From the NCBI GenBank assembly GCA_014730115.1, contig WJIU01000024.1, forward strand, positions 41,316 to 105,315: a DNA stretch of 64,000 bases, written 5' to 3'. Each line of letters opens with the position of its first letter. Position 1 is the first letter of the stretch. This document shows positions 1-64,000 of the stretch, piece by piece. The stretch comes from Candidatus Micrarchaeota archaeon. Its GTDB lineage: Archaea > Micrarchaeota > Micrarchaeia > Anstonellales > Bilamarchaeaceae. Under the pieces are notes generated by a model. The model made no database searches. It was not told where the DNA came from and worked only from the letters and a program-made list of their open reading frames with translations. The position numbers and the translations under genes were made by a program.

Positions 1-416
1 GCGCGGTTTCCCTGCTCCTGAAAAAATACGATGCCTACTATGTTTTCAAGCCATTCCCCCTGCCCAGGCACCAGCAGAGCTATGAGGCGGCCAAGGCAGT
101 CCTCTGCGCTGAAAGGCAGGGGATGCACTACCAGCTGAAGAACAGGATTTTCGCAGAGCAGATGGAGTGCTCCGGGGAGGGGGAACTTGACCTGGAGAAC
201 ATGGCAGAGCAGGCCGGCCTTGATATGGAAGAGTTCAATTCATGCTTCAGGGGGGGCGAGGTTTCAGAGGAGCTGGACGCATTTGTCCAGCAGGGATATG
301 ATTCAAACATCTATGCAACGCCCACCTTCTTCATAAACGGCGAAGCCATGGTAGGGCCCCAGACCCTTCAGGAATTTGAATCCAGGATAGAGGAGATGCA
401 GAATGAATCGCAGTGA
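1..416 (+). CDS. DsbA-like thiol:disulfide oxidoreductase (thioredoxin fold), 5'-partial
   Basis: The reading frame is open from nt 3 to the stop at 416. The C-terminal region contains ATPTFFINGE, typical of the DsbA family. The N-terminus, including the CxxC, lies outside the window. Confidence 0.55.
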   Translation, partial: AVSLLLKKYDAYYVFKPFPLPRHQQSYEAAKAVLCAERQGMHYQLKNRIFAEQMECSGEGELDLENMAEQAGLDMEEFNSCFRGGEVSEELDAFVQQGYDSNIYATPTFFINGEAMVGPQTLQEFESRIEEMQNESQ

Positions 417-1587
417 TTTTCCGCTTCTTGGGAAATACCCCGGGCTTATTTACCTGGACAGTGCCTGCACCTCCCTGAAGCCGGAACAGGTCATTGAGGC
501 GGAGGCTTCATACTACCGGAAGCTGGGGGGATGCGCAGGGAGAAGCTCCCATTCCCTGGGAAGGAAAACCAATGAAAAGCTGGAGCAGTCCAGGGAAAGG
601 ATTGCCGGATTCGTGAATGCAGAGCCGGAAGGAATGGTGTGGACAAGGAACACCACCGAGGCGCTCAATCTGCTTGCCGGCTCATTTGATTTCTCGGAAA
701 GAAAAAAGGTGGTAACAACAGTTATGGAGCACCACGCAGTGCTTCTTCCTTTCATGAGGCTCAGGGACAGGGGGGTTATAGAGCTGGAAGTACTGGGCTG
801 CGATGAAGAGGGAAGGATTGTCTCTGAAAAATGGGAGCAATCAGTGGACAAAGACACCGCCCTGGTGGTGACCAACAGCGGAAACAACACCACCGGGCAC
901 CGGCAGGACGTGGCCGCGCTTTCCAGGCTGGCCCATGACAACGGGGCGCTCATATGCGTGGACGGGGCGCAGGGAGTCGCCCACCACCGGACTGATTTCA
1001 GAAAAGAGGGTTGCGACTTTCTATGCTTCTCTGCACACAAGATGCTGGGCCCAACCGGCATAGGGGCCTTTGCGGCAAAAAAGGATTTGCTTGAGAAGAT
1101 GCAGCCCTTCATAGTGGGAGGAGGCATAGTAAAAACGCTCAATCTTGAGAACGCGGATTACATGCAGGGCCATTCAAGGTTTGAGGCAGGCATCCAGGAC
1201 TATGCAGGCATAATCGGGTTTGCCGCAGCCTGCGATTACCTTGACTCACTGGGAATGGAAAACGTGGAAGAGCACGAGCGGAAACTGGCCAGGGAGCTTG
1301 TTGAACAGCTGAGAAATGCAGGCGCAGAGATTTACGGCGGATTCTCAGAAAGCAGTGCTGCGCTGTGCTCTTTTAATTTCAAAAACGGAAAGCCCCATGA
1401 TGTGGCCCTGATGCTGGACAAACAGGGCGTTGCCCTGAGAAGCGGATTCTTCTGCGCCCAGCCGGCAATGGAGGCAATGGGTGCAAAGCAGGGGGCAGTA
1501 AGGGCCAGCGGATATGTGTACAATTCTGTGGAAGAGATAAAGAAGTTCGGGGAAAAGCTGGAGCACATAAGCGCCCTGTACCAATAA
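403..1587 (+). CDS. sufS: Cysteine desulfurase, SufS/NifS class-V aminotransferase
   Basis: The N-terminal YLDSACTS motif and the PLP-lysine motif SAHKMLGPTGIG are both present. The length (394 aa) fits SufS/CsdA. Confidence 0.85.
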   Translation: MNRSDFPLLGKYPGLIYLDSACTSLKPEQVIEAEASYYRKLGGCAGRSSHSLGRKTNEKLEQSRERIAGFVNAEPEGMVWTRNTTEALNLLAGSFDFSERKKVVTTVMEHHAVLLPFMRLRDRGVIELEVLGCDEEGRIVSEKWEQSVDKDTALVVTNSGNNTTGHRQDVAALSRLAHDNGALICVDGAQGVAHHRTDFRKEGCDFLCFSAHKMLGPTGIGAFAAKKDLLEKMQPFIVGGGIVKTLNLENADYMQGHSRFEAGIQDYAGIIGFAAACDYLDSLGMENVEEHERKLARELVEQLRNAGAEIYGGFSESSAALCSFNFKNGKPHDVALMLDKQGVALRSGFFCAQPAMEAMGAKQGAVRASGYVYNSVEEIKKFGEKLEHISALYQ

Positions 1588-1588
1588 G

Positions 1589-2827
1589 TCAGGCCAGCAG
1601 ATTGGGGGAAAACACCAGCATAACTCCAAGAACCAAAAGCACAACCCCGCCAACCAGCCGGCAGTACTTTGCATAAGACTCCCCGGTGATGCCGCTCATT
1701 GTCCATCCCGCAAGCCCGAAGACAAGCATGTCGTCAAGCATGAAGAAAATATCGTAAAGTGCAATATAGGCATAATACTCCAGGGTGGAGAGGTCGCTTA
1801 GCGCAAGCACCTCAGTGAATACTGCGGGAAGGGCAAAGGAGCAGAGGAACTCAATGGAATTCACACTGAATGCAAGCACTATTATCCCCAGCAAAGTTGC
1901 CCAGGTAAGCGGGGCGGAAATCAGGGACCTCATGTCCGACATCATCTTTTTCCTGCCTTCAACATCAGTAACTTTGCAAACCAGCGCCCCTTTTGTTTCA
2001 ATGAATTCCTTTACCGAGACTATTCCCCCTCCCAGGGCAAACAGCCCCACCATTATGGTAACCGGCCGGACATAGCTCAGGAAAAGGAACACATTGAGCC
2101 AGGCGGTCATGAAGAGAAAGTACAGGATTCCGGAGGCAGCCACGAAAATGGCGACCACCAGAAGCATCCTTTTCCTGTCGCCGAAGCCCATCAGCAGGGC
2201 GATGAGGTATACCAGCACCCACATTGCACAGGGGTTGAAGCCGTCAACCAGGCCCAGCACCACTGCAAGAACAGGAAGCGAAAATCCGGAAAGGTCGGTC
2301 CTGCCGAAGAAGGGAAGGTCGATGCTGCCGGTAAGCTCTTCTATTGATTCCGGTTCCTTCGCGGCAATCGGTTCCCCGCCCTCCAGGGACTGGTTCAGCG
2401 CCTGGATTATCTTTTCCCCGGTTGTGTTCCTGGACTCAAAGCCGATGAATGCATATCCGTTGAAGAAGGTGGCGGGAACGCCGAGGCCGGAGAAGCCGAT
2501 GCTGTGGTTCTGGGCCATCATCTGGAGCAGGCGGGAATCCTGGGGGACGGTCACATCATGGTATTCGAATTTCACATCCGGAAATTCCTGCATCAGCTCC
2601 TGGTTGAATTCCTTCTGCATTTCGCAGTGGGGGCAGGAGGGGCTGTAGAAGAAATGGACGGTAAGTTCATAGTCCTTTCCGTTTTCCCCTGCCCCTGCGG
2701 TTTCAAAAAAGAATACTGCAATGCCCAGTACAAGAAGTGCGGCCACCAGGTAGCGGTTGAAGGGCTTGCTCAGAAACTCCCTGGTTTCGTCAAGCATCAG
2801 TCTTTCTCTCCCTGAAGTCCATGTCAA
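1589..2827 (-). CDS. Thioredoxin-domain (CPHC) protein fused to a polytopic membrane domain (CcdA/DsbD-like); thiol-disulfide exchange
   Basis: A TM anchor is followed by a thioredoxin fold with a CPHC active site. The C-terminal half has multiple TM helices with a DGFNPC motif resembling the first Cys motif of CcdA. Confidence 0.6.
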   Translation of the reverse strand: MTWTSGRERLMLDETREFLSKPFNRYLVAALLVLGIAVFFFETAGAGENGKDYELTVHFFYSPSCPHCEMQKEFNQELMQEFPDVKFEYHDVTVPQDSRLLQMMAQNHSIGFSGLGVPATFFNGYAFIGFESRNTTGEKIIQALNQSLEGGEPIAAKEPESIEELTGSIDLPFFGRTDLSGFSLPVLAVVLGLVDGFNPCAMWVLVYLIALLMGFGDRKRMLLVVAIFVAASGILYFLFMTAWLNVFLFLSYVRPVTIMVGLFALGGGIVSVKEFIETKGALVCKVTDVEGRKKMMSDMRSLISAPLTWATLLGIIVLAFSVNSIEFLCSFALPAVFTEVLALSDLSTLEYYAYIALYDIFFMLDDMLVFGLAGWTMSGITGESYAKYCRLVGGVVLLVLGVMLVFSPNLLA

Positions 2828-3125
2828 TTCCGCCGCCGACTCCGAGAATGATATTGTATACTATGGCAGCGACTGCGCCAATGATAAACGCAAGGATGCT
2901 GTTGAGCACGAGCACTATCATTCCGAAGACGATGAACATCACAAAGCCGATAAGGCCCCCTCCCAGCATCTCAACCGGACTGTCAGACATAAATATTCCA
3001 AGCAATGTGGCGAGACCAAGAACCAGCCCGCTCAGCAGCAGGAATATGAGCCCGATGACAAAGCTCCATATGGCCAGAAGCCTTCCCAGGGAAATCACAC
3101 CGATGTGAGTAAGCGTAACTTTCAT
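2790..3125 (-). CDS. small hydrophobic membrane protein, hypothetical
   Basis: The 111-aa ORF is almost entirely hydrophobic (2-3 TM helices). It overlaps the end of the upstream gene. No recognisable motif. Confidence 0.3.
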   Translation of the reverse strand: MKVTLTHIGVISLGRLLAIWSFVIGLIFLLLSGLVLGLATLLGIFMSDSPVEMLGGGLIGFVMFIVFGMIVLVLNSILAFIIGAVAAIVYNIILGVGGGIDMDFRERKTDA

Positions 3126-3187
3126 GCTAGATTCTGCAGATACATGATTTATATAGGTTAAGGGAGGGTTATTTCAGGGTATTTTGT

Positions 3188-3505
3188 ATGATTGTAGCCA
3201 CAACAGGCGAGATGGAGCAGTACAAGATAAAGGAAGTGCTGGGAATAGTCAGGGGAAACACCGTCCGTGCAAAATGGATAGGAAAGGATTTCCTTGCCGG
3301 GCTCAGGCAGTTTGTTGGCGGCGAGCTCACGGAGTATACCGAGATGATGACCGAGGCGAGGGACGAAGCATTCAAAAGAATGATGAAAGAGGCCGAGGAA
3401 AAAGGTGCGGATGCTGTGCTTGAAGTAAGATTCACCAGTTCAGATGTCATGGCATCGGCAGCAGAAATACTTGTTTATGGAACCGCAGTGAAACTCAGGA
3501 AGTGA
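3188..3505 (+). CDS. YbjQ/UPF0145 family protein
   Basis: A 105-aa protein whose N-terminal IVATTGEM...VLGIVRGNTVRA region is characteristic of the YbjQ (DUF74) family. Confidence 0.7.
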   Translation: MIVATTGEMEQYKIKEVLGIVRGNTVRAKWIGKDFLAGLRQFVGGELTEYTEMMTEARDEAFKRMMKEAEEKGADAVLEVRFTSSDVMASAAEILVYGTAVKLRK

Positions 3506-4468
3506 TCAGGTTCCTGTTTTGGGCTTCCTGAAATAGTTCCAGCCGACTCTTATTACTGTTATCGGATGATAAAGCAGCACCTTTATTCCTGTTTTCCTTC
3601 CGTGAGGGCTGATTGCCAGGCGCGTCATAAGGGCTCTTCCATTTACATCAGCAGCAAGTTTGGCAAGCAGCTTTGTCCCGCCCCTGCTCATGAAAATATC
3701 GGACATTCTTTTTCTTCTTTCTTCTGACCTGAAAAGTTTGCCGAATGTATCTGCAGAACTGTCCGGGTTGAGCACAAGATAATCAAAAAGCAGGCTTCTT
3801 GCTTCCGGATTTTTCAGGATACGGCAGCACAGGCTGGCATTCTCATCACTTTCTGAAAGCGAAACAAAAACTTTACCCGGCATTTCCCTGTTTCTGAGCA
3901 TAGGAAGGATTTCGGCTGCAGGGTCCTGGGAATTCATGAAGGGAGCCAGGCTTATGGAAGGTAGCGGCTCTTCCTTTTCATCCGGTATTTTTGTTTCCTG
4001 GCCAAGCCGTTTCAGGATTCTGAATATGGCAGGCCATCCTCGCAAAGGGCTTTTGAGCATGTTCCTTGCCACCTGGCGTCCGGGTCCGGTCTGGCCGACC
4101 TTGACCAGCACAGTGAGCCCGGACTGGATTTTCCCCACCCTTACAAAAGCTTCAATGCCTTCAGGGGTCTTGAGGAAATCAGACATTATCTTGGTTGCAC
4201 CCGGGATTGAAAGAGCATCCAGATAAGTTGAAAACAGGTTGGAATCAGAAGCCAGCCCGTCAAGCTCTTTCCTGCCTTTCCTTGTATTTACATGTTCCCC
4301 CAGCGTTCCATCAAAAAATGCGGTAAGTATCCCATGCTTCATTATGCCCAGCTTTTGGAGGCTATATTGAAAAAGCTCCAGTTCTTTTGGCCTTGAATCC
4401 CTGCGAGGGCCGTAAGGCAGCCTGGCTTTTGAATCGGATTTTACTCTGTTGCGGCGACTGAAAAGCAT
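3506..4468 (-). CDS. hypothetical protein
   Basis: A 320-aa ORF on the minus strand with coding-like composition and no recognisable motif. Confidence 0.45.
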   Translation of the reverse strand: MLFSRRNRVKSDSKARLPYGPRRDSRPKELELFQYSLQKLGIMKHGILTAFFDGTLGEHVNTRKGRKELDGLASDSNLFSTYLDALSIPGATKIMSDFLKTPEGIEAFVRVGKIQSGLTVLVKVGQTGPGRQVARNMLKSPLRGWPAIFRILKRLGQETKIPDEKEEPLPSISLAPFMNSQDPAAEILPMLRNREMPGKVFVSLSESDENASLCCRILKNPEARSLLFDYLVLNPDSSADTFGKLFRSEERRKRMSDIFMSRGGTKLLAKLAADVNGRALMTRLAISPHGRKTGIKVLLYHPITVIRVGWNYFRKPKTGT

Positions 4469-4508
4469 AATTTATTTGTGTATTAATATGTTTTTAAATG
4501 AATATGAA

Positions 4509-5576
4509 CTAATTGCAGGTTATCTTTTCTGCAACATATTCGTATCCGGATTCAGTGAAACCGAATTTAGGGTGGGATGAATAAACCCTGCTGGGGTCGG
4601 CCCTCAGCCCCATCACCGTAACCCCGCCCAGGTAGTTGGAATTGCCGATGCACTTGTGCGGGGCTGTGCCTTCGGGGAGCCGGTCCGGATTGGAGCAGTA
4701 GGAGAACATGCAGTCCCCTTCTTCCAGCAAAGAGCAGCCGGCCTTTTCAAAATCAACAGGGTTGGGATTTTCCGGAACCGGCCAGTAGCAGTACTGGTCC
4801 CACAGGCCCAGTGAATGGCCAAGCTCATGGACCGATGTGGCGGCCGCTGTTTCCATGTCCTCAACAGAAATGGAAACCAGGTGATGGGAGGCGATGCTGC
4901 ATTCAGTGAATGTTTCCGAGCGGTTGTACAGGTAGACAGTCACATTCTCTGTTCCTCCGGCAAGAAATGAATTTCCCTCCCTGCACGGCTGGAAAGATTT
5001 GTGCACCCTGAGTTTTTCCGGGCATTTCACAAGAGGCGTGTGATAGACAAATGCAGCCACTGAATTGCCCACCAGCTCATCAAACTCTTCAGAAGTAAGG
5101 CCATTGGACACAAAATGGATTGTATAGGAAGCATCAGTACACTCCCCTTCAACAAGCACTTCATTAAATCCACATCCGGGGTGCTCCTTTATTGCGGATT
5201 CCACACAATTGTTGTTTACGCAGAACTCTCTGTCCCCGCACAGCGAATCATCATAATAGCAGCCGGGATGGCCTTCATCCTGTATGAAAATACATGAATT
5301 GTTTTCACAGGAGTATCCGCGGGGGCACCGGGGATATGAAAATTCGCAGCCCTGCTTCAGGACGCAGCGGTTTCCCCGGCATTCATATTCATCTCCGCAT
5401 CCAGGGTTTCCATATTCACATCCCATCCCTGAATCAACGGGTGCAGGAGCCTGCAAAGTGGATATGTTTTCCCGGTGCGGAGAAGTGCCAGACTGATTGT
5501 TTTCTGCAACCTCCTGCGGCTGCTCCATGCATCCGCAGAACAGAATCATAAGCAATGCAAGCGCCAGAATCCGCAT
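4509..5576 (-). CDS. Secreted/lipid-anchored zinc metalloprotease, Cys-rich N-terminal region (HExxHxxGxxD, snapalysin-like metzincin-type site)
   Basis: The signal peptide MRILALALLMILFCGC has a lipobox-like end. About 20 Cys are arranged in repeated C-x-G-C-x-D/E-x-x-C units. The catalytic motif is HELGHSLGLWD. Confidence 0.6.
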   Translation of the reverse strand: MRILALALLMILFCGCMEQPQEVAENNQSGTSPHRENISTLQAPAPVDSGMGCEYGNPGCGDEYECRGNRCVLKQGCEFSYPRCPRGYSCENNSCIFIQDEGHPGCYYDDSLCGDREFCVNNNCVESAIKEHPGCGFNEVLVEGECTDASYTIHFVSNGLTSEEFDELVGNSVAAFVYHTPLVKCPEKLRVHKSFQPCREGNSFLAGGTENVTVYLYNRSETFTECSIASHHLVSISVEDMETAAATSVHELGHSLGLWDQYCYWPVPENPNPVDFEKAGCSLLEEGDCMFSYCSNPDRLPEGTAPHKCIGNSNYLGGVTVMGLRADPSRVYSSHPKFGFTESGYEYVAEKITCN

Positions 5577-5777
5577 AAAATAGATTGCCGGGGCTTTCTT
5601 ATAAAGGTAATACCGGTACAGAGGAAAAAAAGATTGGCATTGCCCGCTACTCCTCTGCGCACGCGCACTTTATGGCCTCAACACAACGCTTTATTTTTGG
5701 GGTTAGAACCGTACCTACGGCTCCACCTGTACTGGCGTCTGCAAACGATAGGCCTGAATCTCTCAATCTTTACGTTC

Positions 5778-6023
5778 CTATTTTTCCATGCCATAAGTAC
5801 CTAGTATCGCCTTGTCGACATCCCTTCCGCTCAGGTGAACATACACGCCGGCCATGTCCGAGCCCTGGACCCACCCGAAACAGGCCTTCATCCGGGCTTC
5901 AGTAAGCTTGTTGGCCATGACGGTAGCCCTTGAATGGCGGAAGTTGGGGGGTTGACCCTCTTCTTTATTCCAGCCTTTCTGGCCAGCTTTTTGATGATAT
6001 TCGCAGCATTCGTGTACCTGCAT
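5778..6023 (-). pseudogene. C-terminal catalytic fragment of a tyrosine recombinase/integrase (remnant)
   Basis: The 81-aa ORF contains RHSRAT (HxxR box) followed by GW...AGVYVHLS (catalytic Tyr region). No intact N-terminal domains exist between it and the tRNA-His 233 nt away. The other frames carry only short fragments. Confidence 0.45.
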
Positions 6024-6255
6024 GGCAGTTTGTCCTTATAGCCCCGATGCAGGTTCCTTGTCCAGGCCTAGGCTTCCGGGTCGTTCTTGTATGGATGGAA
6101 GCCCGAGCCCGGGGGAAAAACCACCCGGAGATTCTCCGGCAGTCGCATTTCATGGAAATGCATCTGCCCGGGACTCCAATTCAGAAGAAAGGGCCATGCA
6201 CGAGAAATCAAAATGATTTCTCGGACGTGCCTAAAAATCGGCAAAAGATTTTTAG

Positions 6256-6327
6256 GGCCACGGCCGAGAATCGAACTCGGGCCTAGGGGACCACAACCCC
6301 TCACGCTGCCACTACGCCACCGTGGCC
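6256..6327 (-). tRNA. tRNA-His (anticodon GUG) with encoded G-1
   Basis: The minus strand reads GGCCACGG-TG-GCGT-AGTGGCA-GCGT-G-AGGGG-TTGTGGT-CCCCT-AGG-CCGAG-TTCGATT-CTCGG-CCGTGGC-C. It has a 7-bp acceptor stem, a T-loop TTCGATT, an anticodon loop with GTG, an extra 5' G and a discriminator C. Confidence 0.8.
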
Positions 6328-6352
6328 ATAAGAATGGGAAAAAAGGATGAGG

Positions 6353-7255
6353 TCAAATATTTATAAGGTCTCCTTTTGCAGCTGCCAAAACCCGGGAGCC
6401 GTCACCGCAGAAAAATTCCACATCCTTTGCTCCGGTCTGCTCAAGATAATAGACAAGGTCGTCAAAGTCAGCATGGTCGCTCATGGGAAATGAAGCGTCG
6501 GTGTTGAACGAGTAATGCAGGGCCCAGCCGGTTGCAACCGCACAAAGGGTCTTTTTCCGGAATGCCCTTTCCAGCCTTGCCGCAAAATATCTCTTTGCCT
6601 TTCTCATTGGAAGGATTGCCACAAACCTTCCTGACATCGCCTCTTCCGCTTCATCCGTTCCAACAACCACCCGGTCAAGCCTGACCCCGTGCTTCTCATA
6701 GATGCTGCAGAATCTTTCCGCACGCTCGGTAACTACCGGTGCAACTGAGCATTCATTAAGAATCTTCACCATTTCCTGGGTCTTGCCCAGTGCATAGCTT
6801 CCTATGATTATATTGCTTGAGTCATTCGCCTGGACCCATTTCTGTATTTCCGAGTACACCTCTTCGGGGGCGGGAAAGCGGTAGGAAGGGTCGCCGTAGG
6901 TGGCCTCCATGACCAGCCGGTCACAGGATGGGATTTCAGCCTTCCAGCCGAAGATGTTCGGCTTCAGGGAAATGTCCCCGGTATAAACCGCAAGCTCCCC
7001 GTCGTTTTCAAGCGCCAGCTGCCTGGCGCCCAGCATGTGGCCGGCATCCATCATCCTGGTGCCCGGCACCTGCACAATCTCAGCCTTTATTCCTGCAAGG
7101 TCCCTGGTTGCAGGCGTGGATATCAGCCTTTCCTTTCTTTTAAGGCCTGAGGTATGGTCGGAATGGGCGTGGGACAGGAAAGGTATGTCCCCGTGAGGGC
7201 TGTCCAGCCCGATTTTGATTCCTTTGCATGGGATATGCATGCAGGAGTTAATCAA
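6353..7255 (-). CDS. Metallo-beta-lactamase fold nuclease, beta-CASP-like (short form)
   Basis: An HxHxDH motif (FLSHAHSDH) is present. A C-terminal SDHADFDDL motif is consistent with beta-CASP motif C. 300 aa. Confidence 0.65.
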   Translation of the reverse strand: MINSCMHIPCKGIKIGLDSPHGDIPFLSHAHSDHTSGLKRKERLISTPATRDLAGIKAEIVQVPGTRMMDAGHMLGARQLALENDGELAVYTGDISLKPNIFGWKAEIPSCDRLVMEATYGDPSYRFPAPEEVYSEIQKWVQANDSSNIIIGSYALGKTQEMVKILNECSVAPVVTERAERFCSIYEKHGVRLDRVVVGTDEAEEAMSGRFVAILPMRKAKRYFAARLERAFRKKTLCAVATGWALHYSFNTDASFPMSDHADFDDLVYYLEQTGAKDVEFFCGDGSRVLAAAKGDLINI

Positions 7256-7267
7256 AGAAGGATTAAA

Positions 7268-7618
7268 TCATTTAAGGTCAATGTCCTTTGCCAGCAGATA
7301 ATACCCTACAAACGCCTCCCTCATGACAGTTCCGTGAACCTCAACCGATGAGCCTTCCGGCGGAAGAAGCTCGCTTGAGACAAGCATGGATTCATTTTCC
7401 CCCTGCAGATGGAATCCCGACAGCTTACCGATCTTGAATGATTTCCTGACGGTGCCTTTGACCAGGACCTTCTCCCCCAGGTAGGCTTCAGGGTCTTTTT
7501 CAATCTCTTCAACGGTCATTGCCTCCGGTCCCAGGCAGCCGAAGGCCAGAACAGCAAAAACAAGCAATGCAAGATGCTTCATAAACTGTAAAAACATGGA
7601 ATTCTTATAAATCAGCAC
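7268..7618 (-). CDS. small secreted/lipoprotein, OB-fold-like, hypothetical
   Basis: Signal peptide MKHLALLVFAVLAFGC followed by a ~90-aa beta-rich domain. Confidence 0.45.
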   Translation of the reverse strand: MLIYKNSMFLQFMKHLALLVFAVLAFGCLGPEAMTVEEIEKDPEAYLGEKVLVKGTVRKSFKIGKLSGFHLQGENESMLVSSELLPPEGSSVEVHGTVMREAFVGYYLLAKDIDLK

Positions 7619-8307
7619 ATTGTCGGGTCATCATCCTCATCATACTCATAGGCCAGGGTTCTTCGGATGAGCTTTGCCTTCTTTCTGCCCATGCCGGGAA
7701 CAGATGCTATTTCCCTTTCCGAAGCCCCGGCAAGCCCTTCCACAGTACCGAAATGATTGAGAAGCGCCTTTGCAAGCTTCGGCCCCACCATCGGCAGCAT
7801 CTCCACAATGGAGCGGAGTGTCTGGGAAGGGGTGAGAGTTCTTCTTTTTGCATGGATGCGCATGGGCTGCTTTTTTGCAACCTGCTCATGCTTTGCAAAA
7901 TGGAAAATGATTCTTGCAGTCCTCAGCATATCCCGGGTAAACAGAAGCGATGCCCCGTATCTGGCGATTACGCTGGCATAGGCGCCCATAAGAGAATTCT
8001 TTCTTATCCGGCTTTTCCCTTTCCTTTTGCCCTCCACGATAATAACTACCCTTTCATAATTGGAAACAAGGTCAGGAAGCTGGGAGAATAGCCTCCCGTC
8101 AATTATTGACTGCTCAAAATCTGTACGGGTCTTTCTTTCAACTGCCAGCCTTGAAGAGCAGAGAAAATCGGCAACCGGCAGCTGCATTCTTTTTGTTGCT
8201 GCCCCCATTTTTCCAAGCAGGCGGTCAAACTCGGGGTCTTCCCGGTGGTCTATTGCTATCTCAATCTGGCTTCCATCGCCCTCGGAACTCAGGAACGTCT
8301 GCATCAC
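7612..8307 (-). CDS. Short-form XPF/ERCC4-family structure-specific nuclease with C-terminal HhH2
   Basis: ERCC4 motifs are present (VADFLCS, RLAVERKTRTDF with ERK...D). A C-terminal helix-hairpin-helix (LPMVGPKLAKALLNHFGTVEGL...IASVPGMG) follows, and the protein ends in an acidic tail. 231 aa, with no helicase domain. Confidence 0.8.
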   Translation of the reverse strand: MMQTFLSSEGDGSQIEIAIDHREDPEFDRLLGKMGAATKRMQLPVADFLCSSRLAVERKTRTDFEQSIIDGRLFSQLPDLVSNYERVVIIVEGKRKGKSRIRKNSLMGAYASVIARYGASLLFTRDMLRTARIIFHFAKHEQVAKKQPMRIHAKRRTLTPSQTLRSIVEMLPMVGPKLAKALLNHFGTVEGLAGASEREIASVPGMGRKKAKLIRRTLAYEYDEDDDPTMC

Positions 8308-8984
8308 TTCACCCTGCTTAGATATTCCTTTATCTCATCAAACCCGATTGAGCAGCCGGAATACTTTATCTTGTACAATGCAGCACGGAGGGCATCCTTC
8401 TCCAGCTTGCCGTAATTTTTGAAAAAGCCGTTTTCATATGCCAGCATCACCAGCTCGCTGCTTCTCAGTGCTTTCTTGGAGGATACACCTGACGTAAGTT
8501 CCTGGTAGTTGTTCTTGTTGACCATAATGTTTACATTGAACTCTTTCTCAAGATGCTCCTTGAGCCGCTGGGGGGCCTCCATGAGCATCCTGGTGGTCCG
8601 CTCGTCAATCATGATGTATTCCAGGTCAAGTTTTTTGGAAAGTGCAAGCACTTCAGACTCACCGGACTGTACCAGTTTCAGAGGCCTGCCCCGCGCAAAA
8701 AAGACATTGTTTGCCATGCCCATAAATCGTTCTGCCTCCTCTTCAACATCAGCATCGACCACCGTTACAACCCCGTCCTGAATGGCATCCCTGATGCGTA
8801 TTGCGGAGAAGAGATACTCCTTCAGGTTCCTTTCAATCGGCCCTTTCACCGATTCCTCTTCTACAGAGGGGGGAATCACAAACCTGACATCATGGTTTTC
8901 TGCAAAAAAATAGAGCAGCCGGTCCAGGCAGGACGATGTCAGGGAAATCAGTACGCCGGAATCACAAAGAACGTTCCTGCTCAT
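8304..8984 (-). CDS. PIN-like domain protein (putative nuclease), hypothetical
   Basis: The N-terminal LCDSGVLISL resembles the first acidic strand of PIN domains. 226 aa, alpha/beta composition. The assignment is tentative. Confidence 0.4.
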   Translation of the reverse strand: MSRNVLCDSGVLISLTSSCLDRLLYFFAENHDVRFVIPPSVEEESVKGPIERNLKEYLFSAIRIRDAIQDGVVTVVDADVEEEAERFMGMANNVFFARGRPLKLVQSGESEVLALSKKLDLEYIMIDERTTRMLMEAPQRLKEHLEKEFNVNIMVNKNNYQELTSGVSSKKALRSSELVMLAYENGFFKNYGKLEKDALRAALYKIKYSGCSIGFDEIKEYLSRVK

Positions 8985-9364
8985 GATTTCATCTCCATCA
9001 GGTTTACCTTTCTCCGGCGCGGCCCGTCCAGCTCCACCAGCAGGATGCTCTGCCAGGTTCCCAGCACAAGCTTATTGTCCCTTACCGGAATCACCAGGGA
9101 ACTGTTTAGGGTAGTGGAAACCAGGTGGGCCCCTGCATTGTTGTCAATCCGGTTGTGTTCCCAGTCTCCCCTGGCCAGGGCACTGTAGAATTTCTTCAGG
9201 TCTGTTTTGAGGTTGGACTCATTTTCATTGATAACCAAGGCAGCGGTGGTGTGGGGGGTATGCAGCACAATACAGCCGTTGTCGAGCGCTTGGGCTGATT
9301 CAACATCGCCGGTAATATCGATGATTTGGATTTTTTCATTGGTTTCTGCTTCAATAGATTTCAT
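8981..9364 (-). CDS. YjbQ/UPF0047 family protein
   Basis: 127 aa with the region LHTPHTTAALVINENESNL typical of the YjbQ family. Confidence 0.7.
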   Translation of the reverse strand: MKSIEAETNEKIQIIDITGDVESAQALDNGCIVLHTPHTTAALVINENESNLKTDLKKFYSALARGDWEHNRIDNNAGAHLVSTTLNSSLVIPVRDNKLVLGTWQSILLVELDGPRRRKVNLMEMKS

Positions 9365-9367
9365 ATA

Positions 9368-9916
9368 CTATTCCCCTATCATTTTCCTTGCAGTCTTCAT
9401 TCTCTCTGAGATTGATATTTTTTCCTCTACCCGGTCAAACATCATAGTCTTGCCGGCATAATCCAGGATTTCCTGTTTGTCCAGGTTCGTCATCTCAGCA
9501 GCAGTTCCCAGGCTCATGCCCTGGGCATAGAAAGTCGCGGCCATTTTGAGCCTCCCTTTGGAAACGAGGTCCAGAAGAAAGCGGGGGTCTTCTTTTTCCA
9601 GTGCAATTACCGCCTTTTCAAGTTTTGAGAAAAGCTGCACCATTTCCTTTTCCTTGGCTCCCCTCGCCCGGCGCACAATCCCAGCGAACCTGTCCTCTAT
9701 TGTTTTCAGACGGCCCGAGTACTCCTTTTTCAGGAACCTGGGCTTGGAAACTATTTTGGCAAGCACATAGGAAAAGACTGCAAGCTTGAAGGACAGCCTG
9801 TCCGATTCAAGGGCAGCAGCCTTGAGCACCTCGTCGTTGAGCTTTCTTAAACGGCTCTGATTTCTCTTACGAAAAGCAGTCAGAATCTTGGGACCCAGCT
9901 CAATAATCGGTTTCAA
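9368..9916 (-). CDS. hypothetical alpha-helical protein
   Basis: A 182-aa ORF, lysine- and arginine-rich and helical, with no recognisable motif. Confidence 0.45.
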   Translation of the reverse strand: MKPIIELGPKILTAFRKRNQSRLRKLNDEVLKAAALESDRLSFKLAVFSYVLAKIVSKPRFLKKEYSGRLKTIEDRFAGIVRRARGAKEKEMVQLFSKLEKAVIALEKEDPRFLLDLVSKGRLKMAATFYAQGMSLGTAAEMTNLDKQEILDYAGKTMMFDRVEEKISISERMKTARKMIGE

Positions 9917-10012
9917 GTGGCCACCTTTGTTTACGTATGGAAGGTTTGGGCGATACTATTAAAAATGTATCATGATTATATCATGACGGTTGCGTGACAA
10001 TATCGCAATCAT

Positions 10013-10456
10013 GTGGTGATGCTTATGGTGAATAACGACGACAAGGAATATAAAGCTACCGACAATGCATTCACCCGCGAAATCCGGAGTGACCTCGAGC
10101 ACAACATGGACAAATTCAAGGACCCTGTCGTGCTTGGAGAGATGGTCTTCCAACTGCTCGAGGAAAGGGAGAATACAAACCGCCTGCTCAAGAACATCCT
10201 GCACAGGCTGGAATCAATTGAGGCCAGGATGGGCGAAGAAGCCCAGCCAGTCATGGAACAGCCACTTCTCCCTAAAATCGATGAAGCGATACTCAAGTTC
10301 ATCAAGAAAAAAGGCAAGGCGACCGCCGAAGACGTAAGGGTGAAATTTAAGTACAAAGGAAAGAATGCTGCCTCAGCAAGGCTGAACAGGCTGTGTTCTA
10401 TGAACCTGCTTCGAAAAAAGCAGGCGGGGAAGAGGGTTTTCTTCTTTCCTTTATAA
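10013..10456 (+). CDS. winged-helix DNA-binding protein, putative transcriptional regulator
   Basis: The C-terminal ~60 aa (LPKIDEAILKFIKKKGKATAEDVRVKF...ARLNRLCSMNLLRKK) match a MarR/TrmB-like wHTH pattern. The N-terminus is a coiled coil. Confidence 0.5.
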   Translation: MVMLMVNNDDKEYKATDNAFTREIRSDLEHNMDKFKDPVVLGEMVFQLLEERENTNRLLKNILHRLESIEARMGEEAQPVMEQPLLPKIDEAILKFIKKKGKATAEDVRVKFKYKGKNAASARLNRLCSMNLLRKKQAGKRVFFFPL

Positions 10457-10477
10457 CTTCACGCTATAGCAGGGCGA

Positions 10478-10528
10478 AGAACGGATCAGCAAACCTCCCG
10501 CCTCTCTCATCTTATTATGATCCGTTCC
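10478..10528. promoter_or_regulatory. Inverted repeat (GAAGAACGGATC ... GATCCGTTCC) in the intergenic region upstream of the hydrogenase operon
   Basis: A 9-10 bp perfect inverted repeat is separated by 31 nt in the 160-nt gap before hycI. It could be an operator or an RNA hairpin. Confidence 0.3.
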
Positions 10529-10620
10529 TTCACCTGTTATCCTCCCACTCTCCTAGAGACTCTGACCAGGGTTTCTAGGACTACTCTCTTTTTTTATTTG
10601 CTTTCCCCAGTGTAAGCCAT

Positions 10621-11064
10621 ATGGAATGGCAGGAAAAACTGGAACAGTCGGTAAAAGGCAAAAAAGTCCTCTTTCTGGGCGTGGGAAATGAGATGAAAGC
10701 CGATGACGGAACAGGAAAATGTGTTTTGGACAGGCTTAAAACGGAAGATAAGCTGTTCTGCGGTGAGATGCCGGAGAATTTTATTTCAAAAATCAAAAAA
10801 GCCGGTCCTGATGTCGTGATTCTGATAGACTCTGTAGACTTCAACAGAGCGCCGGGGGAAATCTGCCTATGCAGGCCGGAAGTGGTTGAAGGCGGCAGCC
10901 TGAGCACCCATTCAATTTCCCTTTCGCTCATGCAAAAGTTGCTTCCGGGAGTGGAGGTGTATCTCCTTGGAATCCAGCCAAAAAGCCTGGAGTTCGGAAA
11001 GCCCATGAGCCGGGAAGCCATGCAGGGAGCCGAGAATATGGCAAATGTGCTTAACCGCCTGTAA
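10621..11064 (+). CDS. hycI: [NiFe]-hydrogenase maturation endopeptidase (HycI/HybD family)
   Basis: The N-terminal LFLGVGNEMKADDGTG is the HycI/HyaD family signature. 147 aa. It lies immediately upstream of the hydrogenase structural genes. Confidence 0.8.
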   Translation: MEWQEKLEQSVKGKKVLFLGVGNEMKADDGTGKCVLDRLKTEDKLFCGEMPENFISKIKKAGPDVVILIDSVDFNRAPGEICLCRPEVVEGGSLSTHSISLSLMQKLLPGVEVYLLGIQPKSLEFGKPMSREAMQGAENMANVLNRL

Positions 11065-11095
11065 CAATTATATTATTTATCTGCATAAATCAGCC

Positions 11096-11800
11096 ATGCG
11101 ACAGGCACTACCCATCCTTTCATTCCTGATAGCGGCTACTGCCATGTACCTGATACTTGTCAACGGGATAGAGCTTCCTTCCGAGTATGAGATTTTTGCG
11201 GCCCTTGTTTCAATCGCAGCAATCGGAGGGCTGAGCATCGCCGGGCTTTTTGAAAAGTCCATCATCAGGTATGCATATTTTTCTGCGGCAATACAGTTCG
11301 GCTACTTCATGCTGGATGCCAGCACTGCACTCCTGATTGACAAATCGGTCTGGTTTGCAGTTATCCAGTTCATTAATTTCGTCATTGCCGGGGGGCTATT
11401 TGCAATAGTGATTTCGCTGCTGTACAACACGGTGAGAAAAGAGCAGGTCCCTGAGTATTCCGGGCTTTATGAGAAAAACCAGCTGCTTGGGCTTGTCCTC
11501 GCAGTAAGCTGCCTCTCACTGGGAGGCATGCCCGGCTTCAACATATTCGTCGGGGAGTATCTGATCTACGGCTCGCTTTTCGCCGTCCATCCGGCGCTCA
11601 CACTCATGGCAGTGTTTGCCAGCCTGGTGGCATTCATTTTCTATTTCAGGATATGCTACGTGATGTTTGCAGGTACCGAGAGCAGAAAAATCAACTGCGG
11701 CATAATAACCAAGGCAGTGCTGGTTGTTCTTGCACTGCTCACGGTCGGACTGGGGATGCTGCCCCAAATCCTTTTCAGGGTACTGGAGATGTACATATGA
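11096..11800 (+). CDS. Antiporter-like membrane subunit (NuoL/M/N-, EchA/MbhH-like), unusually short (~235 aa)
   Basis: Multi-TM protein with LSLGGMPGFNIFVGEY matching the conserved NuoN/Mrp-type motif. It corresponds to only the C-terminal half of typical 14-TM homologues. The start was chosen at MRQALP (nt 11096), after the hycI stop. Confidence 0.55.
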   Translation: MRQALPILSFLIAATAMYLILVNGIELPSEYEIFAALVSIAAIGGLSIAGLFEKSIIRYAYFSAAIQFGYFMLDASTALLIDKSVWFAVIQFINFVIAGGLFAIVISLLYNTVRKEQVPEYSGLYEKNQLLGLVLAVSCLSLGGMPGFNIFVGEYLIYGSLFAVHPALTLMAVFASLVAFIFYFRICYVMFAGTESRKINCGIITKAVLVVLALLTVGLGMLPQILFRVLEMYI

Positions 11801-11912
11801 AGAAGACAAAGATTTATCTGGGGGGAGAGGACATCGAAGAGGATGAGATGATGCCCAGGGACTTCACCGACTTTCTTGTATCATTCATCAAGGACATCGT
11901 AGGAGGGAGGAG

Positions 11913-13979
11913 ATGAGCACGATAATCAAGAAGTCGCCATGGATAAGCTTCTACAACGCCGGAGGGTGCATCCCAGGGGACACGATGATGATCTTCAGGG
12001 ATGGCGAGATACTGACGGCCAAGGAGATCGTTGAGGACATCCTTGGTGCCAGGGATTTCACCAGACTCGGGAAGAACGAGGTCCTTGCAAGCGAGATAGA
12101 AGCCAAGACCTTGTCATGGAACTGCACTTCGCCTAAGGAGGGCATCATCAGGACAGCCTACAAGCTACCTTCCGATGGCAAGCTCATAGAGATAAACACT
12201 TCCACCACGAGATTGAGGCTCACTCCAGACCATAAGGTGCTCATAGATACGGAGAACGGCCCGCAATGGAGGGAGGCGAAGGATCTGGCGAGGAACGACC
12301 ACCTCTATTCGCCGAGGAAACTGCATGTCGATGACAGCCGGAAGGCGCCCTGCATCCTGGAATGGCTCCCGGGGCCGTTCAAAGCGATATTCAAGGATGG
12401 CATCAAGGAGAGGATAAAGGATAGGCTCAAGAAAAGGTTCGGGAACCTCAGGAAAGCCTCCGATGCCTGCGGTATAAACTACAAGAGGTTGACGCATAGC
12501 GCAGAAGGGCTGAGCGTCAGGGAGCTGCGCTCAATATCCGAAAGAACCGGCATCAGCCTGGGTTGGATGTCGAGAATGCTCATCATGACCGTCAAGGGCA
12601 CACAGAGGTCAGGCATATCGATCCGGGACATCGACGGAGAACTCCTGTATGTCCTCGGGCTCATCGCCTCAGATGGCTGCATCTCATCCAATAAGGGAAG
12701 GAGAAGAAGCTACAGGATAAGGTTCGACAACAATGAGGGCGCCCTCATCTCCGGGTTCACAAGGATCATGGACAAATGGGCTCCCGGATCCAGGATGAAG
12801 GTAGAGAGGGCGGGCAGAGTCCACAGGGCGCATGTCTGCCATTACCCATTCGCATATCTTGCAACGCATATGGGATTGAGGGGATTGTCCAGGAGGGAGG
12901 ACCTGAGGGGCATCTTCCGCCTCCCTGAGAGCATGATTGCGTCTTTCCTGGCCGGTTTCTTCGACGGTGATGGCTCAGTGGTGATCGACAGGGGAGCCGG
13001 CAGGGATAAGCCGAGAATCAGCCTCGAGATAGCCATCAAGAATTACAAAACAGCCAAGATGACCCAACTCCTTCTTAAGAGGTTGGGCATCATCAGCAAG
13101 GTATCGGCCTCCGTGAATAGGAGCAGCTTCGGCACAAGAACAATGCATAGTGTCAGGATAACAACCCCATATGACATCCGCCTGTTCGCAGAGAAGGTGC
13201 CGGTTGCCCACCCCAAGAAAAAAGCAAAGCTCAAGCAAGTCAAAGGGATTTCAAACAAGAGCCGCCAAAGCACCGGTAAGCTCTACCATGCGCCCCTCAG
13301 ATGCGGCAGCATCATCAGACAGGCAAGGAAGGAGGCTGACCTTAGTTCTGAGAGCATATTCGATCCCGCACTCCTCAGCATGATAGAGAACGGGAAGAGG
13401 GTCGAGAAAGGAACGATCGAGAGGGTGTGCAAGAACCTTGAAGAAAGGACAGGAAGAACCGAGCGCACCAAGGAGCTGCGGAAGCTGATCTCTCTGGATG
13501 CCTATCTGGACCCGGTCAAGAGCATACGCGAGATTGCTTCAAAAGATGGGTTCGTGTATAATTTCAACATCGCTGAGACGCACAAATACATCCCAGAGGG
13601 GGCATTCGTGGTGGCCAATTGCAACGGCTGCACGCTGGAGGTATTTGCATGCTTCAATCCGAGATACGATGTTACTCGGTTCGGAATGGAGCTGAAATCA
13701 AGCGCAAAGCACGCCGATGTGCTCGTGATTTCAGGAATAGTGAACCGGCAGAATGTGAAAAGGCTGAAGAAGATATACGGGCAGCTGCCCGAGCCCAAGA
13801 GGGTGGTTGCAGTAGGGGCGTGCGCGGTTACCGGAGGGCTCTACCAGGGCTCTTATTCCCAGGTGGGACCGGTGGACAAGGTAATCCCGGTGGACGTTTA
13901 TGTCCCGGGATGCCCGCCCCGCCCGGAGTCAATAATAGACGGAATAAGGAAGTGTTTGGATGCTAAACGTAACAGATGA
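11913..13979 (+). CDS. Group-4 [NiFe] hydrogenase small subunit (NuoB/EchC-like) interrupted by a 551-aa intein
   Basis: The exteins are 18 aa (ending ISFYNAGG) and 119 aa (starting CNGCTLEV, then GACAVTGG and VPGCPPRPE). Spliced together they restore the GxCNGC proximal-cluster motif. The intervening 551 aa carry intein blocks and two LAGLIDADG motifs. Confidence 0.85.
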   Translation: MSTIIKKSPWISFYNAGGCIPGDTMMIFRDGEILTAKEIVEDILGARDFTRLGKNEVLASEIEAKTLSWNCTSPKEGIIRTAYKLPSDGKLIEINTSTTRLRLTPDHKVLIDTENGPQWREAKDLARNDHLYSPRKLHVDDSRKAPCILEWLPGPFKAIFKDGIKERIKDRLKKRFGNLRKASDACGINYKRLTHSAEGLSVRELRSISERTGISLGWMSRMLIMTVKGTQRSGISIRDIDGELLYVLGLIASDGCISSNKGRRRSYRIRFDNNEGALISGFTRIMDKWAPGSRMKVERAGRVHRAHVCHYPFAYLATHMGLRGLSRREDLRGIFRLPESMIASFLAGFFDGDGSVVIDRGAGRDKPRISLEIAIKNYKTAKMTQLLLKRLGIISKVSASVNRSSFGTRTMHSVRITTPYDIRLFAEKVPVAHPKKKAKLKQVKGISNKSRQSTGKLYHAPLRCGSIIRQARKEADLSSESIFDPALLSMIENGKRVEKGTIERVCKNLEERTGRTERTKELRKLISLDAYLDPVKSIREIASKDGFVYNFNIAETHKYIPEGAFVVANCNGCTLEVFACFNPRYDVTRFGMELKSSAKHADVLVISGIVNRQNVKRLKKIYGQLPEPKRVVAVGACAVTGGLYQGSYSQVGPVDKVIPVDVYVPGCPPRPESIIDGIRKCLDAKRNR
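11967..13619 (+). other. Intein with LAGLIDADG homing-endonuclease domain inside the hydrogenase small subunit
   Basis: Block A is CIPGDTMMIF, block B is RLTPDHKVLID. Dodecapeptide motifs are LYVLGLIASDGCI and ASFLAGFFDGDGSV. Blocks F/G are VYNFNIAETHKYIPEGAFVVAN, followed by a +1 Cys (CNGC). Confidence 0.8.
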
Positions 13980-14304
13980 AATCAAAAAAATGAAGGCAGA
14001 CCGGCTGGTAAGCATAACTGTAGCCAAAGAGAAAGGTAAGAACATAGTGTTCTACCATCTTGCCAGAAACGACAGTCCGGAAATACTGGAGTATAGCATT
14101 AAAGTTCCTAAAAACGAGCAGGTGAAAAGCCTGATTGACCTGTTTGAGAACGCAGCCCTGTATGAAGCTGAGGCAACAGAGCTGTTTGGCGTAAAATTCA
14201 GGGGCAATGAGCTCAGCGGCAAGAGGCTGTTCCAGGGAGAAGGGCCTCCGATTCCCAAGACCTGCGCCTTCAAGGGCGCATTCAGGGTGACAAAAGATGC
14301 ATGA
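13960..14304 (+). CDS. NuoC/EchD-like 30-kDa-type hydrogenase subunit
   Basis: 114 aa with the ELFGVKFRGNE motif typical of NuoC-like subunits. Positioned between the small and large subunits. Confidence 0.65.
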   Translation: MLNVTDEIKKMKADRLVSITVAKEKGKNIVFYHLARNDSPEILEYSIKVPKNEQVKSLIDLFENAALYEAEATELFGVKFRGNELSGKRLFQGEGPPIPKTCAFKGAFRVTKDA

Positions 14305-15457
14305 CAAGATTTTCCCGATTGGCCCCCAGCATCCTTCTCTCAAGGAGCCGATATTCCTGAAGCTCCATGTGGACGGCAGCTACATTACCAAAGCCGAATT
14401 CAACCTCGGTTATGCGCACCGGGGGGTGGAAAAGTGTGCGGAGGGCTACCTGCTTGACACCGCACTTCATGCCGTCCAGAGGACCTGCGGCATCTGCTCC
14501 CAGTGCCATTCCCTGGCATTCCTGAACGCAGTTGAGCCCATGGCCGGGATAGAGGTGCCTGACAAGGTATACCTGCAGAGGCTGCTCTCTGCAGAGCTGG
14601 AAAGGATACACTCCCACCTCCTATGGGGTGGCCTGATGGCACATGAAATCGGCCTGGAGACCCTTTTCATGTATTACTGGCGTGAGAGGGAGCATATCCT
14701 GGACGTATTTGATGACCTTACCGGCAACCGGGTCCACCACTCCCCTGATTTGATTGGAACTGCCAAAAGGGCATTCAACAGGAAAAACCTGGATTTCATC
14801 CTTGAGAAACTCGACCTTATTGAACCGGAAGTAAAAGAACTCAAGGAAGTCATGAGGAGTGAAAGGGTAATCACCAGCAGGTTCAAGAAGCACGGAATGA
14901 TTCCCAGGAAGATGGCAATAGACCTCGGGCTGGTAGGCCCTACTGCCAGAGGCTCAGGAGTGGAGAATGACGTCCGCGTCCATGACCCCTATATGGCCTA
15001 TGCCTTCAAGGAGCTGAAGGTAAAGCCGGTGGTAAGAAACGAATGCGATTCCTGGGGAAGGTCAATGGTCCGATGCGATGAGGTCTTTGAATCTATCGGG
15101 CTGATAAGAAAGGCCTGTGAGATGATTGACCCCAAGGAGGATGTTCCCAAAAGAAAGAACGTTTTCGCAAAAGGAACCTACGGAAGGGGAAGGTCGGAAG
15201 CTCCAAGGGGGGAGAACTTCCATTTTGTGAAAGTTGAAAACAACCGGATTTCAAGAATAAAGATGAGGACGCCTACCCTGGCCAACCTGATATGCTATTC
15301 ACGGATAATGGAGGGTGAAGATATCACCGATGTTCCGGTAATCATGATGAGCCTGGACCCCTGCATCTCCTGCATGGAAAGGGTTGCAGTAATAAGAAAC
15401 GAAAAGAAAGAGGTCTGGACAAGCCACGAGCTGTTTGAGGGTAAAAAACATGATTGA
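14297..15457 (+). CDS. Group-4 [NiFe] hydrogenase large subunit (EchE/MbhL/NuoD-like)
   Basis: The N-terminal Ni-binding motif is RTCGICSQCHS (RxCGxCxxxH). The C-terminal motif is DPCISCMER, followed by a 24-aa extension that is a plausible HycI cleavage substrate. Confidence 0.85.
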   Translation: MHDKIFPIGPQHPSLKEPIFLKLHVDGSYITKAEFNLGYAHRGVEKCAEGYLLDTALHAVQRTCGICSQCHSLAFLNAVEPMAGIEVPDKVYLQRLLSAELERIHSHLLWGGLMAHEIGLETLFMYYWREREHILDVFDDLTGNRVHHSPDLIGTAKRAFNRKNLDFILEKLDLIEPEVKELKEVMRSERVITSRFKKHGMIPRKMAIDLGLVGPTARGSGVENDVRVHDPYMAYAFKELKVKPVVRNECDSWGRSMVRCDEVFESIGLIRKACEMIDPKEDVPKRKNVFAKGTYGRGRSEAPRGENFHFVKVENNRISRIKMRTPTLANLICYSRIMEGEDITDVPVIMMSLDPCISCMERVAVIRNEKKEVWTSHELFEGKKHD

Positions 15458-16277
15458 GATTTTGTATGCATTGCTGCTGATTCCGCTTGCCCTTCTGATA
15501 GAGGGTATCCGGAGGAAAGCAGTTGCAAGGATGCACAACCGGGTGGGGCCGCCCTTCCTCCAGCCTTTTTACGACATTATGAAGCTTATTTCCAAAAAGG
15601 AGTTCAGCAGAAAGAACCTTGTCTTCAATCTTGTGCCTTACCTTGCACTGCTCTGCTCGCTGGCAATGCTGCTGTTCATTCCGTTTGCCATAATAGGTTT
15701 CGACTATGATTTCCTGGTGTTCGGGTACCTTTTCATCCTCCAGGACACCTTTTACATATTCGGGGCAGTGTCCAGCCGGTCCCCATTTGCCATGTTCGCA
15801 AGCGTGAGGGAGCTTCTGCTGATGCTTGGTTACGAGATTACCTTCCTCATAGTGCTTTCCCTGTTCTTCTACGGAACCGGCGCAATGAGTTTCCAGGAGT
15901 TTGCCGCAGAATTCGCCTTCCTGAAGCTTCCGCTGGTCTCACTTTTCCTTCTGTTTACAGGCTTTGTAATACTCAGAATAACGCCCTATGACGTGATGGT
16001 TGCAGAGCCGGAGATTTCAGCCGGATTCTTCTCGGAATATTCCGGAGCGTCCCTGGCAGTCCTGGAAATCGCCGAATTCATAAAGGATTTCATAATATAC
16101 ATGCTGTTTGGCTTCCTGCTTTTCGGCCCCGGATATGCCCTTCTGCTGTCCCCGGTTTTCATGCTGTTCTACATGGTCATGCTTACAAGCTCGCCCAGGT
16201 ACTCAACAGTTGCTACGGTCAAGACATTCCTTTTCCTGGCCCTGCTCGCATTCCTGGACGTTTTCGTGGTGATATGA
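15435..16277 (+). CDS. NuoH/EchB-like integral membrane subunit
   Basis: The N-terminal RRKAVARMHNRVGPPFLQPFYDIMKLI matches the NuoH signature. About 8 TM helices. Confidence 0.8.
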   Translation: MRVKNMIEILYALLLIPLALLIEGIRRKAVARMHNRVGPPFLQPFYDIMKLISKKEFSRKNLVFNLVPYLALLCSLAMLLFIPFAIIGFDYDFLVFGYLFILQDTFYIFGAVSSRSPFAMFASVRELLLMLGYEITFLIVLSLFFYGTGAMSFQEFAAEFAFLKLPLVSLFLLFTGFVILRITPYDVMVAEPEISAGFFSEYSGASLAVLEIAEFIKDFIIYMLFGFLLFGPGYALLLSPVFMLFYMVMLTSSPRYSTVATVKTFLFLALLAFLDVFVVI

Positions 16278-16278
16278 A

Positions 16279-16641
16279 ATGGTTTCAATGATAATCAAGG
16301 TACTGAAGAATCTGCTCTCCAAGCCATTCACCTCAAAATATCCAAAGGAAAAGGCAAAGGTTTCGGTTAATTTCAGGGGAGCCATTCATGTAGACCAGGA
16401 AAACTGCATAGCCTGCAGGCTGTGCGAGGTGAACTGCCCTACCGGCGCCATTGTGGTGGACACAAAGAAGAATTACGCGGTAGTAGACAGGAGCCTCTGC
16501 ATTCTCTGCGGCATGTGCGCAGAGGTGTGCCCGGTGAACGTAATCTGGTTTTCCAACGATTACGAGAACGCAGAAAAAAAGAAAAAGGATTTCAGGAAGC
16601 AGCTGCCCGGCCCGAATCCCCGCCCCGGAAAAAGGTCCTGA
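16279..16641 (+). CDS. NuoI/EchF-like 2x[4Fe-4S] ferredoxin subunit
   Basis: Two CxxCxxCxxxCP motifs are present (CIACRLCEVNCP and CILCGMCAEVCP). Confidence 0.8.
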   Translation: MVSMIIKVLKNLLSKPFTSKYPKEKAKVSVNFRGAIHVDQENCIACRLCEVNCPTGAIVVDTKKNYAVVDRSLCILCGMCAEVCPVNVIWFSNDYENAEKKKKDFRKQLPGPNPRPGKRS

Positions 16642-16701
16642 GTCCTTTATAAGTGTTATTATTTATATTATATAATGGTATTACACATTTATAATAATTA
16701 A

Positions 16702-18159
16702 GTGAGTGGATTTACCATGCCGAAGAGACTTGACTTTGAGACAACAGCAGACATTGAGCTTCCCAAAGACCCGTTCCAGAAAATAATAGGACAGGAAGAG
16801 GCAGTGGAGATTGCGAAGATGGTTCCCCACCAGAGAAGGCATCTTTTTCTGGTCGGCCCTCCCGGAACCGGCAAAAGCATGATTGCACAGGCAATCGCCA
16901 GCGTACTCCCCAAGCCCACATATGAGGTTTCAGTGCTTGACAATCCGGAAAACCCTGACAAGCCGATTATTGAAATGCGGGATGAGAACCAGATAAAGAG
17001 GGACAAGAGAAAGGACCGCAAAGTCGGGGTGGAAGTCACCCCTCTTGAAGTGCCCACCTTTGTTTCTGAAAAGCTGGGGTTCAGGTGCAGGCGATGCGCG
17101 GCTTTGAGCCCGTTCACCGAAAGTGTGTGCCCCCAGTGCGGAGCAAACAAAATCCAGAAAAACAACCTTTTTGACAAATACGGGGTTGCGCCCCAGCTGG
17201 GGCTGGACCCCATGCTTGAGAAAGTAAGGGTAGCCACCACCAGGAGGACAATGAGCGGAAAGGAAGAAGTAATAATCTATGAAAGAACCCTTGACGGAAA
17301 AATCCTGATGCTGAAGCAGGACGAGATAAAGAAAATTGAGGAGATGAACAAGAAATCAAAAAGGAAAATAATTGTCCCCCTCAAGCGCACCAACTTTGTC
17401 CAGGCCAGCGGAGGGACCGAAACCGAGCTCCTTGGGGACATTAGGCATGACCCCTATGGAGGGCACGCGCACCTGGGAACATCCTCCTACCAGAGGGTGG
17501 TGCCAGGAGCAGTCCACGAAGCCCATGAGGGTGTGCTGTTCATTGATGAGCTTTCCACACTTGGCGAAATCCAGAGGCACATACTTACCGCAATGCAGGA
17601 AAAGCAATTTCCCATCGTGGGCAGGAACCCTATGAGCAGCGGCGCTGCGGTAAGGGTGGAAGGCGTGCCGTGCGACTTCATTTTTGTGGGAGCCTGCAAC
17701 ATCAATGACATTCGAAAGATTGTGCCTGCCCTGCGCTCCAGGATAAGGGGAGACGGATATGAAGTGCTGATGCACAGCCACATGGATGACACTCCCAGGA
17801 ACGAAGAAAAGCTTGCCCAGTTTGTTGCCCAGGAAATCATCAAGGACGGAAAGATACCCCATGCTAAAAGGCCTGCAGTACTCAGGATAGTTGAGGAGGC
17901 GCGGACAATTGCCAGGAGGGTGGACAACGCCAAGGGCCTTACCCTGAGGCTGAGGAATCTGGCCGGAATAATCAAAATGGCCGGAGACATGGCAGTTACC
18001 GCAAAAAAAGAAAACATAGAGAAGAAAGATGTCATCAAGGCTATAACCGATGCCAGGCCGATAGAGGAGAAAATCAGGGAAAAGTATGGGAACTGGTGGT
18101 CCGCAGAGGCTGCCGACTACGGAGTCACTACTGACAAGGCTGGTCCGGAAACTGCCTGA
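16702..18159 (+). CDS. AAA+ ATPase related to archaeal LonB / Mg-chelatase N-domains, with Zn-ribbon insert and no protease domain
   Basis: IIGQEEAVEIAKMV...HLFLVGPPGTGKSMIAQAIASVLP carries the Walker A. A CRRC...CPQC Zn-ribbon is inserted. Walker B is LFIDELS. The C-terminal alpha-subdomain-like region has no Ser-Lys protease domain. 485 aa. Confidence 0.6.
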   Translation: MSGFTMPKRLDFETTADIELPKDPFQKIIGQEEAVEIAKMVPHQRRHLFLVGPPGTGKSMIAQAIASVLPKPTYEVSVLDNPENPDKPIIEMRDENQIKRDKRKDRKVGVEVTPLEVPTFVSEKLGFRCRRCAALSPFTESVCPQCGANKIQKNNLFDKYGVAPQLGLDPMLEKVRVATTRRTMSGKEEVIIYERTLDGKILMLKQDEIKKIEEMNKKSKRKIIVPLKRTNFVQASGGTETELLGDIRHDPYGGHAHLGTSSYQRVVPGAVHEAHEGVLFIDELSTLGEIQRHILTAMQEKQFPIVGRNPMSSGAAVRVEGVPCDFIFVGACNINDIRKIVPALRSRIRGDGYEVLMHSHMDDTPRNEEKLAQFVAQEIIKDGKIPHAKRPAVLRIVEEARTIARRVDNAKGLTLRLRNLAGIIKMAGDMAVTAKKENIEKKDVIKAITDARPIEEKIREKYGNWWSAEAADYGVTTDKAGPETA

Positions 18160-18191
18160 TTTTTAATAGTGGAACCTTCTAATTTCATTGG

Positions 18192-19130
18192 ATGGTGCTC
18201 ACACAACTGGTTGTACTGCTGATTGGCTTGGGAGTGGTCAGCTTTTTCAGCGAAAGGGCCGTACTGTGCTCCACGCAACTTGCCAAAAGGCTGAAGGTTC
18301 CTCCATTGGTCATCGGGGTTATTCTGATATCAGTCGGAACCGACATTCCAGAAATCGCAAATTCCATTTTTTCCTCATACGCCAACCATGGCGACATCAA
18401 TGTGGGCGACACCCTGGGCTCCTGCCTTACCCAGATAACCCTTGTATTCGGCCTGGCAGTGCTGCTGGGAGGCTCGGCGATTGCCCACCGCAAAAACATT
18501 CTTATCCTGGGAGCCTGCGCAATTGCTGCAGTTGCGCTCGCAGCACTGGTCGTGCTGGATGGCCACCTGACCAGAAGTGACGCACTGCTCCTGATACTTT
18601 CCTACATTATACTTATCGCAGTTTCAGCAAAATTCACTATCAAAGAGATTGGATATGCAAAAGAGCCGGATTTGTTTTGTCCCAAGGAGGAAGGCTACCT
18701 CCTCACTACCCTTAGTTTGGTTCTTTCCCTGATATTCGTGGTTGTCGGAGCAGTGCTGGTTATTGAGTCCGCAATAGAAATATCAACCAGCCTTAAACTT
18801 CCGGAATTTTTCATAAGCTTTTTCGTAATCGGGATAGGGACCTCTCTTCCGGAGCTGTCTGTTGAGCTCGCTGCACTCAGGCAGAAGCAGTATGGAATTC
18901 TGCTGGGAGACCTTATGGGAAGCAACATAACCGATGCAACCCTTGCCCTCGGCATAGGGCCCTTGCTATTCCCCACCATTATTAGCGGGGAAGTCATCAT
19001 TCCATTTGCTTTTTACGTTGTTTTTGCTACCCTGGTCACGGTTGCCCTCTTTGCATGGAGGGAAAAAATGGACAGGCATTCTGCAATTGTACTGATAGCG
19101 GTATACCTGTCATCTCTAATGCTTACTTAG
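18192..19130 (+). CDS. Na+/Ca2+ exchanger (CaCA family, YrbG-like)
   Basis: Two alpha-repeats are present (GDTLGSCLTQI and GIGTSLPELSVELAA). About 10 TM helices. 312 aa. Confidence 0.8.
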   Translation: MVLTQLVVLLIGLGVVSFFSERAVLCSTQLAKRLKVPPLVIGVILISVGTDIPEIANSIFSSYANHGDINVGDTLGSCLTQITLVFGLAVLLGGSAIAHRKNILILGACAIAAVALAALVVLDGHLTRSDALLLILSYIILIAVSAKFTIKEIGYAKEPDLFCPKEEGYLLTTLSLVLSLIFVVVGAVLVIESAIEISTSLKLPEFFISFFVIGIGTSLPELSVELAALRQKQYGILLGDLMGSNITDATLALGIGPLLFPTIISGEVIIPFAFYVVFATLVTVALFAWREKMDRHSAIVLIAVYLSSLMLT

Positions 19131-19416
19131 ACTCATGAATCCGCTTTTCTGCCAGCTCCAGTGCCTTCTTGGAAGCTCCCAGAAGGATTTTGCTCAGTCC
19201 GGATTTCCTTAGCGGAGGCCGGGCAACATAAATAAAACTCGCTTTTCCCTTTGCCACGCCCTTCTTCTTTTCTTCCTCAGAGTCAAACTTGATGTCGGCT
19301 TTGGAAAGTATTATCATGTAGGGCCTTTTCTTGCATTTTTCCTCAATTATCTTTGAGCATTCCTTTATCGCATCCCTCAGGTCTTCGTCTACTTCTTCCT
19401 GCTCCATGGAAACCAC
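19123..19416 (-). CDS. hypothetical small basic protein
   Basis: A 97-aa ORF with an acidic N-terminus and basic C-terminus. It overlaps the end of the CaCA gene by 8 nt. No confident family assignment. Confidence 0.4.
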   Translation of the reverse strand: MVSMEQEEVDEDLRDAIKECSKIIEEKCKKRPYMIILSKADIKFDSEEEKKKGVAKGKASFIYVARPPLRKSGLSKILLGASKKALELAEKRIHESK

Positions 19417-19762
19417 AGGAGTAAATCGGGCTTTGTTATTTTAAAGAAACATGCAGCCTGGAAGATGAGGCCCGCTTCTTTTGAACCCAGAAACTGCAAA
19501 AATAAACATCCTCTATAACAGGATATGTGCAAATCCGTCATTAGACGTCTAAAAATATGCAAACTATTAAAAATGTGGCCTAAGTTTATACAGACTCTGC
19601 GGGTTTGCAGAATCCTCTGGTCTGGGATACGGTCTTGTAAGGAAATGGCTGAACGTACAAGTCCGGTTATTGTCCTAGATTAGAGCCATCGTTTTATGGC
19701 TTCGGCTGTAAATCCCCGCAGGCAACTTTTCTTATTTTAAAATACTCATATTTTTGGGTAGG

Positions 19763-20083
19763 TCAAAAAACCCAGCTTATGTCGTAAGCCAGAAGAACCA
19801 GTATTGCAACCAGATGCAAAAGACCAACAAAAAGAAATCCTTTACGGTTTTTTCCCAGAATGCTGTTGCTGAGTTCCGGGACCGGCTTTATGGACTGGTT
19901 ATAAAAAAACCAAAAGCAGAAGTTCATAATTCCCCCGCCAGTTGTGGGGATGACTATGCTATAGGGAAAATCAACCCGGGCCAACAGCACGTAAGCAAGC
20001 CCCAGGAACAACGGGGATGCAAGAACAAGAATGTTGAGGACAGCTCTTTGTCTGGAAATCATCCGGGAATAATTGATAACCAC
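19763..20083 (-). CDS. hypothetical small membrane protein
   Basis: 106 aa with 2-3 predicted TM segments, in an otherwise AT-rich gene-poor interval. It could be spurious. Confidence 0.25.
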   Translation of the reverse strand: MVINYSRMISRQRAVLNILVLASPLFLGLAYVLLARVDFPYSIVIPTTGGGIMNFCFWFFYNQSIKPVPELSNSILGKNRKGFLFVGLLHLVAILVLLAYDISWVF

Positions 20084-20246
20084 AGCTTATATAACAGTTG
20101 CATAGGCAGAAGTGCTGCTTCCGCACATATGCGGGAAAGCGGTGCTGATGCGGTTTGTTCATACTTGTTCACGCCAGTTCCTGATAGCATTTATATTCCG
20201 TTCATGTGTCATTATTTCGGCCTTGGGGCCGGATGGAGGTGTTATC

Positions 20247-20672
20247 ATGAACAGGACGAAATTTTTGGGCATCGTGCTCGGATGCATCGGTGTAGTGCTT
20301 TTGGGGGGAGGCATCTATCTGGCGGTGTCCTATGTGGGGGCTACGATGAATGCAATGATTAATTTTTTTACTACAAACAGTGGTGCACTATCAAGCTGCG
20401 GCATAAGCATTCCGGATGAAATCGCTGCACTGAAAGACCAGGTAGCAACGACCATTCTTCCGGGGCTTTATCTGGGCGTTCCGCTTGCCGTAATTGTGAT
20501 ATCCGCAGTAATGTTTGCCGGCGGCTACTACTATGGCAGGGGCTCTTACCGGGACCAGCTTGACAGGAAAATGAAGCAGGAGGAAGAACTGAAAGAGGAA
20601 ATTGAACGCCGGATAAGCGAGAAAAAGCGGAAGCCTGCTAAAGAAGAGCCTGCAGAAGAGGAGGAAGAGTAA
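20247..20672 (+). CDS. hypothetical membrane protein with charged C-terminal tail
   Basis: Start chosen at MNRTKFLGIVLGCIGVVLLGG (TM 1). A second TM and a KE-rich tail follow. It sits in frame within the longer ORF 20112..20672. Confidence 0.45.
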   Translation: MNRTKFLGIVLGCIGVVLLGGGIYLAVSYVGATMNAMINFFTTNSGALSSCGISIPDEIAALKDQVATTILPGLYLGVPLAVIVISAVMFAGGYYYGRGSYRDQLDRKMKQEEELKEEIERRISEKKRKPAKEEPAEEEEE

Positions 20673-20724
20673 TCTTTTTTCTTGATAAGAAATCATGATG
20701 CGGGACATCAGACTTCAAGTATAA

Positions 20725-20757
20725 GTGCTCCCGCCGGGATTCGAACCCGGGGTCAGG
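20725..20757 (-). repeat. Partial direct repeat of the tRNA-Glu 3' end (T-arm + acceptor 3' strand), att-like
   Basis: The minus strand reads GACCCCGGGTTCGAATCCCGGCGGGAGCAC. It is identical, apart from one extra C, to the 3' 31 nt of the tRNA-Glu at 21488-21518. No complementary 5' acceptor strand is nearby, so it is not a tRNA. Confidence 0.5.
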
Positions 20758-20844
20758 ACCACTTACAAAAAATGCAATATCCAGCATGTTTGTACAGTAA
20801 TTTGTATGTGGAGCATTTATCATTTTAGATTCTAACAATCAGGT

Positions 20845-21108
20845 TCATTTGTATATTTTTTTCCTGTGGCCTAAAGATCTTATGAAAACAGTTTTTTCTT
20901 TCTGCATGATATCTGCAATTATCCTGTAATCTCCAACTCTCAACTTATATTCCTCTCTTCCAGCAAGTCTTTTAAAGAAATGAATTGGATTTTTCTGTGT
21001 CTCATTTATCTTTTCAATTATTCTTTTTGCCGTATTGTTATCAAGTTTTTTCAATTGATACAAAGATTCCTCAGAATAGACAACCTTGAACATCTTACTC
21101 AATTCCAA
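20845..21108 (-). CDS. relE: RelE/ParE-family type II toxin
   Basis: 87 aa. MFKVVYSEESLYQLKKLD...YKLRVGDYRIIADI...TVFIRSLGHRKKIY fits the RelE/StbE pattern. Confidence 0.7.
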   Translation of the reverse strand: MELSKMFKVVYSEESLYQLKKLDNNTAKRIIEKINETQKNPIHFFKRLAGREEYKLRVGDYRIIADIMQKEKTVFIRSLGHRKKIYK

Positions 21109-21337
21109 GTTGCTTCTTCACTTCTTCCACAGAATATGTTCTTCCGTGTTTAATGTCAGATAAAGATCTGAGCAAAGATGCTCTGAATTCATCATTATAT
21201 TCTCCTTCATCATCCCCAGATGGTACTAAATCTATCAACATTCTCAGTAGCTCATCATATGTCTCTCTTTTGCTGGTTTTAAGTCTGGAAAGCATCTCTC
21301 TTGTCTCTGGGCTTATTTGAATTGAAGTATATGCCAT
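21095..21337 (-). CDS. Antitoxin partner of RelE (small acidic alpha-helical protein)
   Basis: An 80-aa ORF directly upstream of the toxin, overlapping it by 14 nt, as is typical for TA operons. Confidence 0.55.
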   Translation of the reverse strand: MAYTSIQISPETREMLSRLKTSKRETYDELLRMLIDLVPSGDDEGEYNDEFRASLLRSLSDIKHGRTYSVEEVKKQLGIE

Positions 21338-21487
21338 AAAATCACTATAGATATATTATAGATTTATCTATAAAAGCCTTCCTATTCCAGTTTCAATTAC
21401 TAGATAGCTGTCATCATCATGTCCGTACTAGAAATCCTAATTATTTCTGGTTTTCCGCACCCTCCCTCTTGCGACGTGGAGAATGAG

Positions 21488-21696
21488 TGCTCCCGCCGGG
21501 ATTCGAACCCGGGTCTACGGAGTTCCCTGAATTTTTAGGAAGCCGTTTTGATCGAACTTTTCCTAAAAGTTCGTGAGAGTCCGTTATCCTTGACCGGGAT
21601 GTCCAACCTTTTTGACCTTTTCTTCCCCAGGGCTTTTTCGTGAACGTTTTTGCCCTTCGTTTGTAGCAGTCAAAAAGGTTCCTAGACTACAGGAGC
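21488..21696 (-). tRNA. tRNA-Glu (anticodon CUC) with two putative introns (D-loop ~84 nt, anticodon-loop ~51 nt)
   Basis: Minus-strand parts are: acceptor GCTCCTG/CGGGAGC (one G.U pair), TAGTCTAG D-arm start, GGAT D-stem 3' strand, anticodon arm ACGGA-CTCTCA|intron|C-TCCGT, variable AGAC, T-arm CCGGG-TTCGAAT-CCCGG and discriminator A. The intron between positions 37 and 38 contains a strong hairpin (CGAACTTTT-AGG-AAAAGTTCG). Confidence 0.5.
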
Positions 21697-21745
21697 TTGT
21701 TTCTATCTTTCAGCAATAGGATTTAAAAAATTAGAGAAAAGGGAA

Positions 21746-22042
21746 TTAAACCGGCTCAATGATGTCCTCCTCGCTTATAAGGTCAAAATCACTGCCTTCC
21801 TCCACGAAGATGTCCGAGATTTCAAGCTTGGAGCCATCGCTTTGATTCCCGGGCCCCTCCGGTGGGGGTATCAGCTCCTCATCTGAAAGAAGTCCATCAT
21901 CGTAATCTTCGTCCTGCACCGATACATCTGCGTCCCCCAGGCCCCCTCCGGGTGCAGGAGATTCATTGGCGGGGCTCCCCGCCTGGCCGGCACACCCGAA
22001 AAGCAGCAGCAGAACAAGTCCTGCAAGCAAACTCTCATTCAT
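21746..22042 (-). CDS. acidic lipoprotein, hypothetical
   Basis: Signal peptide with lipobox (LLLLFGCAG). The mature part is highly acidic and Pro/Gly/Asp-rich. Confidence 0.45.
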   Translation of the reverse strand: MNESLLAGLVLLLLFGCAGQAGSPANESPAPGGGLGDADVSVQDEDYDDGLLSDEELIPPPEGPGNQSDGSKLEISDIFVEEGSDFDLISEEDIIEPV

Positions 22043-22964
22043 TTTCTCCGGACCTCATCTCATAGAGTATGTCCTTGAGACCCTGCGCGGCATCGCGAAG
22101 ATTGTCCCAGGCATCGTCATGCTGGCCTCCTTCGTACTGGCTGGTTCCGACATCAGAAAGGGTTTCAAAGGCCTCTTCCAGCTGGTCGGACACATCGGAA
22201 ACTTCACCCCCAAGGCCTGCCTCTACCGCATCCTCCTCCAGGACATCCAGTATGCTGTCAAGCTTCTCATGGCTGATGTGTGCTGCAAAGTGGAAGTTCT
22301 CCCCATTTCTGCAGCCGTTGAACAGGCAGTACTGGCCAATAGCATTCCTAACCTCTTCTGCATCCCGGGCATCCCCGATTGCAGAGTCGAGCGGGTCAAC
22401 GGTTGTTTCCTCGGCATCGTCTATAATTTCCTCCAGACCTTCCGTATCCACGCCTTTGGACTCCAGATTGTCGGACATGTTGCCGGCCCTTTCCAGGGCG
22501 TTTCGGTATGCCTCCACTTTTGCTTCCCCGAATCTCTTGATTGATTCGAAGTGGCATTGCCGGAAATCATCACGAATATCCCGGTAATCATCCCTTAGAC
22601 CCCTTCCTGCTCCTTGGGACATGTTGCCGCTCTTCCTCGCATCCAGGGCGTCCAGCCGGGCTTCCCTGAGATGAAGATTGAAAGAATTGTGCAGATAATC
22701 CCTGAATCCTTCTGCGTCTCCATCCTCAGCAAGGTCCTGGAGCTCTTCAACATCAGCTTCGATGTCATCCACATTGTCCTGCAGGTTTTGTGCCTCCAGA
22801 TGCTCAATGTGTGACTCCAAAACTCCTATGGTAAAATAGGCCCTGCATTCCGCATTGTCCAAAGCAGCCTCAAGGCCGTATCCCCCATGCCCAAAATGCT
22901 GCGGTGCAGCTGCTGCCAGGGAGGCAAACAGCAGCACAAACAAAGGCATTGCTTTCCATTCCAT
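22035..22964 (-). CDS. secreted acidic protein, hypothetical
   Basis: Start chosen at MEWKAMPLFVLLFASLAAAAP (signal peptide). A ~290-aa acidic domain follows. The ORF track extends it 27 codons upstream. Confidence 0.45.
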   Translation of the reverse strand: MEWKAMPLFVLLFASLAAAAPQHFGHGGYGLEAALDNAECRAYFTIGVLESHIEHLEAQNLQDNVDDIEADVEELQDLAEDGDAEGFRDYLHNSFNLHLREARLDALDARKSGNMSQGAGRGLRDDYRDIRDDFRQCHFESIKRFGEAKVEAYRNALERAGNMSDNLESKGVDTEGLEEIIDDAEETTVDPLDSAIGDARDAEEVRNAIGQYCLFNGCRNGENFHFAAHISHEKLDSILDVLEEDAVEAGLGGEVSDVSDQLEEAFETLSDVGTSQYEGGQHDDAWDNLRDAAQGLKDILYEMRSGENE

Positions 22965-23088
22965 GTTTTTCACCTCAACTCCGTGCAAGCGCACGGACAA
23001 TGGTATGGCCTCTTTGGAACGCGATTTATATCTTTCCTGAAACAAGTGGAACGTTTAACGACTGTAAAGCCTGGAACAGTGCGGAACG

Positions 23089-23967
23089 TTAACCGGTTTT
23101 CAGTGCATCCCCCAGGGTGAGTAGATTCCGGTTGCCCTTTTTTGATTTTACCAGGAGTCCTCTGTTCTCCAGAGAAGCCAGGCGCCGGGAAAGAGTTGCC
23201 TTTGGGATGTGGGTCTCAAGGTATATCCTGGCCTGGGTTGTCTTCCCCTTTCGGTTGTACACTTCCCTCATTATTTCCTTGTCCACCTCATCAAGTGACC
23301 TGAATATTTTGTTTGATTCCAGTGTTGAAACCTCTTCCTGCTTATGCGGGTGCCTGCTGACCATGTAATGGATAACCGGAATTGCAAATATTACAAGAAC
23401 TGCAAGGATTATTGCTGCAATGTTTGAGTCCCCGGCAGGGACAACTTCGTAGCCTGCCCGGATATGGGCCTTGTGGCTGGTGTCAATGCCCTCTGCCTCC
23501 CAGGCAATTGAAAGCGAGCTCCCCTCTCCGCTCACCGCGCCATTGGTGCTTTTCAGCACAGTGCCTGGGGGGAACACAACCACTGAAGAAAACTGGCTGA
23601 TGTTTTCTGAGGCTGAGGTGCCCAGGTCAAATGTCCAGAGTGATGCGTTCTTGGAGGTGAAAGAATCCGAATAAACCCTGTATCTCAGAAAATCATAGGG
23701 CACAGTTGTGCAGACGGCACTGTCTTTGACTGTATAATCCAAAGGCAGGCCGCTCCGGTCGGTTACCTGGACCTCGCCAGGGGGTGCGGAAAGGTTGAGG
23801 CAGAATTGCCGCTCCCCAGATTCAGGAAACTGGATAAGAAATTCAAAATCAGAAGTGCCGGCGGGGTGAATGGTGCCGGTAAGGTTCACTGAAGCAGAAA
23901 AACAAAGGCATGCAACAGACAAAACCGACAGAAGAACCTTATTCATGGAAAATCCTAGGGGAGGCAA
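23089..23967 (-). CDS. Membrane-anchored winged-helix transcription regulator with N-terminal extracellular domain
   Basis: The protein has a signal peptide, a ~190-aa extracytoplasmic Ser/Thr-rich domain and one TM helix (IAAIILAVLVIFAIPVIHYMV). The cytoplasmic C-terminus is a wHTH (MREVYNRKGKTTQARIYLETHIPKATLSRRLASLENRGLLVK). Confidence 0.55.
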   Translation of the reverse strand: MPPLGFSMNKVLLSVLSVACLCFSASVNLTGTIHPAGTSDFEFLIQFPESGERQFCLNLSAPPGEVQVTDRSGLPLDYTVKDSAVCTTVPYDFLRYRVYSDSFTSKNASLWTFDLGTSASENISQFSSVVVFPPGTVLKSTNGAVSGEGSSLSIAWEAEGIDTSHKAHIRAGYEVVPAGDSNIAAIILAVLVIFAIPVIHYMVSRHPHKQEEVSTLESNKIFRSLDEVDKEIMREVYNRKGKTTQARIYLETHIPKATLSRRLASLENRGLLVKSKKGNRNLLTLGDALKTG

Positions 23968-23977
23968 TCTTTATTAC

Positions 23978-24877
23978 TCATTTCTTTTTGGTCTTCTTTT
24001 TCTTGGCGGTCTTTTTCTTTGCTTTTTTCTTGGGTTTTTTAGAAGCTGCCTTCTTTGTCTTCTTCTTTGCCTTTTTGGCAGGTGCTTTCTTTTTGGTCTT
24101 CTTTTTCGGTTTCTTCTCTGCTTTTTTCTTGGCTGCTTTCTTCTTTTTGGCGGGCTTCTTCTTTTTGGCAGGCTCAGCAGGAGCTTCCTCGGCGGGCTTG
24201 GGCCTGGAGGATTCCTCCGGAGCATGGGATTTTAGCTTCTCCAGAAGGGACTCTATAAGATCTTCTCCTTTATCCGCACTCATATAAGGAATTTCGCCGG
24301 GCTCCGAAAATGACCTGGCTTCCTCCAGCTTCTTTTTGTCTGCAGTTTTGCCGCCGGGGCACAGGGCAAAATGGGTTGCCAGTATACCATCATTCACTTT
24401 TAGCATGGCGTCCCGGTCCCTGATAAGCGACTCAGTATCCTGGGACGGAACAAAAGGCCTGAGAATCTCATCGCGGGACTGGAACTGCATGGAAAGGGAA
24501 GGCCTTTCCCCCGGTTTGGAAATATTTAATCCTGGCCTCTTTACATCAGAGGAAAATTTAAGGGCATTGACAGCCCGGTCGGCAAGCTCTACCAAAACTT
24601 TCTTTTCCCCATCCGGCAGCGCTGATGAGATATTTGCCGCATCGCGGAAAATCTCCGGCAGAAGGGCTGCGGAATCGGCCCTGGTGCCATGGACAGCAAG
24701 GAATTCAAAGATGGCAGCCTTCATTGCTGCAGGGTCTTCCTGCCCCAGTGCCCAGGATTTCAGCTCCGTCCATACTTTATGGGCATTCTTCCCAGACTTA
24801 GAGATTTCCTCCGCCCTTTTCCAAAAACCGCCTGAGTTCTTTGAGTATGACATGATATCAGATAAATAGTGATTCAT
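23978..24877 (-). CDS. Protein with ~240-aa N-terminal domain and ~55-aa poly-Lys/Ala (H1-like) C-terminal tail
   Basis: The C-terminus reads PAKKKKPAKKKKAAKKKAEKKPKKKTKKKAPAKKAKKKTKKAASKKPKKKAKKKTAKKKKTKKK. The Phe-rich ORFs on the + strand are antisense artefacts of this tail. Confidence 0.5.
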   Translation of the reverse strand: MNHYLSDIMSYSKNSGGFWKRAEEISKSGKNAHKVWTELKSWALGQEDPAAMKAAIFEFLAVHGTRADSAALLPEIFRDAANISSALPDGEKKVLVELADRAVNALKFSSDVKRPGLNISKPGERPSLSMQFQSRDEILRPFVPSQDTESLIRDRDAMLKVNDGILATHFALCPGGKTADKKKLEEARSFSEPGEIPYMSADKGEDLIESLLEKLKSHAPEESSRPKPAEEAPAEPAKKKKPAKKKKAAKKKAEKKPKKKTKKKAPAKKAKKKTKKAASKKPKKKAKKKTAKKKKTKKK

Positions 24878-24913
24878 GCAAATTATAATGTTTTCGCCTT
24901 GCTATAAAAACAG

Positions 24914-25096
24914 AGCGCCGAGAGGGAGATTTGAACTCCCAATCCCAAAGGGACACGCTTACCAGCAGGATTCCGCCAGAAGGCGGATTTCCAGGCCTGC
25001 GCTTCAGCCAACACAAAGTCAGTCAGAATGTGCGCACTACCGGATTTCACGCCCTGCAAAAGAAATATCAAATGCAGGACTTTATGCGATCTCGGC
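24914..25096 (-). ncRNA. Putative intron-containing tRNA or other structured RNA (unresolved)
   Basis: The minus strand shows a canonical T-arm GGGAG-TTCAAAT-CTCCC followed by TCTCGGC-G. A perfect complementary 7-mer GCCGAGA lies 183 nt upstream. A class-II-like variable hairpin (TCCC-TTT-GGGA) precedes the T-arm. The D and anticodon arms could not be assigned by eye. The locus is a 290-nt divergent intergenic region. Confidence 0.3.
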
Positions 25097-25166
25097 TTAT
25101 GATACTAATACCTAAGCCCACCTAGGTTTTTAATCTTTATCAGCAATCTAAATCCGGGAGGATTCA

Positions 25167-26396
25167 ATGAGCTTAAAGCAGACAGACAATGAGATTTATG
25201 GTCTTTTGGAAAAGGAGTTCCAGTACCAGAGGAACACACTCAGGCTGATAGCATCTGAGAATTATGCAAGCAAGGCTGTAATGGAGGCCACCGGCTCGGT
25301 TCTGACCAACAAATACGCCGAGGGCTACCCCAACAAGAGGTATTATGCCGGAAACCAGTACGTTGACCAGGTGGAGATCACTGCCATTGAAAGGGCCAGG
25401 AAGCTCTTCAGGGTCGGGCATGCCAATGTCCAGCCACATTCCGGCTCATCCGCAAACATCGCAGCTTTCTTCTCGTTCCTGGAAGTCGGAGACAAGTTCA
25501 TGGGCCTGGACCTCCCCCATGGAGGGCATCTCAGCCACGGCTCACCGGTGAACTTTTCAGGAAAATGGTTCAATGCAGTGTCCTATGGCGTCAGCAAGGA
25601 AACCGAAGCCCTGGACTACGATGAAATAAGGAAGAGGGCAATTCAGGAAAAGCCCAAGCTCATAATATGCGGGTATACGGCATATCCTCTCCTGATTGAC
25701 TTCAAGGCATTCAGGGAAATCTGTGATGAAGTGGGGGCAGTGATGATGGCAGACATTAGCCACATTGCAGGCCTTATAGCCGGAGAAGCCTACCCGTCTC
25801 CAGCTCCTTATGCAGATGTGATCACAACCACGACCCACAAGACACTGAGAGGACCCAGGGGGGCAATAATAATGGGGCCTGAGGAAAATGCAAAGAAAAT
25901 AAACAAGGGCGTCTTCCCCGGAACCCAGGGCGGTCCACTGGAAAACGTAATAGCGGCAAAGGCGGTCTGCTTCCATGAGGCGATGCAGCCGGAATTCCGG
26001 GTTTATGCAGCGCAGGTAGTGAAAAATGCGAAGGCACTTGCCGAGGAGCTGGCTGCCAGAGGACTGAGACTGGTATCAGGCAGGACAGAGTCCCACCTGG
26101 TGCTTGTAGACCTTACACCCAAGGGAATAACAGGAAAGGGTGCCCAGATGGCTCTGGAAGAATCCGGAATAATCACCAACCGGAATACTATTCCATTTGA
26201 TACCAGAAGTCCGTTCATTACCAGCGGGCTCAGGCTTGGAACTGCGGCAGTGACCACCAGGGGAATGAAGGAAAGCGATATGGAGGAGATTGCATCCGGA
26301 ATAGTAAAGGTTCTTGAAAGCCCCAACGACAGCGAATTAAAGCTCAGGACAAGAAAGGAAGTAGAAGAGCTTTGCAACAGATTCCCAGTTTATTAG
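25167..26396 (+). CDS. glyA: Serine hydroxymethyltransferase
   Basis: 409 aa. The PLP-Lys region is TTTTHKTLRGPRG, with full-length similarity to the SHMT pattern. Confidence 0.9.
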   Translation: MSLKQTDNEIYGLLEKEFQYQRNTLRLIASENYASKAVMEATGSVLTNKYAEGYPNKRYYAGNQYVDQVEITAIERARKLFRVGHANVQPHSGSSANIAAFFSFLEVGDKFMGLDLPHGGHLSHGSPVNFSGKWFNAVSYGVSKETEALDYDEIRKRAIQEKPKLIICGYTAYPLLIDFKAFREICDEVGAVMMADISHIAGLIAGEAYPSPAPYADVITTTTHKTLRGPRGAIIMGPEENAKKINKGVFPGTQGGPLENVIAAKAVCFHEAMQPEFRVYAAQVVKNAKALAEELAARGLRLVSGRTESHLVLVDLTPKGITGKGAQMALEESGIITNRNTIPFDTRSPFITSGLRLGTAAVTTRGMKESDMEEIASGIVKVLESPNDSELKLRTRKEVEELCNRFPVY

Positions 26397-26448
26397 AGGA
26401 AAAAAAGATACGGGAATAAAAAAACAAGAAGACCTGTTTCAAAAAAGA

Positions 26449-26724
26449 TTATCTTTTCTTTTTACTTGATTTCTTTTTGGTAGAAGACTTCCCCCGGGTA
26501 GATTTCCGGGCAGACTTGGACTTTGTGGAAGTCTTCTTTTTTGCGGCTTTCTTTTTTGCGGTTTTTTTAGACGCAGTTTTTTTCTTAGCCGTCTTCTTTT
26601 TTGCGGTTTTTTTAGACGCAGTTTTTTTCTTAGCCGTCTTCTTTTTTGTTGTCTTCTTTTTTGAGGTCTTCTTTTTTGCGGTTTTCTTTTTTCCTGTTTT
26701 TTTAACCGGCATTTTTTTACACAC
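26449..26724 (-). CDS. Small poly-lysine repeat protein (KKKTAKKKT units), putative nucleic-acid binding
   Basis: 91 aa consisting almost entirely of K/T/A/S repeats. A purine-rich GAGGTG lies 8 nt upstream of the ATG. The gene contains a perfect 45-bp tandem duplication. Confidence 0.45.
   Translation of the reverse strand: MCKKMPVKKTGKKKTAKKKTSKKKTTKKKTAKKKTASKKTAKKKTAKKKTASKKTAKKKAAKKKTSTKSKSARKSTRGKSSTKKKSSKKKR
26549..26645. repeat. Perfect 45-bp tandem direct repeat (2 copies) inside the poly-Lys gene
   Basis: The unit gcggtttttttagacgcagtttttttcttagccgtcttcttttttgc occurs at 26558 and again at 26603. It encodes a duplicated KTAKKKTASKKTAKK block. Confidence 0.7.
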
Positions 26725-26859
26725 CTCGGTGTTTTATATCTGGGAATAATAAAAGAATACTTATAAATGTATGCATCATTTTTCAAAAAAATCAGCAAAA
26801 AAGATGATAATGAAAACAAAAACAAATTTTTTTGCTGAAAAATATTTCAAAAAAATTGA

Positions 26860-26963
26860 TGCGGTTGCCGGGATTTGAACCCGGGTCGCGAGCTTGGGAA
26901 GCTCGAATCCTGCCATTGCCCTGAACCCCTTTTACAGAAAGGCCCGTCTAGACTACAACCGCT
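26860..26963 (-). tRNA. tRNA-Gly (anticodon CCC) with a putative ~30-nt intron in the D-loop
   Basis: Minus-strand parts are: acceptor GCGGTTG/CAACCGC (7 bp perfect), TAGTCTAG, anticodon arm CGAGC-TTCCCAA-GCTCG, variable CGAC, T-arm CCGGG-TTCAAAT-CCCGG and discriminator A. Removing ACGGGCC...CAGGGC gives D-loop AGAATGGCA and D-stem GTCT/GGAT. Confidence 0.55.
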
Positions 26964-27015
26964 GGTAAAACAACACCTCCAAGAGTTTAAAAATTTTCAG
27001 TTTTCTTATCTTGAC

Positions 27016-28119
27016 ATGGACGGCCCGATTGATGTCAGTGCTCTTAATGGCCTGAAGGATTTGCCTGGCGGGGAATTTACCGCACTTATCGTTTCCATTG
27101 CCGGCCTCTCAATTATCTTCGGCATTTTACTCAAGGTACTCCTGAAAACAAGCAAATACCTTGTCGGCAAAACAGCAACAACACTGGATGACCGCATTAT
27201 CCATGCCTGCGAATCATACCTTCCGGTAATTGCATTTATTACTGCTGTCTGGATTTCCCTGCAGATGGCCTACCCTGATTTCATGCTGCTGGGAAGCTAT
27301 AGTGTCCTGGACATCTACATCATTGCCCTGCTTCTGGTTGCAGGTCTTTTCTCCAGCTCAATTGCAAATGCGTTCCTGCTATGGTACGGGCTGGAGCTCC
27401 AGCCGGTAAAGAAAGGCCTGAGAGAAGAGGACATATACCCGTTTGTAAGGAATGTTGTAAAACTGAGCATAGTATTGTTGTTTCTGGTCTTTGTACTGCA
27501 GAGGCTGGGCTTTGATACCACTGCAATCATAACCGGCCTTGGTGTGGGCGGCCTCGCCGTTGCGCTTGCACTTCAGGACACCCTTGCCAATTTCTTCGCA
27601 GGTGTTCACATACTTGTGGACAGGCCTTTCCAGCCGGGGCATTACATAAAGCTCGACAGCGGTCTGGAGGGAAACGTCCGAAAAATCGGATGGAGGACCA
27701 CCAGGATTATGACCCTGGGCCAGGACGAGGTGGTGGTGCCCAACTCAAAGATTGCAAATGCCACAATACAAAACTGCTCATCCCCGAACAAGAAAACCGG
27801 CGTTCTCTACGAACTCCACATAGATTACAAGGAGGACCTGGAGAAGGTTGAAAAAACCCTTCTGGGTATTTTGAAAAAGGTTTCAAAAGAGAATTCCAGC
27901 CTTGACAGCAAAAGCATCTGGGCACGACCGGACAGTTTTGGGGAATACAGCGTGAAGTTCAAGTTCGGCTACCTGGTGAAGGGATACAAAAATCAGTTTG
28001 GCCTGCTGACTGCGGTAAACAAGGAAATCAAGGAAACCTTCAAAAAGAAGGGAATTACCATACCATTCCCGGTAGCAGTGCGGTACGAAACCCAGAAAAA
28101 GGCCCACAAAAAAGAATGA
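27016..28119 (+). CDS. Mechanosensitive channel, MscS family
   Basis: TM helices are followed by the conserved MscS beta-domain (GVGGLAVALALQDTLANFFAGVHILVDRPFQPGHYI...GNVRKIGWRTTRI). The start was moved to MDGPID so that it no longer overlaps the tRNA. Confidence 0.8.
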   Translation: MDGPIDVSALNGLKDLPGGEFTALIVSIAGLSIIFGILLKVLLKTSKYLVGKTATTLDDRIIHACESYLPVIAFITAVWISLQMAYPDFMLLGSYSVLDIYIIALLLVAGLFSSSIANAFLLWYGLELQPVKKGLREEDIYPFVRNVVKLSIVLLFLVFVLQRLGFDTTAIITGLGVGGLAVALALQDTLANFFAGVHILVDRPFQPGHYIKLDSGLEGNVRKIGWRTTRIMTLGQDEVVVPNSKIANATIQNCSSPNKKTGVLYELHIDYKEDLEKVEKTLLGILKKVSKENSSLDSKSIWARPDSFGEYSVKFKFGYLVKGYKNQFGLLTAVNKEIKETFKKKGITIPFPVAVRYETQKKAHKKE

Positions 28120-28124
28120 AATGG

Positions 28125-28577
28125 TTACTCTTCCTGTCCTGCCTTCTGGAAGAGTTTTACCATCTTGCTTTTAACGGTTACCGGGATTGGAACTGCAACT
28201 TCTACCAGCTCTACCGTGGTTTCATCCTTTGCCTCGTCAATCTTCAGCACCTTGGCCCTTTCTCCTTTGAACGGACCTGAGGACATTTCAATAGTATCGC
28301 CAACTTCGATAACCATGGCCGGCTGCTTTTCTGCCTGCAGCAGTTTCTCTATCTCTTCAATGGTGACCGCCTTCTTAAGGAATCCCTTGACATGCTTGAC
28401 TTTCTGGATAAGTTTCACCAGGGTGTTTTCGTCCGGGGTTTCCACGAACAGGTATCCCTTGACGTTTTCAGCATGCACTACAGAATAGATTTCAAGCTTC
28501 TCTGCCTTTGCCTTTTTCATAAGAATCTCAGCAATAATCTTTTCCTGTCCGGAAGTGACACGGATTGTATGTATCAT
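28125..28577 (-). CDS. spt5: Transcription elongation factor Spt5 (NusG homologue), NGN + KOW
   Basis: The start MIHTIRVTSGQEKIIA is a typical archaeal Spt5 N-terminus. The KOW motif is VGDTIEMSSGPFKGERAKV. Confidence 0.85.
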   Translation of the reverse strand: MIHTIRVTSGQEKIIAEILMKKAKAEKLEIYSVVHAENVKGYLFVETPDENTLVKLIQKVKHVKGFLKKAVTIEEIEKLLQAEKQPAMVIEVGDTIEMSSGPFKGERAKVLKIDEAKDETTVELVEVAVPIPVTVKSKMVKLFQKAGQEE

Positions 28578-28582
28578 CTGTT

Positions 28583-28746
28583 CACCCGATAAAACCAAAT
28601 ATCATGGTAATAACAAAGCCAAGTAAGCCGAACAAAAACATTCCCAGCGCAGTCACCTTTGCGACCTTGGAGTATTCCGGTCCGGTCGGCTTTCTTGCAA
28701 TGTAAAGAATCCTGATGCATCTTTTTATCAGTTCCTGAATTTCCAA
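28583..28746 (-). CDS. secE: Preprotein translocase SecE/Sec61-gamma
   Basis: The frame translates to ...LIKRCIRILYIARKPTGPEYSKVAKVTALGMFLFGLLGFVITMIFGFIG, which is an amphipathic helix plus one TM, as in archaeal SecE. There is no in-frame ATG, so a TTG start is proposed. The gene lies between ftsZ and spt5 as in many Euryarchaeota. Confidence 0.55.
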
Positions 28747-28754
28747 AAAATCAC

Positions 28755-29978
28755 CTATCCAATAATGTCCAGGTCAAGGGGCTCCTCCACTCCCTTGCTG
28801 TTGCGGTAGGTGATTTCCTGCTTTGGAAACTTGACCCCCGCAAGAACCACCAAAACCCTCATTGAAGACTTCTTTATTTCAGGGTCGACCCTTGCACCCC
28901 ATATAATATGGGCATCGGAATTTATGCGGGCAGATGTCTCGGCAACCACATATTCCGCTTCCTTCAGGCTCATGTCCTCCCCGCCAATCACATTGATGAG
29001 GGCCCTCTTCGACTCGCTGATATCAGCATCAAGCAGAGGAGAATTTAGCGAGGTTTCCACTGCCACTCTTACCCTGTCTTCCTTTTTGGCATCCAGGGAA
29101 GCTTCTCCCAGGCCGATGACCGCGTAGCCTGCATCAGTAAGGGTAGTCCTCAGGTCCGCAAAGTCCACGTTCACAAGGCCTGACTTGGTCACCAGCTCTG
29201 CTATTCCCTTTACTGAGCCTGCCAGCACTTCATCGCATACCTTGAAGGCAGTATTCAGAGGCAGGTCAGGAACAAGGTTCAGAAGCTTGTCGTTCTTTAT
29301 GACGATGATAGTGTCGCTGTGCTTTTTGAGTTTCTCCAGTCCGGTGATGGCATTTTCCATCCTTACCCTTCCTTCGGAAGTGAAGGGGAGTGTTACCACT
29401 GCCACTGTAAGTGCGCCCAGGCTTTTTGCCGCCTCGGCAATAATCGGGGCACTGCCTGTTCCGGTTCCCCCTCCCAGCCCGCAGGTAATGAACACCAGGG
29501 AGGGCTCCTTCAGTGCCTCCTTGATTTCCTCTGCCGACTCCTTGGCAGATTCCTCTCCTATGACCGGGTTGCTTCCAGCTCCTCTTCCCTTGCTTGTCTT
29601 TTTACCGAGAAGCACCTTCTTGTTGGCATGCACGTGGAGCAGGTGCCGGGCATCAGTGTTCATTCCGACAAGGGAAACGCCGTCCGCCCCCAGCTCAAAA
29701 AGCCGGTCCAGAGTGTTGCTTCCACTCCCGCCTGCTCCGACTATATAGATATTGGGCCTGCTTTCCTCTATAAACTTCAGTATCTCCTCGTCATCCCTGG
29801 ACTTGGGTGCTATGTCCTGCAGAATCTTCTTCTCGTTGTTGGTTGCCACATTAGGAACTGGCTCTTCAGGAACCTGTACCGTCTCTTCCCTTGGCTCCGG
29901 AGCAGGAGCCGGCGTTTCGTCATCCACATTACCACCTTTATTAAAATTATAAGAATTGGACAAATAAAAATGAATCAA
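28755..29978 (-). CDS. ftsZ: Cell division GTPase FtsZ
   Basis: GGGTGTGSAPIIAE tubulin signature, NTDARHL, and N-terminal IYIVGAGGSGSNTL. The acidic N-terminal extension may mean the true start is an internal Met. Confidence 0.9.
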   Translation of the reverse strand: MIHFYLSNSYNFNKGGNVDDETPAPAPEPREETVQVPEEPVPNVATNNEKKILQDIAPKSRDDEEILKFIEESRPNIYIVGAGGSGSNTLDRLFELGADGVSLVGMNTDARHLLHVHANKKVLLGKKTSKGRGAGSNPVIGEESAKESAEEIKEALKEPSLVFITCGLGGGTGTGSAPIIAEAAKSLGALTVAVVTLPFTSEGRVRMENAITGLEKLKKHSDTIIVIKNDKLLNLVPDLPLNTAFKVCDEVLAGSVKGIAELVTKSGLVNVDFADLRTTLTDAGYAVIGLGEASLDAKKEDRVRVAVETSLNSPLLDADISESKRALINVIGGEDMSLKEAEYVVAETSARINSDAHIIWGARVDPEIKKSSMRVLVVLAGVKFPKQEITYRNSKGVEEPLDLDIIG

Positions 29979-30005
29979 AAGGTATAAATAAGTAAGGGGA
30001 AGTTC

Positions 30006-30596
30006 TTACCGGTAGGCCCAGGGGTCGCTGAACTCATCAGCCTGGCTTTTTTTCAGATACCATGCAAAAATAAGGCCGAATACAAGGCCTCCAAGGTGGG
30101 CCGCACTGGCTATTCCTGAGCTGATATTGAACGTGCCCAGGAATTCAACCACCAGCCAGAGAATCGCAGCCTGCCTCATTGTCATGGGGATGAACCATAC
30201 GAAAATCCTGAGATTGGGAAGAAGAACCGCTACGGCGCCCAGAAGGCCGTATATTGCGCCGCTCGCGCCCAGGGCAGGGATTGAGGGTATTATGCCCAGT
30301 ACATAGGTCAGGTAATATGCAACACCCCCCACAAGGCCGGCGCCGAAGTAAATCAGAAGATATTCCTGCCTGCTCACCTTTCTTTCCAGTATGCTGCCGA
30401 AAAGGAAAAGGGCATAGGCATTGAAAAACAGGTGCATCAGCCCGCCGTGAAGGAACATGCTGGTGACAAACCTCCACGGCTCCTGGAATGCAAGGGAAGG
30501 GACAAAGATAAGGGCCTCAGTGATGCCGTCTGACACCATCTGGAAGATAAAGATGGCTCCTATTATCATAAGAAGTGTGGTGGAAAGATTGGCCAT
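30006..30596 (-). CDS. Rhomboid-family intramembrane serine protease
   Basis: 6 TM helices with the GxSG motif (GASGAIYGLLG) and catalytic His (AAHLGG). Confidence 0.8.
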   Translation of the reverse strand: MANLSTTLLMIIGAIFIFQMVSDGITEALIFVPSLAFQEPWRFVTSMFLHGGLMHLFFNAYALFLFGSILERKVSRQEYLLIYFGAGLVGGVAYYLTYVLGIIPSIPALGASGAIYGLLGAVAVLLPNLRIFVWFIPMTMRQAAILWLVVEFLGTFNISSGIASAAHLGGLVFGLIFAWYLKKSQADEFSDPWAYR

Positions 30597-30619
30597 GGGA
30601 ACTTACTAATATGGAAAAC

Positions 30620-31432
30620 TCATTTAAACCTGAAGGCAATAAGGGCGAGGTCGTCGTTTTTGGGGATAAGGACTTCGCCTTTCCGTTCCTTTCTCCCTTC
30701 CCGTATCCGTTTCTTTATATTCTCCGAGATTTTCTCCAAGATGGAGCGGGGCTTTCTCAGCCTGCCAACAATGTTCTTAAGGTCATCAGTACCAGTAGCG
30801 TCAACCACGTATCCCTCCTGGACCTTTACAAAAAGATTGTCATTGAGGCAGTCGCTGGCAAGCATTATCATCTCCCCTTTCTTCAGCCTGCCTGCCCTGG
30901 TATGGACGTGCATTTCCGAGCCAGAGGGTCCCAGTACCGATGTTACAATATTTCTGAAGTAAAAGAACTTCAGGACAGAGTTGGATTTTTTAACCACCCT
31001 TCCCAGGGGCAGCTCCAGAACGATGTCCTTTTCCCTGGTGATGCCGTAAACCGGCGAATCGCCCACGCTGGCAACGATTGTGGAGCCGTCCTTTGCAACA
31101 AAGCAGAGGGCGGCGGTGGTGCATCCTTTTGTGACTGCCCGGCCGGCGGTTCTCAATGCCTTTGAAACCGCCTTTGCGTCGGCCTTTTTGTATTTTTTCA
31201 GAACATCCAGGGCTGCTATTGCGGCATCAGAGGATGCAGTCTCCGCGCCTTCCTCCCCGCTTACTCCGTCGAAAACACCAAATATGCCCTTTTCATCGTC
31301 CAGAAAGATAAATGCAGAATCGCCGCAAGTCTCATGGCCCCTCCTCACCAGCGAAAAGCATTCCCCCAAGCTGCTTTTGCAGCCGAAAGTAACTTCCTTT
31401 TTGATGTCTTTCCCCAGCATCAGCTTTTCCAT
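30620..31432 (-). CDS. PP2C-family Ser/Thr protein phosphatase
   Basis: GVFDGVSG resembles the PP2C motif GVFDGHGG. MLASDCLNDNL matches the DG(L/M)WD metal-binding region. 270 aa. Confidence 0.65.
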   Translation of the reverse strand: MEKLMLGKDIKKEVTFGCKSSLGECFSLVRRGHETCGDSAFIFLDDEKGIFGVFDGVSGEEGAETASSDAAIAALDVLKKYKKADAKAVSKALRTAGRAVTKGCTTAALCFVAKDGSTIVASVGDSPVYGITREKDIVLELPLGRVVKKSNSVLKFFYFRNIVTSVLGPSGSEMHVHTRAGRLKKGEMIMLASDCLNDNLFVKVQEGYVVDATGTDDLKNIVGRLRKPRSILEKISENIKKRIREGRKERKGEVLIPKNDDLALIAFRFK

Positions 31433-32448
31433 TCAAGGGCCTCCAGGATTTCACTATAAGGAGCCGGCGTTTTTATTGATGTGCTTGAAAAGTGGGTCCG
31501 CACTGTCCGGTATCCTTTGCTGTCAAGCCTTTCCACGATTGTACCAAGCTTGGGAATCCGGCCTTTGCCCAGGAACCTGGAAAGCTGGTGGACATTGTAG
31601 TAATAGGGGGGGAAGCCGGTTTCATTTTCAAGAAGGGAAAGGAAGCCGGAGATTTCGCTTTTGTCTGAGTATTGCCTTTCCTGGTTGAGCCTTCCCATGG
31701 ATTCAATGAACTGCTTCTGGTGCAGTTCGCCCAGCCAGAGGGGGCCGGCGTAGTCATTCTCGTGCCCGCAATTCCTGCAGGCCGGCTCCGGGAATCTGCC
31801 ATGGCCCCGGAACCCGCACTTGCTGCAGTAATGGAGATGGCCGAGGCTTTTCATGCTCTGAAAGGCAAGGTCTGCGCCCCGGGTTGCTTTCATTATTGTC
31901 TTGAGATAGTGCCGGTCGGAAAATGAAACCAGGGGCTCTATGCCCATGTTGAACTCTGCTGCCACCTCTGCAATGCGTTTGATTAGAATCCTTAGGCCGG
32001 TCTCATGGGTGAATCCGTTGTTCAGCGGCTTGGAATGATAGTTCTTGAGGCATGGTGCGGTCTTTGCGCCGCACAGCACTGCAACATCGGTTGCAGTCAC
32101 GGAAAGATATGCTGTCTTTTTGGGATTGAAAAACCTGAAGCCGTCAACAAGATAGGGGCTGGGGGTGCCGAACGGGTCTATTTCAAGAAAATCAGTGGCG
32201 CATTCAAAAGCAAGACGTGATATGTTGCCCTGTTTGAACTCAGCCCCCAGTCCGTTTGACCGGGAATTCTTTTCTGCCGCCTTGATTGCGGATGCCTCCA
32301 GGTCAAGAAATGTAATGGAGTCAACATTGCTGTTCTCTTTGGCATACCGGATGCCCCGGATGCCTGATGCACAGAATGCATCCACCACGTCAACTTCTTT
32401 TTGCACTGCTCCCACTGCAAGGGAAGAAATGCTCCTGCAGAACCGCAT
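31420..32448 (-). CDS. trm1: tRNA (guanine26-N2)-dimethyltransferase Trm1
   Basis: DAFCASGIRGIRYA, IDPFGTPSPYL, and C-terminal Cys clusters (CSKCGF...CRNCGHE). The N-terminus may be slightly longer than the ORF-track start. Confidence 0.75.
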   Translation of the reverse strand: MRFCRSISSLAVGAVQKEVDVVDAFCASGIRGIRYAKENSNVDSITFLDLEASAIKAAEKNSRSNGLGAEFKQGNISRLAFECATDFLEIDPFGTPSPYLVDGFRFFNPKKTAYLSVTATDVAVLCGAKTAPCLKNYHSKPLNNGFTHETGLRILIKRIAEVAAEFNMGIEPLVSFSDRHYLKTIMKATRGADLAFQSMKSLGHLHYCSKCGFRGHGRFPEPACRNCGHENDYAGPLWLGELHQKQFIESMGRLNQERQYSDKSEISGFLSLLENETGFPPYYYNVHQLSRFLGKGRIPKLGTIVERLDSKGYRTVRTHFSSTSIKTPAPYSEILEALEWKS

Positions 32449-32509
32449 GCTGGGATTGTAGAATACCTCTTCCGGGGCAGTGAAGCTTATTCCCTCTTCT
32501 TCCAGTGAA

Positions 32510-33694
32510 TCACCTTTTGCTGTCAGTAAATTCCCGCATCAGGACAGTTGCATACGAGCCTGCGGGAAGGCTGAACCTGAATATGTCATTGCTGAAATTA
32601 AAATCCTTTACCGGCGCAAGAAGGGTGCGGTAGGTCCCCGGAGAGGATATTTCCGGCAGCTCTTCCATCATGAAGTCCTCCTTGGCCAATCCCATTTTTT
32701 CAAGCTCCTTTTCCTCTCTTTCATTCAAAGGGCTTTTGAATCCGATGAGCTTTCCGGCCACCCAGCCCGATTCCTGGAATTTCCTTATGTCCGGAAATCC
32801 ACTGGTCTCCCCGCAGTAGTATTCGCCCTTTTCAGGCTCCAAAAGGCCTTTCTGAATCCTTTCCGAGAGCATCCGGTTGAAGATGTGGGACTGCAGGGCA
32901 TGGACGAACAACAGAAGAATGTGCCTTGGAAGCTTTTTCAGGGCACCTTTGTAATCGCCCGGGTTCTCAGCAAGGTGGGCTATTACTTTTCTTTCCAGCC
33001 TGAGATGCCTGGGGAATTCAGACAGGGCAGCACGGTAGTCTTCAGATGATTCAAGGTTTTTTCTTGCCCTGGCAGCAAGGGGGTTCCGCTCCTCGCCGGT
33101 TTCACAGAGGAAAAGGTTTACTGAATCCCTGAATTCATTCTTTAGCAAGTGGAGCCCTATCCTGTGGGTGTTCCTTCTTGTAGAGCCGAACCTCTGCTCA
33201 CCGAAATAGTTGGGAAACCTGCCGTCCAGCTCCGAAACTATCTTTTTTACTGACTCTCCAGGATTTTCTCCGGCTCCTCTCACCCTGATTGTGAAACGGT
33301 TTCCCAGAAGCTGTCCGAGCCTTACTTTGTCTGCTGCAGGCCACGCGCCATTGGTTGAGATGTCCTTTATTTTCAGTGAAAGTACTTTTTCGGGGGGCAC
33401 ATCAAAGACAGACACCATCTGGGTTGTCACCGCGTTCTTGTCCTTGGTTCCTGCAAAGCTCAGCCTTTTATGGCCAATCCTAAGCCTTTTGGATATCTCC
33501 AGAACTGCGGCTGAGGTGGACCAGTTTTTTTTCTGGACAACAAAATGAGTGAACCTGCCGTTTCCCTCTCTCTGGACTTTGCTGTCCAGCTCCAGCACCG
33601 TGCCGTCCGGGGTTATTTCCTCCACCAGAAAGTCTTCAGGCCTGGACTTGATTGTTCCTCCGATTCCCTGTGTGGAAGAAAGATAAAAAAGCAT
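32510..33694 (-). CDS. truD: tRNA pseudouridine13 synthase TruD
   Basis: An N-terminal RPEDFLVEE is followed by the TruD catalytic region FAGTKDKNAVTTQ. 394 aa. Confidence 0.75.
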   Translation of the reverse strand: MLFYLSSTQGIGGTIKSRPEDFLVEEITPDGTVLELDSKVQREGNGRFTHFVVQKKNWSTSAAVLEISKRLRIGHKRLSFAGTKDKNAVTTQMVSVFDVPPEKVLSLKIKDISTNGAWPAADKVRLGQLLGNRFTIRVRGAGENPGESVKKIVSELDGRFPNYFGEQRFGSTRRNTHRIGLHLLKNEFRDSVNLFLCETGEERNPLAARARKNLESSEDYRAALSEFPRHLRLERKVIAHLAENPGDYKGALKKLPRHILLLFVHALQSHIFNRMLSERIQKGLLEPEKGEYYCGETSGFPDIRKFQESGWVAGKLIGFKSPLNEREEKELEKMGLAKEDFMMEELPEISSPGTYRTLLAPVKDFNFSNDIFRFSLPAGSYATVLMREFTDSKR

Positions 33695-34470
33695 CAGAAT
33701 GCAATATCCGGCAAATTGTTTATATGTTGGCCAGCCTGTCCCGCAGCCTGACCTGGGAGATGTTCAGGGGCTTGTTCTGCTTGACGCTTGTTGCAATGCA
33801 TCTTGCGGCGAACGTGTCGGCCGATACGTCCGGTGTGTTGTAATAGACCACGTCAGCAACAACAGTAAACGGCACGCCGGCAGCAAGCGCCTCGGAAGAA
33901 AGCCCGGAAAGCCTTGGGATGGAATTTTCGTCAGCCTTCTTTGCAGCTGAAAAGACAATGCAGTCTGCCATTTTGCAGACCTTCTGAGGGTAAGGCAGTG
34001 TTCTGTTTCATTATCCCGTTGACAAGCGACCTGGCGTGGCTCTCCTTGTCAAAGCCCCTTGGATTCTTTACTGCTTCGGCTTTTTCCGCCCTGTTTAAGT
34101 CTTTTGGCCATGCTAACACAAAAAGCTATTAATACAAACAATTGTGGGGGCAAAATATTCATATGAAAAAACTTCGGGCAGCCCCAGCAAATGCCATGCT
34201 TCCCAGGAAAAAAACCGAACCCAGAATCGAAGGCATCCGGAAAAGAAGGCCCTATGGATTCTTCTCAAAGATGAGCGATGATGGACTGGTTGAATTTGCT
34301 CAGGAATATGTTGGGGAGAATGGGATTGAGAGCAGGAAGGGATTGCAGAAGACAGGTGGGGCGCTATAATGCTTTACTGAGAAGGAAGCTGGTGGCAGGG
34401 TTTTCAGAAGGATTGATTTCCTTCTTGAACTGGAAGCGGTTGAAGAAATGGTGGAAGCACTGGAAAACTT

Positions 34471-35238
34471 CTAGGGCATGCAGCTGTATGAATGGTCGAT
34501 AAAATTGATGAGAATCTTTTCATCATGTCTCCTCTGGTCCTCCGTGCTGGTCCTTATCTTGGAAACATCCACCATCTTGGAGAGCCAGGCTCTGCGCTCA
34601 CTGACCAGCTCGGATATGTTGTGGGGCAGGTAATCGGGATGGAACTGGACTCCCCAGGTTGATTCCCCGATGCGGTATGCCTGCACCATGCCGGGGAAGT
34701 CCCCGTATGCAAGCACCCTGGTTCCCCTGGGGGGATGGGGAAGATAGCAGAAATGGGAAAAAAGCCCTTCGAAATCATTGGGCAGCTCCCGGAAAAGAGG
34801 GTCAAACTTGCCGTATTCGGTCTTGTAAACAGGCGCAAATCCTATCTCGGCAAGATGAGGCTCCGGAATCCTGCGGACGTAGGAGCCGTGGGCGGCCGCA
34901 ATTGCCTGGTGCCCGAAGCAGATGCCCAGCATTGGCATGCTGCGGGGAATGTCCTTTATGAAGTCCAGCAGCACCGGCATCCAGGAATGGATGCTCAGGC
35001 CTTCTGAATCAATGTTAAGCTTTGAGCCCGGAATAATGATTGCGTCGTACTTGTCCGGGTCAGGATAGTCATGGTGGATTTCAGCAGGCCAGTAAAGCTC
35101 CGGCTTTATTGAAATGCCCCTCCACCGTGCAAAGGCCTGGACCCTTCTGCTCACCAGCTCCCGGACTGTCCATCTGGCGCCTCCGTAGGACATCCTTTCC
35201 TGGTCGCGGGGGCTGCAGTCCACTATGGCAATTTTCAT
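34471..35238 (-). CDS. Class-I glutamine amidotransferase-like protein
   Basis: The Cys-His-Glu catalytic triad context includes the nucleophile elbow GICFGHQ. The start was set at MKIAIVDCSP inside the longer ORF 34471..35274. Coordinates are given high-to-low by mistake of convention: the interval is 34471-35238. Confidence 0.6.
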   Translation of the reverse strand: MKIAIVDCSPRDQERMSYGGARWTVRELVSRRVQAFARWRGISIKPELYWPAEIHHDYPDPDKYDAIIIPGSKLNIDSEGLSIHSWMPVLLDFIKDIPRSMPMLGICFGHQAIAAAHGSYVRRIPEPHLAEIGFAPVYKTEYGKFDPLFRELPNDFEGLFSHFCYLPHPPRGTRVLAYGDFPGMVQAYRIGESTWGVQFHPDYLPHNISELVSERRAWLSKMVDVSKIRTSTEDQRRHDEKILINFIDHSYSCMP

Positions 35239-35388
35239 GGGTTCAGCTGCACATATAAAACCCAACCGGGTCACCTTTTGAATCTTTTTGCATGGGAATT
35301 GTAAAAACGCAAAAAAAGCTTTAATATCTTTTGTAGCATTTCCCCGATTTTTTTGAAAAACAGGGTTAGGAAAACCTAAAAAAAGAGA

Positions 35389-36135
35389 TTACATGTTAAA
35401 CCTTAATCCGCCCTGGACATTGAAGACCCCAATCTCCAGGCTGCGGTCATCATGAATAAGCGTCATTTCAAATGCCCTAACGAAAAGGTCCATGGAGCCC
35501 ACATGCACGGTAACGCTTGCATCAGCTCCCAGGAACGGGGCAGGCCTCTCAAGCATCGGCAGGTTCGCAACCGGTACAATCCCCAGCATCAGCGATACCG
35601 GGCCAACATCCGAAGTAACGCTTACCGGTATGGGAACAAGCGGGCCGTCAGTAATCTGTGGGGCGGCGTGCAGCCCAAACCCGTGAGGCAGTTCAAGATG
35701 AAGGGAAACTCCCCCGCCATACTGGACTGCATAGTACTGTGAGCGGTAACCGAATGCGGTTGCACTGAAGGGCCCTGAGATAGGGACCGTCAGGTCAAGC
35801 TCAATCTCGTCCAGCTCTGCGCCGTTGGAATTCTCAACCCTGGTAAGGGCGCTGGCCTTTGCATCAATTGTGAGTGTTTCAGCCGGCTGGTAGTTCATGG
35901 CTATCTCTGCTCCCAGTACCGGAGTGGAAGCAATATCATACCCCCCTGCAGTAACTGCTGCAGAAATGGAAGGCCCTGCAGGCTGTGTCTCCGCGGGGGC
36001 AGGGGCCTGCTCGGCTGCCACCCTTGGTGTGCCCAGCAAAAGGCCTGCGGCAAGCACCGGGGATGCAGCCCATTTCTTCACTGCCCTGCCGGCCCTCTTC
36101 AATCTCCCCTGTTCAGCTTTTTTTCCAAATCTCAT
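35389..36135 (-). CDS. secreted beta-rich protein, hypothetical
   Basis: An N-terminal basic region and signal peptide are followed by a Gly/Ala/Val/Pro-rich region with alternating hydrophobic patterning. Confidence 0.45.
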   Translation of the reverse strand: MRFGKKAEQGRLKRAGRAVKKWAASPVLAAGLLLGTPRVAAEQAPAPAETQPAGPSISAAVTAGGYDIASTPVLGAEIAMNYQPAETLTIDAKASALTRVENSNGAELDEIELDLTVPISGPFSATAFGYRSQYYAVQYGGGVSLHLELPHGFGLHAAPQITDGPLVPIPVSVTSDVGPVSLMLGIVPVANLPMLERPAPFLGADASVTVHVGSMDLFVRAFEMTLIHDDRSLEIGVFNVQGGLRFNM

Positions 36136-36266
36136 TGCTTCACCATATCAATATGACTAAAGATGTTCTACTGTGTATTTATTTACGCCCGAAGACAATA
36201 TAAATGTATGTCTGAAAATGGATAATTGTGTTCCAATAAGATACCGCTAATCTTTAAAGCATCAGG

Positions 36267-37688
36267 ATGTCAGTGGAGATAATGGCTGGAAGAAAAAGGA
36301 GCATCTGGCCCTTTGCTGCTGCCGCAGCAGTGCTGCTGGCCCTTGCAGCATATTATGTAGTCTGGTCGTCAGGGTATTTCGCAACCGAAACCTCCCTGGA
36401 AATCTTCCCGGAAACAGAAGATGGCGGCATTGAGATAGCAATACAGGCAGAAAACAAAGACGGCAGGGGCCTGCAGGGCGCCCTTGTCCATATCTATGCC
36501 GAAGACAGGCTTGTGGACTCCCTGTACACTGACACCAACGGCCGGGCATTAACAGAGACCGGTATCCTTCCCGGCTGGTACGGCTCGGGGGTTTCCTTCA
36601 GTGCGGAATACCGGGGAGATGAAAACCACCTTCCCTCATCAGCTGCTGCAACCGCAATCGTAATGGATTCCCCCTCTCTATCCATTGGCATTGCAAACAG
36701 CACCACTGTCGGCGAAAGGCTTTCTGCAAAGGTACGCCTGGAGGGAATAGAGGGGGCTGAGGTGTTTTTCCGGGGAATGCATAACAACACTGATGAGAAC
36801 GGAACCGCGCATTTTGCCCTGGCTTTCAATTCCACCGGTATGAAGCAGGTAAACGCCGAATTCCGGGGCAACCGGTATCTCCATCCTGCCAGGGCAACTG
36901 CCTGGCTGGAGGTGCTTCCGGAGACATGCAGCGACCAGACGGTGGTGGGGGAATGCTCGGGCTCCTGCCTGTGCACCCGGGACCAGGAGCTGGAATTCAA
37001 CTGCGCCGAATGCGGCTGCCCTTCCGGGCTCCTGTGCATTGAAAACGAATGCATAACAGAGGAGCAGAGGGTGCAGAAACTGATCAAAAGGCTGCAGGAG
37101 AGCGACGTATTCGTGGAAAGCGACCGCGGCAGCGGCTCAGGGGTAATCATTGAGGCCGGGGAGAACCAGAGCATCATACTCACCAACCGCCACGTGGTTG
37201 ACCCTGATTTCAGCAGCCAGTCCGCGCCAAACATCCAGATTTTCAACTCAGACAGGGAGGTTGCAAAGCCAAAGTCCATACTCCTGGCCCCGAACGGCAT
37301 TGACCTTGCATTAATATACATTGGCAAATACCTGGGCCCGGAGGCAGAAGCCGGCTACAACCAGAGCATTGAGAGGGGGGCAGGGGTGCTTGCAATCGGT
37401 TCCCCACTTGGAATACAGGACAGTGTGACCATGGGCATTGTCTCTAATTTCTATGATGCAGAAACAGAGGAAGGCTTTGAGTACCAGGCAATCCAGGTTG
37501 ATGCAGCAGTCAATCCCGGCAACAGCGGAGGCGGACTGTTCCTGTCAAGCAACGGAAAACTGGTCGCCATTACAACTTTCAAGCTGGTCATCAGCCAGGT
37601 GGAGCTGGCCGAAGGCCTTGGCTTTGCCATCCCGCTGAGCCTGGTAGATGATTACCCTATAGGAGAATGGACAGTCATAGCTCCCTGA
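36267..37688 (+). CDS. Secreted trypsin-like (S1/HtrA-type) serine protease with N-terminal Ig-like and Cys-rich regions
   Basis: Catalytic triad residues are His in TNRHVVD, Asp in IDLALIY and Ser in GNSGGGLF. An N-terminal TM/signal, a CxC-rich stretch and a coiled linker precede the protease domain. Confidence 0.75.
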   Translation: MSVEIMAGRKRSIWPFAAAAAVLLALAAYYVVWSSGYFATETSLEIFPETEDGGIEIAIQAENKDGRGLQGALVHIYAEDRLVDSLYTDTNGRALTETGILPGWYGSGVSFSAEYRGDENHLPSSAAATAIVMDSPSLSIGIANSTTVGERLSAKVRLEGIEGAEVFFRGMHNNTDENGTAHFALAFNSTGMKQVNAEFRGNRYLHPARATAWLEVLPETCSDQTVVGECSGSCLCTRDQELEFNCAECGCPSGLLCIENECITEEQRVQKLIKRLQESDVFVESDRGSGSGVIIEAGENQSIILTNRHVVDPDFSSQSAPNIQIFNSDREVAKPKSILLAPNGIDLALIYIGKYLGPEAEAGYNQSIERGAGVLAIGSPLGIQDSVTMGIVSNFYDAETEEGFEYQAIQVDAAVNPGNSGGGLFLSSNGKLVAITTFKLVISQVELAEGLGFAIPLSLVDDYPIGEWTVIAP

Positions 37689-37728
37689 TATTTTATAAAT
37701 ACGTGTTGACATTTCAAGATAAATTCTG

Positions 37729-39912
37729 GTGATTGCAATGAAGATATTGATAACTTCAGCACTGCCTTATGTGAACAATATCCCCCATCTGGGAAACATC
37801 ATAGGCTGCGTGCTTTCCGCGGATGTGTTTGCAAGGTACTGCCGCTCCAGGGGTCATGAATGCATATACGTATGCGGAACTGATGAATATGGAACAGCAA
37901 CCGAGATAAAGGCAATGGAAGAGAACATCTCTCCGCAGGAAGTGTGTGACAAATATTATGATATTCACAAGGACATATACGAATGGTTTGATATTGACTT
38001 TGACATCTTTGGCAGGACCTCCACCGACAGGCACCGGGAGATAACCCAGGAAATCTTCCTTGACTTGCATGAAAACGGCTATATAAGCGAGGAAATGGTA
38101 GAGCAGTTCTACGACCAGGAAGCAGACCTGTTCCTGGCCGACCGCTATGTGGAGGGCACCTGCCCCTACTGCAATTACGAAGGAGCAAGGTCGGACCAGT
38201 GCGACAAATGCGGCAGGCTGCTCCACCACAGCGAGCTTAAAGACCCGGTAAGCAAGGTCAGCGGGACCAGGCCAGTGCTCAGGAAGACCAAGCACCTTTT
38301 CATTGACCTTCCCAAGATAGAGGGAAAACTCCGGGAGTGGATAGAAAAGGCTTCCCGGGAGGGATTCTGGTCCGAGAATTCAGTCAACATAGCAAAGTCC
38401 TGGCTGAAAGAAGGGCTTAGGAAAAGGGACATAACCAGGGACCTCAGATGGGGCATCCCAGTACCGGTGGACGGATACCGGGACAAGGTTTTTTACGTCT
38501 GGTTTGAAGCCCCGATAGGATATATATCAATTACCGCAAACCTTACCGAAAAATGGAAGGAATGGTGGATGAACCCGGACGAAATAAAGCTTTTCCAGTT
38601 CATGGGAAAGGACAACGTACCATTCCACACCGTGATGTTTCCTTCCACCCTCCTGGGCACAGGACAGCCATGGACTATGCTCCACCACATAAACACCACC
38701 GAGTATCTTAACTATGAAAGCGGCAAATTCTCAAAATCAAGGCATGTGGGTGTCTTTGGGGATGACGCAATGAAATCAGGCATACCCAGCGATGTCTGGA
38801 GGTATTATCTTCTGGTGAACCGTCCCGAGCATGCAGACACCAAATTCACCTGGGATGATTTTGCAGACAAAACCAACAACGAGCTTCTGGCCAATCTGGG
38901 CAACCTGGTAAACCGCACCCTGGTATTCATAGAAAAGTATTTCGGGGGAAAGATGCCTGCAGGTGAAATCCCGGAGGAAATGAAGGATTACGTTGGTTTA
39001 CAGGAGAAAAAGGTCCGGGAAATCACTTCCCATCTGGACAGAGTGGAGCTGAAAGACGCATTGCATGAAATCATGGCGTACTCCAAAAATGCCAACAAAT
39101 TCTTCCAGGACAACAAGCCCTGGGAACTGATAAAGAGCGACAAGGAAAAAGCAGGCGTAGTTCTTGGGATACTCACCAATCAGGTCAAGGACCTGGCCAT
39201 AATGACCGAACCTTACCTGCCTGAAACAAGTTCCAGAATCTTCCGGCAGCTTGCAACCGAGCCGGAAGGTTGGGAAAACCTGGGGAAACCGCTTCCTGAA
39301 GGCCACCGGATAGGTTCCCCTGAGCCCCTGTTCAGAAAGATTGAAGAGAAACAGCTGGACGAGTTCAGAAAGAAATTTGCAGGCGAACGGAAAGACGGTT
39401 TCAGGTTCTCCGACCTTGACCTGGAAGTCGGGGAAATCATAAGTGTGGAAAAGCACCCCGACGCTGACAAGCTGTTTATTGAAAAAATAAGGCTCGGAGA
39501 CGGGGAGAGGCAGATTGTGTCCGGGCTTGCCGGCCACTATTTCCCGGAAAACCTTGTAGGAAGAAAAGTTGTTATTGTAAAGAACCTTGCCGGGGCCAAG
39601 CTCCGCGGGGCTGAATCAGAAGGCATGCTGCTTGCCGCAGAGGGCAGAGAAAGAGAGCCGATGCACGACGGCAGCGCCGCGATGGAGAAGGACATGGTTG
39701 AAGTAATCTTTCCCACGGAAAGCAGGGTCGGCGACAAGGTTTTCCTGAAAGGAGAGAAGCCCAGCCCAAAAAAGACAGTCACATTCAAGGAGTTTGAAAC
39801 ACTGAAAATAGAGGTTCTGGACTACTACCTGTTTGCCGACGGAAAATCACTGGTAACGGAAAGTGGGGAAGAGCTGAAAATGAAGCATATAAAGAAAGGA
39901 AGGGTAACCTGA
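37729..39912 (+). CDS. metG: Methionyl-tRNA synthetase with C-terminal tRNA-binding (Trbp111/EMAP-like) domain
   Basis: HIGH region PYVNNIPHLGNIIG, Zn knuckle CPYC...CDKC, KMSKS as KFSKS. The C-terminal ~110 aa OB-fold (HPDADKLFIEKIRLGDGE...) completes the 727 aa. Confidence 0.9.
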   Translation: MIAMKILITSALPYVNNIPHLGNIIGCVLSADVFARYCRSRGHECIYVCGTDEYGTATEIKAMEENISPQEVCDKYYDIHKDIYEWFDIDFDIFGRTSTDRHREITQEIFLDLHENGYISEEMVEQFYDQEADLFLADRYVEGTCPYCNYEGARSDQCDKCGRLLHHSELKDPVSKVSGTRPVLRKTKHLFIDLPKIEGKLREWIEKASREGFWSENSVNIAKSWLKEGLRKRDITRDLRWGIPVPVDGYRDKVFYVWFEAPIGYISITANLTEKWKEWWMNPDEIKLFQFMGKDNVPFHTVMFPSTLLGTGQPWTMLHHINTTEYLNYESGKFSKSRHVGVFGDDAMKSGIPSDVWRYYLLVNRPEHADTKFTWDDFADKTNNELLANLGNLVNRTLVFIEKYFGGKMPAGEIPEEMKDYVGLQEKKVREITSHLDRVELKDALHEIMAYSKNANKFFQDNKPWELIKSDKEKAGVVLGILTNQVKDLAIMTEPYLPETSSRIFRQLATEPEGWENLGKPLPEGHRIGSPEPLFRKIEEKQLDEFRKKFAGERKDGFRFSDLDLEVGEIISVEKHPDADKLFIEKIRLGDGERQIVSGLAGHYFPENLVGRKVVIVKNLAGAKLRGAESEGMLLAAEGREREPMHDGSAAMEKDMVEVIFPTESRVGDKVFLKGEKPSPKKTVTFKEFETLKIEVLDYYLFADGKSLVTESGEELKMKHIKKGRVT

Positions 39913-40296
39913 TTATTTTACCAGAACGCCGTTCACCAAACCGTCCTGGCCAACCCGGTTGGTAACCCGGACCTTGCCGATGTCGGTTTCAAGAACAGCC
40001 CCCTTGGTTATTATGTTTCTTCTGACATAGTCGGGGTTGTGGCTTTCAACAACCTTCTGGATTTTTGCCTTCTTTGCCCCTTCCTCTGTCACCACGCTGG
40101 CAGTGGCTGCCTTTTTGAGCTTCAGGTCGGTTTTTCCGCCCCTGCTGCGGTCTTTCACCCGCTCATCCTCATCTGCAACCCTAGTGGCAGTGAAGGTGCC
40201 GCCCACATGGGCAAGCTTCTTGTCCCTGTACTTGCGCCGCCTTCCCCCGGTACCGGAGTTGACTTTCTTGGATTTCGGCCTGTGATATTGGTCCAT
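39913..40296 (-). CDS. rps8e: Ribosomal protein S8e
   Basis: 127 aa. NSGTGGRRRKYRDKK and the C-terminal GQDGLVNGVLV fit the S8e family. Confidence 0.75.
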   Translation of the reverse strand: MDQYHRPKSKKVNSGTGGRRRKYRDKKLAHVGGTFTATRVADEDERVKDRSRGGKTDLKLKKAATASVVTEEGAKKAKIQKVVESHNPDYVRRNIITKGAVLETDIGKVRVTNRVGQDGLVNGVLVK

Positions 40297-40353
40297 AGCA
40301 TAACCTCGTAAGTATTAGGAAAAGAAATATAACGACACGGCTTTTAAAATATT

Positions 40354-40734
40354 ATGATTATCGTGAAGGTCCTGGAAATCGGCCCCGGCCCCGCTGCAGC
40401 ACGGCTGCTGGGGGGCATCAGGGAGGAAAATGCAGTTGTCCTGAACCCGCATGCAGTGGGTTCCTGCGAGGAGCTGGAGCTGGCCAATTACCTTGCTGAA
40501 AAATCTTTTGAAAATGGCAGGAACATTGCAAATAAATTCAAGTATGAGTTCCTGCTCTGGCTTTCCGGAACAAGGGACATCAAAAATGCCATAAAGAAAA
40601 CCAAGCCGGAAAAAAACAGGCCTTTCCTGCTGGTGGCCTTTTCAGGAATGGAGGGCATTAAAGGCAGGAAACCGAATCTGAAAAAAGAGGCTGAGCCGCT
40701 GGCCCTGGAAAGGATTTCGCTTTCCAGGCTTTAG
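40354..40734 (+). CDS. cgi121: KEOPS complex subunit Cgi121
   Basis: 126 aa. EFLLWLSGTRDIKNAIKK matches the conserved Cgi121 region. Confidence 0.6.
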   Translation: MIIVKVLEIGPGPAAARLLGGIREENAVVLNPHAVGSCEELELANYLAEKSFENGRNIANKFKYEFLLWLSGTRDIKNAIKKTKPEKNRPFLLVAFSGMEGIKGRKPNLKKEAEPLALERISLSRL

Positions 40735-42284
40735 AGCTCAAGCTGCTTTGCTATCATTTCCTTGTTCACCGGAAGCTCTATCCCCAGCACCTGGTGGATG
40801 AACGCAAACATGTCAATAATTTCGGAGCGGTCCCTGGTTATCTTGTCTGCCATCTGTTTGATGGTGAGGTCCCGGCCAATCAGCTCGTAGAGCATCAGGC
40901 CCTCTTTTCCATACCTCTTGTAAACTGCATACCCGTCATCCCCGTATTTCTTGTGCACGTCTGAGCGGGACAGCGCCTTCATGATTACCATCCCGTTCTG
41001 CATCATGAATTTCAGTATATCCATTACCTCGTAAAGCGGCATGTCCAGCTCCAGGGAAATGTCAATTACATCGCTCTGGCCATCCACCTCCCTAATCACT
41101 TTGCTGCCCTTGTCTCCAAGCTTGAACATCATCTTTGCTTTCAGCTGGACTGATTTCACAATGTCAAGCGGGGCCTTCACCGGAGCGGCCAGCGGAGAGG
41201 GAACTGCCCTTGCCTCCTCCAGGGACTCCTCGCTTTCAATCATGGGGGCGAATCCGCCCCTTGCCTTTTTCTTGGCAGAGGGCGGCGGACGGCGCGGGGG
41301 AGGCGGCCTCCTTCCCCTTCTCCTGGTGGTCGGGCCACCTGCAAAAGGTGGCGGGGGAGGCGGAGGGGGTGCGCGGCCCTTCCCTTTTGGATAATCAAGC
41401 TTTATTATTCCCTGCTCGTCCATGAAGTCAAGGATTTCCACGAGCTTGGCCTCGGTAAGGCCGGTTTCGCCCATAATCTCCTCTGCGGTTCTCTGTCCGT
41501 CTATAAGCGCGTAAACCTTCAGCCCAAGGTCTCCGTATTTGTCTGATATTATCTTTTCCACCGGGCTGAGCTCAGGCCCCTCCGGCGGAGGGGGGGGCGG
41601 TTTTCTTGCAACAGGCTCCAGGGGAGGCGGCTTCTTGAAAGAAGGCGGCTTCTTTTCTTCTGGTTTTTCCTTTTCGGGGGGCGGGGCTTCCTCTTCAGGG
41701 CCTTCCACCTCCTCAAATTCAATGGGCTCAAATTCCGGCTCTTCCCCAGGTTCTTCCTCCGGCTTTTCAGGTTCTTTTTCGGGCTTTTCCTCGGGCTCCT
41801 CGAACCCTTCTACCCCTATCGGCTCTATGGGCTCGAATTCAATCTCCTCCTCCAGGGGAGGCACTTCCTCTGCCTCTTCCTCGGGAAGCTCTTCTAGTGT
41901 AGGGATTTCCCTTTCTTCCTCAGGGAATGCCTCAGGCGGAGGCGGGGCGGGCTTCTTTTCAGGAAGGCCTTCGGGCTTTTCCGGGGCTTTCTTTTCCCCG
42001 GGTTCCTTTGGAGGCTTTTCCTCCTCGGGCTTTTTGGACACCGGAGTGAGCTCAACCATGCCGGCGTCCTGCATGTAATTGATTATCTCATCAAACATCT
42101 TGGATTCTGTTCCAAGGTCCTTTTTCAGCTCGGCAGTAGTCCTTTTGCCGGTAATCGCCCTGTATATCTGAAGCCCTATTTCCCCGTATTTCTTAATCAG
42201 AAGGTTCTGGTTTTTGAATCTCTGAAGAGGGCCCTTTTCGAGTTTTTTGATTTTATAGTCTGAACCCTTTGCCATTAGCACCAC
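40731..42284 (-). CDS. Protein with four tandem ~50-aa winged-helix-like domains separated by Pro/Glu-rich linkers
   Basis: Four repeats share the pattern Y-G-x-x-G-x-x-V/I-Y-x-x-I-x-G-x-x-T-x-x-E-I...Q-G-I/M-V. They are KKYGEIGLQIYRAITGKRTTAEL..., DKYGDLGLKVYALIDGQRTAEEI..., KFMMQNGMVIM and KKYGDDGYAVYKRYGKEGLMLYELIGRDLTIKQ.... The linkers read PEEEKPPKEPGEKKAPEKPE... and PPPPPPPFAGG. Confidence 0.6.
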   Translation of the reverse strand: MVLMAKGSDYKIKKLEKGPLQRFKNQNLLIKKYGEIGLQIYRAITGKRTTAELKKDLGTESKMFDEIINYMQDAGMVELTPVSKKPEEEKPPKEPGEKKAPEKPEGLPEKKPAPPPPEAFPEEEREIPTLEELPEEEAEEVPPLEEEIEFEPIEPIGVEGFEEPEEKPEKEPEKPEEEPGEEPEFEPIEFEEVEGPEEEAPPPEKEKPEEKKPPSFKKPPPLEPVARKPPPPPPEGPELSPVEKIISDKYGDLGLKVYALIDGQRTAEEIMGETGLTEAKLVEILDFMDEQGIIKLDYPKGKGRAPPPPPPPPFAGGPTTRRRGRRPPPPRRPPPSAKKKARGGFAPMIESEESLEEARAVPSPLAAPVKAPLDIVKSVQLKAKMMFKLGDKGSKVIREVDGQSDVIDISLELDMPLYEVMDILKFMMQNGMVIMKALSRSDVHKKYGDDGYAVYKRYGKEGLMLYELIGRDLTIKQMADKITRDRSEIIDMFAFIHQVLGIELPVNKEMIAKQLEL

Positions 42285-42343
42285 ACTTAGCTAGGTAGAA
42301 TATCATCAAAATGTTTATTAAAATACGTAATTTATACTAGCGT

Positions 42344-44041
42344 ATGGAGTTCGACGAGCTACTCATCACCACAGGTGTTGATGCTCTGGTACGGCTTGTA
42401 AAGGAAAGGGAAAGAGTAGAGATAGAGGACGCTGCCGCAATCCTTAACATTCCTGTAAATACCCTTGAAGACTGGTCAAGAGTGCTGGAGGAGGAGGGCA
42501 TCCTCAGGATTGAATACCGGCTTACCCATATCTACTTGGTCTGGATCAAGCCAAGTGCAGTGGAAGTAAAGGAAGAAACAGAGTCATTCTACGAGGAAAA
42601 GAAAGACATACAGAAAGAGGTGCGGGAAATCAAGGAAAAGGTCCAGAAAGAGACCGAGGGCCTCCATGAACTCCATGAGTCATTTACCGGATTTTATGAC
42701 AAGGCATATTCAAGGATAGAGGAACTGGAAAAGACCGTTGCCCCTATTCCCGCCGCAAAAACGCTTTCCGAAGGAATGTATTCAGACTACCAGAAGGACC
42801 TGGAGAAGATGAGCGGTGAGCTTGCAGCCACAAAGAAAGGGATAACGAAAATCAGGTCCCAGATTGATGAGCTGGGAATAGAAAGGGAAACCAGCCCCAG
42901 CCAGGAAATCATTGAGCGCATGGAGAAAATGAAATCAGAAATGCAGGAGATGCAGCAAGAAATCCAGAGGCTGGAAAAAACTGCCAAAGGCAAGTATCCC
43001 AAGGATGTGAAGCTGCCTTCCACTTCTGAAATCAAAAAGAAATTTGAATCAGTGAAGAAAAACTTCCAGCAGCTGCGCTCCCGAAATGCAAAGCTGAGGG
43101 AGGGCATGCTGAGCCTTCAGGAAAGCTCCGAGATTCTGCACGATGTTGCAGAATCCATAATGGGACAGGAGGAAAAAATTGAAAACCTGAACAACGAGGT
43201 CAGGGAGCTGGCCGGTGAAACAGACAAGCTTTTCAAGAAGATGAAGGAAACGGACGAAAAGGCCAAGCGCAACGTGGAGATTGTGGAACGGCTGGGGGAC
43301 TCCGTAGACGTGGCAAAGAACATTCTGAAAAAATTCCCGAGCCAGAAGAAGGTGGTGCAGGAACTGGACCAGCTTAAGGCCCAGGAGCAGGAAGTGATGG
43401 CGCAGACAAAATCGCTTGAGAAAATCCTGGAGGCCGCCGGGGGAAAGCGGATATCCGCCAAGAAGTTTGAGGAGCTTTCCAAGAAGATGGACACCAAGTC
43501 AAAAAAGATGAGCCAGGACCTGGAAGCCCTGGAATCCGCGCTTAGGCATGAAAAATCCACATACCTCACATTCCAGAGAATCAAGGAAAAGATTGTGCCT
43601 TCGATAGAATCATACCAGAAAAAGCTTTCTGAAATGGAATCAAAGATAACCACAATCCGGCAGGAGGCTTCAAGCGAAAGAAAGAACCTGGAAAAGGATG
43701 CCAAGGAGCTTCAGCAAAAGCTGAAAGGCGGGCAGATGCAGGGCATCATGAAGGTTGCAGAGGAAATCAGGGAAAAGAAGAAAATGCTCGAAGAGATACG
43801 CTCCTCCCTCAACAGCCTTGTTTCTGCCTCGGAGAACCTGCACAAGAGGGTTACACTCCTTTCCCGGGAAGCCAGGCTGCTCCAGATAAGGGCCGGAGAG
43901 AAGACCGCCCCGCCGATTGCTCCGGAAAAGGAGGAGGAAATCAGGCACCAGCTGGAGCTGAGCAAGGAAGAGGAGGAGGAATTCCGCAGAAAGAGGGAGG
44001 AGCTCAAAAAGCTGATAAAGAGGCTCTGGGAAACCCAATAA
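42344..44041 (+). CDS. Winged-helix + long coiled-coil protein (565 aa)
   Basis: The N-terminal 70 aa resemble the wH repeat of the divergent gene (TTGVDALVRLVKERERVEIEDAAAILNIPVNTLEDWSRVLEEEGILRIEY). About 480 aa of K/E-rich heptad-repeat coiled coil follow. It is the first gene of the operon. Confidence 0.6.
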   Translation: MEFDELLITTGVDALVRLVKERERVEIEDAAAILNIPVNTLEDWSRVLEEEGILRIEYRLTHIYLVWIKPSAVEVKEETESFYEEKKDIQKEVREIKEKVQKETEGLHELHESFTGFYDKAYSRIEELEKTVAPIPAAKTLSEGMYSDYQKDLEKMSGELAATKKGITKIRSQIDELGIERETSPSQEIIERMEKMKSEMQEMQQEIQRLEKTAKGKYPKDVKLPSTSEIKKKFESVKKNFQQLRSRNAKLREGMLSLQESSEILHDVAESIMGQEEKIENLNNEVRELAGETDKLFKKMKETDEKAKRNVEIVERLGDSVDVAKNILKKFPSQKKVVQELDQLKAQEQEVMAQTKSLEKILEAAGGKRISAKKFEELSKKMDTKSKKMSQDLEALESALRHEKSTYLTFQRIKEKIVPSIESYQKKLSEMESKITTIRQEASSERKNLEKDAKELQQKLKGGQMQGIMKVAEEIREKKKMLEEIRSSLNSLVSASENLHKRVTLLSREARLLQIRAGEKTAPPIAPEKEEEIRHQLELSKEEEEEFRRKREELKKLIKRLWETQ

Positions 44042-44059
44042 TATTAATGGTGATACTGT

Positions 44060-45601
44060 ATGGCAAAAGGAAATGAAAAAGAGAAAGGCGTGAAGGAAAA
44101 GGTTCCTGCAAAGACATCCCTGCTTGCCGCTTACGCATTCAGCAGCGAAGGCCTGCCGGTCGAAGTCCGGATTTTCCGCAGGCCTGCCGATTTCGTGCCC
44201 AAATACGAGGTTACAATTCCGGGCATTGCAGAAGGAACCAAGCTGATGCTTGAAACAAAGCTGAAAGGAGAGCTGGTCACTGAAGTAAAGCTGGACATCA
44301 GCGAGATACTGGACCCCAAGAAATTCTCAGAAGTGAAATCAAAGTTCCTGGCAGCAGCCAGGAAAATCCTGGAGCGCAATTTTCCCTCGCTCCCCGACGA
44401 CAAGAAAGGCATTCTTGCCGTATACCTGCTGCAGAAGACTCTTGGGCTGGGAGAAATGGAGGCATTGCTTGCAGATGACAAGCTGGAAGAAGTCGTGGTC
44501 AACAACGCCCAGGAGCCGGTCTGGGTATATCACAAGAAATTCGGATGGTGCAAGACCAACCTTAAGCTGAAGAACGAGGGAATAGTCTATGATTACGCAT
44601 CCCTGATTGCAAGAAGGGTGGGCCGCCAGATAAATGTGCTCAACCCCACCCTTGATGCACACCTGCCCAGCGGGGACCGTGTCAACGCAACCCTTTTCCC
44701 GATTTCCGCCTTTGGAAACACCATAACCATCAGGAAATTCTCCAGAAATCCATGGACCATTACCAGGTTCATCAAGTCCAAGACAGTATCACCGGATGTT
44801 GCCGCCCTTATATGGCTCTGCATTCAGAACGAGCTTTCACTTCTGGTGAGCGGTGGAACCGGAAGCGGCAAGACATCTTTCCTCAATGCAATGGCCGCGC
44901 TAATTCCGGCCAACCAGAGAATAGTTACTATAGAAGACACCAGGGAGCTCACCCTTCCCTCATTCCTGCACTGGGTGCCCACCGTAGTAAGGGAGCCGAA
45001 CCCGGAGGGAAAGGGAGAGGTCACCATGCTGGACCTGATGATTAATGCCCTTAGGCAGAGGCCGGACCGGATTATCGTCGGTGAGATAAGAAGGCAGAGG
45101 GAGGCAGAGGTGATGTTCGAGGCCATGCACACCGGCCACAGCGTCTATGCAACCCTTCATGCCGATGATGCAGCGCAGACAATTTCCCGGCTTACCAATC
45201 CCCCGATTAATGTGCCGCATGAGATGCTTGATGCTCTCTCCGGCATTGTTGTAACGTTCCGGCACCGCAGGTTCAATATCCGGAGGGTGCTGGAGTTTGC
45301 GGAAATGACCCGAAAAGGCGAACCCAACGTATTGTACAGATGGGACGTAAAGAACGACAAGGTAAAGGGAACCGGGAAAATGTCCACCCTTGCCGATACC
45401 CTTTCCCTTTATGCCGGAATGACCCCCAAGGAGATAGACCAGGATGTAGATGAAAAAGTCAAGATACTGAACTGGATGGTCGATAAAGGCTATTACGAGG
45501 TGGACCAGGTGGGAAGGATAATCTCCAATTACTACCTGGACCCTGCGGCTGTGCTTTCCGCGGCCCAGAAGAACAAGGACTGGGATTTCAAGAAGGTGTG
45601 A
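44060..45601 (+). CDS. Type IV filament / secretion ATPase (VirB11/GspE/FlaI family)
   Basis: Walker A LVSGGTGSGKTSFLNAMAALIP, Asp/His boxes, TIEDTRELTLP, Walker B RPDRIIVGEIR. 513 aa. Confidence 0.85.
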   Translation: MAKGNEKEKGVKEKVPAKTSLLAAYAFSSEGLPVEVRIFRRPADFVPKYEVTIPGIAEGTKLMLETKLKGELVTEVKLDISEILDPKKFSEVKSKFLAAARKILERNFPSLPDDKKGILAVYLLQKTLGLGEMEALLADDKLEEVVVNNAQEPVWVYHKKFGWCKTNLKLKNEGIVYDYASLIARRVGRQINVLNPTLDAHLPSGDRVNATLFPISAFGNTITIRKFSRNPWTITRFIKSKTVSPDVAALIWLCIQNELSLLVSGGTGSGKTSFLNAMAALIPANQRIVTIEDTRELTLPSFLHWVPTVVREPNPEGKGEVTMLDLMINALRQRPDRIIVGEIRRQREAEVMFEAMHTGHSVYATLHADDAAQTISRLTNPPINVPHEMLDALSGIVVTFRHRRFNIRRVLEFAEMTRKGEPNVLYRWDVKNDKVKGTGKMSTLADTLSLYAGMTPKEIDQDVDEKVKILNWMVDKGYYEVDQVGRIISNYYLDPAAVLSAAQKNKDWDFKKV

Positions 45602-45604
45602 TAA

Positions 45605-47224
45605 ATGACTGAAGAGGCTTTTCAGGCGGCAATCGAAGAAGCAAAAAAGCTGGAAAAAAAGGCAATAGAATACGAGCCATACGAGGGAGAAGTAAGGATA
45701 GAAATAATGGTTGAAGTCGAGCCTGAAGAGTATGTGGACCTTGACTACAAGGACCTTTACAACCTTTACCAGAGAACCCAGAAGATATTAAGTGCTGCCG
45801 GCATGGGCGTACTTGCGGAAAGGCCGCCGGAGGAAGCCGCCCGGGCCACTGCGGAAAGCAGGGAAGTTGAAACCAGGCTAAAGAAGATGACCAGCGAAAG
45901 GCTGAAGGAAGCAGAAGAGATTGCCAGGGAGCCGGTGGTTGCCGAAGAAGAAGCTCCTGTGCCCCCGGTTACCCAGGAAATAGAAATTGAAAAGGAAGAG
46001 CCGCAGGAAATAGAGTTTGAGGGACCCCCTGAAAAGCCTCCGGAGAAGGAAGTGGAAATCCCGTTCAAGGCACCCTCGCCGGAAGAAGTGCCCGCGCCTG
46101 AGCCGGCTACTCCCGAAGAAGCCCCGGAAGTGCCTTCCCCCGAGGAGAAGGCTCCGGAAATTCCCGAGGCAGAAAAGCCTGCCAAGGCTCCGGCCCCGAC
46201 ACTGCCTGAGCCCGAAGAGCCCCCCGCACCGGAGGTTGAACCTTCCTTGGAAAGGGCGCCGCCCCAGCCAAAGGCAGTGCCTCCCACTCTGAGGGAAACC
46301 CCAGGCGAGGCGGCTGCGAGAAGGTATGAGCAGATTGAGCAGCAGATAAGGGACATGATGGGCGAAGAGGCCGACGAGCGCGCCCTCAAAAAGAAAATGC
46401 TTGAGCTTACCAAGCAGCTTTTCAAGGAAAAGATTACCAGCAAGAGAGAAGAAATAAAGATGCAGATAAAGGTCCTGAAAAACATGCTTGCAGTTTCAGG
46501 TGAGGGCAGAGCCAAAAAGAAGAGGGCCCCTGCCCAGACCAGGCTGGAAACCATCCTCGCATCCCAGCAGGAAGAGCTTGCCCACACCAAGGGAAGGCTT
46601 ATCGATGCCTACAACAAGCAGATAATGCAGATCAAGGAGAAATTCTACGATGACATGTCATCCATAGAGAACCCGCAAAAAAGAAAGAAGACCTATGAGA
46701 CATTCGTGTCATCAGTTACCATGCTTGTCCAGAACCTGCCGGATGCAGTGAAAAAGGAAAAGGAATACCTTTCCCAGAAACATGCCGCGGAGCTGAAAAG
46801 GGCAGAGGAATCCCTGGGGGCAAAAGACAAGGCACTGAAAAAGAGGATAAAGGAAAGGAAAGATTACATCCAGGAGAACTATGATGAGGAGTTCTCCATG
46901 GTAAAGCATATCGTCGGAAAGGAGATAGAGAACCTGATAGAAGTGGCCGGGTCGGAGACATTCCGGAAGCCTGAGGAAAAGGAGAAAAAGAAAAAAAGAA
47001 TGGCCGAGCCCACCGAAATTGTCAAGGAAATCAACGAGACCGACGAAGGCACCCTGCTCTATTTCCTGCACTCCAAAAATCCCGACTATTACAAGAAATT
47101 CGAAAGGAAAAAAATATCCAGGGCAGAGGCGGTGTTCAAGGCCAAGGAGCTGCTTGCAAAAAAGAAAGGATTAAGTGATAGCATGATAAGGAAGTATTTC
47201 AGCGGTAAGGAGGAGAGAGGATGA
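45605..47224 (+). CDS. Acidic Pro/Glu-rich + coiled-coil protein (539 aa), filament-locus component
   Basis: The N-terminal 200 aa are a PE/PA-rich low-complexity region (PEEAPEVPSPEEKAPEIPEAEKPAKAPAP). The C-terminal 300 aa are K/E-rich coiled coil. Its start overlaps the ATPase stop (ATAAATG). Confidence 0.55.
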   Translation: MTEEAFQAAIEEAKKLEKKAIEYEPYEGEVRIEIMVEVEPEEYVDLDYKDLYNLYQRTQKILSAAGMGVLAERPPEEAARATAESREVETRLKKMTSERLKEAEEIAREPVVAEEEAPVPPVTQEIEIEKEEPQEIEFEGPPEKPPEKEVEIPFKAPSPEEVPAPEPATPEEAPEVPSPEEKAPEIPEAEKPAKAPAPTLPEPEEPPAPEVEPSLERAPPQPKAVPPTLRETPGEAAARRYEQIEQQIRDMMGEEADERALKKKMLELTKQLFKEKITSKREEIKMQIKVLKNMLAVSGEGRAKKKRAPAQTRLETILASQQEELAHTKGRLIDAYNKQIMQIKEKFYDDMSSIENPQKRKKTYETFVSSVTMLVQNLPDAVKKEKEYLSQKHAAELKRAEESLGAKDKALKKRIKERKDYIQENYDEEFSMVKHIVGKEIENLIEVAGSETFRKPEEKEKKKKRMAEPTEIVKEINETDEGTLLYFLHSKNPDYYKKFERKKISRAEAVFKAKELLAKKKGLSDSMIRKYFSGKEERG

Positions 47225-48111
47225 ACGACCCCACTGAAAAACCGAAAAGAAGAACCATCCTGACCTCAATTGCAGAGATGGCAGCTTCCCGTTTCCCCGA
47301 CCTCAAGAAAAAGCTCCGCATGGCTGACATGGAGGCCAGGCCCATTGAGTTCCTGGAAAAGGTAATAGCATCATCGGCAGCAATATCCTCGGGCATGGTG
47401 CTGCTGGCCTGGGCGTATCTCTATATCATGGGAAGCCTGGAATTCGCGCTTGAAAATGACCTGCCCATGTTCGCACTTATGGTTCTGGGGCCGCTGGTTG
47501 CAATACCCTTGGTAGTGTTTGCCTATCTTATGCTTTATCCTGATGCAATGAGAATCAGGAGGGAGAAGGAGCTGGACTATGAGATTGTTTTTGCAGGGCG
47601 GCACATCGTCATTGCGCTGGAGTCGGGGATGCCCCTTTTTGATACCTTTGTAGGAGCCTCGGGATACGGCGCGGTGAGCAAGGAGTTTGCGCGCATCGTT
47701 GACAAAGTCGTCCTTGGGGTTCCGATGACCCAGGCAATAAGGGAAGTTGTGCAGTACAATCCCTCCAGGTATTTCACAAGGATGATGATGCAGGTGGCCA
47801 ATGCCCTTTCCAGCGGTGCCGACGTCGGCAATTCCCTGGAAAGCGTACTTGACCAGATATCCAAAGAGCAGATGATTGCGCTAAAGGAATACAGCCAGAA
47901 GCTGACCCCGATTGTCATGTTTTACATGGTTTTCGGAATCATCGTGCCTTCACTGGGAATAGTGCTTGCGACAGTGATTTTTTCGGCAATAAGCGGCGGC
48001 ACCTTCGGCTTTTCTTCGGCCGTGCTGGTGCTGGCATTCTTTGTAATCGGACTGGTGCAGTTCCTGTTCCTGGGATTCATTGAAAGCTCAAGGCCGAAGT
48101 ATCTTATATAG
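47221..48111 (+). CDS. TadB/GspF-like platform membrane protein (first half of a split FlaJ/TadC-type platform)
   Basis: 296 aa with an N-terminal cytoplasmic segment and then 3-4 TM helices. Overlaps the previous stop (ATGA). Confidence 0.6.
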   Translation: MNDPTEKPKRRTILTSIAEMAASRFPDLKKKLRMADMEARPIEFLEKVIASSAAISSGMVLLAWAYLYIMGSLEFALENDLPMFALMVLGPLVAIPLVVFAYLMLYPDAMRIRREKELDYEIVFAGRHIVIALESGMPLFDTFVGASGYGAVSKEFARIVDKVVLGVPMTQAIREVVQYNPSRYFTRMMMQVANALSSGADVGNSLESVLDQISKEQMIALKEYSQKLTPIVMFYMVFGIIVPSLGIVLATVIFSAISGGTFGFSSAVLVLAFFVIGLVQFLFLGFIESSRPKYLI

Positions 48112-49185
48112 GTGGATGAGATGAGGACTGACAATATATTTGAAAGTGCGGGAAGGCTGTTCTTCACCAGGAAGAGGATAAGGCTACTGGAAAAGCAGCT
48201 GAACACCGCCGGAGTCAACATGCCTGCAGACTCCTTTGCAGGCTATGTTGCATTGAACGTGATAGTAATTACGCTCTTCCTCAGCCTTCTGCTCATACTC
48301 TTCCAGCCTCTCAACGAGGCCATCACCGGCCTGGTCAGCGGCTATGTGGAGCTTCCGTTTGCGCTTGTCGCGGTTCTGCTTATCGTAGTGTCCTTTGTGT
48401 TTGTCTACCTGGCAACAATGGCAGCGATTTCCTCATATCTTCTTATGAAGACAGATGACCGGAGAAACAAGCTTGAAACCTCACTGCCTGATTTCCTCAC
48501 CCTGGTGGCCTCCAACATCAAGGCGGGGATGAGCCTGGACCAGGCAATGTGGTATTCTGCCAAGCCCGAGTTCGGGCTTCTCTCCGTGGAAGTAAGGGCA
48601 AACATAAAGAGCTCTTTCAGCGGGGAGAGCCTGGAGGATACCCTGGATACGCTGGCCATGAGGTTTGACTCCAAGGTCTTCAAGAGGACAATCCTGCTGC
48701 TCAAGCAGGCAACCGCCACGGGTGGAGAGCTTACCGACGTGCTGGAAAGGACTGCCACAGACGTCAGAAATACCATAATCATGAAAAAGGAGATTGCAGC
48801 ATCCCTGGTGCTGTACGAAATTTTCGTGCTGTTTGCGGCAATCGTGGGTACTCCGTTCCTTTTTGCAGTTGCCCTCAAGCTTATTGAGGTCTTTGAAAAG
48901 ATAGGGCCCCAGGTGGGGGCAGGGCCAAGCGCCACTGGAGGCGTGTTTACCACCGTGTCCAGCATCCAGCTTTCCGGCCCCATCATAACGTCCGCAGACT
49001 TTTACTGGTTCAGCATTCCGACAATTTTCATTACGGCCCTGATATCATCATTTATAGTCAGCGTTATCAGAACCGGCTCCAAAAGCTCGGGCATGAAGTA
49101 TTTCCCGTTTGTCCTGATGCTGGCCTATCTGGTATACTGGGTCGTGATAAATGCGGTAGAGTCATTTTTCGCTACCATCGCGTAG
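48112..49185 (+). CDS. TadC/FlaJ-like platform membrane protein (second half)
   Basis: 357 aa with a cytoplasmic helical domain between TM segments. It starts immediately after the previous stop. Confidence 0.6.
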   Translation: MDEMRTDNIFESAGRLFFTRKRIRLLEKQLNTAGVNMPADSFAGYVALNVIVITLFLSLLLILFQPLNEAITGLVSGYVELPFALVAVLLIVVSFVFVYLATMAAISSYLLMKTDDRRNKLETSLPDFLTLVASNIKAGMSLDQAMWYSAKPEFGLLSVEVRANIKSSFSGESLEDTLDTLAMRFDSKVFKRTILLLKQATATGGELTDVLERTATDVRNTIIMKKEIAASLVLYEIFVLFAAIVGTPFLFAVALKLIEVFEKIGPQVGAGPSATGGVFTTVSSIQLSGPIITSADFYWFSIPTIFITALISSFIVSVIRTGSKSSGMKYFPFVLMLAYLVYWVVINAVESFFATIA

Positions 49186-49193
49186 GGGATATT

Positions 49194-49778
49194 ATGGAAT
49201 TTATGGAATATATGAAGAAAAAAGGAGGATATAAGAAAGGACAGGCGGTGATGGAATACCTCATCACCTACGGGCTTGCGCTTTTCGTAATTCTGATAGT
49301 GCTTGCAATTCTCGTGGCGGTGGTGCTGCCATCTCTCCGGGCTCCGGAGACCTGCCAGTTCACCCAGCCGGGTTTCACATGCAACCAGGCGCCCCATGCA
49401 ATTGTGGCTGATTCGGCCAATAACCTGCATCTGCTGTTCCAGCTGGACAACGCCCAGGGAAGGGCAGTGGTCATAGAGGGGGTCACCTGCTTTAATGCAG
49501 CGACCGGAAATATCAGGAAATCGGATGTCGAAGCCAACAATGCACTTTCCAGCCCGCAGCTCATGGCTGCAGGCCAGAGCCTGACTTTCGGCAGTCCGGA
49601 ATCCGCAGTGACCGACGAGATATCCTGCGTCAATGAAGACGGAACGCAGACCGTCCTTTCCCCCGGCTCAAACTTCAGGGGAACCCTTGCAGTAACCTAC
49701 ACATTCCAGGGGGACATCCCGGGAGCTCCGGAAAGGCTGGCAGTTGCAACCGTTACCGGTGCAGTGCAGCAGGAGTAA
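49194..49778 (+). CDS. Archaeal type IV prepilin (class III signal peptide)
   Basis: N-terminus MKKKGGYKKGQAVMEYLITYGLALFVILIVLAILVAVV has a KGQ|A cleavage motif, Glu at +5 and a hydrophobic helix. Confidence 0.6.
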   Translation: MEFMEYMKKKGGYKKGQAVMEYLITYGLALFVILIVLAILVAVVLPSLRAPETCQFTQPGFTCNQAPHAIVADSANNLHLLFQLDNAQGRAVVIEGVTCFNAATGNIRKSDVEANNALSSPQLMAAGQSLTFGSPESAVTDEISCVNEDGTQTVLSPGSNFRGTLAVTYTFQGDIPGAPERLAVATVTGAVQQE

Positions 49779-49788
49779 TTCTTTTTTT

Positions 49789-50991
49789 TTAACTCCCGTA
49801 TTTTTCTGCGCGGCCGGTGATGTTCAGGATAAGGGGAAGTACGTCCTTCCCTTTTATGTGCCCCAGTCCGCCCTGGGCGCAGCTCAGCTCATCGAATTTC
49901 TTTATCTTGTCATTTCTTTCTCCTTTGTAGACAAGAATGGGAACCTCGTGCCCGGAGTGGCTTTTCATGCTGACCGGCGTAGAATGGTCTCCGGTAATCA
50001 CTAATGACGCCCCTGACTTCTCCAGGATGGGGATTACTTTGTCTATCTTTTCAAGCATCTTCTTCTTTGCATTGAAGTTCCCGTCATGGGAGGCGCTGTC
50101 GCACCCCTTGATATGCATGAACACGAAATCATAGCCTTCCAGAGCCTTGGCAGCTGCCTCGGCCTTTGCCCTGACATCGGTTTTAAGGCCTCCGGTCGCA
50201 CTGGGCACCAGGGCAACATCCATTTTCAGGTAAGCGGCGACCCCCTTGTACAGGGCCCCGCCCGCAACGCACAGGCCATGCATTTTGAAACGCTCAAAGA
50301 ATGACGGCACTTCTGCATATGCTCCGGCCCCCCTCACCATGAGGGCATTGGCCGGCAGCTTCCTGCCCTTGTTTGCGGGATTGCTGGAAAGCCAGCCCCT
50401 GGCAACTTCAGTGTACCTGTTGATGATATCGGCGGTTCTCTTTGCCTCCCAGCTGTCTTCAAGAGGGACACACTCCTGCAGAACGCCTTCCTGATGGGGG
50501 TCGGTATCGCTTACATTGCTGCTTAGGTTGGGCCCCCTCAGCACAAGCGCGCCCCGGTGCTCCACCGAATTACGGAAAATGATTTCCACGTTGCCAATTT
50601 TCATTGAAAGCCCTTTGGAAAGCTTGGAAGCAGTCTCAGTGTCAATCCTGCCGGCCCTGCGGTCTTCCACCCTGTCGTCCTTCACAGTAGCGAAGTTGGT
50701 CCTGAATGCAACATCCCCTTCCTGGAGTTCAATGCCCAGGCCCAGTGCCTCAAAGGGCCCCCTTCCACAGTAGAAAACAGCGGGGTCGTAGCCCAAAATG
50801 CTCAGATGGCCGGTGTCGCTTCCCGGGACTATATATCTCTTGATGGGGCTGAGCATCCCGTTGATTCCGTTTTTTGCAAGCCGGTCAAGATTAGGGGTTT
50901 TTGCAGCCTGAAGAGGGGTCTTGGGGGTGGGCAAATCGCCAAGTCCGTCAATGATTAGCAGGATTGCCTTTTGCATGCTTGACAGTAACAA
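49789..50991 (-). CDS. apgM: 2,3-bisphosphoglycerate-independent phosphoglycerate mutase, archaeal type
   Basis: LIIDGLGDLP, ITGDHSTP and the metal-binding His/Asp pattern are present. 400 aa. Confidence 0.85.
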   Translation of the reverse strand: MLLSSMQKAILLIIDGLGDLPTPKTPLQAAKTPNLDRLAKNGINGMLSPIKRYIVPGSDTGHLSILGYDPAVFYCGRGPFEALGLGIELQEGDVAFRTNFATVKDDRVEDRRAGRIDTETASKLSKGLSMKIGNVEIIFRNSVEHRGALVLRGPNLSSNVSDTDPHQEGVLQECVPLEDSWEAKRTADIINRYTEVARGWLSSNPANKGRKLPANALMVRGAGAYAEVPSFFERFKMHGLCVAGGALYKGVAAYLKMDVALVPSATGGLKTDVRAKAEAAAKALEGYDFVFMHIKGCDSASHDGNFNAKKKMLEKIDKVIPILEKSGASLVITGDHSTPVSMKSHSGHEVPILVYKGERNDKIKKFDELSCAQGGLGHIKGKDVLPLILNITGRAEKYGS

Positions 50992-51142
50992 ATAACATAT
51001 AAAAGTCTTGGTGTCAGCAGGAACATTTCTTTCCGCGAAGACAACAAATAATGAATTCCTGCATTTTGCCTTTTTACAACAGCCATAAATTTATTAATGA
51101 CAGTTTCCTAATACTGTTCCACTTGTTTTAGGCGGGGTAATT

Positions 51143-53182
51143 ATGGAGGTTGACTTATCTGCGCAGGTAGCTGTATTCACCGACTTTTTCACGGATGTCT
51201 ACAAGTCAAGAATAGATGCACTGCTCCGGGAATACCCCTCCAGGAGAAGCCTTTACATAGACTATGCCGATTTGGAGAGATTTGACCCTGAGCTGGCCGA
51301 CGCACTGGTCAGGAATCCGGATATCATAATCAAGGCAGCAGAGCAGGCAATCAAGGAGCTGAACCTGGCGGTAACCGCAGGGAAAAAGTTCGAGCCCCAT
51401 GTGAGGGTCAGCGGCCTTCCGGTGGATGAGGTACTTATTGAGGCGCTGGGCTCCCGGAACATAGACGAGCTGGTGGGCTTCAAGTGCGTGGTCACCAAAA
51501 GAGCAGAGGTGATGCACCGGGTAAAAATTGCGGCCTACAAATGCCAGCTCTGCGATTCGGAAGTCAGGCTGCTGGTAGGCAAGAACTTTAACCCGCCCAA
51601 GCGGTGCGAGCAGTGCAAAAAAATGTCAATGGTCCAGGTAAACGAGGAAAGCACATTCACCGACATCCAGAAGGTGGAGGTTCAGGAGCTGCTGGAGAGG
51701 GTCAGGGGAGGAGCCCCGGCCGCCCACATCGGGCTGCTGCTTGAGGACGATATAGTCAACACTATCGCGCCGGGAGACAACATTGAAGTCATTGGGGTCC
51801 TGCGCCTGAAGCCGCCGATTAAAAGCAGGCAGAAGCAGGAGCTGATATACAGCAGGTACATAGAGATAAGCAGCATGAGAAGCCTGAAAAGGGACTTTGA
51901 AGAGATTGAAATAACCAAGGAGGACGAAAGAAGAATAAGGGAACTTTCAAAAAAGCCTGATATTACTGATGCTGTTGTAAGGTCCATAGCACCATCCATC
52001 TACGGCCATCTTGAGGTAAAGAAGGCGCTTGCCCTGCAGCTTTTCGGAGGGTGCAGGGGCAAACTGCTGGAGGGGGACCTGCCCATAAGGGATGACATCC
52101 ATGTACTTCTTATCGGTGACCCGGGAATTGCAAAGAGCCGGTTTCTGCAAAGTGTCACCGAAATCGCGCCCAAGAGCATCTATGTGAGCGGTAAAAGCGT
52201 TTCAGGAGCCGGCCTTACCGTTGCTGCCGAAAAGGATGAGCTGGGAGACGGAGGCTGGACACTCAAGGCGGGCGCCCTGGTGCTGGCCAGCGGGGGCTGT
52301 GCACAGGTGGATGAATTCGACAAGATAGCCGAAGAGGACCGGGCCGCGCTGCATGAGGCAATGGAATCTGCCAGCATTTCCGTTGCCAAGGCCGGCATAG
52401 TGGCGAAGTTCAGGACCAAAACAGCAATCCTGGCGGCGGCAAATCCCAAGTACGGAAGGTTTGACCAGACCAAGAACCTGTCCGACCAGTTTGATGTCCC
52501 CCCGACCCTGCTTTCAAGGTTTGACCTGATATTCCCCATTGTGGACATACTTGACGAGGAAAAGGATGCCCAGCTTGCCGAGCACATCCTTTCCGGGCAT
52601 ATGAAGGAGGAGGATGAAGGGAGAAAACCGGTAATGTCCAAGGAAATGCTGATGAAGTACATAGCCTTTGCCCGGAGAAAGGTGTTCCCCAAGCTTACTC
52701 CCACCGCATCCGAAAAAATCAAGGAATTCTATGTGGAACTGCGAAGAAAAAGCAAGGACGCGGGGGCGGTGGCAATCACCCCCAGATACCTGGAAGGGCT
52801 GGTCAGGCTGGCCGAGGCCCATGCCAAGCTAAGGCTGAGCGGCACTGTAACCGAGGAGGATGCAGATGTGGCCATTTCACTTTTCAATTATGTAATGAAA
52901 CAGATAATGACCGACAGGGAAACCGGAACTTTTGACGTTGACATCGTAACAACCGGAAAACCCAAGTCGGAAAGGGAAAAGCTTCAGAAAACTGACACAA
53001 TTCTGGAGATTATACGCGAGCATCTCCGGAGAAGTGACACTGCGGACGTTGAGGAAGTGGTAGAGGACGCCAAGACATATGACATAGAGCAGCACACTGC
53101 GGAGAGAATAATAAAGGAACTGCTCCGCAGGGGCATGATCTATGAAAAAGAATACGGCCAGGTAAGGATAGTTGGTGAATAA
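51143..53182 (+). CDS. mcm: MCM replicative helicase
   Basis: Zn finger CQLCDSE...CEQC, Walker A IGDPGIAKS, Walker B/sensor 1, arginine finger SRFDL. 679 aa, with no intein. Confidence 0.9.
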   Translation: MEVDLSAQVAVFTDFFTDVYKSRIDALLREYPSRRSLYIDYADLERFDPELADALVRNPDIIIKAAEQAIKELNLAVTAGKKFEPHVRVSGLPVDEVLIEALGSRNIDELVGFKCVVTKRAEVMHRVKIAAYKCQLCDSEVRLLVGKNFNPPKRCEQCKKMSMVQVNEESTFTDIQKVEVQELLERVRGGAPAAHIGLLLEDDIVNTIAPGDNIEVIGVLRLKPPIKSRQKQELIYSRYIEISSMRSLKRDFEEIEITKEDERRIRELSKKPDITDAVVRSIAPSIYGHLEVKKALALQLFGGCRGKLLEGDLPIRDDIHVLLIGDPGIAKSRFLQSVTEIAPKSIYVSGKSVSGAGLTVAAEKDELGDGGWTLKAGALVLASGGCAQVDEFDKIAEEDRAALHEAMESASISVAKAGIVAKFRTKTAILAAANPKYGRFDQTKNLSDQFDVPPTLLSRFDLIFPIVDILDEEKDAQLAEHILSGHMKEEDEGRKPVMSKEMLMKYIAFARRKVFPKLTPTASEKIKEFYVELRRKSKDAGAVAITPRYLEGLVRLAEAHAKLRLSGTVTEEDADVAISLFNYVMKQIMTDRETGTFDVDIVTTGKPKSEREKLQKTDTILEIIREHLRRSDTADVEEVVEDAKTYDIEQHTAERIIKELLRRGMIYEKEYGQVRIVGE

Positions 53183-54049
53183 ATGAGGGTTGTATTCGGA
53201 TTACTTGCTCTTTTCATAGCAGCACAGCTCCTTGGCATCTACACCGGCACGGTTGTCATCAATGATTTTACTGAAAACCCCTATGTCCAGGAGTTGGTTG
53301 TCACTACCGACTCCAATGAGCCCATGAATGCCGTCTTTTTCATCCTTTACATACTGGCAGGGGCGGCAATGATGATTATCCTGATACGCCTGTTCGGGGT
53401 TTATCCGATTATATTCAAGCTGCTGGAGTTTGCCTTGATTGCCACTGCAAGCTCAATTGTCTTCTATGCATTCCTCCGGCTGCTGGTGCCTTATGAAGCC
53501 AGCACCATTGCCGCAATAACAATCGGCCTTGTTTTTTCCGGAGTAAAGGTGTTTGTCCCGGGGCTCAAGAATGCTGCCGCGGTCCTGGCCACGGCCGGAG
53601 TGGGGGTTGTCTTCGGGATTTCCCTGGGGCTGATACCGCTTCTCCTGTTCCTGATATTCCTTTCCATCTATGATTATCTCTCGGTGTTTACCACCAAGCA
53701 CATGGTTGAGATGGCGGACTACATTGTCAAGAAGGACCTTGCATTCACCGTTACCGCAATAGAGCTGCCCAAGAAAAAGGGGGAAAAGGAAAAGCGCCTG
53801 GACCTGGGGACCGGGGACATCATAGCACCAATCATGCTGGAGGTTTCCCTGCTTTCCATCAGCCCGGTTGCCACTGCATTTGTTTTTGTCGGGGCTGTGG
53901 CTGCCATATTTGTTTTCCTTCAGCTGGTCTTCAGGAAGGGAAGGGTGCTTCCCGCGCTGCCCCCGATTGTGCTGGGGATGGTTTGCGGGCTTGCCCTGTG
54001 GTTTGTTTTGAACCTGCTCGGCCTTGTCCCGGCCCAATTTTCCCTATAG
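53183..54049 (+). CDS. Presenilin/signal-peptide-peptidase-like GxGD intramembrane aspartyl protease (A22 family)
   Basis: YD motif (SIYDYLSV), GxGD (LGTGDIIAP) and PAL motif (LPALPP), in the canonical order across ~9 TM helices. The start codon directly abuts the MCM stop (TAAATG). Confidence 0.65.
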   Translation: MRVVFGLLALFIAAQLLGIYTGTVVINDFTENPYVQELVVTTDSNEPMNAVFFILYILAGAAMMIILIRLFGVYPIIFKLLEFALIATASSIVFYAFLRLLVPYEASTIAAITIGLVFSGVKVFVPGLKNAAAVLATAGVGVVFGISLGLIPLLLFLIFLSIYDYLSVFTTKHMVEMADYIVKKDLAFTVTAIELPKKKGEKEKRLDLGTGDIIAPIMLEVSLLSISPVATAFVFVGAVAAIFVFLQLVFRKGRVLPALPPIVLGMVCGLALWFVLNLLGLVPAQFSL

Positions 54050-55064
54050 TTTTCCTCAGGTCCAGCACCACCTGCACCAGTTCCGGGGAATACGGCCTGA
54101 CGATTCTGCTGCCCAGGGTCTGTAACCTTACCCCGTGCCTGGATGCTGCCTTCTCTGCCCTGGCCATGGCATCCTCAAAGGGGTGCTCTGAACCGGCAAT
54201 TGTGTAGAAATGGATTACCGCATCTCTTTTTGATGCGGCAAATGCCATATCCAGGAATTCATGCGCTGTCTTGGGCAGGGGCATGACTACCCTGTCCGCA
54301 AACCCCCTGTATTTCTGTGGAATTATGTCCCTCACATCCCCCTCCTCGGCAATGATGTTGCCGGACTTGTTAAGGGCGATGTTTTCCCTGAGGTAGCGGG
54401 CTGCGGCAGGATTGCTTTCTACTGCAACAATGCTGGCGCCTGGCTTTTCCCTTGCAATCAAAAGTGCAAATGGCCCCACACCTGCAAACATAACCAGCAC
54501 ATTTTCCCCCGGCTGGACAAGGCCGGCAATCCTTTTTCTTTCATGGGACAGCCGTACCGAGAAATAGACTTTGGCCGCGTCCAGCCTGATGCGGCAACCA
54601 TGCTCCCGGTGCAGTGTTTCGGTACCGCCTTTTCCTGCAATGCGGGCAAGCCTTCTCACCCGGTATTCGCCCTCCATCGGACCCAGCTTTTTGAAGACAG
54701 CCCTCACATTCTTGTGAACCCTGAGCAGGGCATTTCCTATTTCCGTTTCTTTTGGTTCCAGCTTTCGGGGGATTTCCACTATCGCTATATCGCCCAGGAT
54801 GTCAAATGAAGTGGTGAGCTGCTCCAGTTCGTTTTTATCCAGGGAGCTGCTCAGGGCCCCGGCCAGGCTCCTGAATCCAGGCTCTTTTTTATCTGCCTTT
54901 CTCTCCACCAGCTCATAGCCCCTGAATCCCTTTGTTACCGGAATGAAAACAAATTCGCCTTCTCTGAAAATATCATAATCTGGAGAGATTATTCCTTTTT
55001 CCATAAGCTGCTGCCTGGTCTGCTCGGCCAGCTTCCTGGGGACTTTCAGAAATTTCATGTTCAT
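53931..55064 (-). CDS. trm5: tRNA (guanine37-N1)-methyltransferase Trm5/Taw2-like
   Basis: Class I SAM MTase motif VLVMFAGVGPFALLIA and Met-10+ like core. The Gly/Pro/Ala low-complexity C-terminal tail overlaps the presenilin gene by 119 nt. Confidence 0.7.
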   Translation of the reverse strand: MNMKFLKVPRKLAEQTRQQLMEKGIISPDYDIFREGEFVFIPVTKGFRGYELVERKADKKEPGFRSLAGALSSSLDKNELEQLTTSFDILGDIAIVEIPRKLEPKETEIGNALLRVHKNVRAVFKKLGPMEGEYRVRRLARIAGKGGTETLHREHGCRIRLDAAKVYFSVRLSHERKRIAGLVQPGENVLVMFAGVGPFALLIAREKPGASIVAVESNPAAARYLRENIALNKSGNIIAEEGDVRDIIPQKYRGFADRVVMPLPKTAHEFLDMAFAASKRDAVIHFYTIAGSEHPFEDAMARAEKAASRHGVRLQTLGSRIVRPYSPELVQVVLDLRKTIGKIGPGQGRAGSKQTTGQARKPSPAQSGAAREAPFPS

Positions 55065-57781
55065 TCCAGCACAATGGACGGCTTGTCGGGCAGCGAGCTT
55101 TCGGCCTTGGGGTGCTTTCCTTCCTCTTCCGGAAGAATCTCCACCATGCAGTCAAACTCCCTGGAAAAGAACTGCCTGGCGTCAATCAGTGCGGCCAGCT
55201 CTTCATCCTGGGAGAGTATCTCCGGAAGGGCATGGGCGTTTTTGATTAACTGCTTAACCACCTTCTGCACGGATTTCATGGGGAGGCCCTCGGCTGCTGC
55301 CGCAGCCATCACCTTTTCAAATATCTTGTGCTTCTTTACCAGCCTGAAGATTTTCCCTTTTCCTTCGCCTGCCACGTAGATTGTGACCCGGGAGGGTTTT
55401 TTGCCTATCAGCCCGGAAATCTTTTCTATGTCCTGGTGCACCTTCTTTATCAGCTCTTCCCCCTTTTCCAGCTTTTTATCTATTCTGGACTGGTCCGCTT
55501 CAGGAAATTCCCTGAATGTAGCCAGACCGCTGTTGCCAAGTATTTCCCAGTACTCCTCGGCATAATGCGGCATGAACGGGGCAATCATTACCACCCATTT
55601 CTGGAAGAATTCATGGAGGTTGGGCTCTTCCGCCCTTTTCATGTACCACTGGAGATCGGAGACCACACCATAGAAAATCTCCAGGCCCAGGTGCCTGATT
55701 GAAAGCTGATTGTAAAGGCTTTCGGCATTTTCGATTTTTCTGTTGAGCCTGGAGAGCAGCCACCGGTCAATGCGGCCATGGGGCTTGCTGCCGGCCTCCC
55801 CAGATTTTTGGATAAGTTTTGTAATATAGGAAAGCCTGGAGCGGACACCATCAGCCACGCTCTGGTTGAAATCGGTGTCGCTGGAAAGGTCGGCACCGCT
55901 TATCACCGCAAACCGTATCACATCCGCGCCATATTCCCTGATTGCCTTCCTGAGGGGAAGGATATTACCCATGCTCTTGCTCATCTTGCTGCCGTCCATC
56001 AGCACAAAGCCGTTTGTGACAATCTGCGCCGGCCAGTGCTCTTTTTTCATCAGGGCAACGTGATTGAATATGTAAAGGGTCAGGTGGTTCCTCACCAAAT
56101 CGCCTGCACTGTGCCTGGAATCGCAGGGATACCAGTATAGAAAGCTTTCCCTGAGCTTTTCCAGCTTCTCGCTGCCTTCCCCCCTGCCAAGGAAGACATA
56201 ATCAAAAAACCCGTCATCCATCTCTGAGGCCGGTATATCCTCAAGCAGATGGGATATGGTGTAGAATGCCATGTAAAGCGTTGAGTCGGAAAGCGCCTCA
56301 ATAACCTTGCTTTCATCAAAGGGAAACTTTGTGCCCAGGCCGGTGGAGCGTGTGCAGGGCCGGGTCTTAAGCCAGTCTATGGTATAAAGGAATTCACTCC
56401 GGGCATTCTCCGGCACCACTGACATGGACTCCAGGCATTCCTTTGCCTTTTCCTTCCACTCCGGGATTCCGTAGTCCACGAACCACTGGTCCTTGATGAC
56501 ATTGACCACCGCATGGCAGCCGCAGCGGCAGTAAACAGGGCCGTTGGCAATGGTGACTATCTCAAAGCCCTTGTCCGCGGAGATAAGGTCCTTGGCAACC
56601 TTTTCCTTTGCAACGGCGACCGGCTCTCCCCTGTACCTGCCCACCGCCATGGCCCCTTCATGCGCCTCCCTGGTGTAAATCTCCTTGGTGGCCTTTTCGG
56701 CAAGAGGGTCGTCCTGGTTTTTCACTCCCAGCTCTTCCACCGCATCCCTTGCCGGGTTTTTGCTGTAGCCCTTGAGTTCAATCACCTGGGGCATGTCGAT
56801 ATTCCCCTTTCCGATGTCCCGGAGGGCAAGATAATCCTTTGGCGCATGGGCGGGCACACTCATGACTATCCCGGTGCCGGTTTCAGGATTAACAAAGCTG
56901 GCGGAATACACCGGCACTTCCTTGCCGTTTATCGGGTTCACCGGCTTCATTTTCAGAACTTCATGGGCACTTATGTCCCCTGTAACTTCATGGCCGGTCT
57001 GTAACTGAAGCACCTCTGCCGCCTTTTTGGCCATAATGATTGTCTCCCCCATGTAATTTACCCTGACATATTCCGCATCTGGGTTTATCCAGATGTTGGT
57101 GGCTCCATAGACGGTCTCGGGACGGTAGGTTGTTACCACAAGGGATTCGCCATTTGCCCTGAACTTGATGACAGTCACATCCTCCAGCTCGGGGTCAATA
57201 TCGCCCTTGGTGTCGTGTGCGCTCAGGGGGTTCTGGTCCTCCGGGCACCAGGCGATAGGGTATTCGCCTTTCACCAGATAACCCATCTTCTGGAGCTTCC
57301 TGAACTGCCACTGGATGAAACGGTTGAACTTTTCGTCATAGGAATAGAACTTTCTTCTCCAGTCAATGGAATAGCCCATCTCCTTCATTCCCTTTTCTAT
57401 TTCATCAGAGAAGTATCTGACCAGGTCTTCCGGCTTGCTCAGGGATTCCGCAGTCTTCCGGGGTATCCCGTATATATTCTCAAAGACCGCAAGCACTGCC
57501 TCGTCTTTTTCCCTTATCCGCTTTGCCATTGCAATGATGGGGGTGCCGGTGACATGAAAGGCCATCGGAAAAAGCACATTGTAGCCCTTAAGCCGGAGGT
57601 ACCTTGCATATATGTCTGCAGTGGTGTAGGTCCTGGCATGCCCAATGTGCTGGGGCGAATTGGGATAGGGAAAGGCTGCGGTGATGTACTTCTTTTTCCT
57701 GTCGGCCCCCGGGTCGGCATGGAATGCCTTTTCCTCGGTCCATCTCCTGGACCATTTAGATTCAACAGCAGAAAAATCCAT
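55061..57781 (-). CDS. leuS: Leucyl-tRNA synthetase (archaeal type)
   Basis: HIGH region PYPNSPQHIGHARTY, KMSKS as KMSKSMGN, and the CP1 editing domain. 906 aa. Confidence 0.9.
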   Translation of the reverse strand: MDFSAVESKWSRRWTEEKAFHADPGADRKKKYITAAFPYPNSPQHIGHARTYTTADIYARYLRLKGYNVLFPMAFHVTGTPIIAMAKRIREKDEAVLAVFENIYGIPRKTAESLSKPEDLVRYFSDEIEKGMKEMGYSIDWRRKFYSYDEKFNRFIQWQFRKLQKMGYLVKGEYPIAWCPEDQNPLSAHDTKGDIDPELEDVTVIKFRANGESLVVTTYRPETVYGATNIWINPDAEYVRVNYMGETIIMAKKAAEVLQLQTGHEVTGDISAHEVLKMKPVNPINGKEVPVYSASFVNPETGTGIVMSVPAHAPKDYLALRDIGKGNIDMPQVIELKGYSKNPARDAVEELGVKNQDDPLAEKATKEIYTREAHEGAMAVGRYRGEPVAVAKEKVAKDLISADKGFEIVTIANGPVYCRCGCHAVVNVIKDQWFVDYGIPEWKEKAKECLESMSVVPENARSEFLYTIDWLKTRPCTRSTGLGTKFPFDESKVIEALSDSTLYMAFYTISHLLEDIPASEMDDGFFDYVFLGRGEGSEKLEKLRESFLYWYPCDSRHSAGDLVRNHLTLYIFNHVALMKKEHWPAQIVTNGFVLMDGSKMSKSMGNILPLRKAIREYGADVIRFAVISGADLSSDTDFNQSVADGVRSRLSYITKLIQKSGEAGSKPHGRIDRWLLSRLNRKIENAESLYNQLSIRHLGLEIFYGVVSDLQWYMKRAEEPNLHEFFQKWVVMIAPFMPHYAEEYWEILGNSGLATFREFPEADQSRIDKKLEKGEELIKKVHQDIEKISGLIGKKPSRVTIYVAGEGKGKIFRLVKKHKIFEKVMAAAAAEGLPMKSVQKVVKQLIKNAHALPEILSQDEELAALIDARQFFSREFDCMVEILPEEEGKHPKAESSLPDKPSIVLE

Positions 57782-57807
57782 GGCATTTTATAGACTGGGA
57801 AGTGTTT

Positions 57808-59403
57808 TTAAGAGTGGCTCTGCCCGAACCGCTTTCCCGGTTCCGGCCTTTTCCTGAGCAGGGCCCAGACAAAGAGCAGGAGAAGTATGAAAAAGCCTCC
57901 ATAGTCAAAGAAAGGCACCAGCAGGCAGCAGTACGCCAGAACACCGCCTGCCCCGAAGAGGACTGCAAGCATCTCGCCTGCGTTGTGGACTGCATGGAAG
58001 CCCGCCGCAATTGGCACCCCTGCCAGAAGACCCAGCGCAGGCGCACGGAACCCCCTCTCCACAAGAAGGCCTATTGCCCCGCCGGTAATTGCCGTGTAGA
58101 AGCCATGGTTGGCAGAGAACAGTATGGAGCGGAGCATAAACAGAAAGAACCAGGAAAGGATGTCCGAGCCCATGGGATACTGCAGAAGGTATATCCAGTC
58201 TTCAATGAATGAAAATCCCATGCCAATCACAAAGCCGTAAACCAGCCCGTCCTCTATGGAATTGAATTCCCGGTGCTCCCCCAGCAGGGCTATTCCCGAG
58301 CCCTTGTAGAATTCCTCCACCACCGGCGCAAACAGAAAGGTCCCCAGAAAGCCTATTCCGGCAACTTCCATGGCCAGCCCCAGCGCAGAATTGAGGCCTA
58401 TTGCCATGAGTGCGGCAAGCATGCCCCAAAGAAAGAAGGTGATGATGAGCCTGAGAGGCTCCCTTTCCCTGAAGTCCGCATACCACCATGCCGCACACCA
58501 GAGAAACGGGGCAATAAATGCAAGCAGGCCGGAAAAGAAAAAGGCAACAAACGCAGTTCCGGATTTCCAGACCTCTGCAGTGGCCAGCATATACATTAAA
58601 ATTGCGGCAATGCCGGCAATCTCAAACATCCAGAAATACGGGGAGGCCAAAAAAGAGTTGAATTTCTGGAGGATTGTCTTCTTGTTTCTGAAGGGATTCA
58701 GGAGGGAAAAGACAGTATATTCCTGGTCATGGTGCTTCGTCCTGGATGCAATATATGCAACCGCCAGGGTAAGGGGAAACACAACGAGCAGATACACTGC
58801 AGCGATTCCCAGGACAAGGTAAAGCGAGATATTCCAGAAGCTTTCCTCATAGTTTCGCCAGTCGGCATATACCCTGACCGGCCCGGACACATACTCCCCT
58901 TCTTCGCTGTAGAAGGTTGCAAATACCAGGTACGCCCCGGAGCCGTTGTAGTGATAGGGTATATAGCCGGTGCAGTTGTGGCGGGTCATCCCGGCATAGC
59001 TTTCGCCATAGAAAATGTGGTCTCCCATACAGTCAACCTGGTACAGGTGTTTCCCTTCCCCATATACATCCAGGTAGAGCAGGTCAAATTCTTCCATGGG
59101 AGGAGTGGTTATGGTGAAATTAAGCCGATGAGGGGAGGTGTCCGGAGCAATTGATTTGTCATCTCCCAGCAAAACAAAATCTGGCTCCCTTTCCATGGAT
59201 GCAACCGCTTCCAGCCCAAGGCTGTCGCCAAAAGGCAGGAAAAGAACCGCAATACTGACTGATATTCCGGCCAGCACTGCGGCAAGCACAAGAATTACGA
59301 ATATGCGGTTCACTGATTCAAGCATTGGTGATAGTTGCCGCAAAAGGTTATAAAACAGGAAAGAAGTTATATATTGTGGGGAAAGGCGAAAGTATTTAAA
59401 CAA
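57808..59403 (-). CDS. PrsW-family intramembrane metalloprotease with extracellular N-terminal domain
   Basis: EExxK (VVEEFYKG), FxxxH (FSANHGFYT) and HxxxN (FHAVHNAG) motifs lie on TM helices. The ~200-aa N-terminal domain follows a signal anchor. Confidence 0.55.
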   Translation of the reverse strand: MFKYFRLSPQYITSFLFYNLLRQLSPMLESVNRIFVILVLAAVLAGISVSIAVLFLPFGDSLGLEAVASMEREPDFVLLGDDKSIAPDTSPHRLNFTITTPPMEEFDLLYLDVYGEGKHLYQVDCMGDHIFYGESYAGMTRHNCTGYIPYHYNGSGAYLVFATFYSEEGEYVSGPVRVYADWRNYEESFWNISLYLVLGIAAVYLLVVFPLTLAVAYIASRTKHHDQEYTVFSLLNPFRNKKTILQKFNSFLASPYFWMFEIAGIAAILMYMLATAEVWKSGTAFVAFFFSGLLAFIAPFLWCAAWWYADFREREPLRLIITFFLWGMLAALMAIGLNSALGLAMEVAGIGFLGTFLFAPVVEEFYKGSGIALLGEHREFNSIEDGLVYGFVIGMGFSFIEDWIYLLQYPMGSDILSWFFLFMLRSILFSANHGFYTAITGGAIGLLVERGFRAPALGLLAGVPIAAGFHAVHNAGEMLAVLFGAGGVLAYCCLLVPFFDYGGFFILLLLFVWALLRKRPEPGKRFGQSHS

Positions 59404-59498
59404 TACAATGCATAATAGAAGTGTTTATTTGAGAGTAAAAAAGGTAGAAAAGAAATCTGAGATTCCCTTTTAAAGATTTTCAGATTAACATAGAAACC

Positions 59499-59930
59499 AT
59501 GGGATCAGATTTGAGAGTGGGAGACATTATGACTACAAAGGTCATAGTGATACCATTTGGCAAAACTGCTCTCGATGTTGCAAAATTGATGAAAAAACAT
59601 AGCATCGGATCAGTAATCATTGTAGAGGATAAAGCTGGCAAGCATGCCAAGGGAATCATCACCGAAAGAGACATCGTATACAAGGCACTGGCCAAGGGTG
59701 AAGACCCCAGAAATGCCAAAGTGGAGAAAATCATGTCCAAGCCGCTCCGGGTCGTAAGGCCCGAAACCACCATAGAGGAAGCGGCAAGAGCGATGCAGGA
59801 AAACAAGATAAAGAGGCTTCCGGTGGTCAACGATGAAAGCGAACTCATAGGCATTCTCAGCGAAGGAGACATAATGAAGATATTCCCTGTCGTGGTGGAC
59901 CTTATAGAAGAAAGGGCCGCACTGACGTGA
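59499..59930 (+). CDS. CBS-domain pair protein
   Basis: Two CBS motifs (HSIGSVIIVED...GIITERDI and IKRLPVVNDESELIGILSEGDI). 143 aa. Confidence 0.8.
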   Translation: MGSDLRVGDIMTTKVIVIPFGKTALDVAKLMKKHSIGSVIIVEDKAGKHAKGIITERDIVYKALAKGEDPRNAKVEKIMSKPLRVVRPETTIEEAARAMQENKIKRLPVVNDESELIGILSEGDIMKIFPVVVDLIEERAALT

Positions 59931-59984
59931 TACTCATGCCAATGCTGTGCATGGATGGCCACCTGAGCTTCAAGCTATGACGGA

Positions 59985-60452
59985 ATGCCTGCCCTGAAAG
60001 GGGGAGGCAGCCTTGGAAAAGGCGGTCAACAGTGCACAGCGAATGTTTCTCATTCTCTCCGATCCCGGAGGCAGTATTTGGAAATAAAGGATAGGCTGAA
60101 ACGCTTGGAAAAGCTTCTTCAGAAAATCAGGAAAGGCCCTGTCTTTGTGGAAGGAAAAAAAGACAGGGAAGCGCTGGAAGCGCTGGGTGTGAAAAACATT
60201 CTGACGATTTCCGGAAACCTCCGACTGAGCTGCAGGAAGCTGAAAAACGCTGAAAGGGTGTTTGTGCTTACCGATTTGGACCGGCGGGGCGATGAACTGG
60301 CCGTGAAGGCCAGGGATGAACTGGAGGCACTTTCGGTAAAGGCAGACCTTGAGACAAGGAAGCTGCTCGCGCACACCCTGAGAATAAGGTTTTTCGAGGA
60401 AGCGGAAAGAGCATATAAGGAATTGATTGAAGAAGGTGAAAAAAATGGCTAA
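59985..60452 (+). CDS. Small Toprim-domain protein
   Basis: VFVEGKKDREALEALGV...VFVLTDLDRRGDELA carries the Toprim E and DxD motifs. It lies directly upstream of dnaG and overlaps it by 26 nt. Confidence 0.55.
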   Translation: MPALKGGGSLGKGGQQCTANVSHSLRSRRQYLEIKDRLKRLEKLLQKIRKGPVFVEGKKDREALEALGVKNILTISGNLRLSCRKLKNAERVFVLTDLDRRGDELAVKARDELEALSVKADLETRKLLAHTLRIRFFEEAERAYKELIEEGEKNG

Positions 60453-61689
60453 AACATACATTGATACAGTAAAATACCTGGTTTACACGAACGTGGAAAT
60501 CGACGGGCTTGTGGAAAAGCCCGATGTTGTAGGCGCAATATTCGGACAGACCGAAGGCCTGCTCGGCGATGAGCTGGACCTCCGGGACCTCCAGAAAAAC
60601 GGAAGGATTGGCAGGATAGAGGTTGACCTTTCCGGAAAGGGGGGAAGGACTACGGGAGTAATCAAGATACCCAGCAGCCTGGACATGGTGGAGACCTGCA
60701 TTATCGCAGCCGCCCTGGAGACAGTTGACAGGGTCGGCCCCTGTGAGGCAAAGCTGAAGATAACCAAGATAGAGGATACCAGGAGTGTAAAGAGAAAGAG
60801 GCTGGTAGACCGGGCCAAGGGGCTCCTGAAGAATCTCCTTGACACCGAGATTCCTGAAAGCAGGGAGATTTCCCAGATGGTCAGGGATGAAGTCAAGACC
60901 GCAGAAATAAAGCAGTATGGACCGGACCGGCTTCCGGCAGGGCCCTTAATCGACAAAAGCGACGAGGTCATTTTCGTAGAAGGAAGGGCAGATGTAATAA
61001 ACCTGCTAAAGAACGACATAACCAACGTCGTTGCAATCGGCGGTGCAAAGGTCACCAGGACCATTGTAAATATCTCCAAGAAAAAGGAGGTTACCCTGTT
61101 CCTCGACGGTGACCGCGGCGGCGACATCATCCTGAATGAGCTTGCCCAGGGCGGAGTTGACATAGACTTTGTGGCAAGGGCACCCACCGGCATTGAGGTG
61201 GAAGAGCTTACCAGGAAGGAGATGATAAAGCTTCTGCGCAACAAGGTGCCTTATGAGCAGAACGCGGATGCAAAGAAAGAAAGGAAGTCAGCTGAGACTC
61301 CGCCGCGAAGGCAGGAATCCAGGAAACCGACACAGTCAAAAAGCAGGTCAGAGGCCAAGGCAGAAAAAAAGGAGCCTGAGAAGGCGCCTGAGCCGCCGGC
61401 CAGGATTTCCAAGGAAGACCTGCTCAAGGAACTGGACAGCCTTGGGAACACCCTTCGGGCAAGGTTCTACAACAGCAACCTGGAAAGGGTCTCTGAAGTC
61501 CCGGTAAGGGATGTGATAAAATCCCTCAGCGAGACCAAGGATGTGCATGCCATTGTATTTGACGGCATCATAACCCAGAGGCTCGCAGACTTGGCATCCA
61601 GGCAGGGAGTCAAAATACTGGTTGGCCTGAAGATAGGAAACGTCAACAAGGTGCCTGAGAATATCGAAATAATAACCAAAAACAAATAA
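60427..61689 (+). CDS. dnaG: Archaeal DnaG-like primase (Toprim; exosome-associated type)
   Basis: The N-terminal archaeal DnaG domain is YLVYTNVEIDGLVEKPDVVGAIFGQTEGLL. The Toprim motifs are VIFVEGRADV and FLDGDRGGD. A basic disordered linker is present. Confidence 0.85.
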   Translation: MKKVKKMAKTYIDTVKYLVYTNVEIDGLVEKPDVVGAIFGQTEGLLGDELDLRDLQKNGRIGRIEVDLSGKGGRTTGVIKIPSSLDMVETCIIAAALETVDRVGPCEAKLKITKIEDTRSVKRKRLVDRAKGLLKNLLDTEIPESREISQMVRDEVKTAEIKQYGPDRLPAGPLIDKSDEVIFVEGRADVINLLKNDITNVVAIGGAKVTRTIVNISKKKEVTLFLDGDRGGDIILNELAQGGVDIDFVARAPTGIEVEELTRKEMIKLLRNKVPYEQNADAKKERKSAETPPRRQESRKPTQSKSRSEAKAEKKEPEKAPEPPARISKEDLLKELDSLGNTLRARFYNSNLERVSEVPVRDVIKSLSETKDVHAIVFDGIITQRLADLASRQGVKILVGLKIGNVNKVPENIEIITKNK

Positions 61690-61704
61690 TTTTCTTCTTT
61701 TTTT

Positions 61705-62211
61705 TTACTGCGACTTTTTATACATGCTCAGGTCAAATGAGGCAAGATAGGTTGAGTCGTCAGGAGAGTCCACCACGGTGGCAAGCCTTCTCAGCTTGAC
61801 CACGTCAGCCACATCAGGCTCGGTAGATGGGTCAGTCCCGATTTCGGTTTCTGTGCCGTTGGCAAGATTGGTAATTTTGAGGTATACGCCATAGGAAGAG
61901 CCGGTGACGTTCCGCAGCCAGGCAGCATCCTGCGACGCGGCACAGGAAATAACGCTGGAATCAACCCTCCGGTCGTCCCAGCCTTTTGCAAAGCCAAGCC
62001 TCTCCATGGTGGCGCAGTCTGCCGAAGGCTCCGGAGGAGTAAACATAAGATTGGAAATCCTTACCGCATCCCTGGAAAGCTGGTCATTCTGGTAGTCCAG
62101 GAACGACCGGACGCTGTGCCAGTAAGAAAGCAGGGCTACCAGCGCCAGCACGAAAATGACTGAAGCGATAATCGCATCAAAGCTGAAATACTGTCCTCTC
62201 ATATCAAACAC
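61705..62211 (-). CDS. Type IV pilin-like protein (class III signal peptide)
   Basis: MFDMRGQYFSFDAIIASVIFVLALVALL has an RGQ|Y cleavage context and a hydrophobic helix. Confidence 0.55.
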   Translation of the reverse strand: MFDMRGQYFSFDAIIASVIFVLALVALLSYWHSVRSFLDYQNDQLSRDAVRISNLMFTPPEPSADCATMERLGFAKGWDDRRVDSSVISCAASQDAAWLRNVTGSSYGVYLKITNLANGTETEIGTDPSTEPDVADVVKLRRLATVVDSPDDSTYLASFDLSMYKKSQ

Positions 62212-62679
62212 CTAAGGCTGCTGCGTAATAGTAAGATTCTCACCATCGTTATTTAACATTAACATATTGGAGCATGAGGTACTGTTAAGCACATCACCGC
62301 TGATGCACCCCCCCTGAATCTCATACTTGTATGCCGGAACCACGTATGAATAGCTGAAGTCTCCATAGCTGCCTTCCCATTCCAGAACCATGAAGCCGTC
62401 AGAAAGGTTGGTGAAATAAACCTGGTAGGGAAGGCCGAATATCGTCCGGGGGAAAGTATAGTTGTAGGAGAAGCCAGTCCCCCCCTTTACCGAAAGGGTC
62501 ATGGCATTGGCAAAGGACTCTCCAGTTTCCTTTGCCACAATATTCTGCTGAAGGGGGATTTCGGTGGAAAGCAGCTGATTGACCACTACAAATGCAGCTA
62601 TTGTTATGAACATGAATACTGCAGTGTAAAGAAGGAATTCCGTGGCCACTTGACCTCTCTTATGAGGAATAGGGGTCAA
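62212..62679 (-). CDS. Type IV pilin-like protein (class III signal peptide)
   Basis: The N-terminus reads HKRGQVATEFLLYTAVFMFITIAAFVV. Confidence 0.55.
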   Translation of the reverse strand: MTPIPHKRGQVATEFLLYTAVFMFITIAAFVVVNQLLSTEIPLQQNIVAKETGESFANAMTLSVKGGTGFSYNYTFPRTIFGLPYQVYFTNLSDGFMVLEWEGSYGDFSYSYVVPAYKYEIQGGCISGDVLNSTSCSNMLMLNNDGENLTITQQP

Positions 62680-63088
62680 CCAATCTCACCTTGCCGTTCT
62701 CATTCCTGACGTCTATGATGAAAAGCCCTGTCTTGCCGCTGAGGTCCTGCACCCCGCTGGTCTCTGCCATGGTAGTGTGCACTGCCTCAAAGGTTCCCCT
62801 GGATGTCTCTATCTGTACGACCACCTCCCGGTCGTCCACATAAATCCTTTCAGTGGAAGCAGGGACGTTCATGAGAATGCGCCTCTCCGCACCGGGCCCC
62901 TGCGAATAGACAGAATTCATGGTGTCTGAGAGCGTCCGGGAAGCGGCCTCGGCCTGCGCTATTGCGGTGTCCTCATATCCTACGGATGTAAATGAAAACA
63001 TCAGGAAGATTACCGGAAGAGTGAATGCAACCACTATTCCCACCGTAACCAAAAGCTCAAGTGAGGATTGTCCTTTCATTCGCCACAC
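62660..63088 (-). CDS. Type IV pilin-like protein (class III signal peptide)
   Basis: The N-terminus reads MKGQSSLELLVTVGIVVAFTLPVIFLMF. Confidence 0.6.
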   Translation of the reverse strand: MWRMKGQSSLELLVTVGIVVAFTLPVIFLMFSFTSVGYEDTAIAQAEAASRTLSDTMNSVYSQGPGAERRILMNVPASTERIYVDDREVVVQIETSRGTFEAVHTTMAETSGVQDLSGKTGLFIIDVRNENGKVRLVDPYSS

Positions 63089-63984
63089 CCCGCTCCGCTG
63101 TCACAGGATATCGTATCCATGCCGTAATCATCCCTTGTGTCGTCGCTCACCGCGAATATGCCTGTAACCGGCTCATCTGAGCACATTGCAAAGTCCTTGC
63201 ATCCGGGCATCCCCCTTACCCTTATGCCGGATACCTCGTCAAACAGCTCCCGGTCCAGCCTGCTGTATAAATCATAAACAGAATCGTTGGCGTAATTCCC
63301 TATGATAAATGTCTCAATGCCATAAGCAGAGGAGTTCTTTTCATAGGAATCCTCGAGAAGCCTCTGAAGATAGGACGGTGCATCAGGATTCTTGGTGTAG
63401 TAGCCGCACATAGTGAAATCCCGGAGCAGCTCCACATCATACAGGCCTCCCCCCCCATCGTCCTTGCTGCCGGGGTCGTCGGAAACTTCTTCAGGGCTGT
63501 GGGCTGCAATCATCAGGGCGCATCTCCTGGTCTCATTGCTGCCGTCAAGTACAGGGCAGACCGGCGCATCAGTCACATTGAATCCCGGCGCAATAGCATA
63601 AGGCCTGCTGGTCTGGGGATTTCCCAGATAAGGCTCGCATTCGGGGTCAGGAGTGTGCCTTATAGGATTGAAGGTGCCTTCTTCCTCATCCCCGCAGGTG
63701 GTGCTGTAGGTGGAAGTCGAAGATGTCACTATGTACCCCTTGAACTCCTCATATACCGAAGGGCCGAGGTACACTATCTCATCATAGGTTCCTACCAGGA
63801 CATAGTTTCTCCTGCTGAAGCCGCCGGTCTTGGGAACCAGGCCGTAAGAAGGCACCCCGTCTGCAGTGCCGTTGGCAAGCGCAAGCGGGCCGTATATCCA
63901 TCCCTGTCCAGCATCAACAGACTGGGGAAGAGTGCTCACCGAAACATCGGTGTAATCATCATAATTATCATGGAAAAAGAACAT
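63076..63984 (-). CDS. Secreted Cys-containing protein adjacent to the pilin cluster (possible pilus-associated adhesin/minor subunit), may extend beyond the window end
   Basis: A 302-aa ORF with acidic N-terminus, Gly/Tyr/Pro-rich segments and paired Cys. The first Met is 16 nt from the window edge, so the N-terminus is uncertain. Confidence 0.4.
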   Translation of the reverse strand: MFFFHDNYDDYTDVSVSTLPQSVDAGQGWIYGPLALANGTADGVPSYGLVPKTGGFSRRNYVLVGTYDEIVYLGPSVYEEFKGYIVTSSTSTYSTTCGDEEEGTFNPIRHTPDPECEPYLGNPQTSRPYAIAPGFNVTDAPVCPVLDGSNETRRCALMIAAHSPEEVSDDPGSKDDGGGGLYDVELLRDFTMCGYYTKNPDAPSYLQRLLEDSYEKNSSAYGIETFIIGNYANDSVYDLYSRLDRELFDEVSGIRVRGMPGCKDFAMCSDEPVTGIFAVSDDTRDDYGMDTISCDSGAGCGE

Positions 63985-64000
63985 CCGGTATGCAGTAAGG

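Follow-up and report, generated by a model that had tools for sequence, protein, structure and literature searches.

Inteins typically reside in proteins of replication, repair and nucleotide metabolism. In the 2016 survey by Novikova et al. (PMC4760082), 66.9% of archaeal intein hosts belong to COG category L and 8.3% to category F, and the V-ATPase that carries the VMA inteins is the sole energy-metabolism host in the list of the top 15 archaeal hosts. The best structural matches to the intein reported here are the archaeal LAGLIDADG inteins PI-PkoII (Tko Pol-2, 2CW7), PI-PfuI (1DQ3) and TliVMA/PhoVMA (7QSS, 7QST), with Foldseek E values from 1.4e-23 (PI-PkoII) to 7e-16 and target TM-scores of 0.65–0.80. 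They share its architecture, in which a two-motif LAGLIDADG core, together with additional DNA-binding domains, interrupts a HINT splicing domain. Identity to these inteins is only 12–18%, however, and sequence alone detects PI-PkoII only (E=4e-4). They are known to have a penultimate His, where the present intein has Ala, and their hosts are DNA polymerase, RNR or V-ATPase A, whereas here the host is a hydrogenase. The host of the VMA inteins is also classified in COG category C (energy conversion), but these inteins interrupt an ATPase motif of the catalytic A subunit, while ours lies at a metal-ligand site of a redox subunit, and those of its relatives that occur in the V-ATPase are in subunit B, not A.

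The MoaA and PolII inteins of P. abyssi are reported to splice in a redox- or stress-sensitive manner; of the two, the MoaA intein is of class 1, uses Cys nucleophiles and resides in an Fe-S enzyme. The M. tuberculosis SufB intein is likewise of class 1, with Cys nucleophiles and a host in Fe-S metabolism, and sensitivity of its splicing is described in one report (PMC8891592). The likeness of our intein to the SufB and MoaA inteins is at the general intein level only: no position on a cluster ligand has been reported for the SufB intein, whereas the present intein interrupts a CxxC ligand motif, and conditional splicing would be hypothetical here. Among curated families, NCBIfam NF045703 (tetraether lipid synthase Tes, intein-containing, radical SAM) exemplifies an intein that resides in an Fe-S enzyme of archaeal metabolism, and it weakly matches the N-terminal part of our intein (E=9e-7). 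Its host is a different one, and our protein is not a member of that family, since its score is far below the cut-off (27 vs. 1700 bits). No paper describing a hydrogenase intein was found in full-text searches of the literature, the complete host list of the 2016 survey aside. The mechanism of the present intein is standard and its host protein is unreported in the literature that we found, so that it extends the known host range of inteins and does not constitute a new kind of element.

The interrupted gene and its operon

The window (the whole 64-kb stretch of DNA that was analysed) contains an open reading frame of 688 codons on the plus strand (11,913–13,979), whose product carries only the name "NuoB" at NCBI (MBD3210278.1). 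The original prediction had read it as a 137-aa EchC/NuoB-like protein interrupted by a 551-aa insert, and alignment to intein-free alleles bears this out to the base: a 137-aa MbhJ/EchC-type [NiFe]-hydrogenase small subunit is interrupted by an intein that occupies exactly 11,967–13,619 (+), from Cys1 (TGC, 11,967–11,969) to Asn569 (AAT, 13,617–13,619). The junction DNA reads GGAGGG/TGCATC ... GCCAAT/TGCAAC, which places the insertion directly after Gly18, ahead of the first CNGC cysteine. The 18-aa N-extein (MSTIIKKSPWISFYNAGG; 11,913–11,966, +) forms the N-terminus of the small subunit, aligns to MbhJ residues 20–34 (6CFW_J) and contains an SPW motif conserved across all alleles. The C-extein (13,620–13,979, +; 119 aa and the stop codon) begins at the +1 Cys (C570) of CNGC (residues 570–573, from nt 13,620) and matches Pfam Oxidored_q6 at residues 570–680 (E=4.6e-32).

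Once the insert is removed, the extein aligns without a gap to MbhJ (6CFW_J, E=3e-43) and HycG (7Z0S_G, E=8e-32), which confirms the conserved CNGC cluster motif as the insertion point. The spliced extein would thus be a full-length homologue of MbhJ (P. furiosus MBH, 6CFW), HycG (E. coli FHL, 7Z0S) and EchC with all four cluster cysteines, but these solved or characterised small subunits are without an intein. In MBH the proximal [4Fe-4S] cluster is held by four cysteines of MbhJ (PMC8165549), and four candidate ligands align with them here, namely C570 (13,620–13,622), C573 (13,629–13,631), C637 (13,821–13,823) and C667 (13,911–13,913). The +1 Cys is the first of the four.

The interrupted gene lies within a hydrogenase operon on the same strand. 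Upstream of it are genes for a HycI-type hydrogenase maturation endopeptidase (10,621–11,064; Pfam HycI; NCBIfam hydrog_prot, 80.5 bits vs. a cut-off of 47.45) and for a half-size antiporter-like membrane subunit of 251 aa (11,045–11,800), followed by a conserved 39-aa ORF (11,797–11,916; no Pfam match) that directly precedes the small-subunit gene and overlaps its start codon. Downstream are genes for a NuoC/MbhK-like subunit (13,960–14,304; Pfam Complex1_30kDa), the [NiFe] large subunit (14,297–15,457; Pfam Complex1_49kDa and NiFeSe_Hases), a NuoH/MbhM-like membrane anchor (15,435–16,277; Pfam NADHdh, E=1.8e-39) and a NuoI/MbhN-like 2x[4Fe-4S] subunit (16,279–16,641; Pfam Fer4 families and NCBIfam NuoI). 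The large subunit, here without an intein, has the motifs RTCGICSQCH (14,480–14,509) and DPCISCMER (15,356–15,382) and a C-terminal extension of 24 aa. No defect was seen in the remaining operon genes.

Judged by sequence, the host is a group 4 membrane-bound [NiFe] hydrogenase (Mbh/Ech/Hyc type), and the view of the interrupted gene as a genuine [NiFe] hydrogenase small subunit holds: the large subunit keeps its Ni-Fe Cys motifs and the HycI gene adjoins. Assignment to NuoB of complex I was rejected on these two grounds and on the presence of CNGC in place of a tandem CC. The antiporter-like protein matches only the C-terminal half of NuoN/MbhH (positions 246–470 of the 494 in the NCBIfam profile), and a full-length antiporter-like proton-pumping subunit (MbhH/EchA/HycC type) was not found in the operon of the window. 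In contrast to the systems of MbhJ, HycG and EchC, the Micrarchaeota operon has a half-size antiporter-like subunit only and no Mrp-type module. The subunit is also half-size (227–234 aa) in two syntenic operons that have no insert (L002 and the P0053 contig) and in L005, a 46-kb contig with the intein. The 39-aa ORF recurs in L002 and L005 at the corresponding place, and the gene calls of the P0053 contig include it. No other inteins were found in the window; its MCM gene lacks one, although MCM hosts inteins more often than any other archaeal protein.

Splicing domain and nested endonuclease

The original prediction of a LAGLIDADG intein was corroborated by Pfam, NCBIfam and an AF2 model searched with Foldseek, which agree on a HINT splicing domain with a nested endonuclease, and each of the motifs quoted in it was located. 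Pfam Intein_splicing spans residues 27–565 (48.9 bits vs. a cut-off of 35.8), and NCBIfam intein_Nterm reaches 33.1 bits (cut-off 24.5, E=8.5e-8). The Pfam matches to the insert, like that of Oxidored_q6 to the extein, are far above chance. The N-terminal half of the HINT domain (11,967–12,377, +; boundary approximate) is beta-rich, with pLDDT mostly >80, and gives E=1.6e-8 with Intein_splicing alone. It includes block A (CIPGDTMM, residues 19–26, nt 11,967–11,990) and block B (TPDHKV, residues 104–109, nt 12,222–12,239), the latter with T104 and H107. The C-terminal part (13,497–13,619, +) was recognised by its conserved residues and holds block F (FVYNFNIAETHKYI, 13,551–13,592, with H557) and block G (GAFVVAN, residues 563–569, nt 13,599–13,619).

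The set of splicing residues (Cys1, T104/H107, Asn569 and the +1 Cys) is complete except for the penultimate His, which is replaced by Ala568. Loss of the terminal Asn or the +1 Cys, either of which would have spoken against a splicing-competent intein, was not seen: T104, H107, N569, C570 and C573 are invariant in 13 aligned alleles (37–62% identity), and Cys19 (CIPGD) is present in all 12 with a complete N-terminus, the sole deviating row (P0013) being one that is without its N-terminus. Across 35 related inteins, N569, V548 and Y549 are invariant, and Cys1 and the +1 Cys nearly so. The penultimate His normally assists Asn cyclisation. Since several natural inteins without it reportedly still splice (Chen, Benner and Perler 2000, J Biol Chem), its replacement weakens the case only slightly. 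All small-subunit alleles, and most close relatives, have A, S or K at this position.

The LAGLIDADG homing-endonuclease core (12,633–13,208, +) matches Pfam LAGLIDADG_3 in two stretches (66.5 bits vs. a cut-off of 22.5, E=2.5e-18) and, by Foldseek, the I-DmoI and I-OnuI family. The catalytic Asp is kept in motif 1 (LGLIASDGC, residues 248–256, nt 12,654–12,680; D254) as well as motif 2 (LAGFFDGDGS, residues 346–355, nt 12,948–12,977; D353). The core is flanked by two helical inserts, both modelled at pLDDT of about 90, for which Pfam returned no significant family name. Insert 1 (about aa 156–240; 12,378–12,632, +; helices at 164–221) is probably a DNA-contact or linker domain, a function suggested by inference only. 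Insert 2 (about aa 433–528; 13,209–13,496, +) has five helices and is HTH-like, although it resembles Pfam HTH_3 only weakly and below significance (E=0.05). Extra DNA-binding domains are also carried by PI-PkoII and PI-PfuI. The AF2 model has a mean pLDDT of 82, with the intein part mostly >90, and its whole-chain Foldseek alignments to the last-named two inteins span 586–618 columns.

Distribution of the intein and its relatives

Thirteen further public proteins (37–62% identity; DPANN labels where named) have an intein at the same site. The original prediction had called an intein in a hydrogenase subunit uncommon; this stands for the literature but not for public databases, where at least 14 protein clusters have an intein at the site. 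Intein-free alleles, for which a survey had been suggested, are many and up to 88% identical. They include the syntenic operons of L002 and the P0053 contig with the exact empty site: the base-exact empty site seen in L002 is AACGCCGGAGGG^TGCAACGGATGC (TTCTTCAACGCCGGAGGGTGCAACGGATGCACACTTGAA). Because most homologues are without the insert, a fixed endonuclease fusion shared by all homologues, an alternative that had been named at the outset, was rejected; the insert also splits the Oxidored_q6 domain inside CxxC. Further searches for small-subunit alleles added one partial Woesearchaeota contig (L001) from a contig scan of genomes, and relatives at 25–34% identity only from a metagenome scan.

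In the extein tree, intein-bearing alleles are scattered among intein-free ones, and 10/13 have an intein-free relative that is closer than any intein-bearing one. As far as sequences can tell, this sporadic distribution is the pattern of a mobile element. Stages of a homing cycle are seen, from intact inteins to those in which the catalytic Asp is replaced (P0006, P0007) or helical insert 1 is deleted (P0006, P0009), and to empty sites. The site is occupied in two operon types, the minimal operon of Micrarchaeota and a full 14-gene Mbh/Mrp-type operon of Aenigmarchaeota. Between the window and L005 the inteins are 57% identical and the exteins 79%, a difference that long residence with loss fits as well as active homing does. 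Composition gives no sign of recent arrival, since the intein (GC 0.54, GC3 0.71) differs only mildly from its host (GC 0.47–0.54, GC3 0.56–0.66); a foreign-composition signature was set aside as an argument for recent transfer, the difference being too weak. With regard to a viral vector, single-protein and profile scans of IMG/VR returned no close or full-length relatives, and the matches were generic LAGLIDADG-domain ones only (19–30% identity).

The closest related inteins reside in the [NiFe] large subunit (CGI/C), HdrA-like proteins (CSI/C), acetyl-CoA synthase (CSL/C and /CGC) and a radical-SAM enzyme (/CNMACEVC). Each directly precedes a Cys of a metal-ligand motif (in the radical-SAM protein P0187, the first Cys of CxxxCxxC), and a second Cys lies 2–4 residues away from it. 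Further related inteins are found in POR, AOR, V-ATPase B and Cbf5. A neighbour-joining tree groups the inteins into per-site families (bootstrap values: NiFeS 82, NiFeL 81, HdrA 98, PORb 85 and Cbf5 88, with MCM apart at 99). The small-subunit and large-subunit inteins appear as sisters in one such tree, and we do not claim this relationship because its bootstrap support is only 20/100.

Predicted splicing and homing, and alternative readings

It is highly probable, in our view, that the insert represents a class 1 intein of the canonical kind, which houses a nested LAGLIDADG endonuclease and persists as a selfish mobile element within the group 4 small-subunit gene of a Micrarchaeota (DPANN) archaeon. 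The 688-aa precursor would be translated and undergo an N-S acyl shift at Cys1; the thioester would be attacked by the thiol of the +1 Cys (C570), cyclisation of Asn569 would free the intein, and Gly18 would be joined to Cys570 through an S-N shift. The predicted product is a small subunit of 137 aa with the junction peptide ...SFYNAGGCNGCTLEVF..., in which the CNGC...C...C ligand set of the proximal [4Fe-4S] cluster is uninterrupted. Because a 62-kDa domain separates CNGC from the N-terminal strand in the precursor, the cluster can be expected to be inserted, and the hydrogenase to be assembled, only if splicing takes place. Intein-free alleles are the predicted target of the free intein, which would cut them across ...GGAGGG^TGCAACGG..., and a cut allele would receive a copy of the intein through repair (homing). 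The site lends itself to homing, being highly conserved at the DNA level and encoding the +1 Cys that is obligatory as nucleophile, and the intein is probably still mobile. Whereas its anatomy, the conserved residues, the exact empty sites and the sporadic distribution are observed, we infer that the precursor splices, that the endonuclease is active and that cluster insertion requires splicing.

It is possible, though rather improbable, that the intein is domesticated or conditional and that redox state or the availability of metal controls its splicing, a reading that overlaps with that of a canonical intein. The thiol of the +1 Cys could be tied up by a disulfide to C573 or Cys1, or by Zn/Fe, so that the cluster site of an oxygen-sensitive hydrogenase would form only under reducing conditions and splicing would act as a checkpoint for metallocentre assembly. 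Cys1, the +1 Cys and the Cys at +4 (CNGC) do come together at the splice junction, related inteins repeatedly precede a metal-ligand Cys with a second one close by, and redox- or stress-sensitive splicing is documented elsewhere, e.g., for the SufB intein (PMC8891592). However, the intein is dispensable, most close relatives being without it, and its intact endonuclease is typical of a selfish, not a domesticated, element. The aligned alleles share no conserved extra Cys inside the intein, and a conserved Cys codon, which makes a good homing site and encodes the required nucleophile, would explain the pattern without regulation. We give a similarly small chance to the joint reading that the small-subunit intein is a branch of a large-intein radiation that uses metal-ligand cysteines as the +1 residue, with redox- or metal-gated splicing. 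The hosts of such a radiation may be metalloenzymes that are sensitive to oxygen, in anaerobic archaea as well as in some bacteria, and may comprise the [NiFe] small and large subunits, both A-cluster Cys motifs of ACS, HdrA-like flavoproteins and radical-SAM enzymes. If this were true, the cofactor site would be completed only when the cofactor can survive, and the intein would be a metallocentre-assembly checkpoint and not a pure parasite.

DPANN genomes undergo reductive evolution, and the intein could in principle be dead, with no splicing, a small subunit that is never made and a decaying hydrogenase operon. The replaced penultimate His and an Asn in block F where Asp is common (VYNF) would agree with this. 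We regard it as very unlikely, given that the 2067-nt reading frame is open and that nucleophiles and block B are kept in 13 alleles down to 37% identity, which would be unexpected without selection for splicing. Moreover, A, S or K at the penultimate position is a feature of the related intein set, no other gene of the operon is damaged, and all four Ni-Fe cysteines of the large subunit are retained, as is its protease. An assembly or binning artefact, in which a chimeric contig fused an endonuclease gene into the small-subunit gene, deserves mention because the window comes from a metagenome-assembled genome (134-kb contig), but its probability is close to nil: the boundaries fall exactly at Cys1 and Asn/Cys, and the same in-frame junctions recur in the 13 other protein clusters, which stem from independent assemblies (NCBI, JGI, ENA and Logan) and include the long contigs L004 (150 kb) and L005 (46 kb).

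Together with the related inteins, the present case shows that the hosts of inteins in DPANN, Asgard and other anaerobic lineages also include metalloenzymes of core energy metabolism, at sites directly before cysteines that are expected to serve as ligands of Fe-S and Ni centres. The locus offers a natural test system for the order and coupling of splicing and metal-cluster insertion, and for redox or metal control of splicing. Its intein and endonuclease sequences are divergent (<20% identity to solved ones) and sit in a defined 137-aa host, which may be of value for tool development. As for annotation, hydrogenase classifiers based on length or HMMs may mis-sort or drop intein-bearing genes; some of the alleles are labelled 'small subunit/intein/homing endonuclease' by the JGI pipeline.

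The interrupted small subunit and its hydrogenase operon

The ORF at 11913..13979 (+ strand) encodes a 688-aa product in which Pfam assigns only residues 570-680 to Oxidored_q6 (NuoB/hydrogenase small-subunit family; E=4.6e-32), with Intein_splicing spanning residues 27-565 and LAGLIDADG_3 matched in two stretches. NCBIfam agrees, placing NuoB at residues 572-680 and intein_Nterm at residues 19-111. The insert was delimited exactly to nt 11967-13619 (551 aa). Its first codon is TGC (precursor Cys19, intein Cys1) and its last is AAT (Asn569), after which TGC encodes Cys570. Our results support the original prediction of an intein in a hydrogenase small subunit; each motif that it quoted lies in the 688-aa protein where it was placed, and its insertion point at the cluster Cys motif was confirmed by extein alignments that are gapless across the junction. 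Specifically, the spliced 137-aa product was aligned with MbhJ from the membrane-bound hydrogenase of Pyrococcus furiosus (6CFW_J, E=3.1e-43; NSGSCNGCDIE in MbhJ vs NAGGCNGCTLE in our product) and with HycG from the formate hydrogenlyase of E. coli (7Z0S_G, E=8e-32). Four cysteines (C570, C573, C637, C667) are in common with MbhJ, where they hold the proximal [4Fe-4S] cluster of MBH (PMC8165549). C570, which follows the intein as its +1 residue, is therefore the first ligand of the proximal cluster.

The interrupted gene belongs to a compact group-4 hydrogenase operon that comprises a HycI endopeptidase, an antiporter-like protein (11045-11800, +; 251 aa), a conserved 39-aa ORF (11797-11916, +; MKKTKIYLGGEDIEEDEMMPRDFTDFLVSFIKDIVGGRR), the small subunit (11913-13979, +), a NuoC-like subunit, a 386-aa large subunit (RTCGICSQCH, DPCISCMER and a 24-aa C-terminal extension), a NuoH-like anchor, and a 2x[4Fe-4S] subunit. 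Complex I was considered as the host and rejected, as the operon encodes a real [NiFe] hydrogenase. The identical NCBI entry (MBD3210278.1, 'NADH-quinone oxidoreductase subunit NuoB [Candidatus Micrarchaeota archaeon]') names neither the intein nor the hydrogenase nature of the host. Antisense ORFs across the small-subunit region are all short (<=110 aa).

The 39-aa ORF, located between the antiporter-like and small-subunit genes, has a stop that overlaps the ATG at 11913; it had no match in a Pfam search, and both an intein-free (L002) and an intein-bearing (L005) locus encode this peptide in the corresponding place. The antiporter-like protein (L002:7184-7888, L005:5181-5885; range 227-251 aa) is the sole such subunit of the Micrarchaeota hydrogenase, and its match to NuoN/MbhH-type proteins is confined to their C-terminal half. 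The membrane part of this enzyme therefore appears to be minimal, consisting of the half-size protein and the NuoH-like anchor, in contrast to the full Mbh/Mrp set of an Aenigmarchaeota relative (L004).

No intein other than that of the hydrogenase was detected in the 64-kb window, and a six-frame scan with its profile recovered no second copy there. The MCM helicase gene (51143-53182, +; 679 aa), the commonest archaeal intein host, is intein-free.

Fold, splicing residues and endonuclease

An AlphaFold2 model built on 35 related sequences had a mean pLDDT of 82, with most of the intein >90. With approximate limits in precursor numbering, the intein was divided into a beta-rich N-terminal HINT half (residues 19-155) carrying block A and block B (T104, H107), a first helical insert (156-240), a LAGLIDADG core (241-432) with two motif helices (D254, D353), a second helical insert of five helices (433-528), and C-terminal HINT strands (529-569) with block F (H557) and block G (..VVAN). 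The best Foldseek matches in the PDB were intein endonucleases, namely PI-PkoII (2CW7, E=1.4e-23), TliVMA (7QSS), and PI-PfuI (1DQ3), and the core was also matched by free-standing LAGLIDADG enzymes. The intein is divergent from solved inteins, since a sequence-only search detected PI-PkoII alone among them (E=4e-4). Neither helical insert has a Pfam name; by analogy with PI-PfuI and PI-PkoII, which have their own extra DNA-binding domains, they probably help to bind the target.

In a search of 5.8 billion proteins, twelve other small subunits were found to be interrupted by an intein at this position (whole-protein identity 37-62%). The named sources of these twelve were Micrarchaeota and Aenigmarchaeota MAGs, and some of them carry the automatic JGI label 'Ni,Fe-hydrogenase III small subunit/intein/homing endonuclease'. 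An exhaustive search of 1.84 billion representatives returned one more (P0171), and a Woesearchaeota contig (L001) contains a partial copy. In an alignment of 13 alleles (A1), T104, H107, N569, C570, and C573 were invariant and C19 nearly so, the sole deviating row (P0013) being one whose N-terminus is absent. Their retention at an overall identity of 37% speaks for selection on splicing. The intein deviates from the textbook only at its penultimate position, where Ala (window) or A/S/K (all alleles) replaces His. Natural inteins without this His were reportedly found to splice by Chen, Benner and Perler in 2000, and we therefore treated its absence as variation rather than as a defect.

The endonuclease is less constant among the alleles than the splicing residues, with decay as expected in a homing cycle: one or both catalytic Asp are replaced in P0006 and P0007 (by Glu and Asn in P0006, both by Asn in P0007), and both are retained in the window's copy. 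The first helical insert, between the HINT half and the endonuclease, is deleted in P0006 and P0009. P0006, P0007, and P0009 nonetheless keep all splicing residues.

Empty sites, mobility and proposed mechanism

Intein-free relatives, for which the original prediction had proposed a survey, proved to be plentiful, as the spliced extein matched thousands of uninterrupted small subunits (closest 88% identical), several of them from Micrarchaeota. Two intein-free alleles lie in operons with the window's gene order: L002 (GCA_043812915.1) and a 58-kb JGI contig that is syntenic with the window over the stretch bounded by the YjbQ-like gene and the downstream AAA+ gene. The empty site in L002 reads AACGCCGGAGGG^TGCAACGGATGCAC, and the occupied site in the window reads AACGCCGGAGGG/TGCATC...(intein)...GCCAAT/TGCAACGGCTGCAC. 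Flanking genes (Topo VI A/B, KH protein) are common to L005 and L002. Pairwise distances among the window, L002, and L005 are roughly equal (large subunit 74-76%, extein 79-81% identity), and the inteins of the window and L005 are only 57% identical. In a neighbour-joining (NJ) extein tree, the 13 intein-bearing alleles fell into ~7 separate runs among 120 intein-free ones, and 10/13 had an intein-free rather than an intein-bearing nearest relative. The allele from Aenigmarchaeota belongs to a complete Mbh/Mrp-type operon of 14 genes, and the same site is thus occupied in two different hydrogenase architectures. Together, the empty sites, the sporadic distribution, and the two architectures rule out both an assembly artefact and a fixed fusion. 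Such a distribution is that of a mobile element, shaped by homing gains, by losses, or by the two combined.

These findings are consistent with the standard four-step pathway of class-1 splicing, in which Cys1 and Cys+1 would serve as nucleophiles and Asn569 would cyclise. Once released, the LAGLIDADG enzyme would cut empty alleles around GGAGGG^TGCAACGG. Insertion directly before the ligand Cys is easily explained, because these codons are among the most conserved of the gene, and so offer a good, widely shared target, and because the site provides the required nucleophile. The cluster-binding motif would be complete only after splicing, which would make hydrogenase assembly dependent on it. 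It is conceivable that the nearby thiols (Cys1, C570, C573) render splicing sensitive to oxidation or metals, in agreement with precedents such as the SufB intein (PMC8891592). However, we regard such regulation as improbable, given that most relatives can dispense with the intein and that its intact endonuclease favours plain selfishness.

Related inteins in other hosts and further features of the window

The proteins most similar over the whole intein length (~25-35% identity, profile positions 1-552) were inteins in other hosts, whose identities were confirmed by Pfam. With the insertion point written as a slash, these included the [NiFe] hydrogenase large subunit (ERICGI/C, second Cys of RxCGxC; P0014, P0172, P0174), HdrA-like FAD/Fe-S proteins (FPTLDCSI/C; P0015-P0024), acetyl-CoA synthase (ACS) beta at two sites (FYSCSL/CQSFAPDH and ...KN/CGCFE; P0029-P0048, P0202, P0209), and a radical-SAM protein (/CNMACEVC; P0187). 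In these four hosts the intein abuts a cysteine of a metal-ligand motif. The +1 Cys is expected to be a metal ligand in the large subunit, in ACS (Moorella numbering: Cys509 and, within the Cys-Gly-Cys motif, Cys595) and in the radical-SAM motif, and is likely to be one in HdrA. At L003:4074-6887 the large subunit carries an intein and the small subunit of the same operon is intein-free.

The same intein group occupies other conserved, non-replication hosts: 2-oxoacid:ferredoxin oxidoreductase beta (POR beta; TPP domain; YV/CYDNEAYMNTG; P0017, P0026, P0173-P0186) and alpha (POR alpha; ATASQGL/CLMHE; P0183), aldehyde:ferredoxin oxidoreductase (AOR; AT/CDVGAHH; P0019), V-ATPase subunit B (two sites; P0025-P0031, P0180, P0185), and the pseudouridine synthase Cbf5 (YIRKL/CHDVG; P0175, P0176, P0182). 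Each of these has Cys at +1, and the penultimate His is missing from nearly all of them. The inteins of MCM, Topo VI-B, and PolB are less closely related to the window's intein and end in HN/T or HN/C. NJ bootstrapping supported the per-site families (NiFe-small 82, NiFe-large 81, HdrA 98, POR-beta 85, Cbf5 88) and separated the MCM inteins (99), but did not resolve relations between families (small and large as sisters, 20/100). Among the source labels of the other hosts are Asgard (Hermod- and Hodarchaeota), DPANN, Methanosarcinales, and Anaerolineae. The viral contigs searched yielded no close relative.

This kind of element is well known, and a single intein is unsurprising in mechanism. 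The small-subunit intein sequences are already public and partly auto-annotated, and full-text literature searches found no description of an intein in this host or at this site. Within the top 15 of a 2016 archaeal intein survey, V-ATPase A is the sole energy-conversion host (PMC4760082). That related inteins recurrently sit before metal-ligand-motif cysteines of anaerobic metalloenzymes deserves to be surveyed systematically.

Elsewhere in the window, ARAGORN called a tRNA-Gly(CCC) at 26860-26929 (-) that overlaps the start of ORF 26875-28119. The call is doubtful or the gene atypical, because the Rfam tRNA model at gathering threshold returned only tRNA-His (6256-6326). Three large ORFs (40731-42284, -, 517 aa; 42344-44041, +, 565 aa; 45605-47224, +, 539 aa) had no Pfam match at E<=1e-5; since a gene for a T2SSE-type secretion or pilus ATPase (44060-45601) lies between them, the region may be an archaeal surface-structure locus.

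Follow-up and report, generated by a model that had tools for sequence, protein, structure and literature searches.

A two-intron tRNA-Glu(CUC) gene in a Candidatus Micrarchaeota archaeon and a probable site-specific integration scar behind it

The tRNA-Glu(CUC) gene and its introns

The window, a stretch of 64 kb from an ultrasmall archaeon, carries on its minus strand, to which all coordinates refer, a tRNA gene, a repeated copy of its 3′ end and, between the two copies, a toxin-antitoxin (TA) cassette. Judged by sequence, positions 21696-21488 are almost certainly a tRNA-Glu(CUC) gene with two introns and without an encoded CCA end (feature 21488..21696). Exon 1 (21682..21696; tRNA positions 1-15) provides the acceptor 5′ strand, the D-stem 5′ strand, A14 and G15, and is identical in the window and in the related loci L003, L005, L008 and L011. 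Exon 2 (21574..21598) comprises the 3′ part of the D-loop, the D-stem 3′ strand, the anticodon stem 5′ strand and the loop up to A37, with the anticodon CUC. Exon 3 (21488..21522) adds C38, the anticodon stem 3′ strand, the variable loop, the T-arm, the acceptor 3′ strand and A73. All parts of a tRNA-Glu that the initial annotation had read at 21488-21696 (−) are thus present and could be parsed into exons and introns; after excision of both introns in silico, the product of 75-76 nt was recognised by ARAGORN as tRNA-Glu(ctc) with a normal cloverleaf and all four arms. A TATA-like box, TTTTTTAAAT (21721..21730), lies 25-34 nt 5′ of the tRNA start and is, by position only, a putative archaeal promoter.

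The unspliced gene is detected neither by ARAGORN with default settings nor by Rfam at the gathering threshold. With one intron allowed, ARAGORN proposes a tRNA-Ser(GCT), which is implausible: its intron would measure 132 nt and its D-arm is disrupted. This candidate was rejected on account of the D-arm and of the orthologues without introns, which are of the Glu(CUC) type. In other Micrarchaeota MAGs, the sequence of these uninterrupted tRNA-Glu(CUC) genes is GCTCC[C/T]GTAGTCTAG-CCCGGTCAAGGATAACGGACTCTCA-CTCCGTGGACC..., which equals the spliced product over both junctions: L001/L004 and L002 have ...GTCTAG followed directly by CCCGGTCAAGG... and ...CTCTCA followed directly by CTCCGT..., as predicted. 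Together with the syntenic intron-bearing orthologues and the geometry of the bulge-helix-bulge (BHB) motifs, the intron-less orthologues fully support the two-intron reading.

Intron 1 (21599..21681; 83 nt) interrupts the D-loop between positions 15 and 16, as indicated by folding, an inverted repeat and homologues. At its boundary, folding pairs GUCU (10-13) with an intronic GGAC in 4 bp, flanked by two bulges of 3 nt each, AG^G and AU^C. An inner helix of 12 perfect base pairs is formed by AACCUUUUUGAC/GUCAAAAAGGUU. The motif is of the relaxed HBh′ type because the 3′ bulge has no closing outer helix. A placement at 16/17, suggested by the bulge GGA of the minimum free energy (MFE) fold, was discarded since it adds two D-loop bases that are missing in the intron-less orthologues. 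Intron 2 (21523..21573; 51 nt) is located at the canonical position 37/38 and has, according to folding and to the relatives, a strict hBHBh′ motif that consists of ACGGA, CUCU and CA^C on one side and of AGGG, AA^C and UCCGU on the other. The MFE fold contains both BHB geometries. The assignment of one intron to the D-loop and of a second to 37/38, already made in the initial annotation, is therefore borne out by the orthologue junctions and by a BHB motif at either site. The 9-bp hairpin noted earlier in the second intron is found as well (CGAACTTTT-AGG-AAAAGTTCG, 21573-21553) and competes with the BHB inner helix. A search for Rfam families (C/D-box and others) inside the introns or the insert gave nothing credible.

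The pre-tRNA would be transcribed from its own TATA-like promoter and cut by the archaeal splicing endonuclease at two BHB sites, the relaxed HBh′ motif at 15/16 and the strict hBHBh′ motif at 37/38. The exons would then be ligated, by analogy, by RtcB, and CCA would be added. The window itself contains no EndA endonuclease gene.

Both introns occur at the same sites in five distinct syntenic sequences among the loci L003-L015; on this comparison they are inherited and not private to the window. Homologues of intron 1 are present at the same site in L003, L005, L008, L011 and L014, and their inner helix has compensatory changes. In this intron, the first four share 69-74% identity with the window and L014 shares 45%, and GGACAU at the intron 1 boundary is invariant across the syntenic orthologues. 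The 336-aa protein encoded next to the tRNA gene (GF318_02820 in the NCBI record of Candidatus Micrarchaeota archaeon) is only 38-53% identical between the window and L003, L005, L008 and L011; the intron sequences are far better conserved than the neighbouring proteins. An exact look-up of another protein of the window, SHMT, gave no hit. The geometry of intron 2 is common to all relatives, and one-sided changes (AGGG versus GGAG) keep CUCU paired. One other relative has lost the first intron, and L003 has a third one of 20 nt that splits the T-loop mid-way through the 28-nt repeat core described below. Related genomes thus have zero, one, two or three introns in this gene, a dated series for a single tRNA gene that offers material for studies of intron gain and loss and of endonuclease specificity.

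The duplicated tRNA 3′ end and the enclosed cassette

The tRNA gene's 3′ end occurs twice. The proximal, attL-like copy (21486..21513) comprises the T-arm, the acceptor 3′ strand, A73 and a 2-nt trailer; the distal, attR-like copy (20724..20751), recognised by sequence comparison, is a displaced tRNA 3′ fragment. The repeat is exact over 28 nt, of which 26 nt belong to the tRNA and 2 nt to its trailer, and 88% identical over 41 nt. It begins on the T-stem's 5′ side and extends 2-5 nt beyond the tRNA end, and the copies are 762 bp apart. The initial annotation had described 31 nt that recur at 20725-20757, some 730 bp away. The repeat and the duplication are real, but exact identity extends over 28 nt only (20724-20751 = 21486-21513), and the spacing is 762 bp; due to a 1-nt indel ahead of GAC, 31 nt was slightly generous. 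None of 100 shuffles gave any match to the 23-nt core. Positions 20721-20751 are identical (31/31) to the 3′ end of the L026 tRNA-Glu plus its 5-nt trailer. As had been noticed, the distal copy has no 5′ partner: a 5′ half is found nowhere in the window. The copy is pristine (28/28) although presumably non-functional, so that the event must have been recent, or else gene conversion or selection must have acted. An integrase of a source element would be expected beside the sequence CCCGGGTTCGAATCCCGGCGGGAGCA.

The copies enclose a relE-antitoxin pair, as annotated initially. The putative antitoxin gene (21095..21337; 80 aa) matches DUF7557 just above the cut-off (E = 8.7e-6, 25.5 bits versus 25); its product may be ribbon-helix-helix-like, with a C terminus weakly similar to RelB/ParD (RelB_ParD match weak). 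The RelE/ParE-family toxin (20845..21093; 82 aa), whose ATG follows 1 nt past the antitoxin stop, matches ParE_toxin (PF05016) with E = 6.7e-11 and 43.1 bits versus a cut-off of 23; its match to the NCBIfam model RelE_StbE is below the cut-off. Upstream of the pair, a putative promoter/operator region (21338..21387) contains the box TTTTATAG and the inverted repeats TATAGAT..ATCTATA, and alignment shows that it is kept with the cassette elsewhere. Spacers adjoin on both sides. The one next to the tRNA gene (21388..21485; about 100 nt) is specific to the insert and gave no homologue, save that its first ~12 nt resemble the native trailer of the L026 tRNA; the other (20752..20844), which separates the distal repeat from the stop codon of the toxin gene, includes a T6 run as well as a hairpin's left arm. 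In all, about 190 nt inside the repeats are AT-rich and neither cassette nor native. The GC content of the insert is 31-39%, versus about 50% (45-55%) outside.

At the DNA level, the cassette (21385-20847) shares 86% identity with L016/L017 and 82% with L018, all in different genomic contexts, whereas housekeeping proteins common to the window and to cassette-bearing loci are only about 37-40% identical. Such similarity at unrelated Micrarchaeota loci shows that the cassette moves horizontally. Flanking repeats or tRNA fragments were absent around the same cassette at eight other loci, so arrival of the cassette and duplication of the tRNA end were possibly separate events. The contigs L016 and L017 both end ~85 nt past the toxin stop.

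The distal copy is part of an imperfect inverted repeat (20700..20790), located where the toxin gene and the membrane-protein gene converge. This repeat can fold into a long hairpin whose tip is the duplicated T-arm. Its folding energy of −38 kcal/mol (z = −3.8) was matched by none of 2000 shuffles of the left flank, and by 25 of 2000 random genomic flanks (1.25%). This inverted-repeat context would be in line with a recombinase core site that is symmetric about the T-loop, and hairpin and T-run might today also end the TA operon.

Origin of the insert

Site-specific recombination at the T-loop-to-3′-end part of tRNA genes is a classical entry route of genomic islands. The best reading of the insert is that of an integration scar or a miniature island at just such a site; the repeat limits, the foreign composition, the mobile TA cargo, the different cargo of L026 and the symmetric inverted-repeat context all point to it. 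We regard an origin by site-specific integration as somewhat favoured, and the locus as a whole is probably a composite of a two-intron tRNA-Glu gene and a site-specific integration scar behind it. In the most likely course of events, the T-loop-to-3′-end part of the tRNA gene was the target of site-specific recombination with a small circular element, and the regenerated tRNA 3′ end and the displaced copy would be the two ends of the 762-bp insertion. That the ends of an island are marked by a regenerated tRNA and its displaced fragment is a general principle (PMC4383910). The recombinase is no longer there and would have been lost or have acted in trans. What is left would be a self-contained RelE/ParE-DUF7557 cassette with its own promoter and operator, horizontally mobile among Micrarchaeota, and post-segregational killing by the cassette could counter deletion between the repeats. 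The insert may be a decayed island or, alternatively, a captured TA cassette.

The footprint of integrase-mediated insertion proposed in the initial annotation is therefore upheld as regards the repeat limits, the AT-rich insert, the mobile cargo, the variable slot and the inverted-repeat context, but not by an integrase, an attP or an empty site. No recombinase or integrase domain was detected among the ORFs of at least 180 aa in the 64-kb window, and the bracket contains the TA pair only. The repeat core matched no viral contig in IMG/VR, where relatives of the toxin were not found either; the 2-kb region gave no match to phage and plasmid collections, an element-borne attP was not found, and the 830-bp gap at 19417-20246 matched no gene family. 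Since integrase, clean empty site and element-borne attP are all missing, the integrase-mediated step is one that we infer.

In the comparison of relatives, called for earlier, L026 shows synteny on either flank of the slot, but a glycosyltransferase gene occupies it in place of the TA cassette. In none of the other relatives with downstream sequence is the insert present or the tRNA 3′ end cleanly repeated. A strictly empty site was not found among the relatives compared. An acceptor-end "copy" downstream in L003 (14/16) and a 9-mer in L026 (GCGGGAGCA) were considered as older scars and set aside as too short to trust. An empty-site junction would read as the tRNA end joined to ...CTTATACTTGAAG.

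Insertion could also have proceeded without an integrase, either by Campbell-type homologous or microhomology recombination with a circular or linear DNA bearing a short stretch of tRNA-Glu, or by local duplication of the 3′ end through a replication or repair error, after which the TA cassette landed between the copies. Taken jointly, these routes are rather unlikely, but they account for several observations: the lack of a recombinase gene in the window (ORFs of at least 180 aa), a cassette that reaches many loci alone and without repeats, and trailers of both copies that are similar to the native L026 trailer, as a local duplication predicts. The likeness of the proximal trailer to L026 over ~12 nt is indeed not predicted by the simple attP/attB picture. 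On the other hand, the limits of identity are sharp and coincide with the 5′ edge of the T-stem and the tRNA end, the classical T-loop sublocation of integrases; a stretch of 28-31 nt is short for homologous recombination; ~190 nt of AT-rich DNA that is neither cassette nor native lie within the repeats; and in the distal copy the left arm mirrors the right one, as in a core site.

An improbable reading is that the distal copy has been retained as an RNA element, a tRNA-like minihelix or long hairpin for termination, stability or 3′ processing of an mRNA, either that of the TA pair or that of the convergent membrane-protein gene. This reading bears on what the copy does today and does not conflict with an origin by integration. 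The intact copy (28/28), the −38 kcal/mol hairpin with a T6 run in its 5′ arm exactly between two convergent genes, and an acceptor-like heptamer (GGUCCUG opposite CGGGAGC, 6/7) would fit it. The resemblance to mascRNA is far below the Rfam threshold (24.6 versus 42.5 bits, E = 0.18), however, TA cassettes elsewhere lack any such element, and the 1.25% of random genomic flanks that fold as well reduce the weight of the hairpin.

Two further explanations have very little probability. Nanoarchaeum has split tRNA-Glu genes that share halves, and the tRNA genes of the present lineage are heavily disrupted, so that the distal fragment might be the 3′ half of a second, trans-spliced tRNA-Glu with its 5′ half elsewhere; but the window has no 5′ half, the sequence 5′ of the T-stem (GGUCCUGACC) lacks a proper register of anticodon stem and variable loop, this sequence has its pairing partner in cis, in the acceptor 3′ strand, and offers no trans-pairing leader, and the 5′ edge has no BHB. 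A contig chimeric at a repeated tRNA sequence, to be considered in a metagenome-assembled genome and in view of the common breakpoint of L016 and L017, is hardly credible either, since a repeat of 28-31 nt is below the usual assembly k-mer size and L026 independently shows the same two-sided gene order (tRNA-Glu ... convergent membrane-protein gene).

Significance and comparison with known systems

Disrupted tRNAs in Micrarchaeota and islands flanked by tRNAs are both already established, and the locus is a further example. Its practical lesson is that an essential tRNA-Glu was overlooked by default ARAGORN and Rfam; DPANN genomes with "missing" tRNAs may simply hold undetected multi-intron genes. 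In the public record, the NCBI locus tags GF318_02800 to GF318_02820 are spaced such that apparently no more than a single feature separates the antitoxin from the 336-aa gene, which suggests that the tRNA or the 98-aa ORF may be unannotated. The insert, in turn, is an ordinary case of a tRNA as landing pad, with an addiction module as the last survivor of the inserted segment.

Exon 3 is the sole long uninterrupted stretch in the two-intron gene, and the integrase-less "att + toxin-antitoxin" element sits exactly there. In L003, the 20-nt T-loop intron splits the 28-nt core, so that the attachment site would be destroyed. According to an idea attributed to Randau and Söll, disruption of tRNA genes reportedly guards against integration. 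It is tempting to speculate, at a low probability, that this tRNA-Glu records a contest between integrating elements and tRNA introns across sister lineages; if causal, the relation would be a natural test case for that idea. It would, if true, also show that an att-plus-addiction unit of 0.76 kb is able to persist or to move while its recombinase acts in trans.

As in islands and proviruses inserted at tRNA genes by tyrosine integrases (Islander, PMC4383910), an intact tRNA is accompanied by a distal repeat that runs from the T-stem past the 3′ end, the insert has a foreign, AT-rich composition and carries an addiction module as cargo, and the content of the slot varies among relatives. The window differs from them in that its insert has only 762 bp, with no integrase found in 64 kb and no attP-bearing element. 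With type II RelE/ParE systems with ribbon-helix-helix antitoxins, the cassette shares the predicted antitoxin-first operon, the 1-nt gap, the Pfam match to ParE_toxin, the palindromic operator-like promoter and a patchy, mobile distribution; unlike theirs, its antitoxin belongs to DUF7557 and not to a characterised RelB/ParD family, and its activity is a predicted one.

The closest parallel to the gene itself is found in the multi-intron tRNAs of Candidatus Micrarchaeum acidiphilum ARMAN-2 and of Thermoproteales, in which the canonical site 37/38 and a non-canonical site are likewise combined, as are a strict hBHBh′ and a relaxed HBh′-type motif. According to PMC3239211, 56% of the tRNA genes of ARMAN-2 are disrupted and its epsilon-2 endonuclease cuts relaxed motifs. 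The examples considered from that paper have T-loop introns of 13-25 nt, whereas the intron described here is an 83-nt D-loop intron at 15/16 of tRNA-Glu.

The tRNA-Glu(CUC) gene and its splice sites

Direct reading of the minus strand from 21696 to 21488 revealed a complete set of tRNA-Glu parts: exon 1 (21696-21682, GCTCCTGTAGTCTAG), an 83-nt intron 1 in the D-loop at 15/16 (21681-21599), exon 2 (21598-21574, CCCGGTCAAGGATAACGGACTCTCA), a 51-nt intron 2 at 37/38 (21573-21523) and exon 3 (21522-21488). For the 76 nt of the exons joined in silico, ARAGORN returns tRNA-Glu(ctc) and a normal cloverleaf. CCA is not encoded, and a TATA-like TTTTTTAAAT 25-34 nt upstream is the putative promoter. 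Neither default ARAGORN nor Rfam at the gathering threshold called this gene. When one intron was permitted, ARAGORN reported tRNA-Ser(GCT) and an intron of 132 nt, a forced call with a defective D-arm. As a practical point, standard tools overlook tRNA genes of such build.

A search with exon 2 across one genome per species retrieved L001 and L002, both Candidatus Micrarchaeota MAGs, and a metagenome search retrieved L003 and L004. An intron-less tRNA-Glu(CUC) is present in L001/L004 and L002. Since these orthologues (GCTCC[C/T]GTAGTCTAG-CCCGGTCAAGGATAACGGACTCTCA-CTCCGTGGACC...) are identical to the spliced product across both junctions, the introns are placed at 15/16 and 37/38. The register suggested by the MFE bulge, with intron 1 at 16/17, was rejected; it leaves two extra bases that are absent from the orthologues. 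The two-intron tRNA-Glu(CUC) of the initial annotation agrees with both the ARAGORN call on the joined exons and the orthologues and is, to the limit of sequence analysis, almost certainly correct.

According to folding, intron 2 is flanked by a strict hBHBh' motif, made up of the anticodon stem ACGGA/UCCGU, the 4-bp helix CUCU/AGGG, the bulges CA^C and AA^C of 3 nt each, and the inner helix GAA.UUUUAGGAA/UUCCUAAAA.UUC. The 9-bp hairpin noticed earlier in this intron (CGAACUUUU-AGG-AAAAGUUCG) is indeed present and competes with the inner helix. In intron 1, the 5' strand of the D-stem, GUCU, pairs with intronic GGAC over 4 bp; the bulges are AG^G and AU^C, and folding as well as an inverted-repeat search gave a perfect inner helix of 12 bp. 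Because its 3' bulge lacks a closing outer helix, this is a relaxed HBh' motif.

Intron history and other disrupted genes

In the neighbourhood of the tRNA lies the gene for a 336-aa protein (GF318_02820 at NCBI; Candidatus Micrarchaeota archaeon, 134-kb contig). Through homologues of this protein, syntenic loci were identified in which the gene for an HTH/DUF7343 protein is followed by those for a 306-aa and a ~100-aa protein, an optional ORF of 51-53 aa and the tRNA. A few kb upstream, most of these loci encode RtcB and archease (L005, L008, L009); L011 and L012 have RtcB without archease. Both introns are found at identical positions in all loci of L003-L015 that cover the region (five distinct sequences). 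The GGACAU| preceding exon 2 is invariant, and the inner helix of intron 1 carries compensatory changes (e.g., A-U to G-C, C-G to U-A, U-A to C-G). Intron 1 of the window is 69-74% identical to that of L003, L005, L008 and L011 and 45% to that of L014; intron 2 is 80-81% identical to that of L005 and L008. The 336-aa protein shares merely 38-53% identity with its homologues in these relatives.

The gene of L003 (6553-6797) has three introns, the third being 20 nt long and located in the T-loop, midway in the stretch duplicated in the window. In L026 (10552-10728, minus strand) intron 1 is missing and an intron 2 of ~100 nt is retained; two acceptor positions in exon 1 differ as well. This suggests that the gene either lost the intron or had its 5' part replaced. 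Taken together, a single tRNA gene has 0, 1, 2 or 3 introns across related genomes.

A motif that opens intron 2, AACUUUU(A/G)G(G/A)AAAAGUUnGAUCAAAAC, is kept in the window (21523-21573), L005, L008, L011 and L014, even where the remainder of the intron is divergent or has expanded to 126-140 nt. It could fold into a local hairpin or pair with the intron's 3' end, and it has no match among known RNA families.

Other genes in the window are also disrupted. A second D-loop intron, of about 29 nt and immediately past GTCTAG(A), is found in tRNA-Gly(CCC) (26962-26860, minus strand). Default ARAGORN gave a truncated call of 70 nt, the permission of introns led to a mis-call as Leu, and Rfam at the gathering threshold missed the gene. 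Visible solely at a relaxed ARAGORN threshold, another tRNA-like gene spans about 180 nt (24915-25096, minus strand; acceptor GCCGAGA/TCTCGGC, T-arm GGGAGTTCAAATCTCCC); it is probably a long-arm tRNA (Ser?) interrupted by at least one intron. At 11913-13979 (plus strand), a NuoB-like (Oxidored_q6) gene is split by an intein that carries a LAGLIDADG homing-endonuclease domain.

The toxin-antitoxin segment behind the tRNA

The tRNA's 3' end is repeated 762 bp downstream, with 28 nt exact (20724-20751 and 21486-21513); a longer alignment spans 41 nt at 88% identity. In 100 shuffles, the 23-nt core was not matched even once. As noted initially, no 5' tRNA half accompanies the distal copy, and the bracket encloses a toxin-antitoxin pair. 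On the minus strand, its members are a DUF7557 candidate antitoxin of 80 aa (21337-21095), preceded by a putative operator-like palindromic promoter, and a ParE/RelE toxin of 82 aa (21093-20845) that starts 1 nt past the antitoxin stop. The enclosed DNA has a GC content of 31-39% vs 45-55% in the surroundings.

Relatives of the toxin were found at 88-94% identity. From promoter through toxin coding sequence (21385-20847), the cassette DNA shares 86% identity with L016/L017, where an arginase gene precedes it, and 82% with L018, and the homology ends sharply at each border. In L019-L023 the cassette sits amid other housekeeping genes, and none of the copies at L016-L023 is flanked by direct repeats or tRNA fragments. 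Other genes of these loci that match window genes do so at just about 37-40% identity. The cassette is mobile by itself. In the window it is separated from the repeats by AT-rich, unmatched gaps of about 100 and 90 nt. The contigs of the closest copies, L016 and L017 (independent assemblies), end about 85 nt past the toxin stop, approximately where the tRNA-derived repeat starts in the window; the breaks may hint at a repeat there as well.

An imperfect inverted repeat spans about 86 nt (20700-20790) and has the distal copy at its tip; the left arm of the repeat, GGAUAUUGCAUUUUUUGUAAGUGGUCCUG, mirrors the acceptor 3' strand together with the trailer. With T-arm and right flank fixed, the observed −38 kcal/mol was reached by 0 of 2000 left-flank shuffles and by 25 of 2000 random genomic left flanks. 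This fits a symmetric core site of a recombinase around a crossover in the T-loop, and it also fits a hairpin that ends the TA operon, with a T6 run, between convergent genes.

Among more distant relatives, each lineage has different DNA 3' of the tRNA, which makes the tRNA 3' end a recurrent breakpoint and cargo slot. In L026, synteny is kept on one side (306-aa, 110-aa and 51-aa genes) and on the other (a 141-aa membrane protein, 81% identical, a Na/Ca exchanger and a Lon-like ATPase, 79% identical), and the slot between tRNA-Glu and the convergent membrane-protein gene holds a glycosyltransferase gene instead of the TA pair. The expectation of a relative lacking the insert is thus borne out in part: the slot content differs in L026, but a strictly empty site was not found among the relatives. 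The window distal copy (20721-20751) is identical to the L026 tRNA 3' end plus 5-nt trailer in 31/31 positions; the proximal trailer also resembles the L026 trailer, over about 12 nt. Near the membrane-protein gene of L026, the sole resemblance to a tRNA end is the 9-mer GCGGGAGCA (~9300). Similar short stretches lie downstream of tRNA-Glu in L003 (7116-7131, 14/16) and L014 (2840-2865, T-arm-like). These fragments may be older integration scars, their lengths being too short for certainty.

Both the window (20247-20672, plus strand) and L026 have the membrane-protein gene downstream of the tRNA in convergent orientation. Its position upstream of the tRNA on the same strand in L003 (5786-6310) indicates that the surroundings of the tRNA were rearranged. 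Beside the membrane-protein gene, about 830 bp of the window (19417-20246) have no convincing gene or family match, unusual in a compact genome; the matching interval of L026 has three additional genes.

Origin of the insert and comparison with known systems

Site-specific integration at a T-loop-to-3'-end site, leaving a scar or miniature island, is the best explanation of the bracketed segment, and we consider it somewhat probable. Of the integrase-mediated insertion proposed initially, the site-specific character is favoured, but no integrase or recombinase domain was found in window ORFs of at least 180 aa. The repeat core and relatives of the toxin are absent from IMG/VR, and phage and plasmid collections gave no match. 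The main rival, in which recombination was integrase-independent or the cassette was inserted after a local duplication, is rather unlikely. It is tempting, if speculative, to note that the T-loop intron of the sister lineage (L003) breaks exactly the core used in the window.

The reading as an integration scar is based on the principle that an island is delimited by a regenerated tRNA and a displaced fragment (PMC4383910). In ARMAN-2, 56% of tRNA genes are disrupted and an epsilon-2 endonuclease cleaves relaxed motifs (PMC3239211); the introns described here agree with this published tRNA disruption in Micrarchaeota. Both the two-intron tRNA and the repeat-bracketed TA segment belong to known kinds.

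Follow-up and report, generated by a model that had tools for sequence, protein, structure and literature searches.

The bacterial Tad/Flp pilus system comprises TadA/CpaF, TadB, TadC and Flp. Euryarchaeal Epd pili (Methanococcus maripaludis EpdJ/K/L) have the same ATPase clade, a split platform and the Flp-type pilin motif. To our knowledge, subunits that combine a winged helix with a coiled coil, or that resemble the protein called PECC2 below, lie outside both the Epd and Tad gene sets. ArlX (crenarchaeal archaellum ring), GspL/PilM-PilN, PodJ and FimV are non-enzymatic, membrane-associated helical or coiled-coil proteins that are encoded with the ATPase or recruited to it, and they are proposed to position or stabilize the motor; we know of no winged helix in any of them.

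One Micrarchaeota type IV pilus (T4P) system has been placed in the Methanococci/Thermococci group (Golyshina et al. 2017, PMC5498576). Coiled-coil proteins (CCPs) in CpaF/TadC loci of DPANN archaea have been detected by proteomics (Hamm et al. 2024, Nat Commun, PMC11291902). They were read as sigma-1- or nucleoporin-like, and a winged helix is mentioned 0 times in that paper. Makarova, Koonin and Albers (2016, PMC4858521) reported the coiled-coil protein arCOG07564 in haloarchaeal subclade 4F T4P loci, and according to them nanoarchaea have the 4F ATPase clade too. An earlier note on this DNA called the system undescribed, which is too strong because these two studies reported coiled-coil proteins in T4P loci of DPANN archaea and haloarchaea.

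The locus lies among housekeeping genes (MetRS, S8e, Cgi121, iPGM and MCM) in a 64-kb window, the whole stretch of DNA that was analyzed. All seven ORFs (7/7) described earlier were confirmed at their coordinates (Table 1). Six of them form an operon (42344-49778, +) in the order CC1, ATPase, PECC2, TadB-like, TadC-like, class III prepilin, and the gene for wH4 is divergent from it. The junctions, in operon order, are 18, 3, -4 (an ATGA overlap), 0 and 8 nt, the tight packing noted previously. PECC2 is thus flanked by a 3-nt gap on the ATPase side and by the ATGA overlap on the TadB side, through which it is predicted to be translationally coupled to TadB.

Table 1. Coordinates and assignments of the features of the locus.
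Feature	Coordinates	Strand	Length	Assignment and basis
wH4	40731..42284	-	514-517 aa	Four winged-helix repeats; NCBI start at 42275
Promoter/operator block	42308..42341	+		AAAATGTTTATTAAAATACGTAATTTATACTAGC; conserved across loci
CC1	42344..44041	+	565 aa	Winged helix and coiled coil; AF2, Foldseek, homolog search
ATPase	44060..45601	+	513 aa	FlaI/TadA(CpaF)/GspE2-type secretion ATPase; Pfam T2SSE E=3e-40
PECC2	45605..47224	+	539 aa	N-terminal region, Pro/Glu-rich linker, helical C-terminal domain
TadB-like	47221..48111	+	296 aa	Platform half; one T2SSF domain (Pfam 4.5e-17), TM segments
TadC-like	48112..49185	+	357 aa	Platform half; one T2SSF domain (Pfam 2.8e-13), TM segments
Prepilin	49194..49778	+	194 aa	Flp-like, class III; signal-peptide scan
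T9 run	49782..49790	+		Directly 3' of the pilin stop codon; read from sequence

The cluster is a real and strongly conserved set of type IV pilus genes in a MAG of Candidatus Micrarchaeota (DPANN), and its identification as a type IV filament locus stands. It shares with the Tad/Flp system an ATPase of the FlaI/TadA clade, a platform made of two single-T2SSF proteins, and a pilin with the Flp-type G/XXXXEY motif. The ATPase has a Walker A motif (GGTGSGKT at residue 265), and its nearest solved structures in the PDB are A. fulgidus GspE2 (2OAP, 5.9e-67), FlaI (1.6e-58) and CpaF (1.4e-48). Its identity is 75-87% in most Micrarchaeota loci, and the most divergent loci drop to about 47-65%. The TadB-like protein aligns to UpsF positions 55-218 (the N-terminal half), and the TadC-like protein to positions 240-482 (the C-terminal half). 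The class III signal peptide of the prepilin (KKG/QAVMEYLITYG) precedes a 20-residue hydrophobic stretch (17-36); the predicted cleavage site, KKG/QAVMEY, agrees with the G/XXXXEY motif in having Glu at +5. Orthologs keep this N-terminus almost unchanged ([KR][GS]QA[AV]ME[YF]L[IM]TYG), and the pattern is common to the Micrarchaeota, the Woesearchaeota-type loci and an Aenigmatarchaeota locus (L072). Unlike its Epd and Tad counterparts, the pilin is long and has a globular C-terminal domain, with conserved Cys residues. The locus differs further from Tad in that homologs of TadZ, RcpA, TadD and TadE-G are absent here and the NCBIfam scores of the ATPase (FlaI, 282 bits; TadA equivalog, 200 bits) are each under the respective cutoff. 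No prepilin peptidase was found within the window.

The AF2 monomer model of CC1, whose global confidence is low (pTM 0.29), has a winged helix at residues 1-67 followed by nine long helices, about 480 aa of helices or coiled coil. Foldseek matches the N-terminus to MarR/ArsR-type winged helices, in agreement with the winged helix proposed earlier. The accompanying description of two mostly coiled-coil proteins does not fit PECC2, although PECC2 is helical. Its N-terminal region, some 65 aa with short helices, is conserved; next comes a Pro/Glu-rich linker (about 115 residues, about 111-225) that is disordered, and then an all-helical bundle domain (230-539) that is modeled confidently. The bundle is of a generic type, and structure matches gave no functional clue. 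No TM segment, signal peptide or Walker A motif was found in CC1, PECC2 or wH4, and searches of Pfam, NCBIfam and the PDB returned nothing past generic coiled-coil and winged-helix signals. The extra proteins are conserved and co-operonic, in support of the earlier reading of them as non-canonical partners.

The winged helix of CC1 is acidic, with a net charge of -4 to -8 in 32/32 members. Its recognition helix is TLEDWSRVLEEEG, and Glu, Asp and Trp stand at positions that normally contact DNA. These features make DNA binding by the domain unlikely, judging from sequence, and they speak against the DNA- or polymer-binding scaffold suggested previously. The C-terminus of CC1 is a conserved, strongly amphipathic helix (EFRRKREELKKLIKRLWE), and the C-terminal 11-mer has the highest hydrophobic moment of the whole protein in all 32 members. 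The feature is weaker in Woesearchaeota-type relatives, 24/53 of which place it in the top 5%. It could be a protein-binding peptide instead of a membrane tether.

Hamm et al. (2024, PMC11291902) proposed that the DPANN CCPs are attachment fibers, which resemble sigma-1 structurally and were detected by proteomics. By extension, the coiled-coil proteins of this locus would be reovirus sigma-1-like fibers, displayed or secreted by a pilus-like machine for host contact. A CC1 profile does give weak sigma-1 and tail-fiber matches in the PDB, as any coiled coil would. Export is nevertheless very improbable: neither CC1 nor PECC2 has a signal peptide, a class III leader or a TM segment, and the N-terminal winged helix of CC1 is typically a cytoplasmic domain. 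In TM-anchored relatives of CC1 the winged helix is on the side of the basic, cytoplasmic-type linkers. CC1 and PECC2 are also very acidic, Lys-rich and Cys-poor, in contrast to the pilin of the operon.

Synteny was examined in 69 GTDB species-level Micrarchaeota genomes. More than 120 full-length CC1 homologs (40-67% identity) are present in the Micrarchaeota. The ATPase directly follows CC1 in 53/65 Micrarchaeota loci, PECC2 follows in 44/64, and wH4 is upstream of CC1 and divergent in 51/59. A profile of the CC1 winged helix retrieves 1598 clusters (50% identity) with winged-helix plus coiled-coil architectures of 229-873 aa, many with a C-terminal KR-x-EL-x-x-LI-x-x-MW motif. Across the family the coiled coil between the acidic winged helix and the C-terminal amphipathic helix differs in length. 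A distant subgroup comprises 80 metagenome loci of Candidatus Nanoarchaeia/Woesearchaeota. Counting only contigs with room, the ATPase is immediately downstream in 46/46 of these and TadB is present in 27/31; their gene neighborhoods are unrelated, and wH4 is absent. An Aenigmatarchaeota variant with two winged helices and two TM segments is located upstream of the ATPase cassette, and another relative, P0484, has one TM helix and a winged helix. Given the ATPase adjacency in the Micrarchaeota and in all 46 Woesearchaeota/Nanoarchaeia-type loci, the CC1 family is a DPANN-wide companion of the pilus ATPase, and gene neighborhoods strongly support the earlier linkage where CC1 is concerned.

The DPANN CCP loci (PMC11291902) have in common with this locus a CpaF/FlaI-like ATPase, a TadC-type platform, pilins and one or two uncharacterized coiled-coil proteins, and the Woesearchaeota/Nanoarchaeia, lineages in that study, here have the CC1 family adjoining the ATPase. 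The published loci are from cluster 2 DPANN and Undinarchaeota, not Micrarchaeota, and the comparison of CC1 with the published CCPs (NAR1_03220, NAR1_01690) is by description only. CC1 is likewise likened by description only to arCOG07564, an intracellular coiled coil tied specifically to one T4P ATPase clade (PMC4858521). The one haloarchaeal plasmid locus inspected differs in its 989-aa ATPase and fused 679-aa platform, and has no upstream winged-helix plus coiled-coil gene.

The best explanation of the locus is a vertically inherited, housekeeping-like pilus machine with lineage-specific cytoplasmic subunits. We moderately favor its reading as a Micrarchaeota Tad/Epd-type machine whose scaffold subunits are cytoplasmic and membrane-tethered. 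The CC1 family probably anchors or organizes the motor. CC1 would oligomerize through its coiled coil, and its C-terminal amphipathic helix would fasten it to the membrane or the platform, a tethering role that true TM helices would take over in the Aenigmatarchaeota and P0484 variants. The acidic winged helix may serve as a docking module that binds the ATPase hexamer through protein-protein contacts, and CC1 could thus anchor, position or gate the motor. PECC2 probably bridges motor and platform by its flexible acidic spacer. The likeness of CC1 to ArlX, GspL/PilM-N and PodJ would be one of functional analogy only; Pfam, NCBIfam, PDB and structure searches detected no sequence or fold relationship of CC1 or PECC2 to cytoplasmic motor scaffolds, and CC1 differs from these proteins and FimV in having a winged helix and no TM helix. 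These episymbionts would most likely use the pilus to attach to surfaces or hosts. A cultured micrarchaeon carries thin pili-like filaments (PMC11329633).

The wH4 repeats are at about 14-84, 237-300, 368-440 and 441-517, and the linkers are Pro/Glu-rich with poly-Pro. Alignment with hhalign bears out the four-repeat structure proposed earlier (r1-r2 98.6%, r1-r3 96.9%, r2-r3 96.6%, r2-r4 84%). The winged helix of CC1, thought to resemble these repeats, reaches 85% with repeat 2 only and has no HMM-level match, which suggests generic fold similarity only. The Pro/Glu-rich spacers said to be shared by wH4 and PECC2 are present in both, but they are low-complexity and vary in length between orthologs. 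Among wH4 orthologs the winged-helix domains are nearly invariant and the linkers variable. wH4 has 332 homologs, and the named ones among the best 120 of the 332 are all from Micrarchaeota. Homologs of both PECC2 and wH4 were found in Micrarchaeota only, and the two appear to be Micrarchaeota-specific additions, also relative to the loci in PMC11291902. wH4, listed earlier among the partners, is not a constant one: it is missing from the Woesearchaeota/Nanoarchaeia and Aenigmatarchaeota cassettes inspected, and it remains with Cgi121/S8e where the pilus operon has moved. That wH4 belongs to the pilus system is possible, and we lean somewhat against it; its role may be that of a multivalent adaptor or of a regulator.

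CC1 is apart from the ATPase in about 12/65 Micrarchaeota loci, and in L034, L045, L047 and L064 it is still paired with wH4 with no ATPase within 10 kb. Such pairs could point to CC1 and wH4 as a cytoskeletal or chromosome-organizing module of their own, SMC/Rad50-like or with kleisin/ScpB logic, linked to the pilus genes by synteny alone. The housekeeping neighbors fit this, as do wH4 winged-helix domains as conserved as the core genes, source annotations of CC1-family members as 'chromosome segregation ATPase' or 'SbcCD', and weak NCBIfam coiled-coil matches to ASRP, SMC and Rad50. However, the matches to SMC and Rad50 score 20-40 bits where the cutoffs are 300-1000, and neither CC1 nor wH4 has a Walker A motif or ATPase head. 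The acidic winged helix and the existence of TM-anchored variants also argue against such a module, as do the 46/46 Woesearchaeota/Nanoarchaeia-type loci that put the family before the ATPase in unrelated neighborhoods lacking wH4. In the genome with L003 and L073, CC1 has relocated along with the ATPase rather than with wH4. We therefore regard a chromosome-organizing module as unlikely.

The divergent intergenic region between wH4 and CC1 is 59-68 nt. A TATA-like TTTATTAA is about 27-34 nt upstream of the CC1 ATG, a spacing that implies, on sequence grounds, a leaderless or near-leaderless operon mRNA. It occurs at -45 to -20 in 39/41 Micrarchaeota loci, while the proteins diverge to 35-60% identity. 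Within the 64-kb window the block AAAATGTTTATTAAAATACGTAATTTATACTAGC has a single occurrence, even with 3 mismatches tolerated.

This unusually strong conservation of the promoter/operator block would suit a TrmB/MarR-like regulator of the pilus operon in CC1, with wH4 as a second DNA-binding regulator at the shared block. CC1 is the first gene of the operon, and its winged-helix fold is nearest MarR/ArsR/TFE-type DNA binders; TrmB and HTH_47 are matched by 34/34 wH4 family members, and the family also matches HTH_5/ArsR and TFIIE-alpha winged-helix models. Makarova and colleagues (2016) are said to have found transcription regulators frequent among T4P-associated genes. We still judge regulation quite unlikely as the role of this pair, given the charge of the CC1 winged helix and the residues at its usual DNA-contact positions. 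From its sequence, wH4 has hydrophobic or acidic recognition helices, and about 480 conserved coiled-coil residues, an amphipathic C-terminal helix and TM anchors would be superfluous in a regulator.

At the other end of the operon, the T9 run is likely an archaeal terminator, common to the operon and the convergent phosphoglycerate mutase gene, because oligo-T is a known termination signal of archaeal RNA polymerase.

The type IV filament locus of the window is biologically real and strongly conserved. All the open reading frames listed by an earlier note were found in the sequence. Six of them lie on the plus strand and encode CC1 (a winged-helix and coiled-coil protein), a FlaI/TadA-type ATPase, PECC2 (a Pro/Glu-rich helical protein), TadB-like and TadC-like platform halves, and a prepilin. 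The junctions between them are, in order, 18 nt, 3 nt (TGATAAATG), a 4-nt ATGA overlap, 0 nt and 8 nt, and a run of nine T residues (49782-49790) is directly 3' of the operon's last stop codon. The gene for wH4, a protein with four winged helices, is transcribed divergently from this operon. The flanking genes have housekeeping functions: MetRS, ribosomal protein S8e and Cgi121 are upstream, and phosphoglycerate mutase, MCM and a presenilin-type protease are downstream. No paralogues of the locus genes were found elsewhere in the 64-kb window.

Coordinates in the window of the genes of the filament locus and of other genes discussed in the text.
Gene	Position	Strand	Product or remark
Ig-like/trypsin-like protein	36267-37688	+	473 aa
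wH4	40731-42284	-	517 aa; NCBI call is 514 aa, start 42275
CC1	42344-44041	+	565 aa
ATPase	44060-45601	+	513 aa
PECC2	45605-47224	+	539 aa
TadB-like platform half	47221-48111	+	296 aa
TadC-like platform half	48112-49185	+	357 aa
Prepilin	49194-49778	+	194 aa
Presenilin/SPP-family protease	53183-54049	+	
PrsW-family membrane protein	57808-59403	-	531 aa
Prepilin-like gene	61705-62211	-	leader MRGQYFSFDAII...
Prepilin-like gene	62212-62679	-	leader KRGQVATEFLLY...
Prepilin-like gene	62660-63088	-	leader MKGQSSLELLVT...
Gene upstream of prepilin-like genes	63076-63984	-	302 aa

At its core the locus encodes an ordinary archaeal pilus machine of Tad/Epd-like type. The ATPase, split platform and class III prepilin claimed previously are supported by Pfam, NCBIfam, PDB and signal-peptide scans. 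The ATPase matches Pfam T2SSE (3e-40; 138 bits, cutoff 24.9), has the Walker A motif GGTGSGKT at residue 265, and has A. fulgidus GspE2 (2OAP), FlaI and CpaF as its nearest PDB relatives. The TadB-like and TadC-like proteins have one T2SSF domain each (62.6 and 50.3 bits, cutoff 25.2, Pfam) and predicted transmembrane segments. Each corresponds to one half of UpsF, so the platform is divided in the manner of TadB/TadC. The prepilin has a class III leader, MEFMEYMKKKGGYKKG followed by QAVMEYLITYGLALFVILIVLAILVAVVL, with predicted cleavage between KKG and QAVMEY, and then a 20-residue hydrophobic helix. With Glu at +5, this leader agrees with the G/XXXXEY motif of Flp type, and the N-terminus [KR][GS]QA[AV]ME[YF]L[IM]TYG is near-invariant in all 16 orthologues inspected, which come from very different genomes. 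No GxGDxK motif of an A24 prepilin peptidase (FlaK/PibD type) is present in any plausible open reading frame of the window, and the peptidase may be encoded elsewhere in the genome.

The locus is not an archaellum. The ATPase reaches 282 bits against a cutoff of 550 for the FlaI equivalog of NCBIfam, no ArlH (KaiC-like), ArlF, ArlG or archaellin was matched at the locus in Pfam or NCBIfam, and the archaellum has a single ArlJ, whereas the platform here is split. Bacterial Tad/Flp systems share the split platform and the G/XXXXEY pilin motif with the locus, but the ATPase scores below the cutoff for TadA (TIGR03819; 200 against 373 bits), and TadZ/CpaE, the RcpA secretin, TadD and TadE/F/G were not found at the locus in Pfam or NCBIfam. 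The absence of these components is expected because the organism is an archaeon without an outer membrane.

At 100% identity, CC1 corresponds to GF318_02930, wH4 to GF318_02925 and PECC2 to GF318_02940 in a Candidatus Micrarchaeota MAG. Each of the three has well over 100 full-length homologues, and all the named homologues among the 120 best listed per protein are from Micrarchaeota. A scan of GTDB species representatives gave 69 loci, and in about 40 of these tblastn recovered the order S8e(-), Cgi121(+), wH4(-), then CC1, ATPase, PECC2, TadB, TadC and pilin (+), then iPGM(-). Identities in most Micrarchaeota loci are 75-87% for the ATPase, 60-78% for TadB/C, 35-63% for CC1 and 30-60% for PECC2. 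Among the Micrarchaeota loci with enough flanking sequence, the ATPase gene follows CC1 in 53 of 65, PECC2 is next in 44 of 64, and wH4 is divergent and upstream in 51 of 59. Divergent Micrarchaeota have the same gene plan with shorter CC1- and PECC2-like genes, and the N-terminal motif of PECC2 is recognisable in some of their loci (L067, L068).

Members of the CC1 family are found outside Micrarchaeota as well. Searching with a profile of the CC1 winged helix gave 1598 clusters at E ≤ 1e-3 and 401 at ≤ 1e-10 among 1.84 billion representatives, and the named members are from Micrarchaeota, Woesearchaeota and Candidatus Nanoarchaeia. Sampled members are 229-873 aa long and combine a winged helix with a coiled coil. 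The family, as delineated here, is defined by the N-terminal winged-helix motif TTGVD...IEDWARVLEE, a coiled coil, a C-terminal helix of KR-EL-LI-MW type and a gene position immediately upstream of the ATPase/TadB/TadC cassette. CC1 has all of these features, and its C-terminal helix of the form KR-x-EL-x-x-LI-x-x-MW is common to many of the sampled members. A metagenome scan with a 5-sequence winged-helix alignment yielded 80 loci of a distant 380-aa subgroup of Woesearchaeota/Nanoarchaeia type. The next gene encodes a FlaI-like ATPase on the same strand in all 46 of the loci that have at least 2.2 kb of downstream sequence, and these ATPases are about 50% identical to that of the window. TadB is next in 27 of 31 loci, followed by TadC and usually a pilin; neither PECC2 nor wH4 was found in these distant-subgroup loci. 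Thus, both in Micrarchaeota and in DPANN of Woesearchaeota/Nanoarchaeia type, a single ATPase clade has the CC1 family as its near-obligate genomic companion. Because the linkage recurs in unrelated neighbourhoods, which is our strongest evidence, the CC1-type protein appears to be a functional partner of the ATPase.

Three modules make up the proteins of the family: the winged helix is acidic, the coiled coil differs between members, and the C-terminus is either amphipathic or transmembrane. The N-terminal winged helix that had been proposed for CC1 is present in the AF2 model at residues 1-67 (H-E-H-H-E-E) and is followed by nine long helices. Foldseek agrees, aligning the N-terminus with MarR/ArsR/TFE-type winged helices of ScoC, AntR, AspA and TFE-alpha at a probability of 1.0 over 60-77 columns. 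Outside the winged helix, profile searches with CC1 returned generic coiled-coil matches only, and the NCBIfam scores are low (ASRP, 38 against 300 bits; SMC, 30 against 567; Rad50, 27 against 700). With these sub-threshold matches, which are confined to coiled-coil regions, and no Walker A motif, an SMC/Rad50/SbcC identity of CC1 was rejected. Sequence scans of CC1, PECC2 and wH4 detected no transmembrane segment, signal peptide or Walker A motif.

In 32 of 32 family members no part of the protein exceeds the C-terminal 11-mer, ELKKLIKRLWE in CC1, in helical hydrophobic moment, and this 11-mer resembles the membrane-targeting helices of MinD and FtsA. Two relatives have true transmembrane helices in place of this C-terminal helix, which fits a membrane-proximal role. 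One is P0484, a family member with a transmembrane helix N-terminal to the winged helix, and the other occupies the CC1 position in a single Aenigmatarchaeota locus and has two winged helices and two transmembrane segments.

The suggestion that the system includes a DNA-binding scaffold was not borne out for CC1. TrmB, MarR and ArsR regulators share the winged-helix fold with CC1 and wH4, but the basic or polar DNA-contact helix and wing of such regulators are not apparent in the CC1 sequence. The CC1 winged helix is acidic: its net charge lies between -4 and -8 in 32 of 32 family members. The recognition helix reads N-T-L-E-D-W-S-R-V-L-E-E-E, which places Glu, Asp or Trp at the positions that contact DNA in MarR/TrmB-type proteins. 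The acidity and these residues make protein-protein docking the more likely function, as judged from sequence, over DNA binding.

The four winged-helix repeats claimed for wH4 are mutually homologous by hhalign. Repeats 1-3 score 97-99% among themselves and repeat 4 scores 60-84% against repeats 1 and 2, with no signal against repeat 3. All 34 family members match TrmB, HTH_47 or HTH_5, mostly below the gathering score. The winged-helix domains are near-invariant among orthologues and are separated by Pro/Glu-rich and poly-Pro linkers. The supposed likeness between the CC1 winged helix and these repeats is no more than that of a generic fold, with an hhalign value of 85% for repeat 2 alone, over 31 columns. 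Membership of the repeats in the CC1 winged-helix family was rejected, as no wH4 protein reached 7 bits with the HMM of the CC1 winged helix. The Pro/Glu-rich spacers of wH4 and PECC2 are alike in composition, as the earlier note had stated, but they are not evidence of common descent because the spacer varies in length or is missing in orthologues. An architecture parallel to that of wH4 is seen in P0391 (657 aa, on an ENA contig of 2.9 kb), which has five tandem winged helices with Lys/Glu/Pro-rich linkers; these are of the CC1-type family.

In the gene-neighbourhood comparison, wH4 stands divergently upstream of CC1 and is connected with the pilus genes only indirectly. In one genome the operon from CC1 to the pilin has been relocated without wH4 (L003), and wH4 is still beside Cgi121 and S8e (L073). 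Conversely, four loci (L034, on a complete chromosome, L045, L047 and L064) keep the wH4-CC1 pair with no ATPase within 10 kb. CC1 is therefore linked to both neighbours. That wH4 belongs to the pilus system is conceivable, and we regard it as somewhat doubtful. At L034 (OY970229), the place of the ATPase after CC1 is taken by a gene (11823-17183) for a 1786-aa surface protein of NosD/right-handed beta-helix type, a candidate adhesin in the operon slot.

About 35 nt 5' of the CC1 start (42308-42341) are near-invariant across Micrarchaeota in which the proteins are 35-60% identical. In 39 of 41 Micrarchaeota loci the sequence TTTATTAA stands at the distance expected of a TATA box, and the block occurs once in the window even when three mismatches are permitted. 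The spacing between the TATA box and the start implies that the operon mRNA is leaderless or nearly so. Conservation well past the TATA box suggests an operator, and wH4 may have a regulatory role.

Type IV pili have been listed for Micrarchaeota genomes (PMC5498576; PMC8561730), and split TadB/TadC with 'dark-matter' pilins has been noted in DPANN (PMC6393860). The same paper places N. equitans NEQ484 in cluster cls.004340, labelled 'alpha-helical, housekeeping context'. Makarova et al. (2016) associated subclade 4F loci of haloarchaea with the coiled-coil arCOG07564, and the ATPase clade of these loci is also present in nanoarchaea (PMC4858521). One locus was inspected in a search for a haloarchaeal counterpart (arCOG07564 context, plasmid tblastn), and its architecture is different. 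In cluster 2 DPANN and Undinarchaeota, Hamm et al. (2024) reported two conserved CpaF/TadC loci that include coiled-coil proteins (CCPs); the CCPs were seen by proteomics and likened to sigma-1 and nucleoporins (PMC11291902). Micrarchaeota are not listed for these loci and a winged helix is not mentioned (PMC11291902). The CC1 family probably overlaps these CCPs. Cryo-ET of a cultured micrarchaeon revealed thin pili-like filaments and unexplained cytoplasmic assemblies (PMC11329633), and the paper on the YN1 attachment organelle is silent on pili, coiled coils and an ATPase. The claim of an undescribed system goes too far: the accessory set is uncharacterised, but it was partly anticipated by the published CCP and arCOG07564 loci. 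New here are the extension to Micrarchaeota, the three-module CC1 family and its near-obligate linkage with the ATPase across DPANN, PECC2 and wH4 as proteins specific to Micrarchaeota, the evidence that argues against DNA binding, and the conserved promoter.

We lean towards a model in which the accessory proteins form a scaffold. CC1 would be a peripheral-membrane, oligomeric coiled-coil protein that docks the ATPase, and PECC2, with its flexible acidic spacer and its apparent translational coupling between ATPase and TadB, would be a bridging subunit specific to Micrarchaeota. The results suggest that archaeal pili, from which no such component was known, have a counterpart of the alignment and anchoring subcomplexes of bacteria. 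Type IV pilus loci are the leading genetic candidates for the means by which DPANN attach to their hosts and exploit them, and we know of no such DPANN locus that has been dissected so far; the results give testable targets in the few cultured micrarchaea, among them M. variisymbioticus ARM-1, Ca. Micrarchaeum harzensis and Ca. Mancarchaeum acidiphilum. Under a more ambitious reading, which we consider improbable, CC1, PECC2 and wH4 would assemble into a large super-structure in the cytoplasm, shaped as a plate, cone or cage under the membrane, that organises several pilus motors, with multivalent wH4 cross-linking CC1 units through four winged helices on long flexible linkers. Such a structure might match the stacks of filaments near the membrane, so far unexplained, or the >100-nm protein cages/'tubular organelle', which cryo-ET has revealed in Micrarchaeota/ARMAN cells (PMC11329633). 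If so, the pilus machine of DPANN would belong to an organelle dedicated to host contact and would not be a simple adhesive pilus.

Other genes of the window and of related loci were noted in passing. Just 5' of MetRS is a gene for a protein with bacterial Ig-like and trypsin-like serine protease domains, possibly a secreted or surface protease. Immediately after MCM is a presenilin/signal-peptide-peptidase (SPP) family GxGD aspartyl protease (PF06550), which is not an A24 prepilin peptidase though it is of the same mechanistic class; the MCM-SPP adjacency is also seen in the Micrarchaeota genome of L073. At L001 (JBDRCX010000006, 16584 onward) MCM carries an intein with a LAGLIDADG endonuclease, giving a 1185-aa product compared with the 679-aa MCM of the window. 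A polytopic membrane protein has at its C-terminus an intramembrane metalloprotease domain of the PrsW family (PF13367, 1.3e-32), and its long N-terminal extension looks extracellular. Near the end of the window are three small genes with class III prepilin-like leaders, whose ends overlap or abut, and upstream of them is a gene for a 302-aa protein; none of the four has a Pfam match. The three small genes probably encode minor pilins served by the ATPase and TadBC proteins of the locus (44060-49185).
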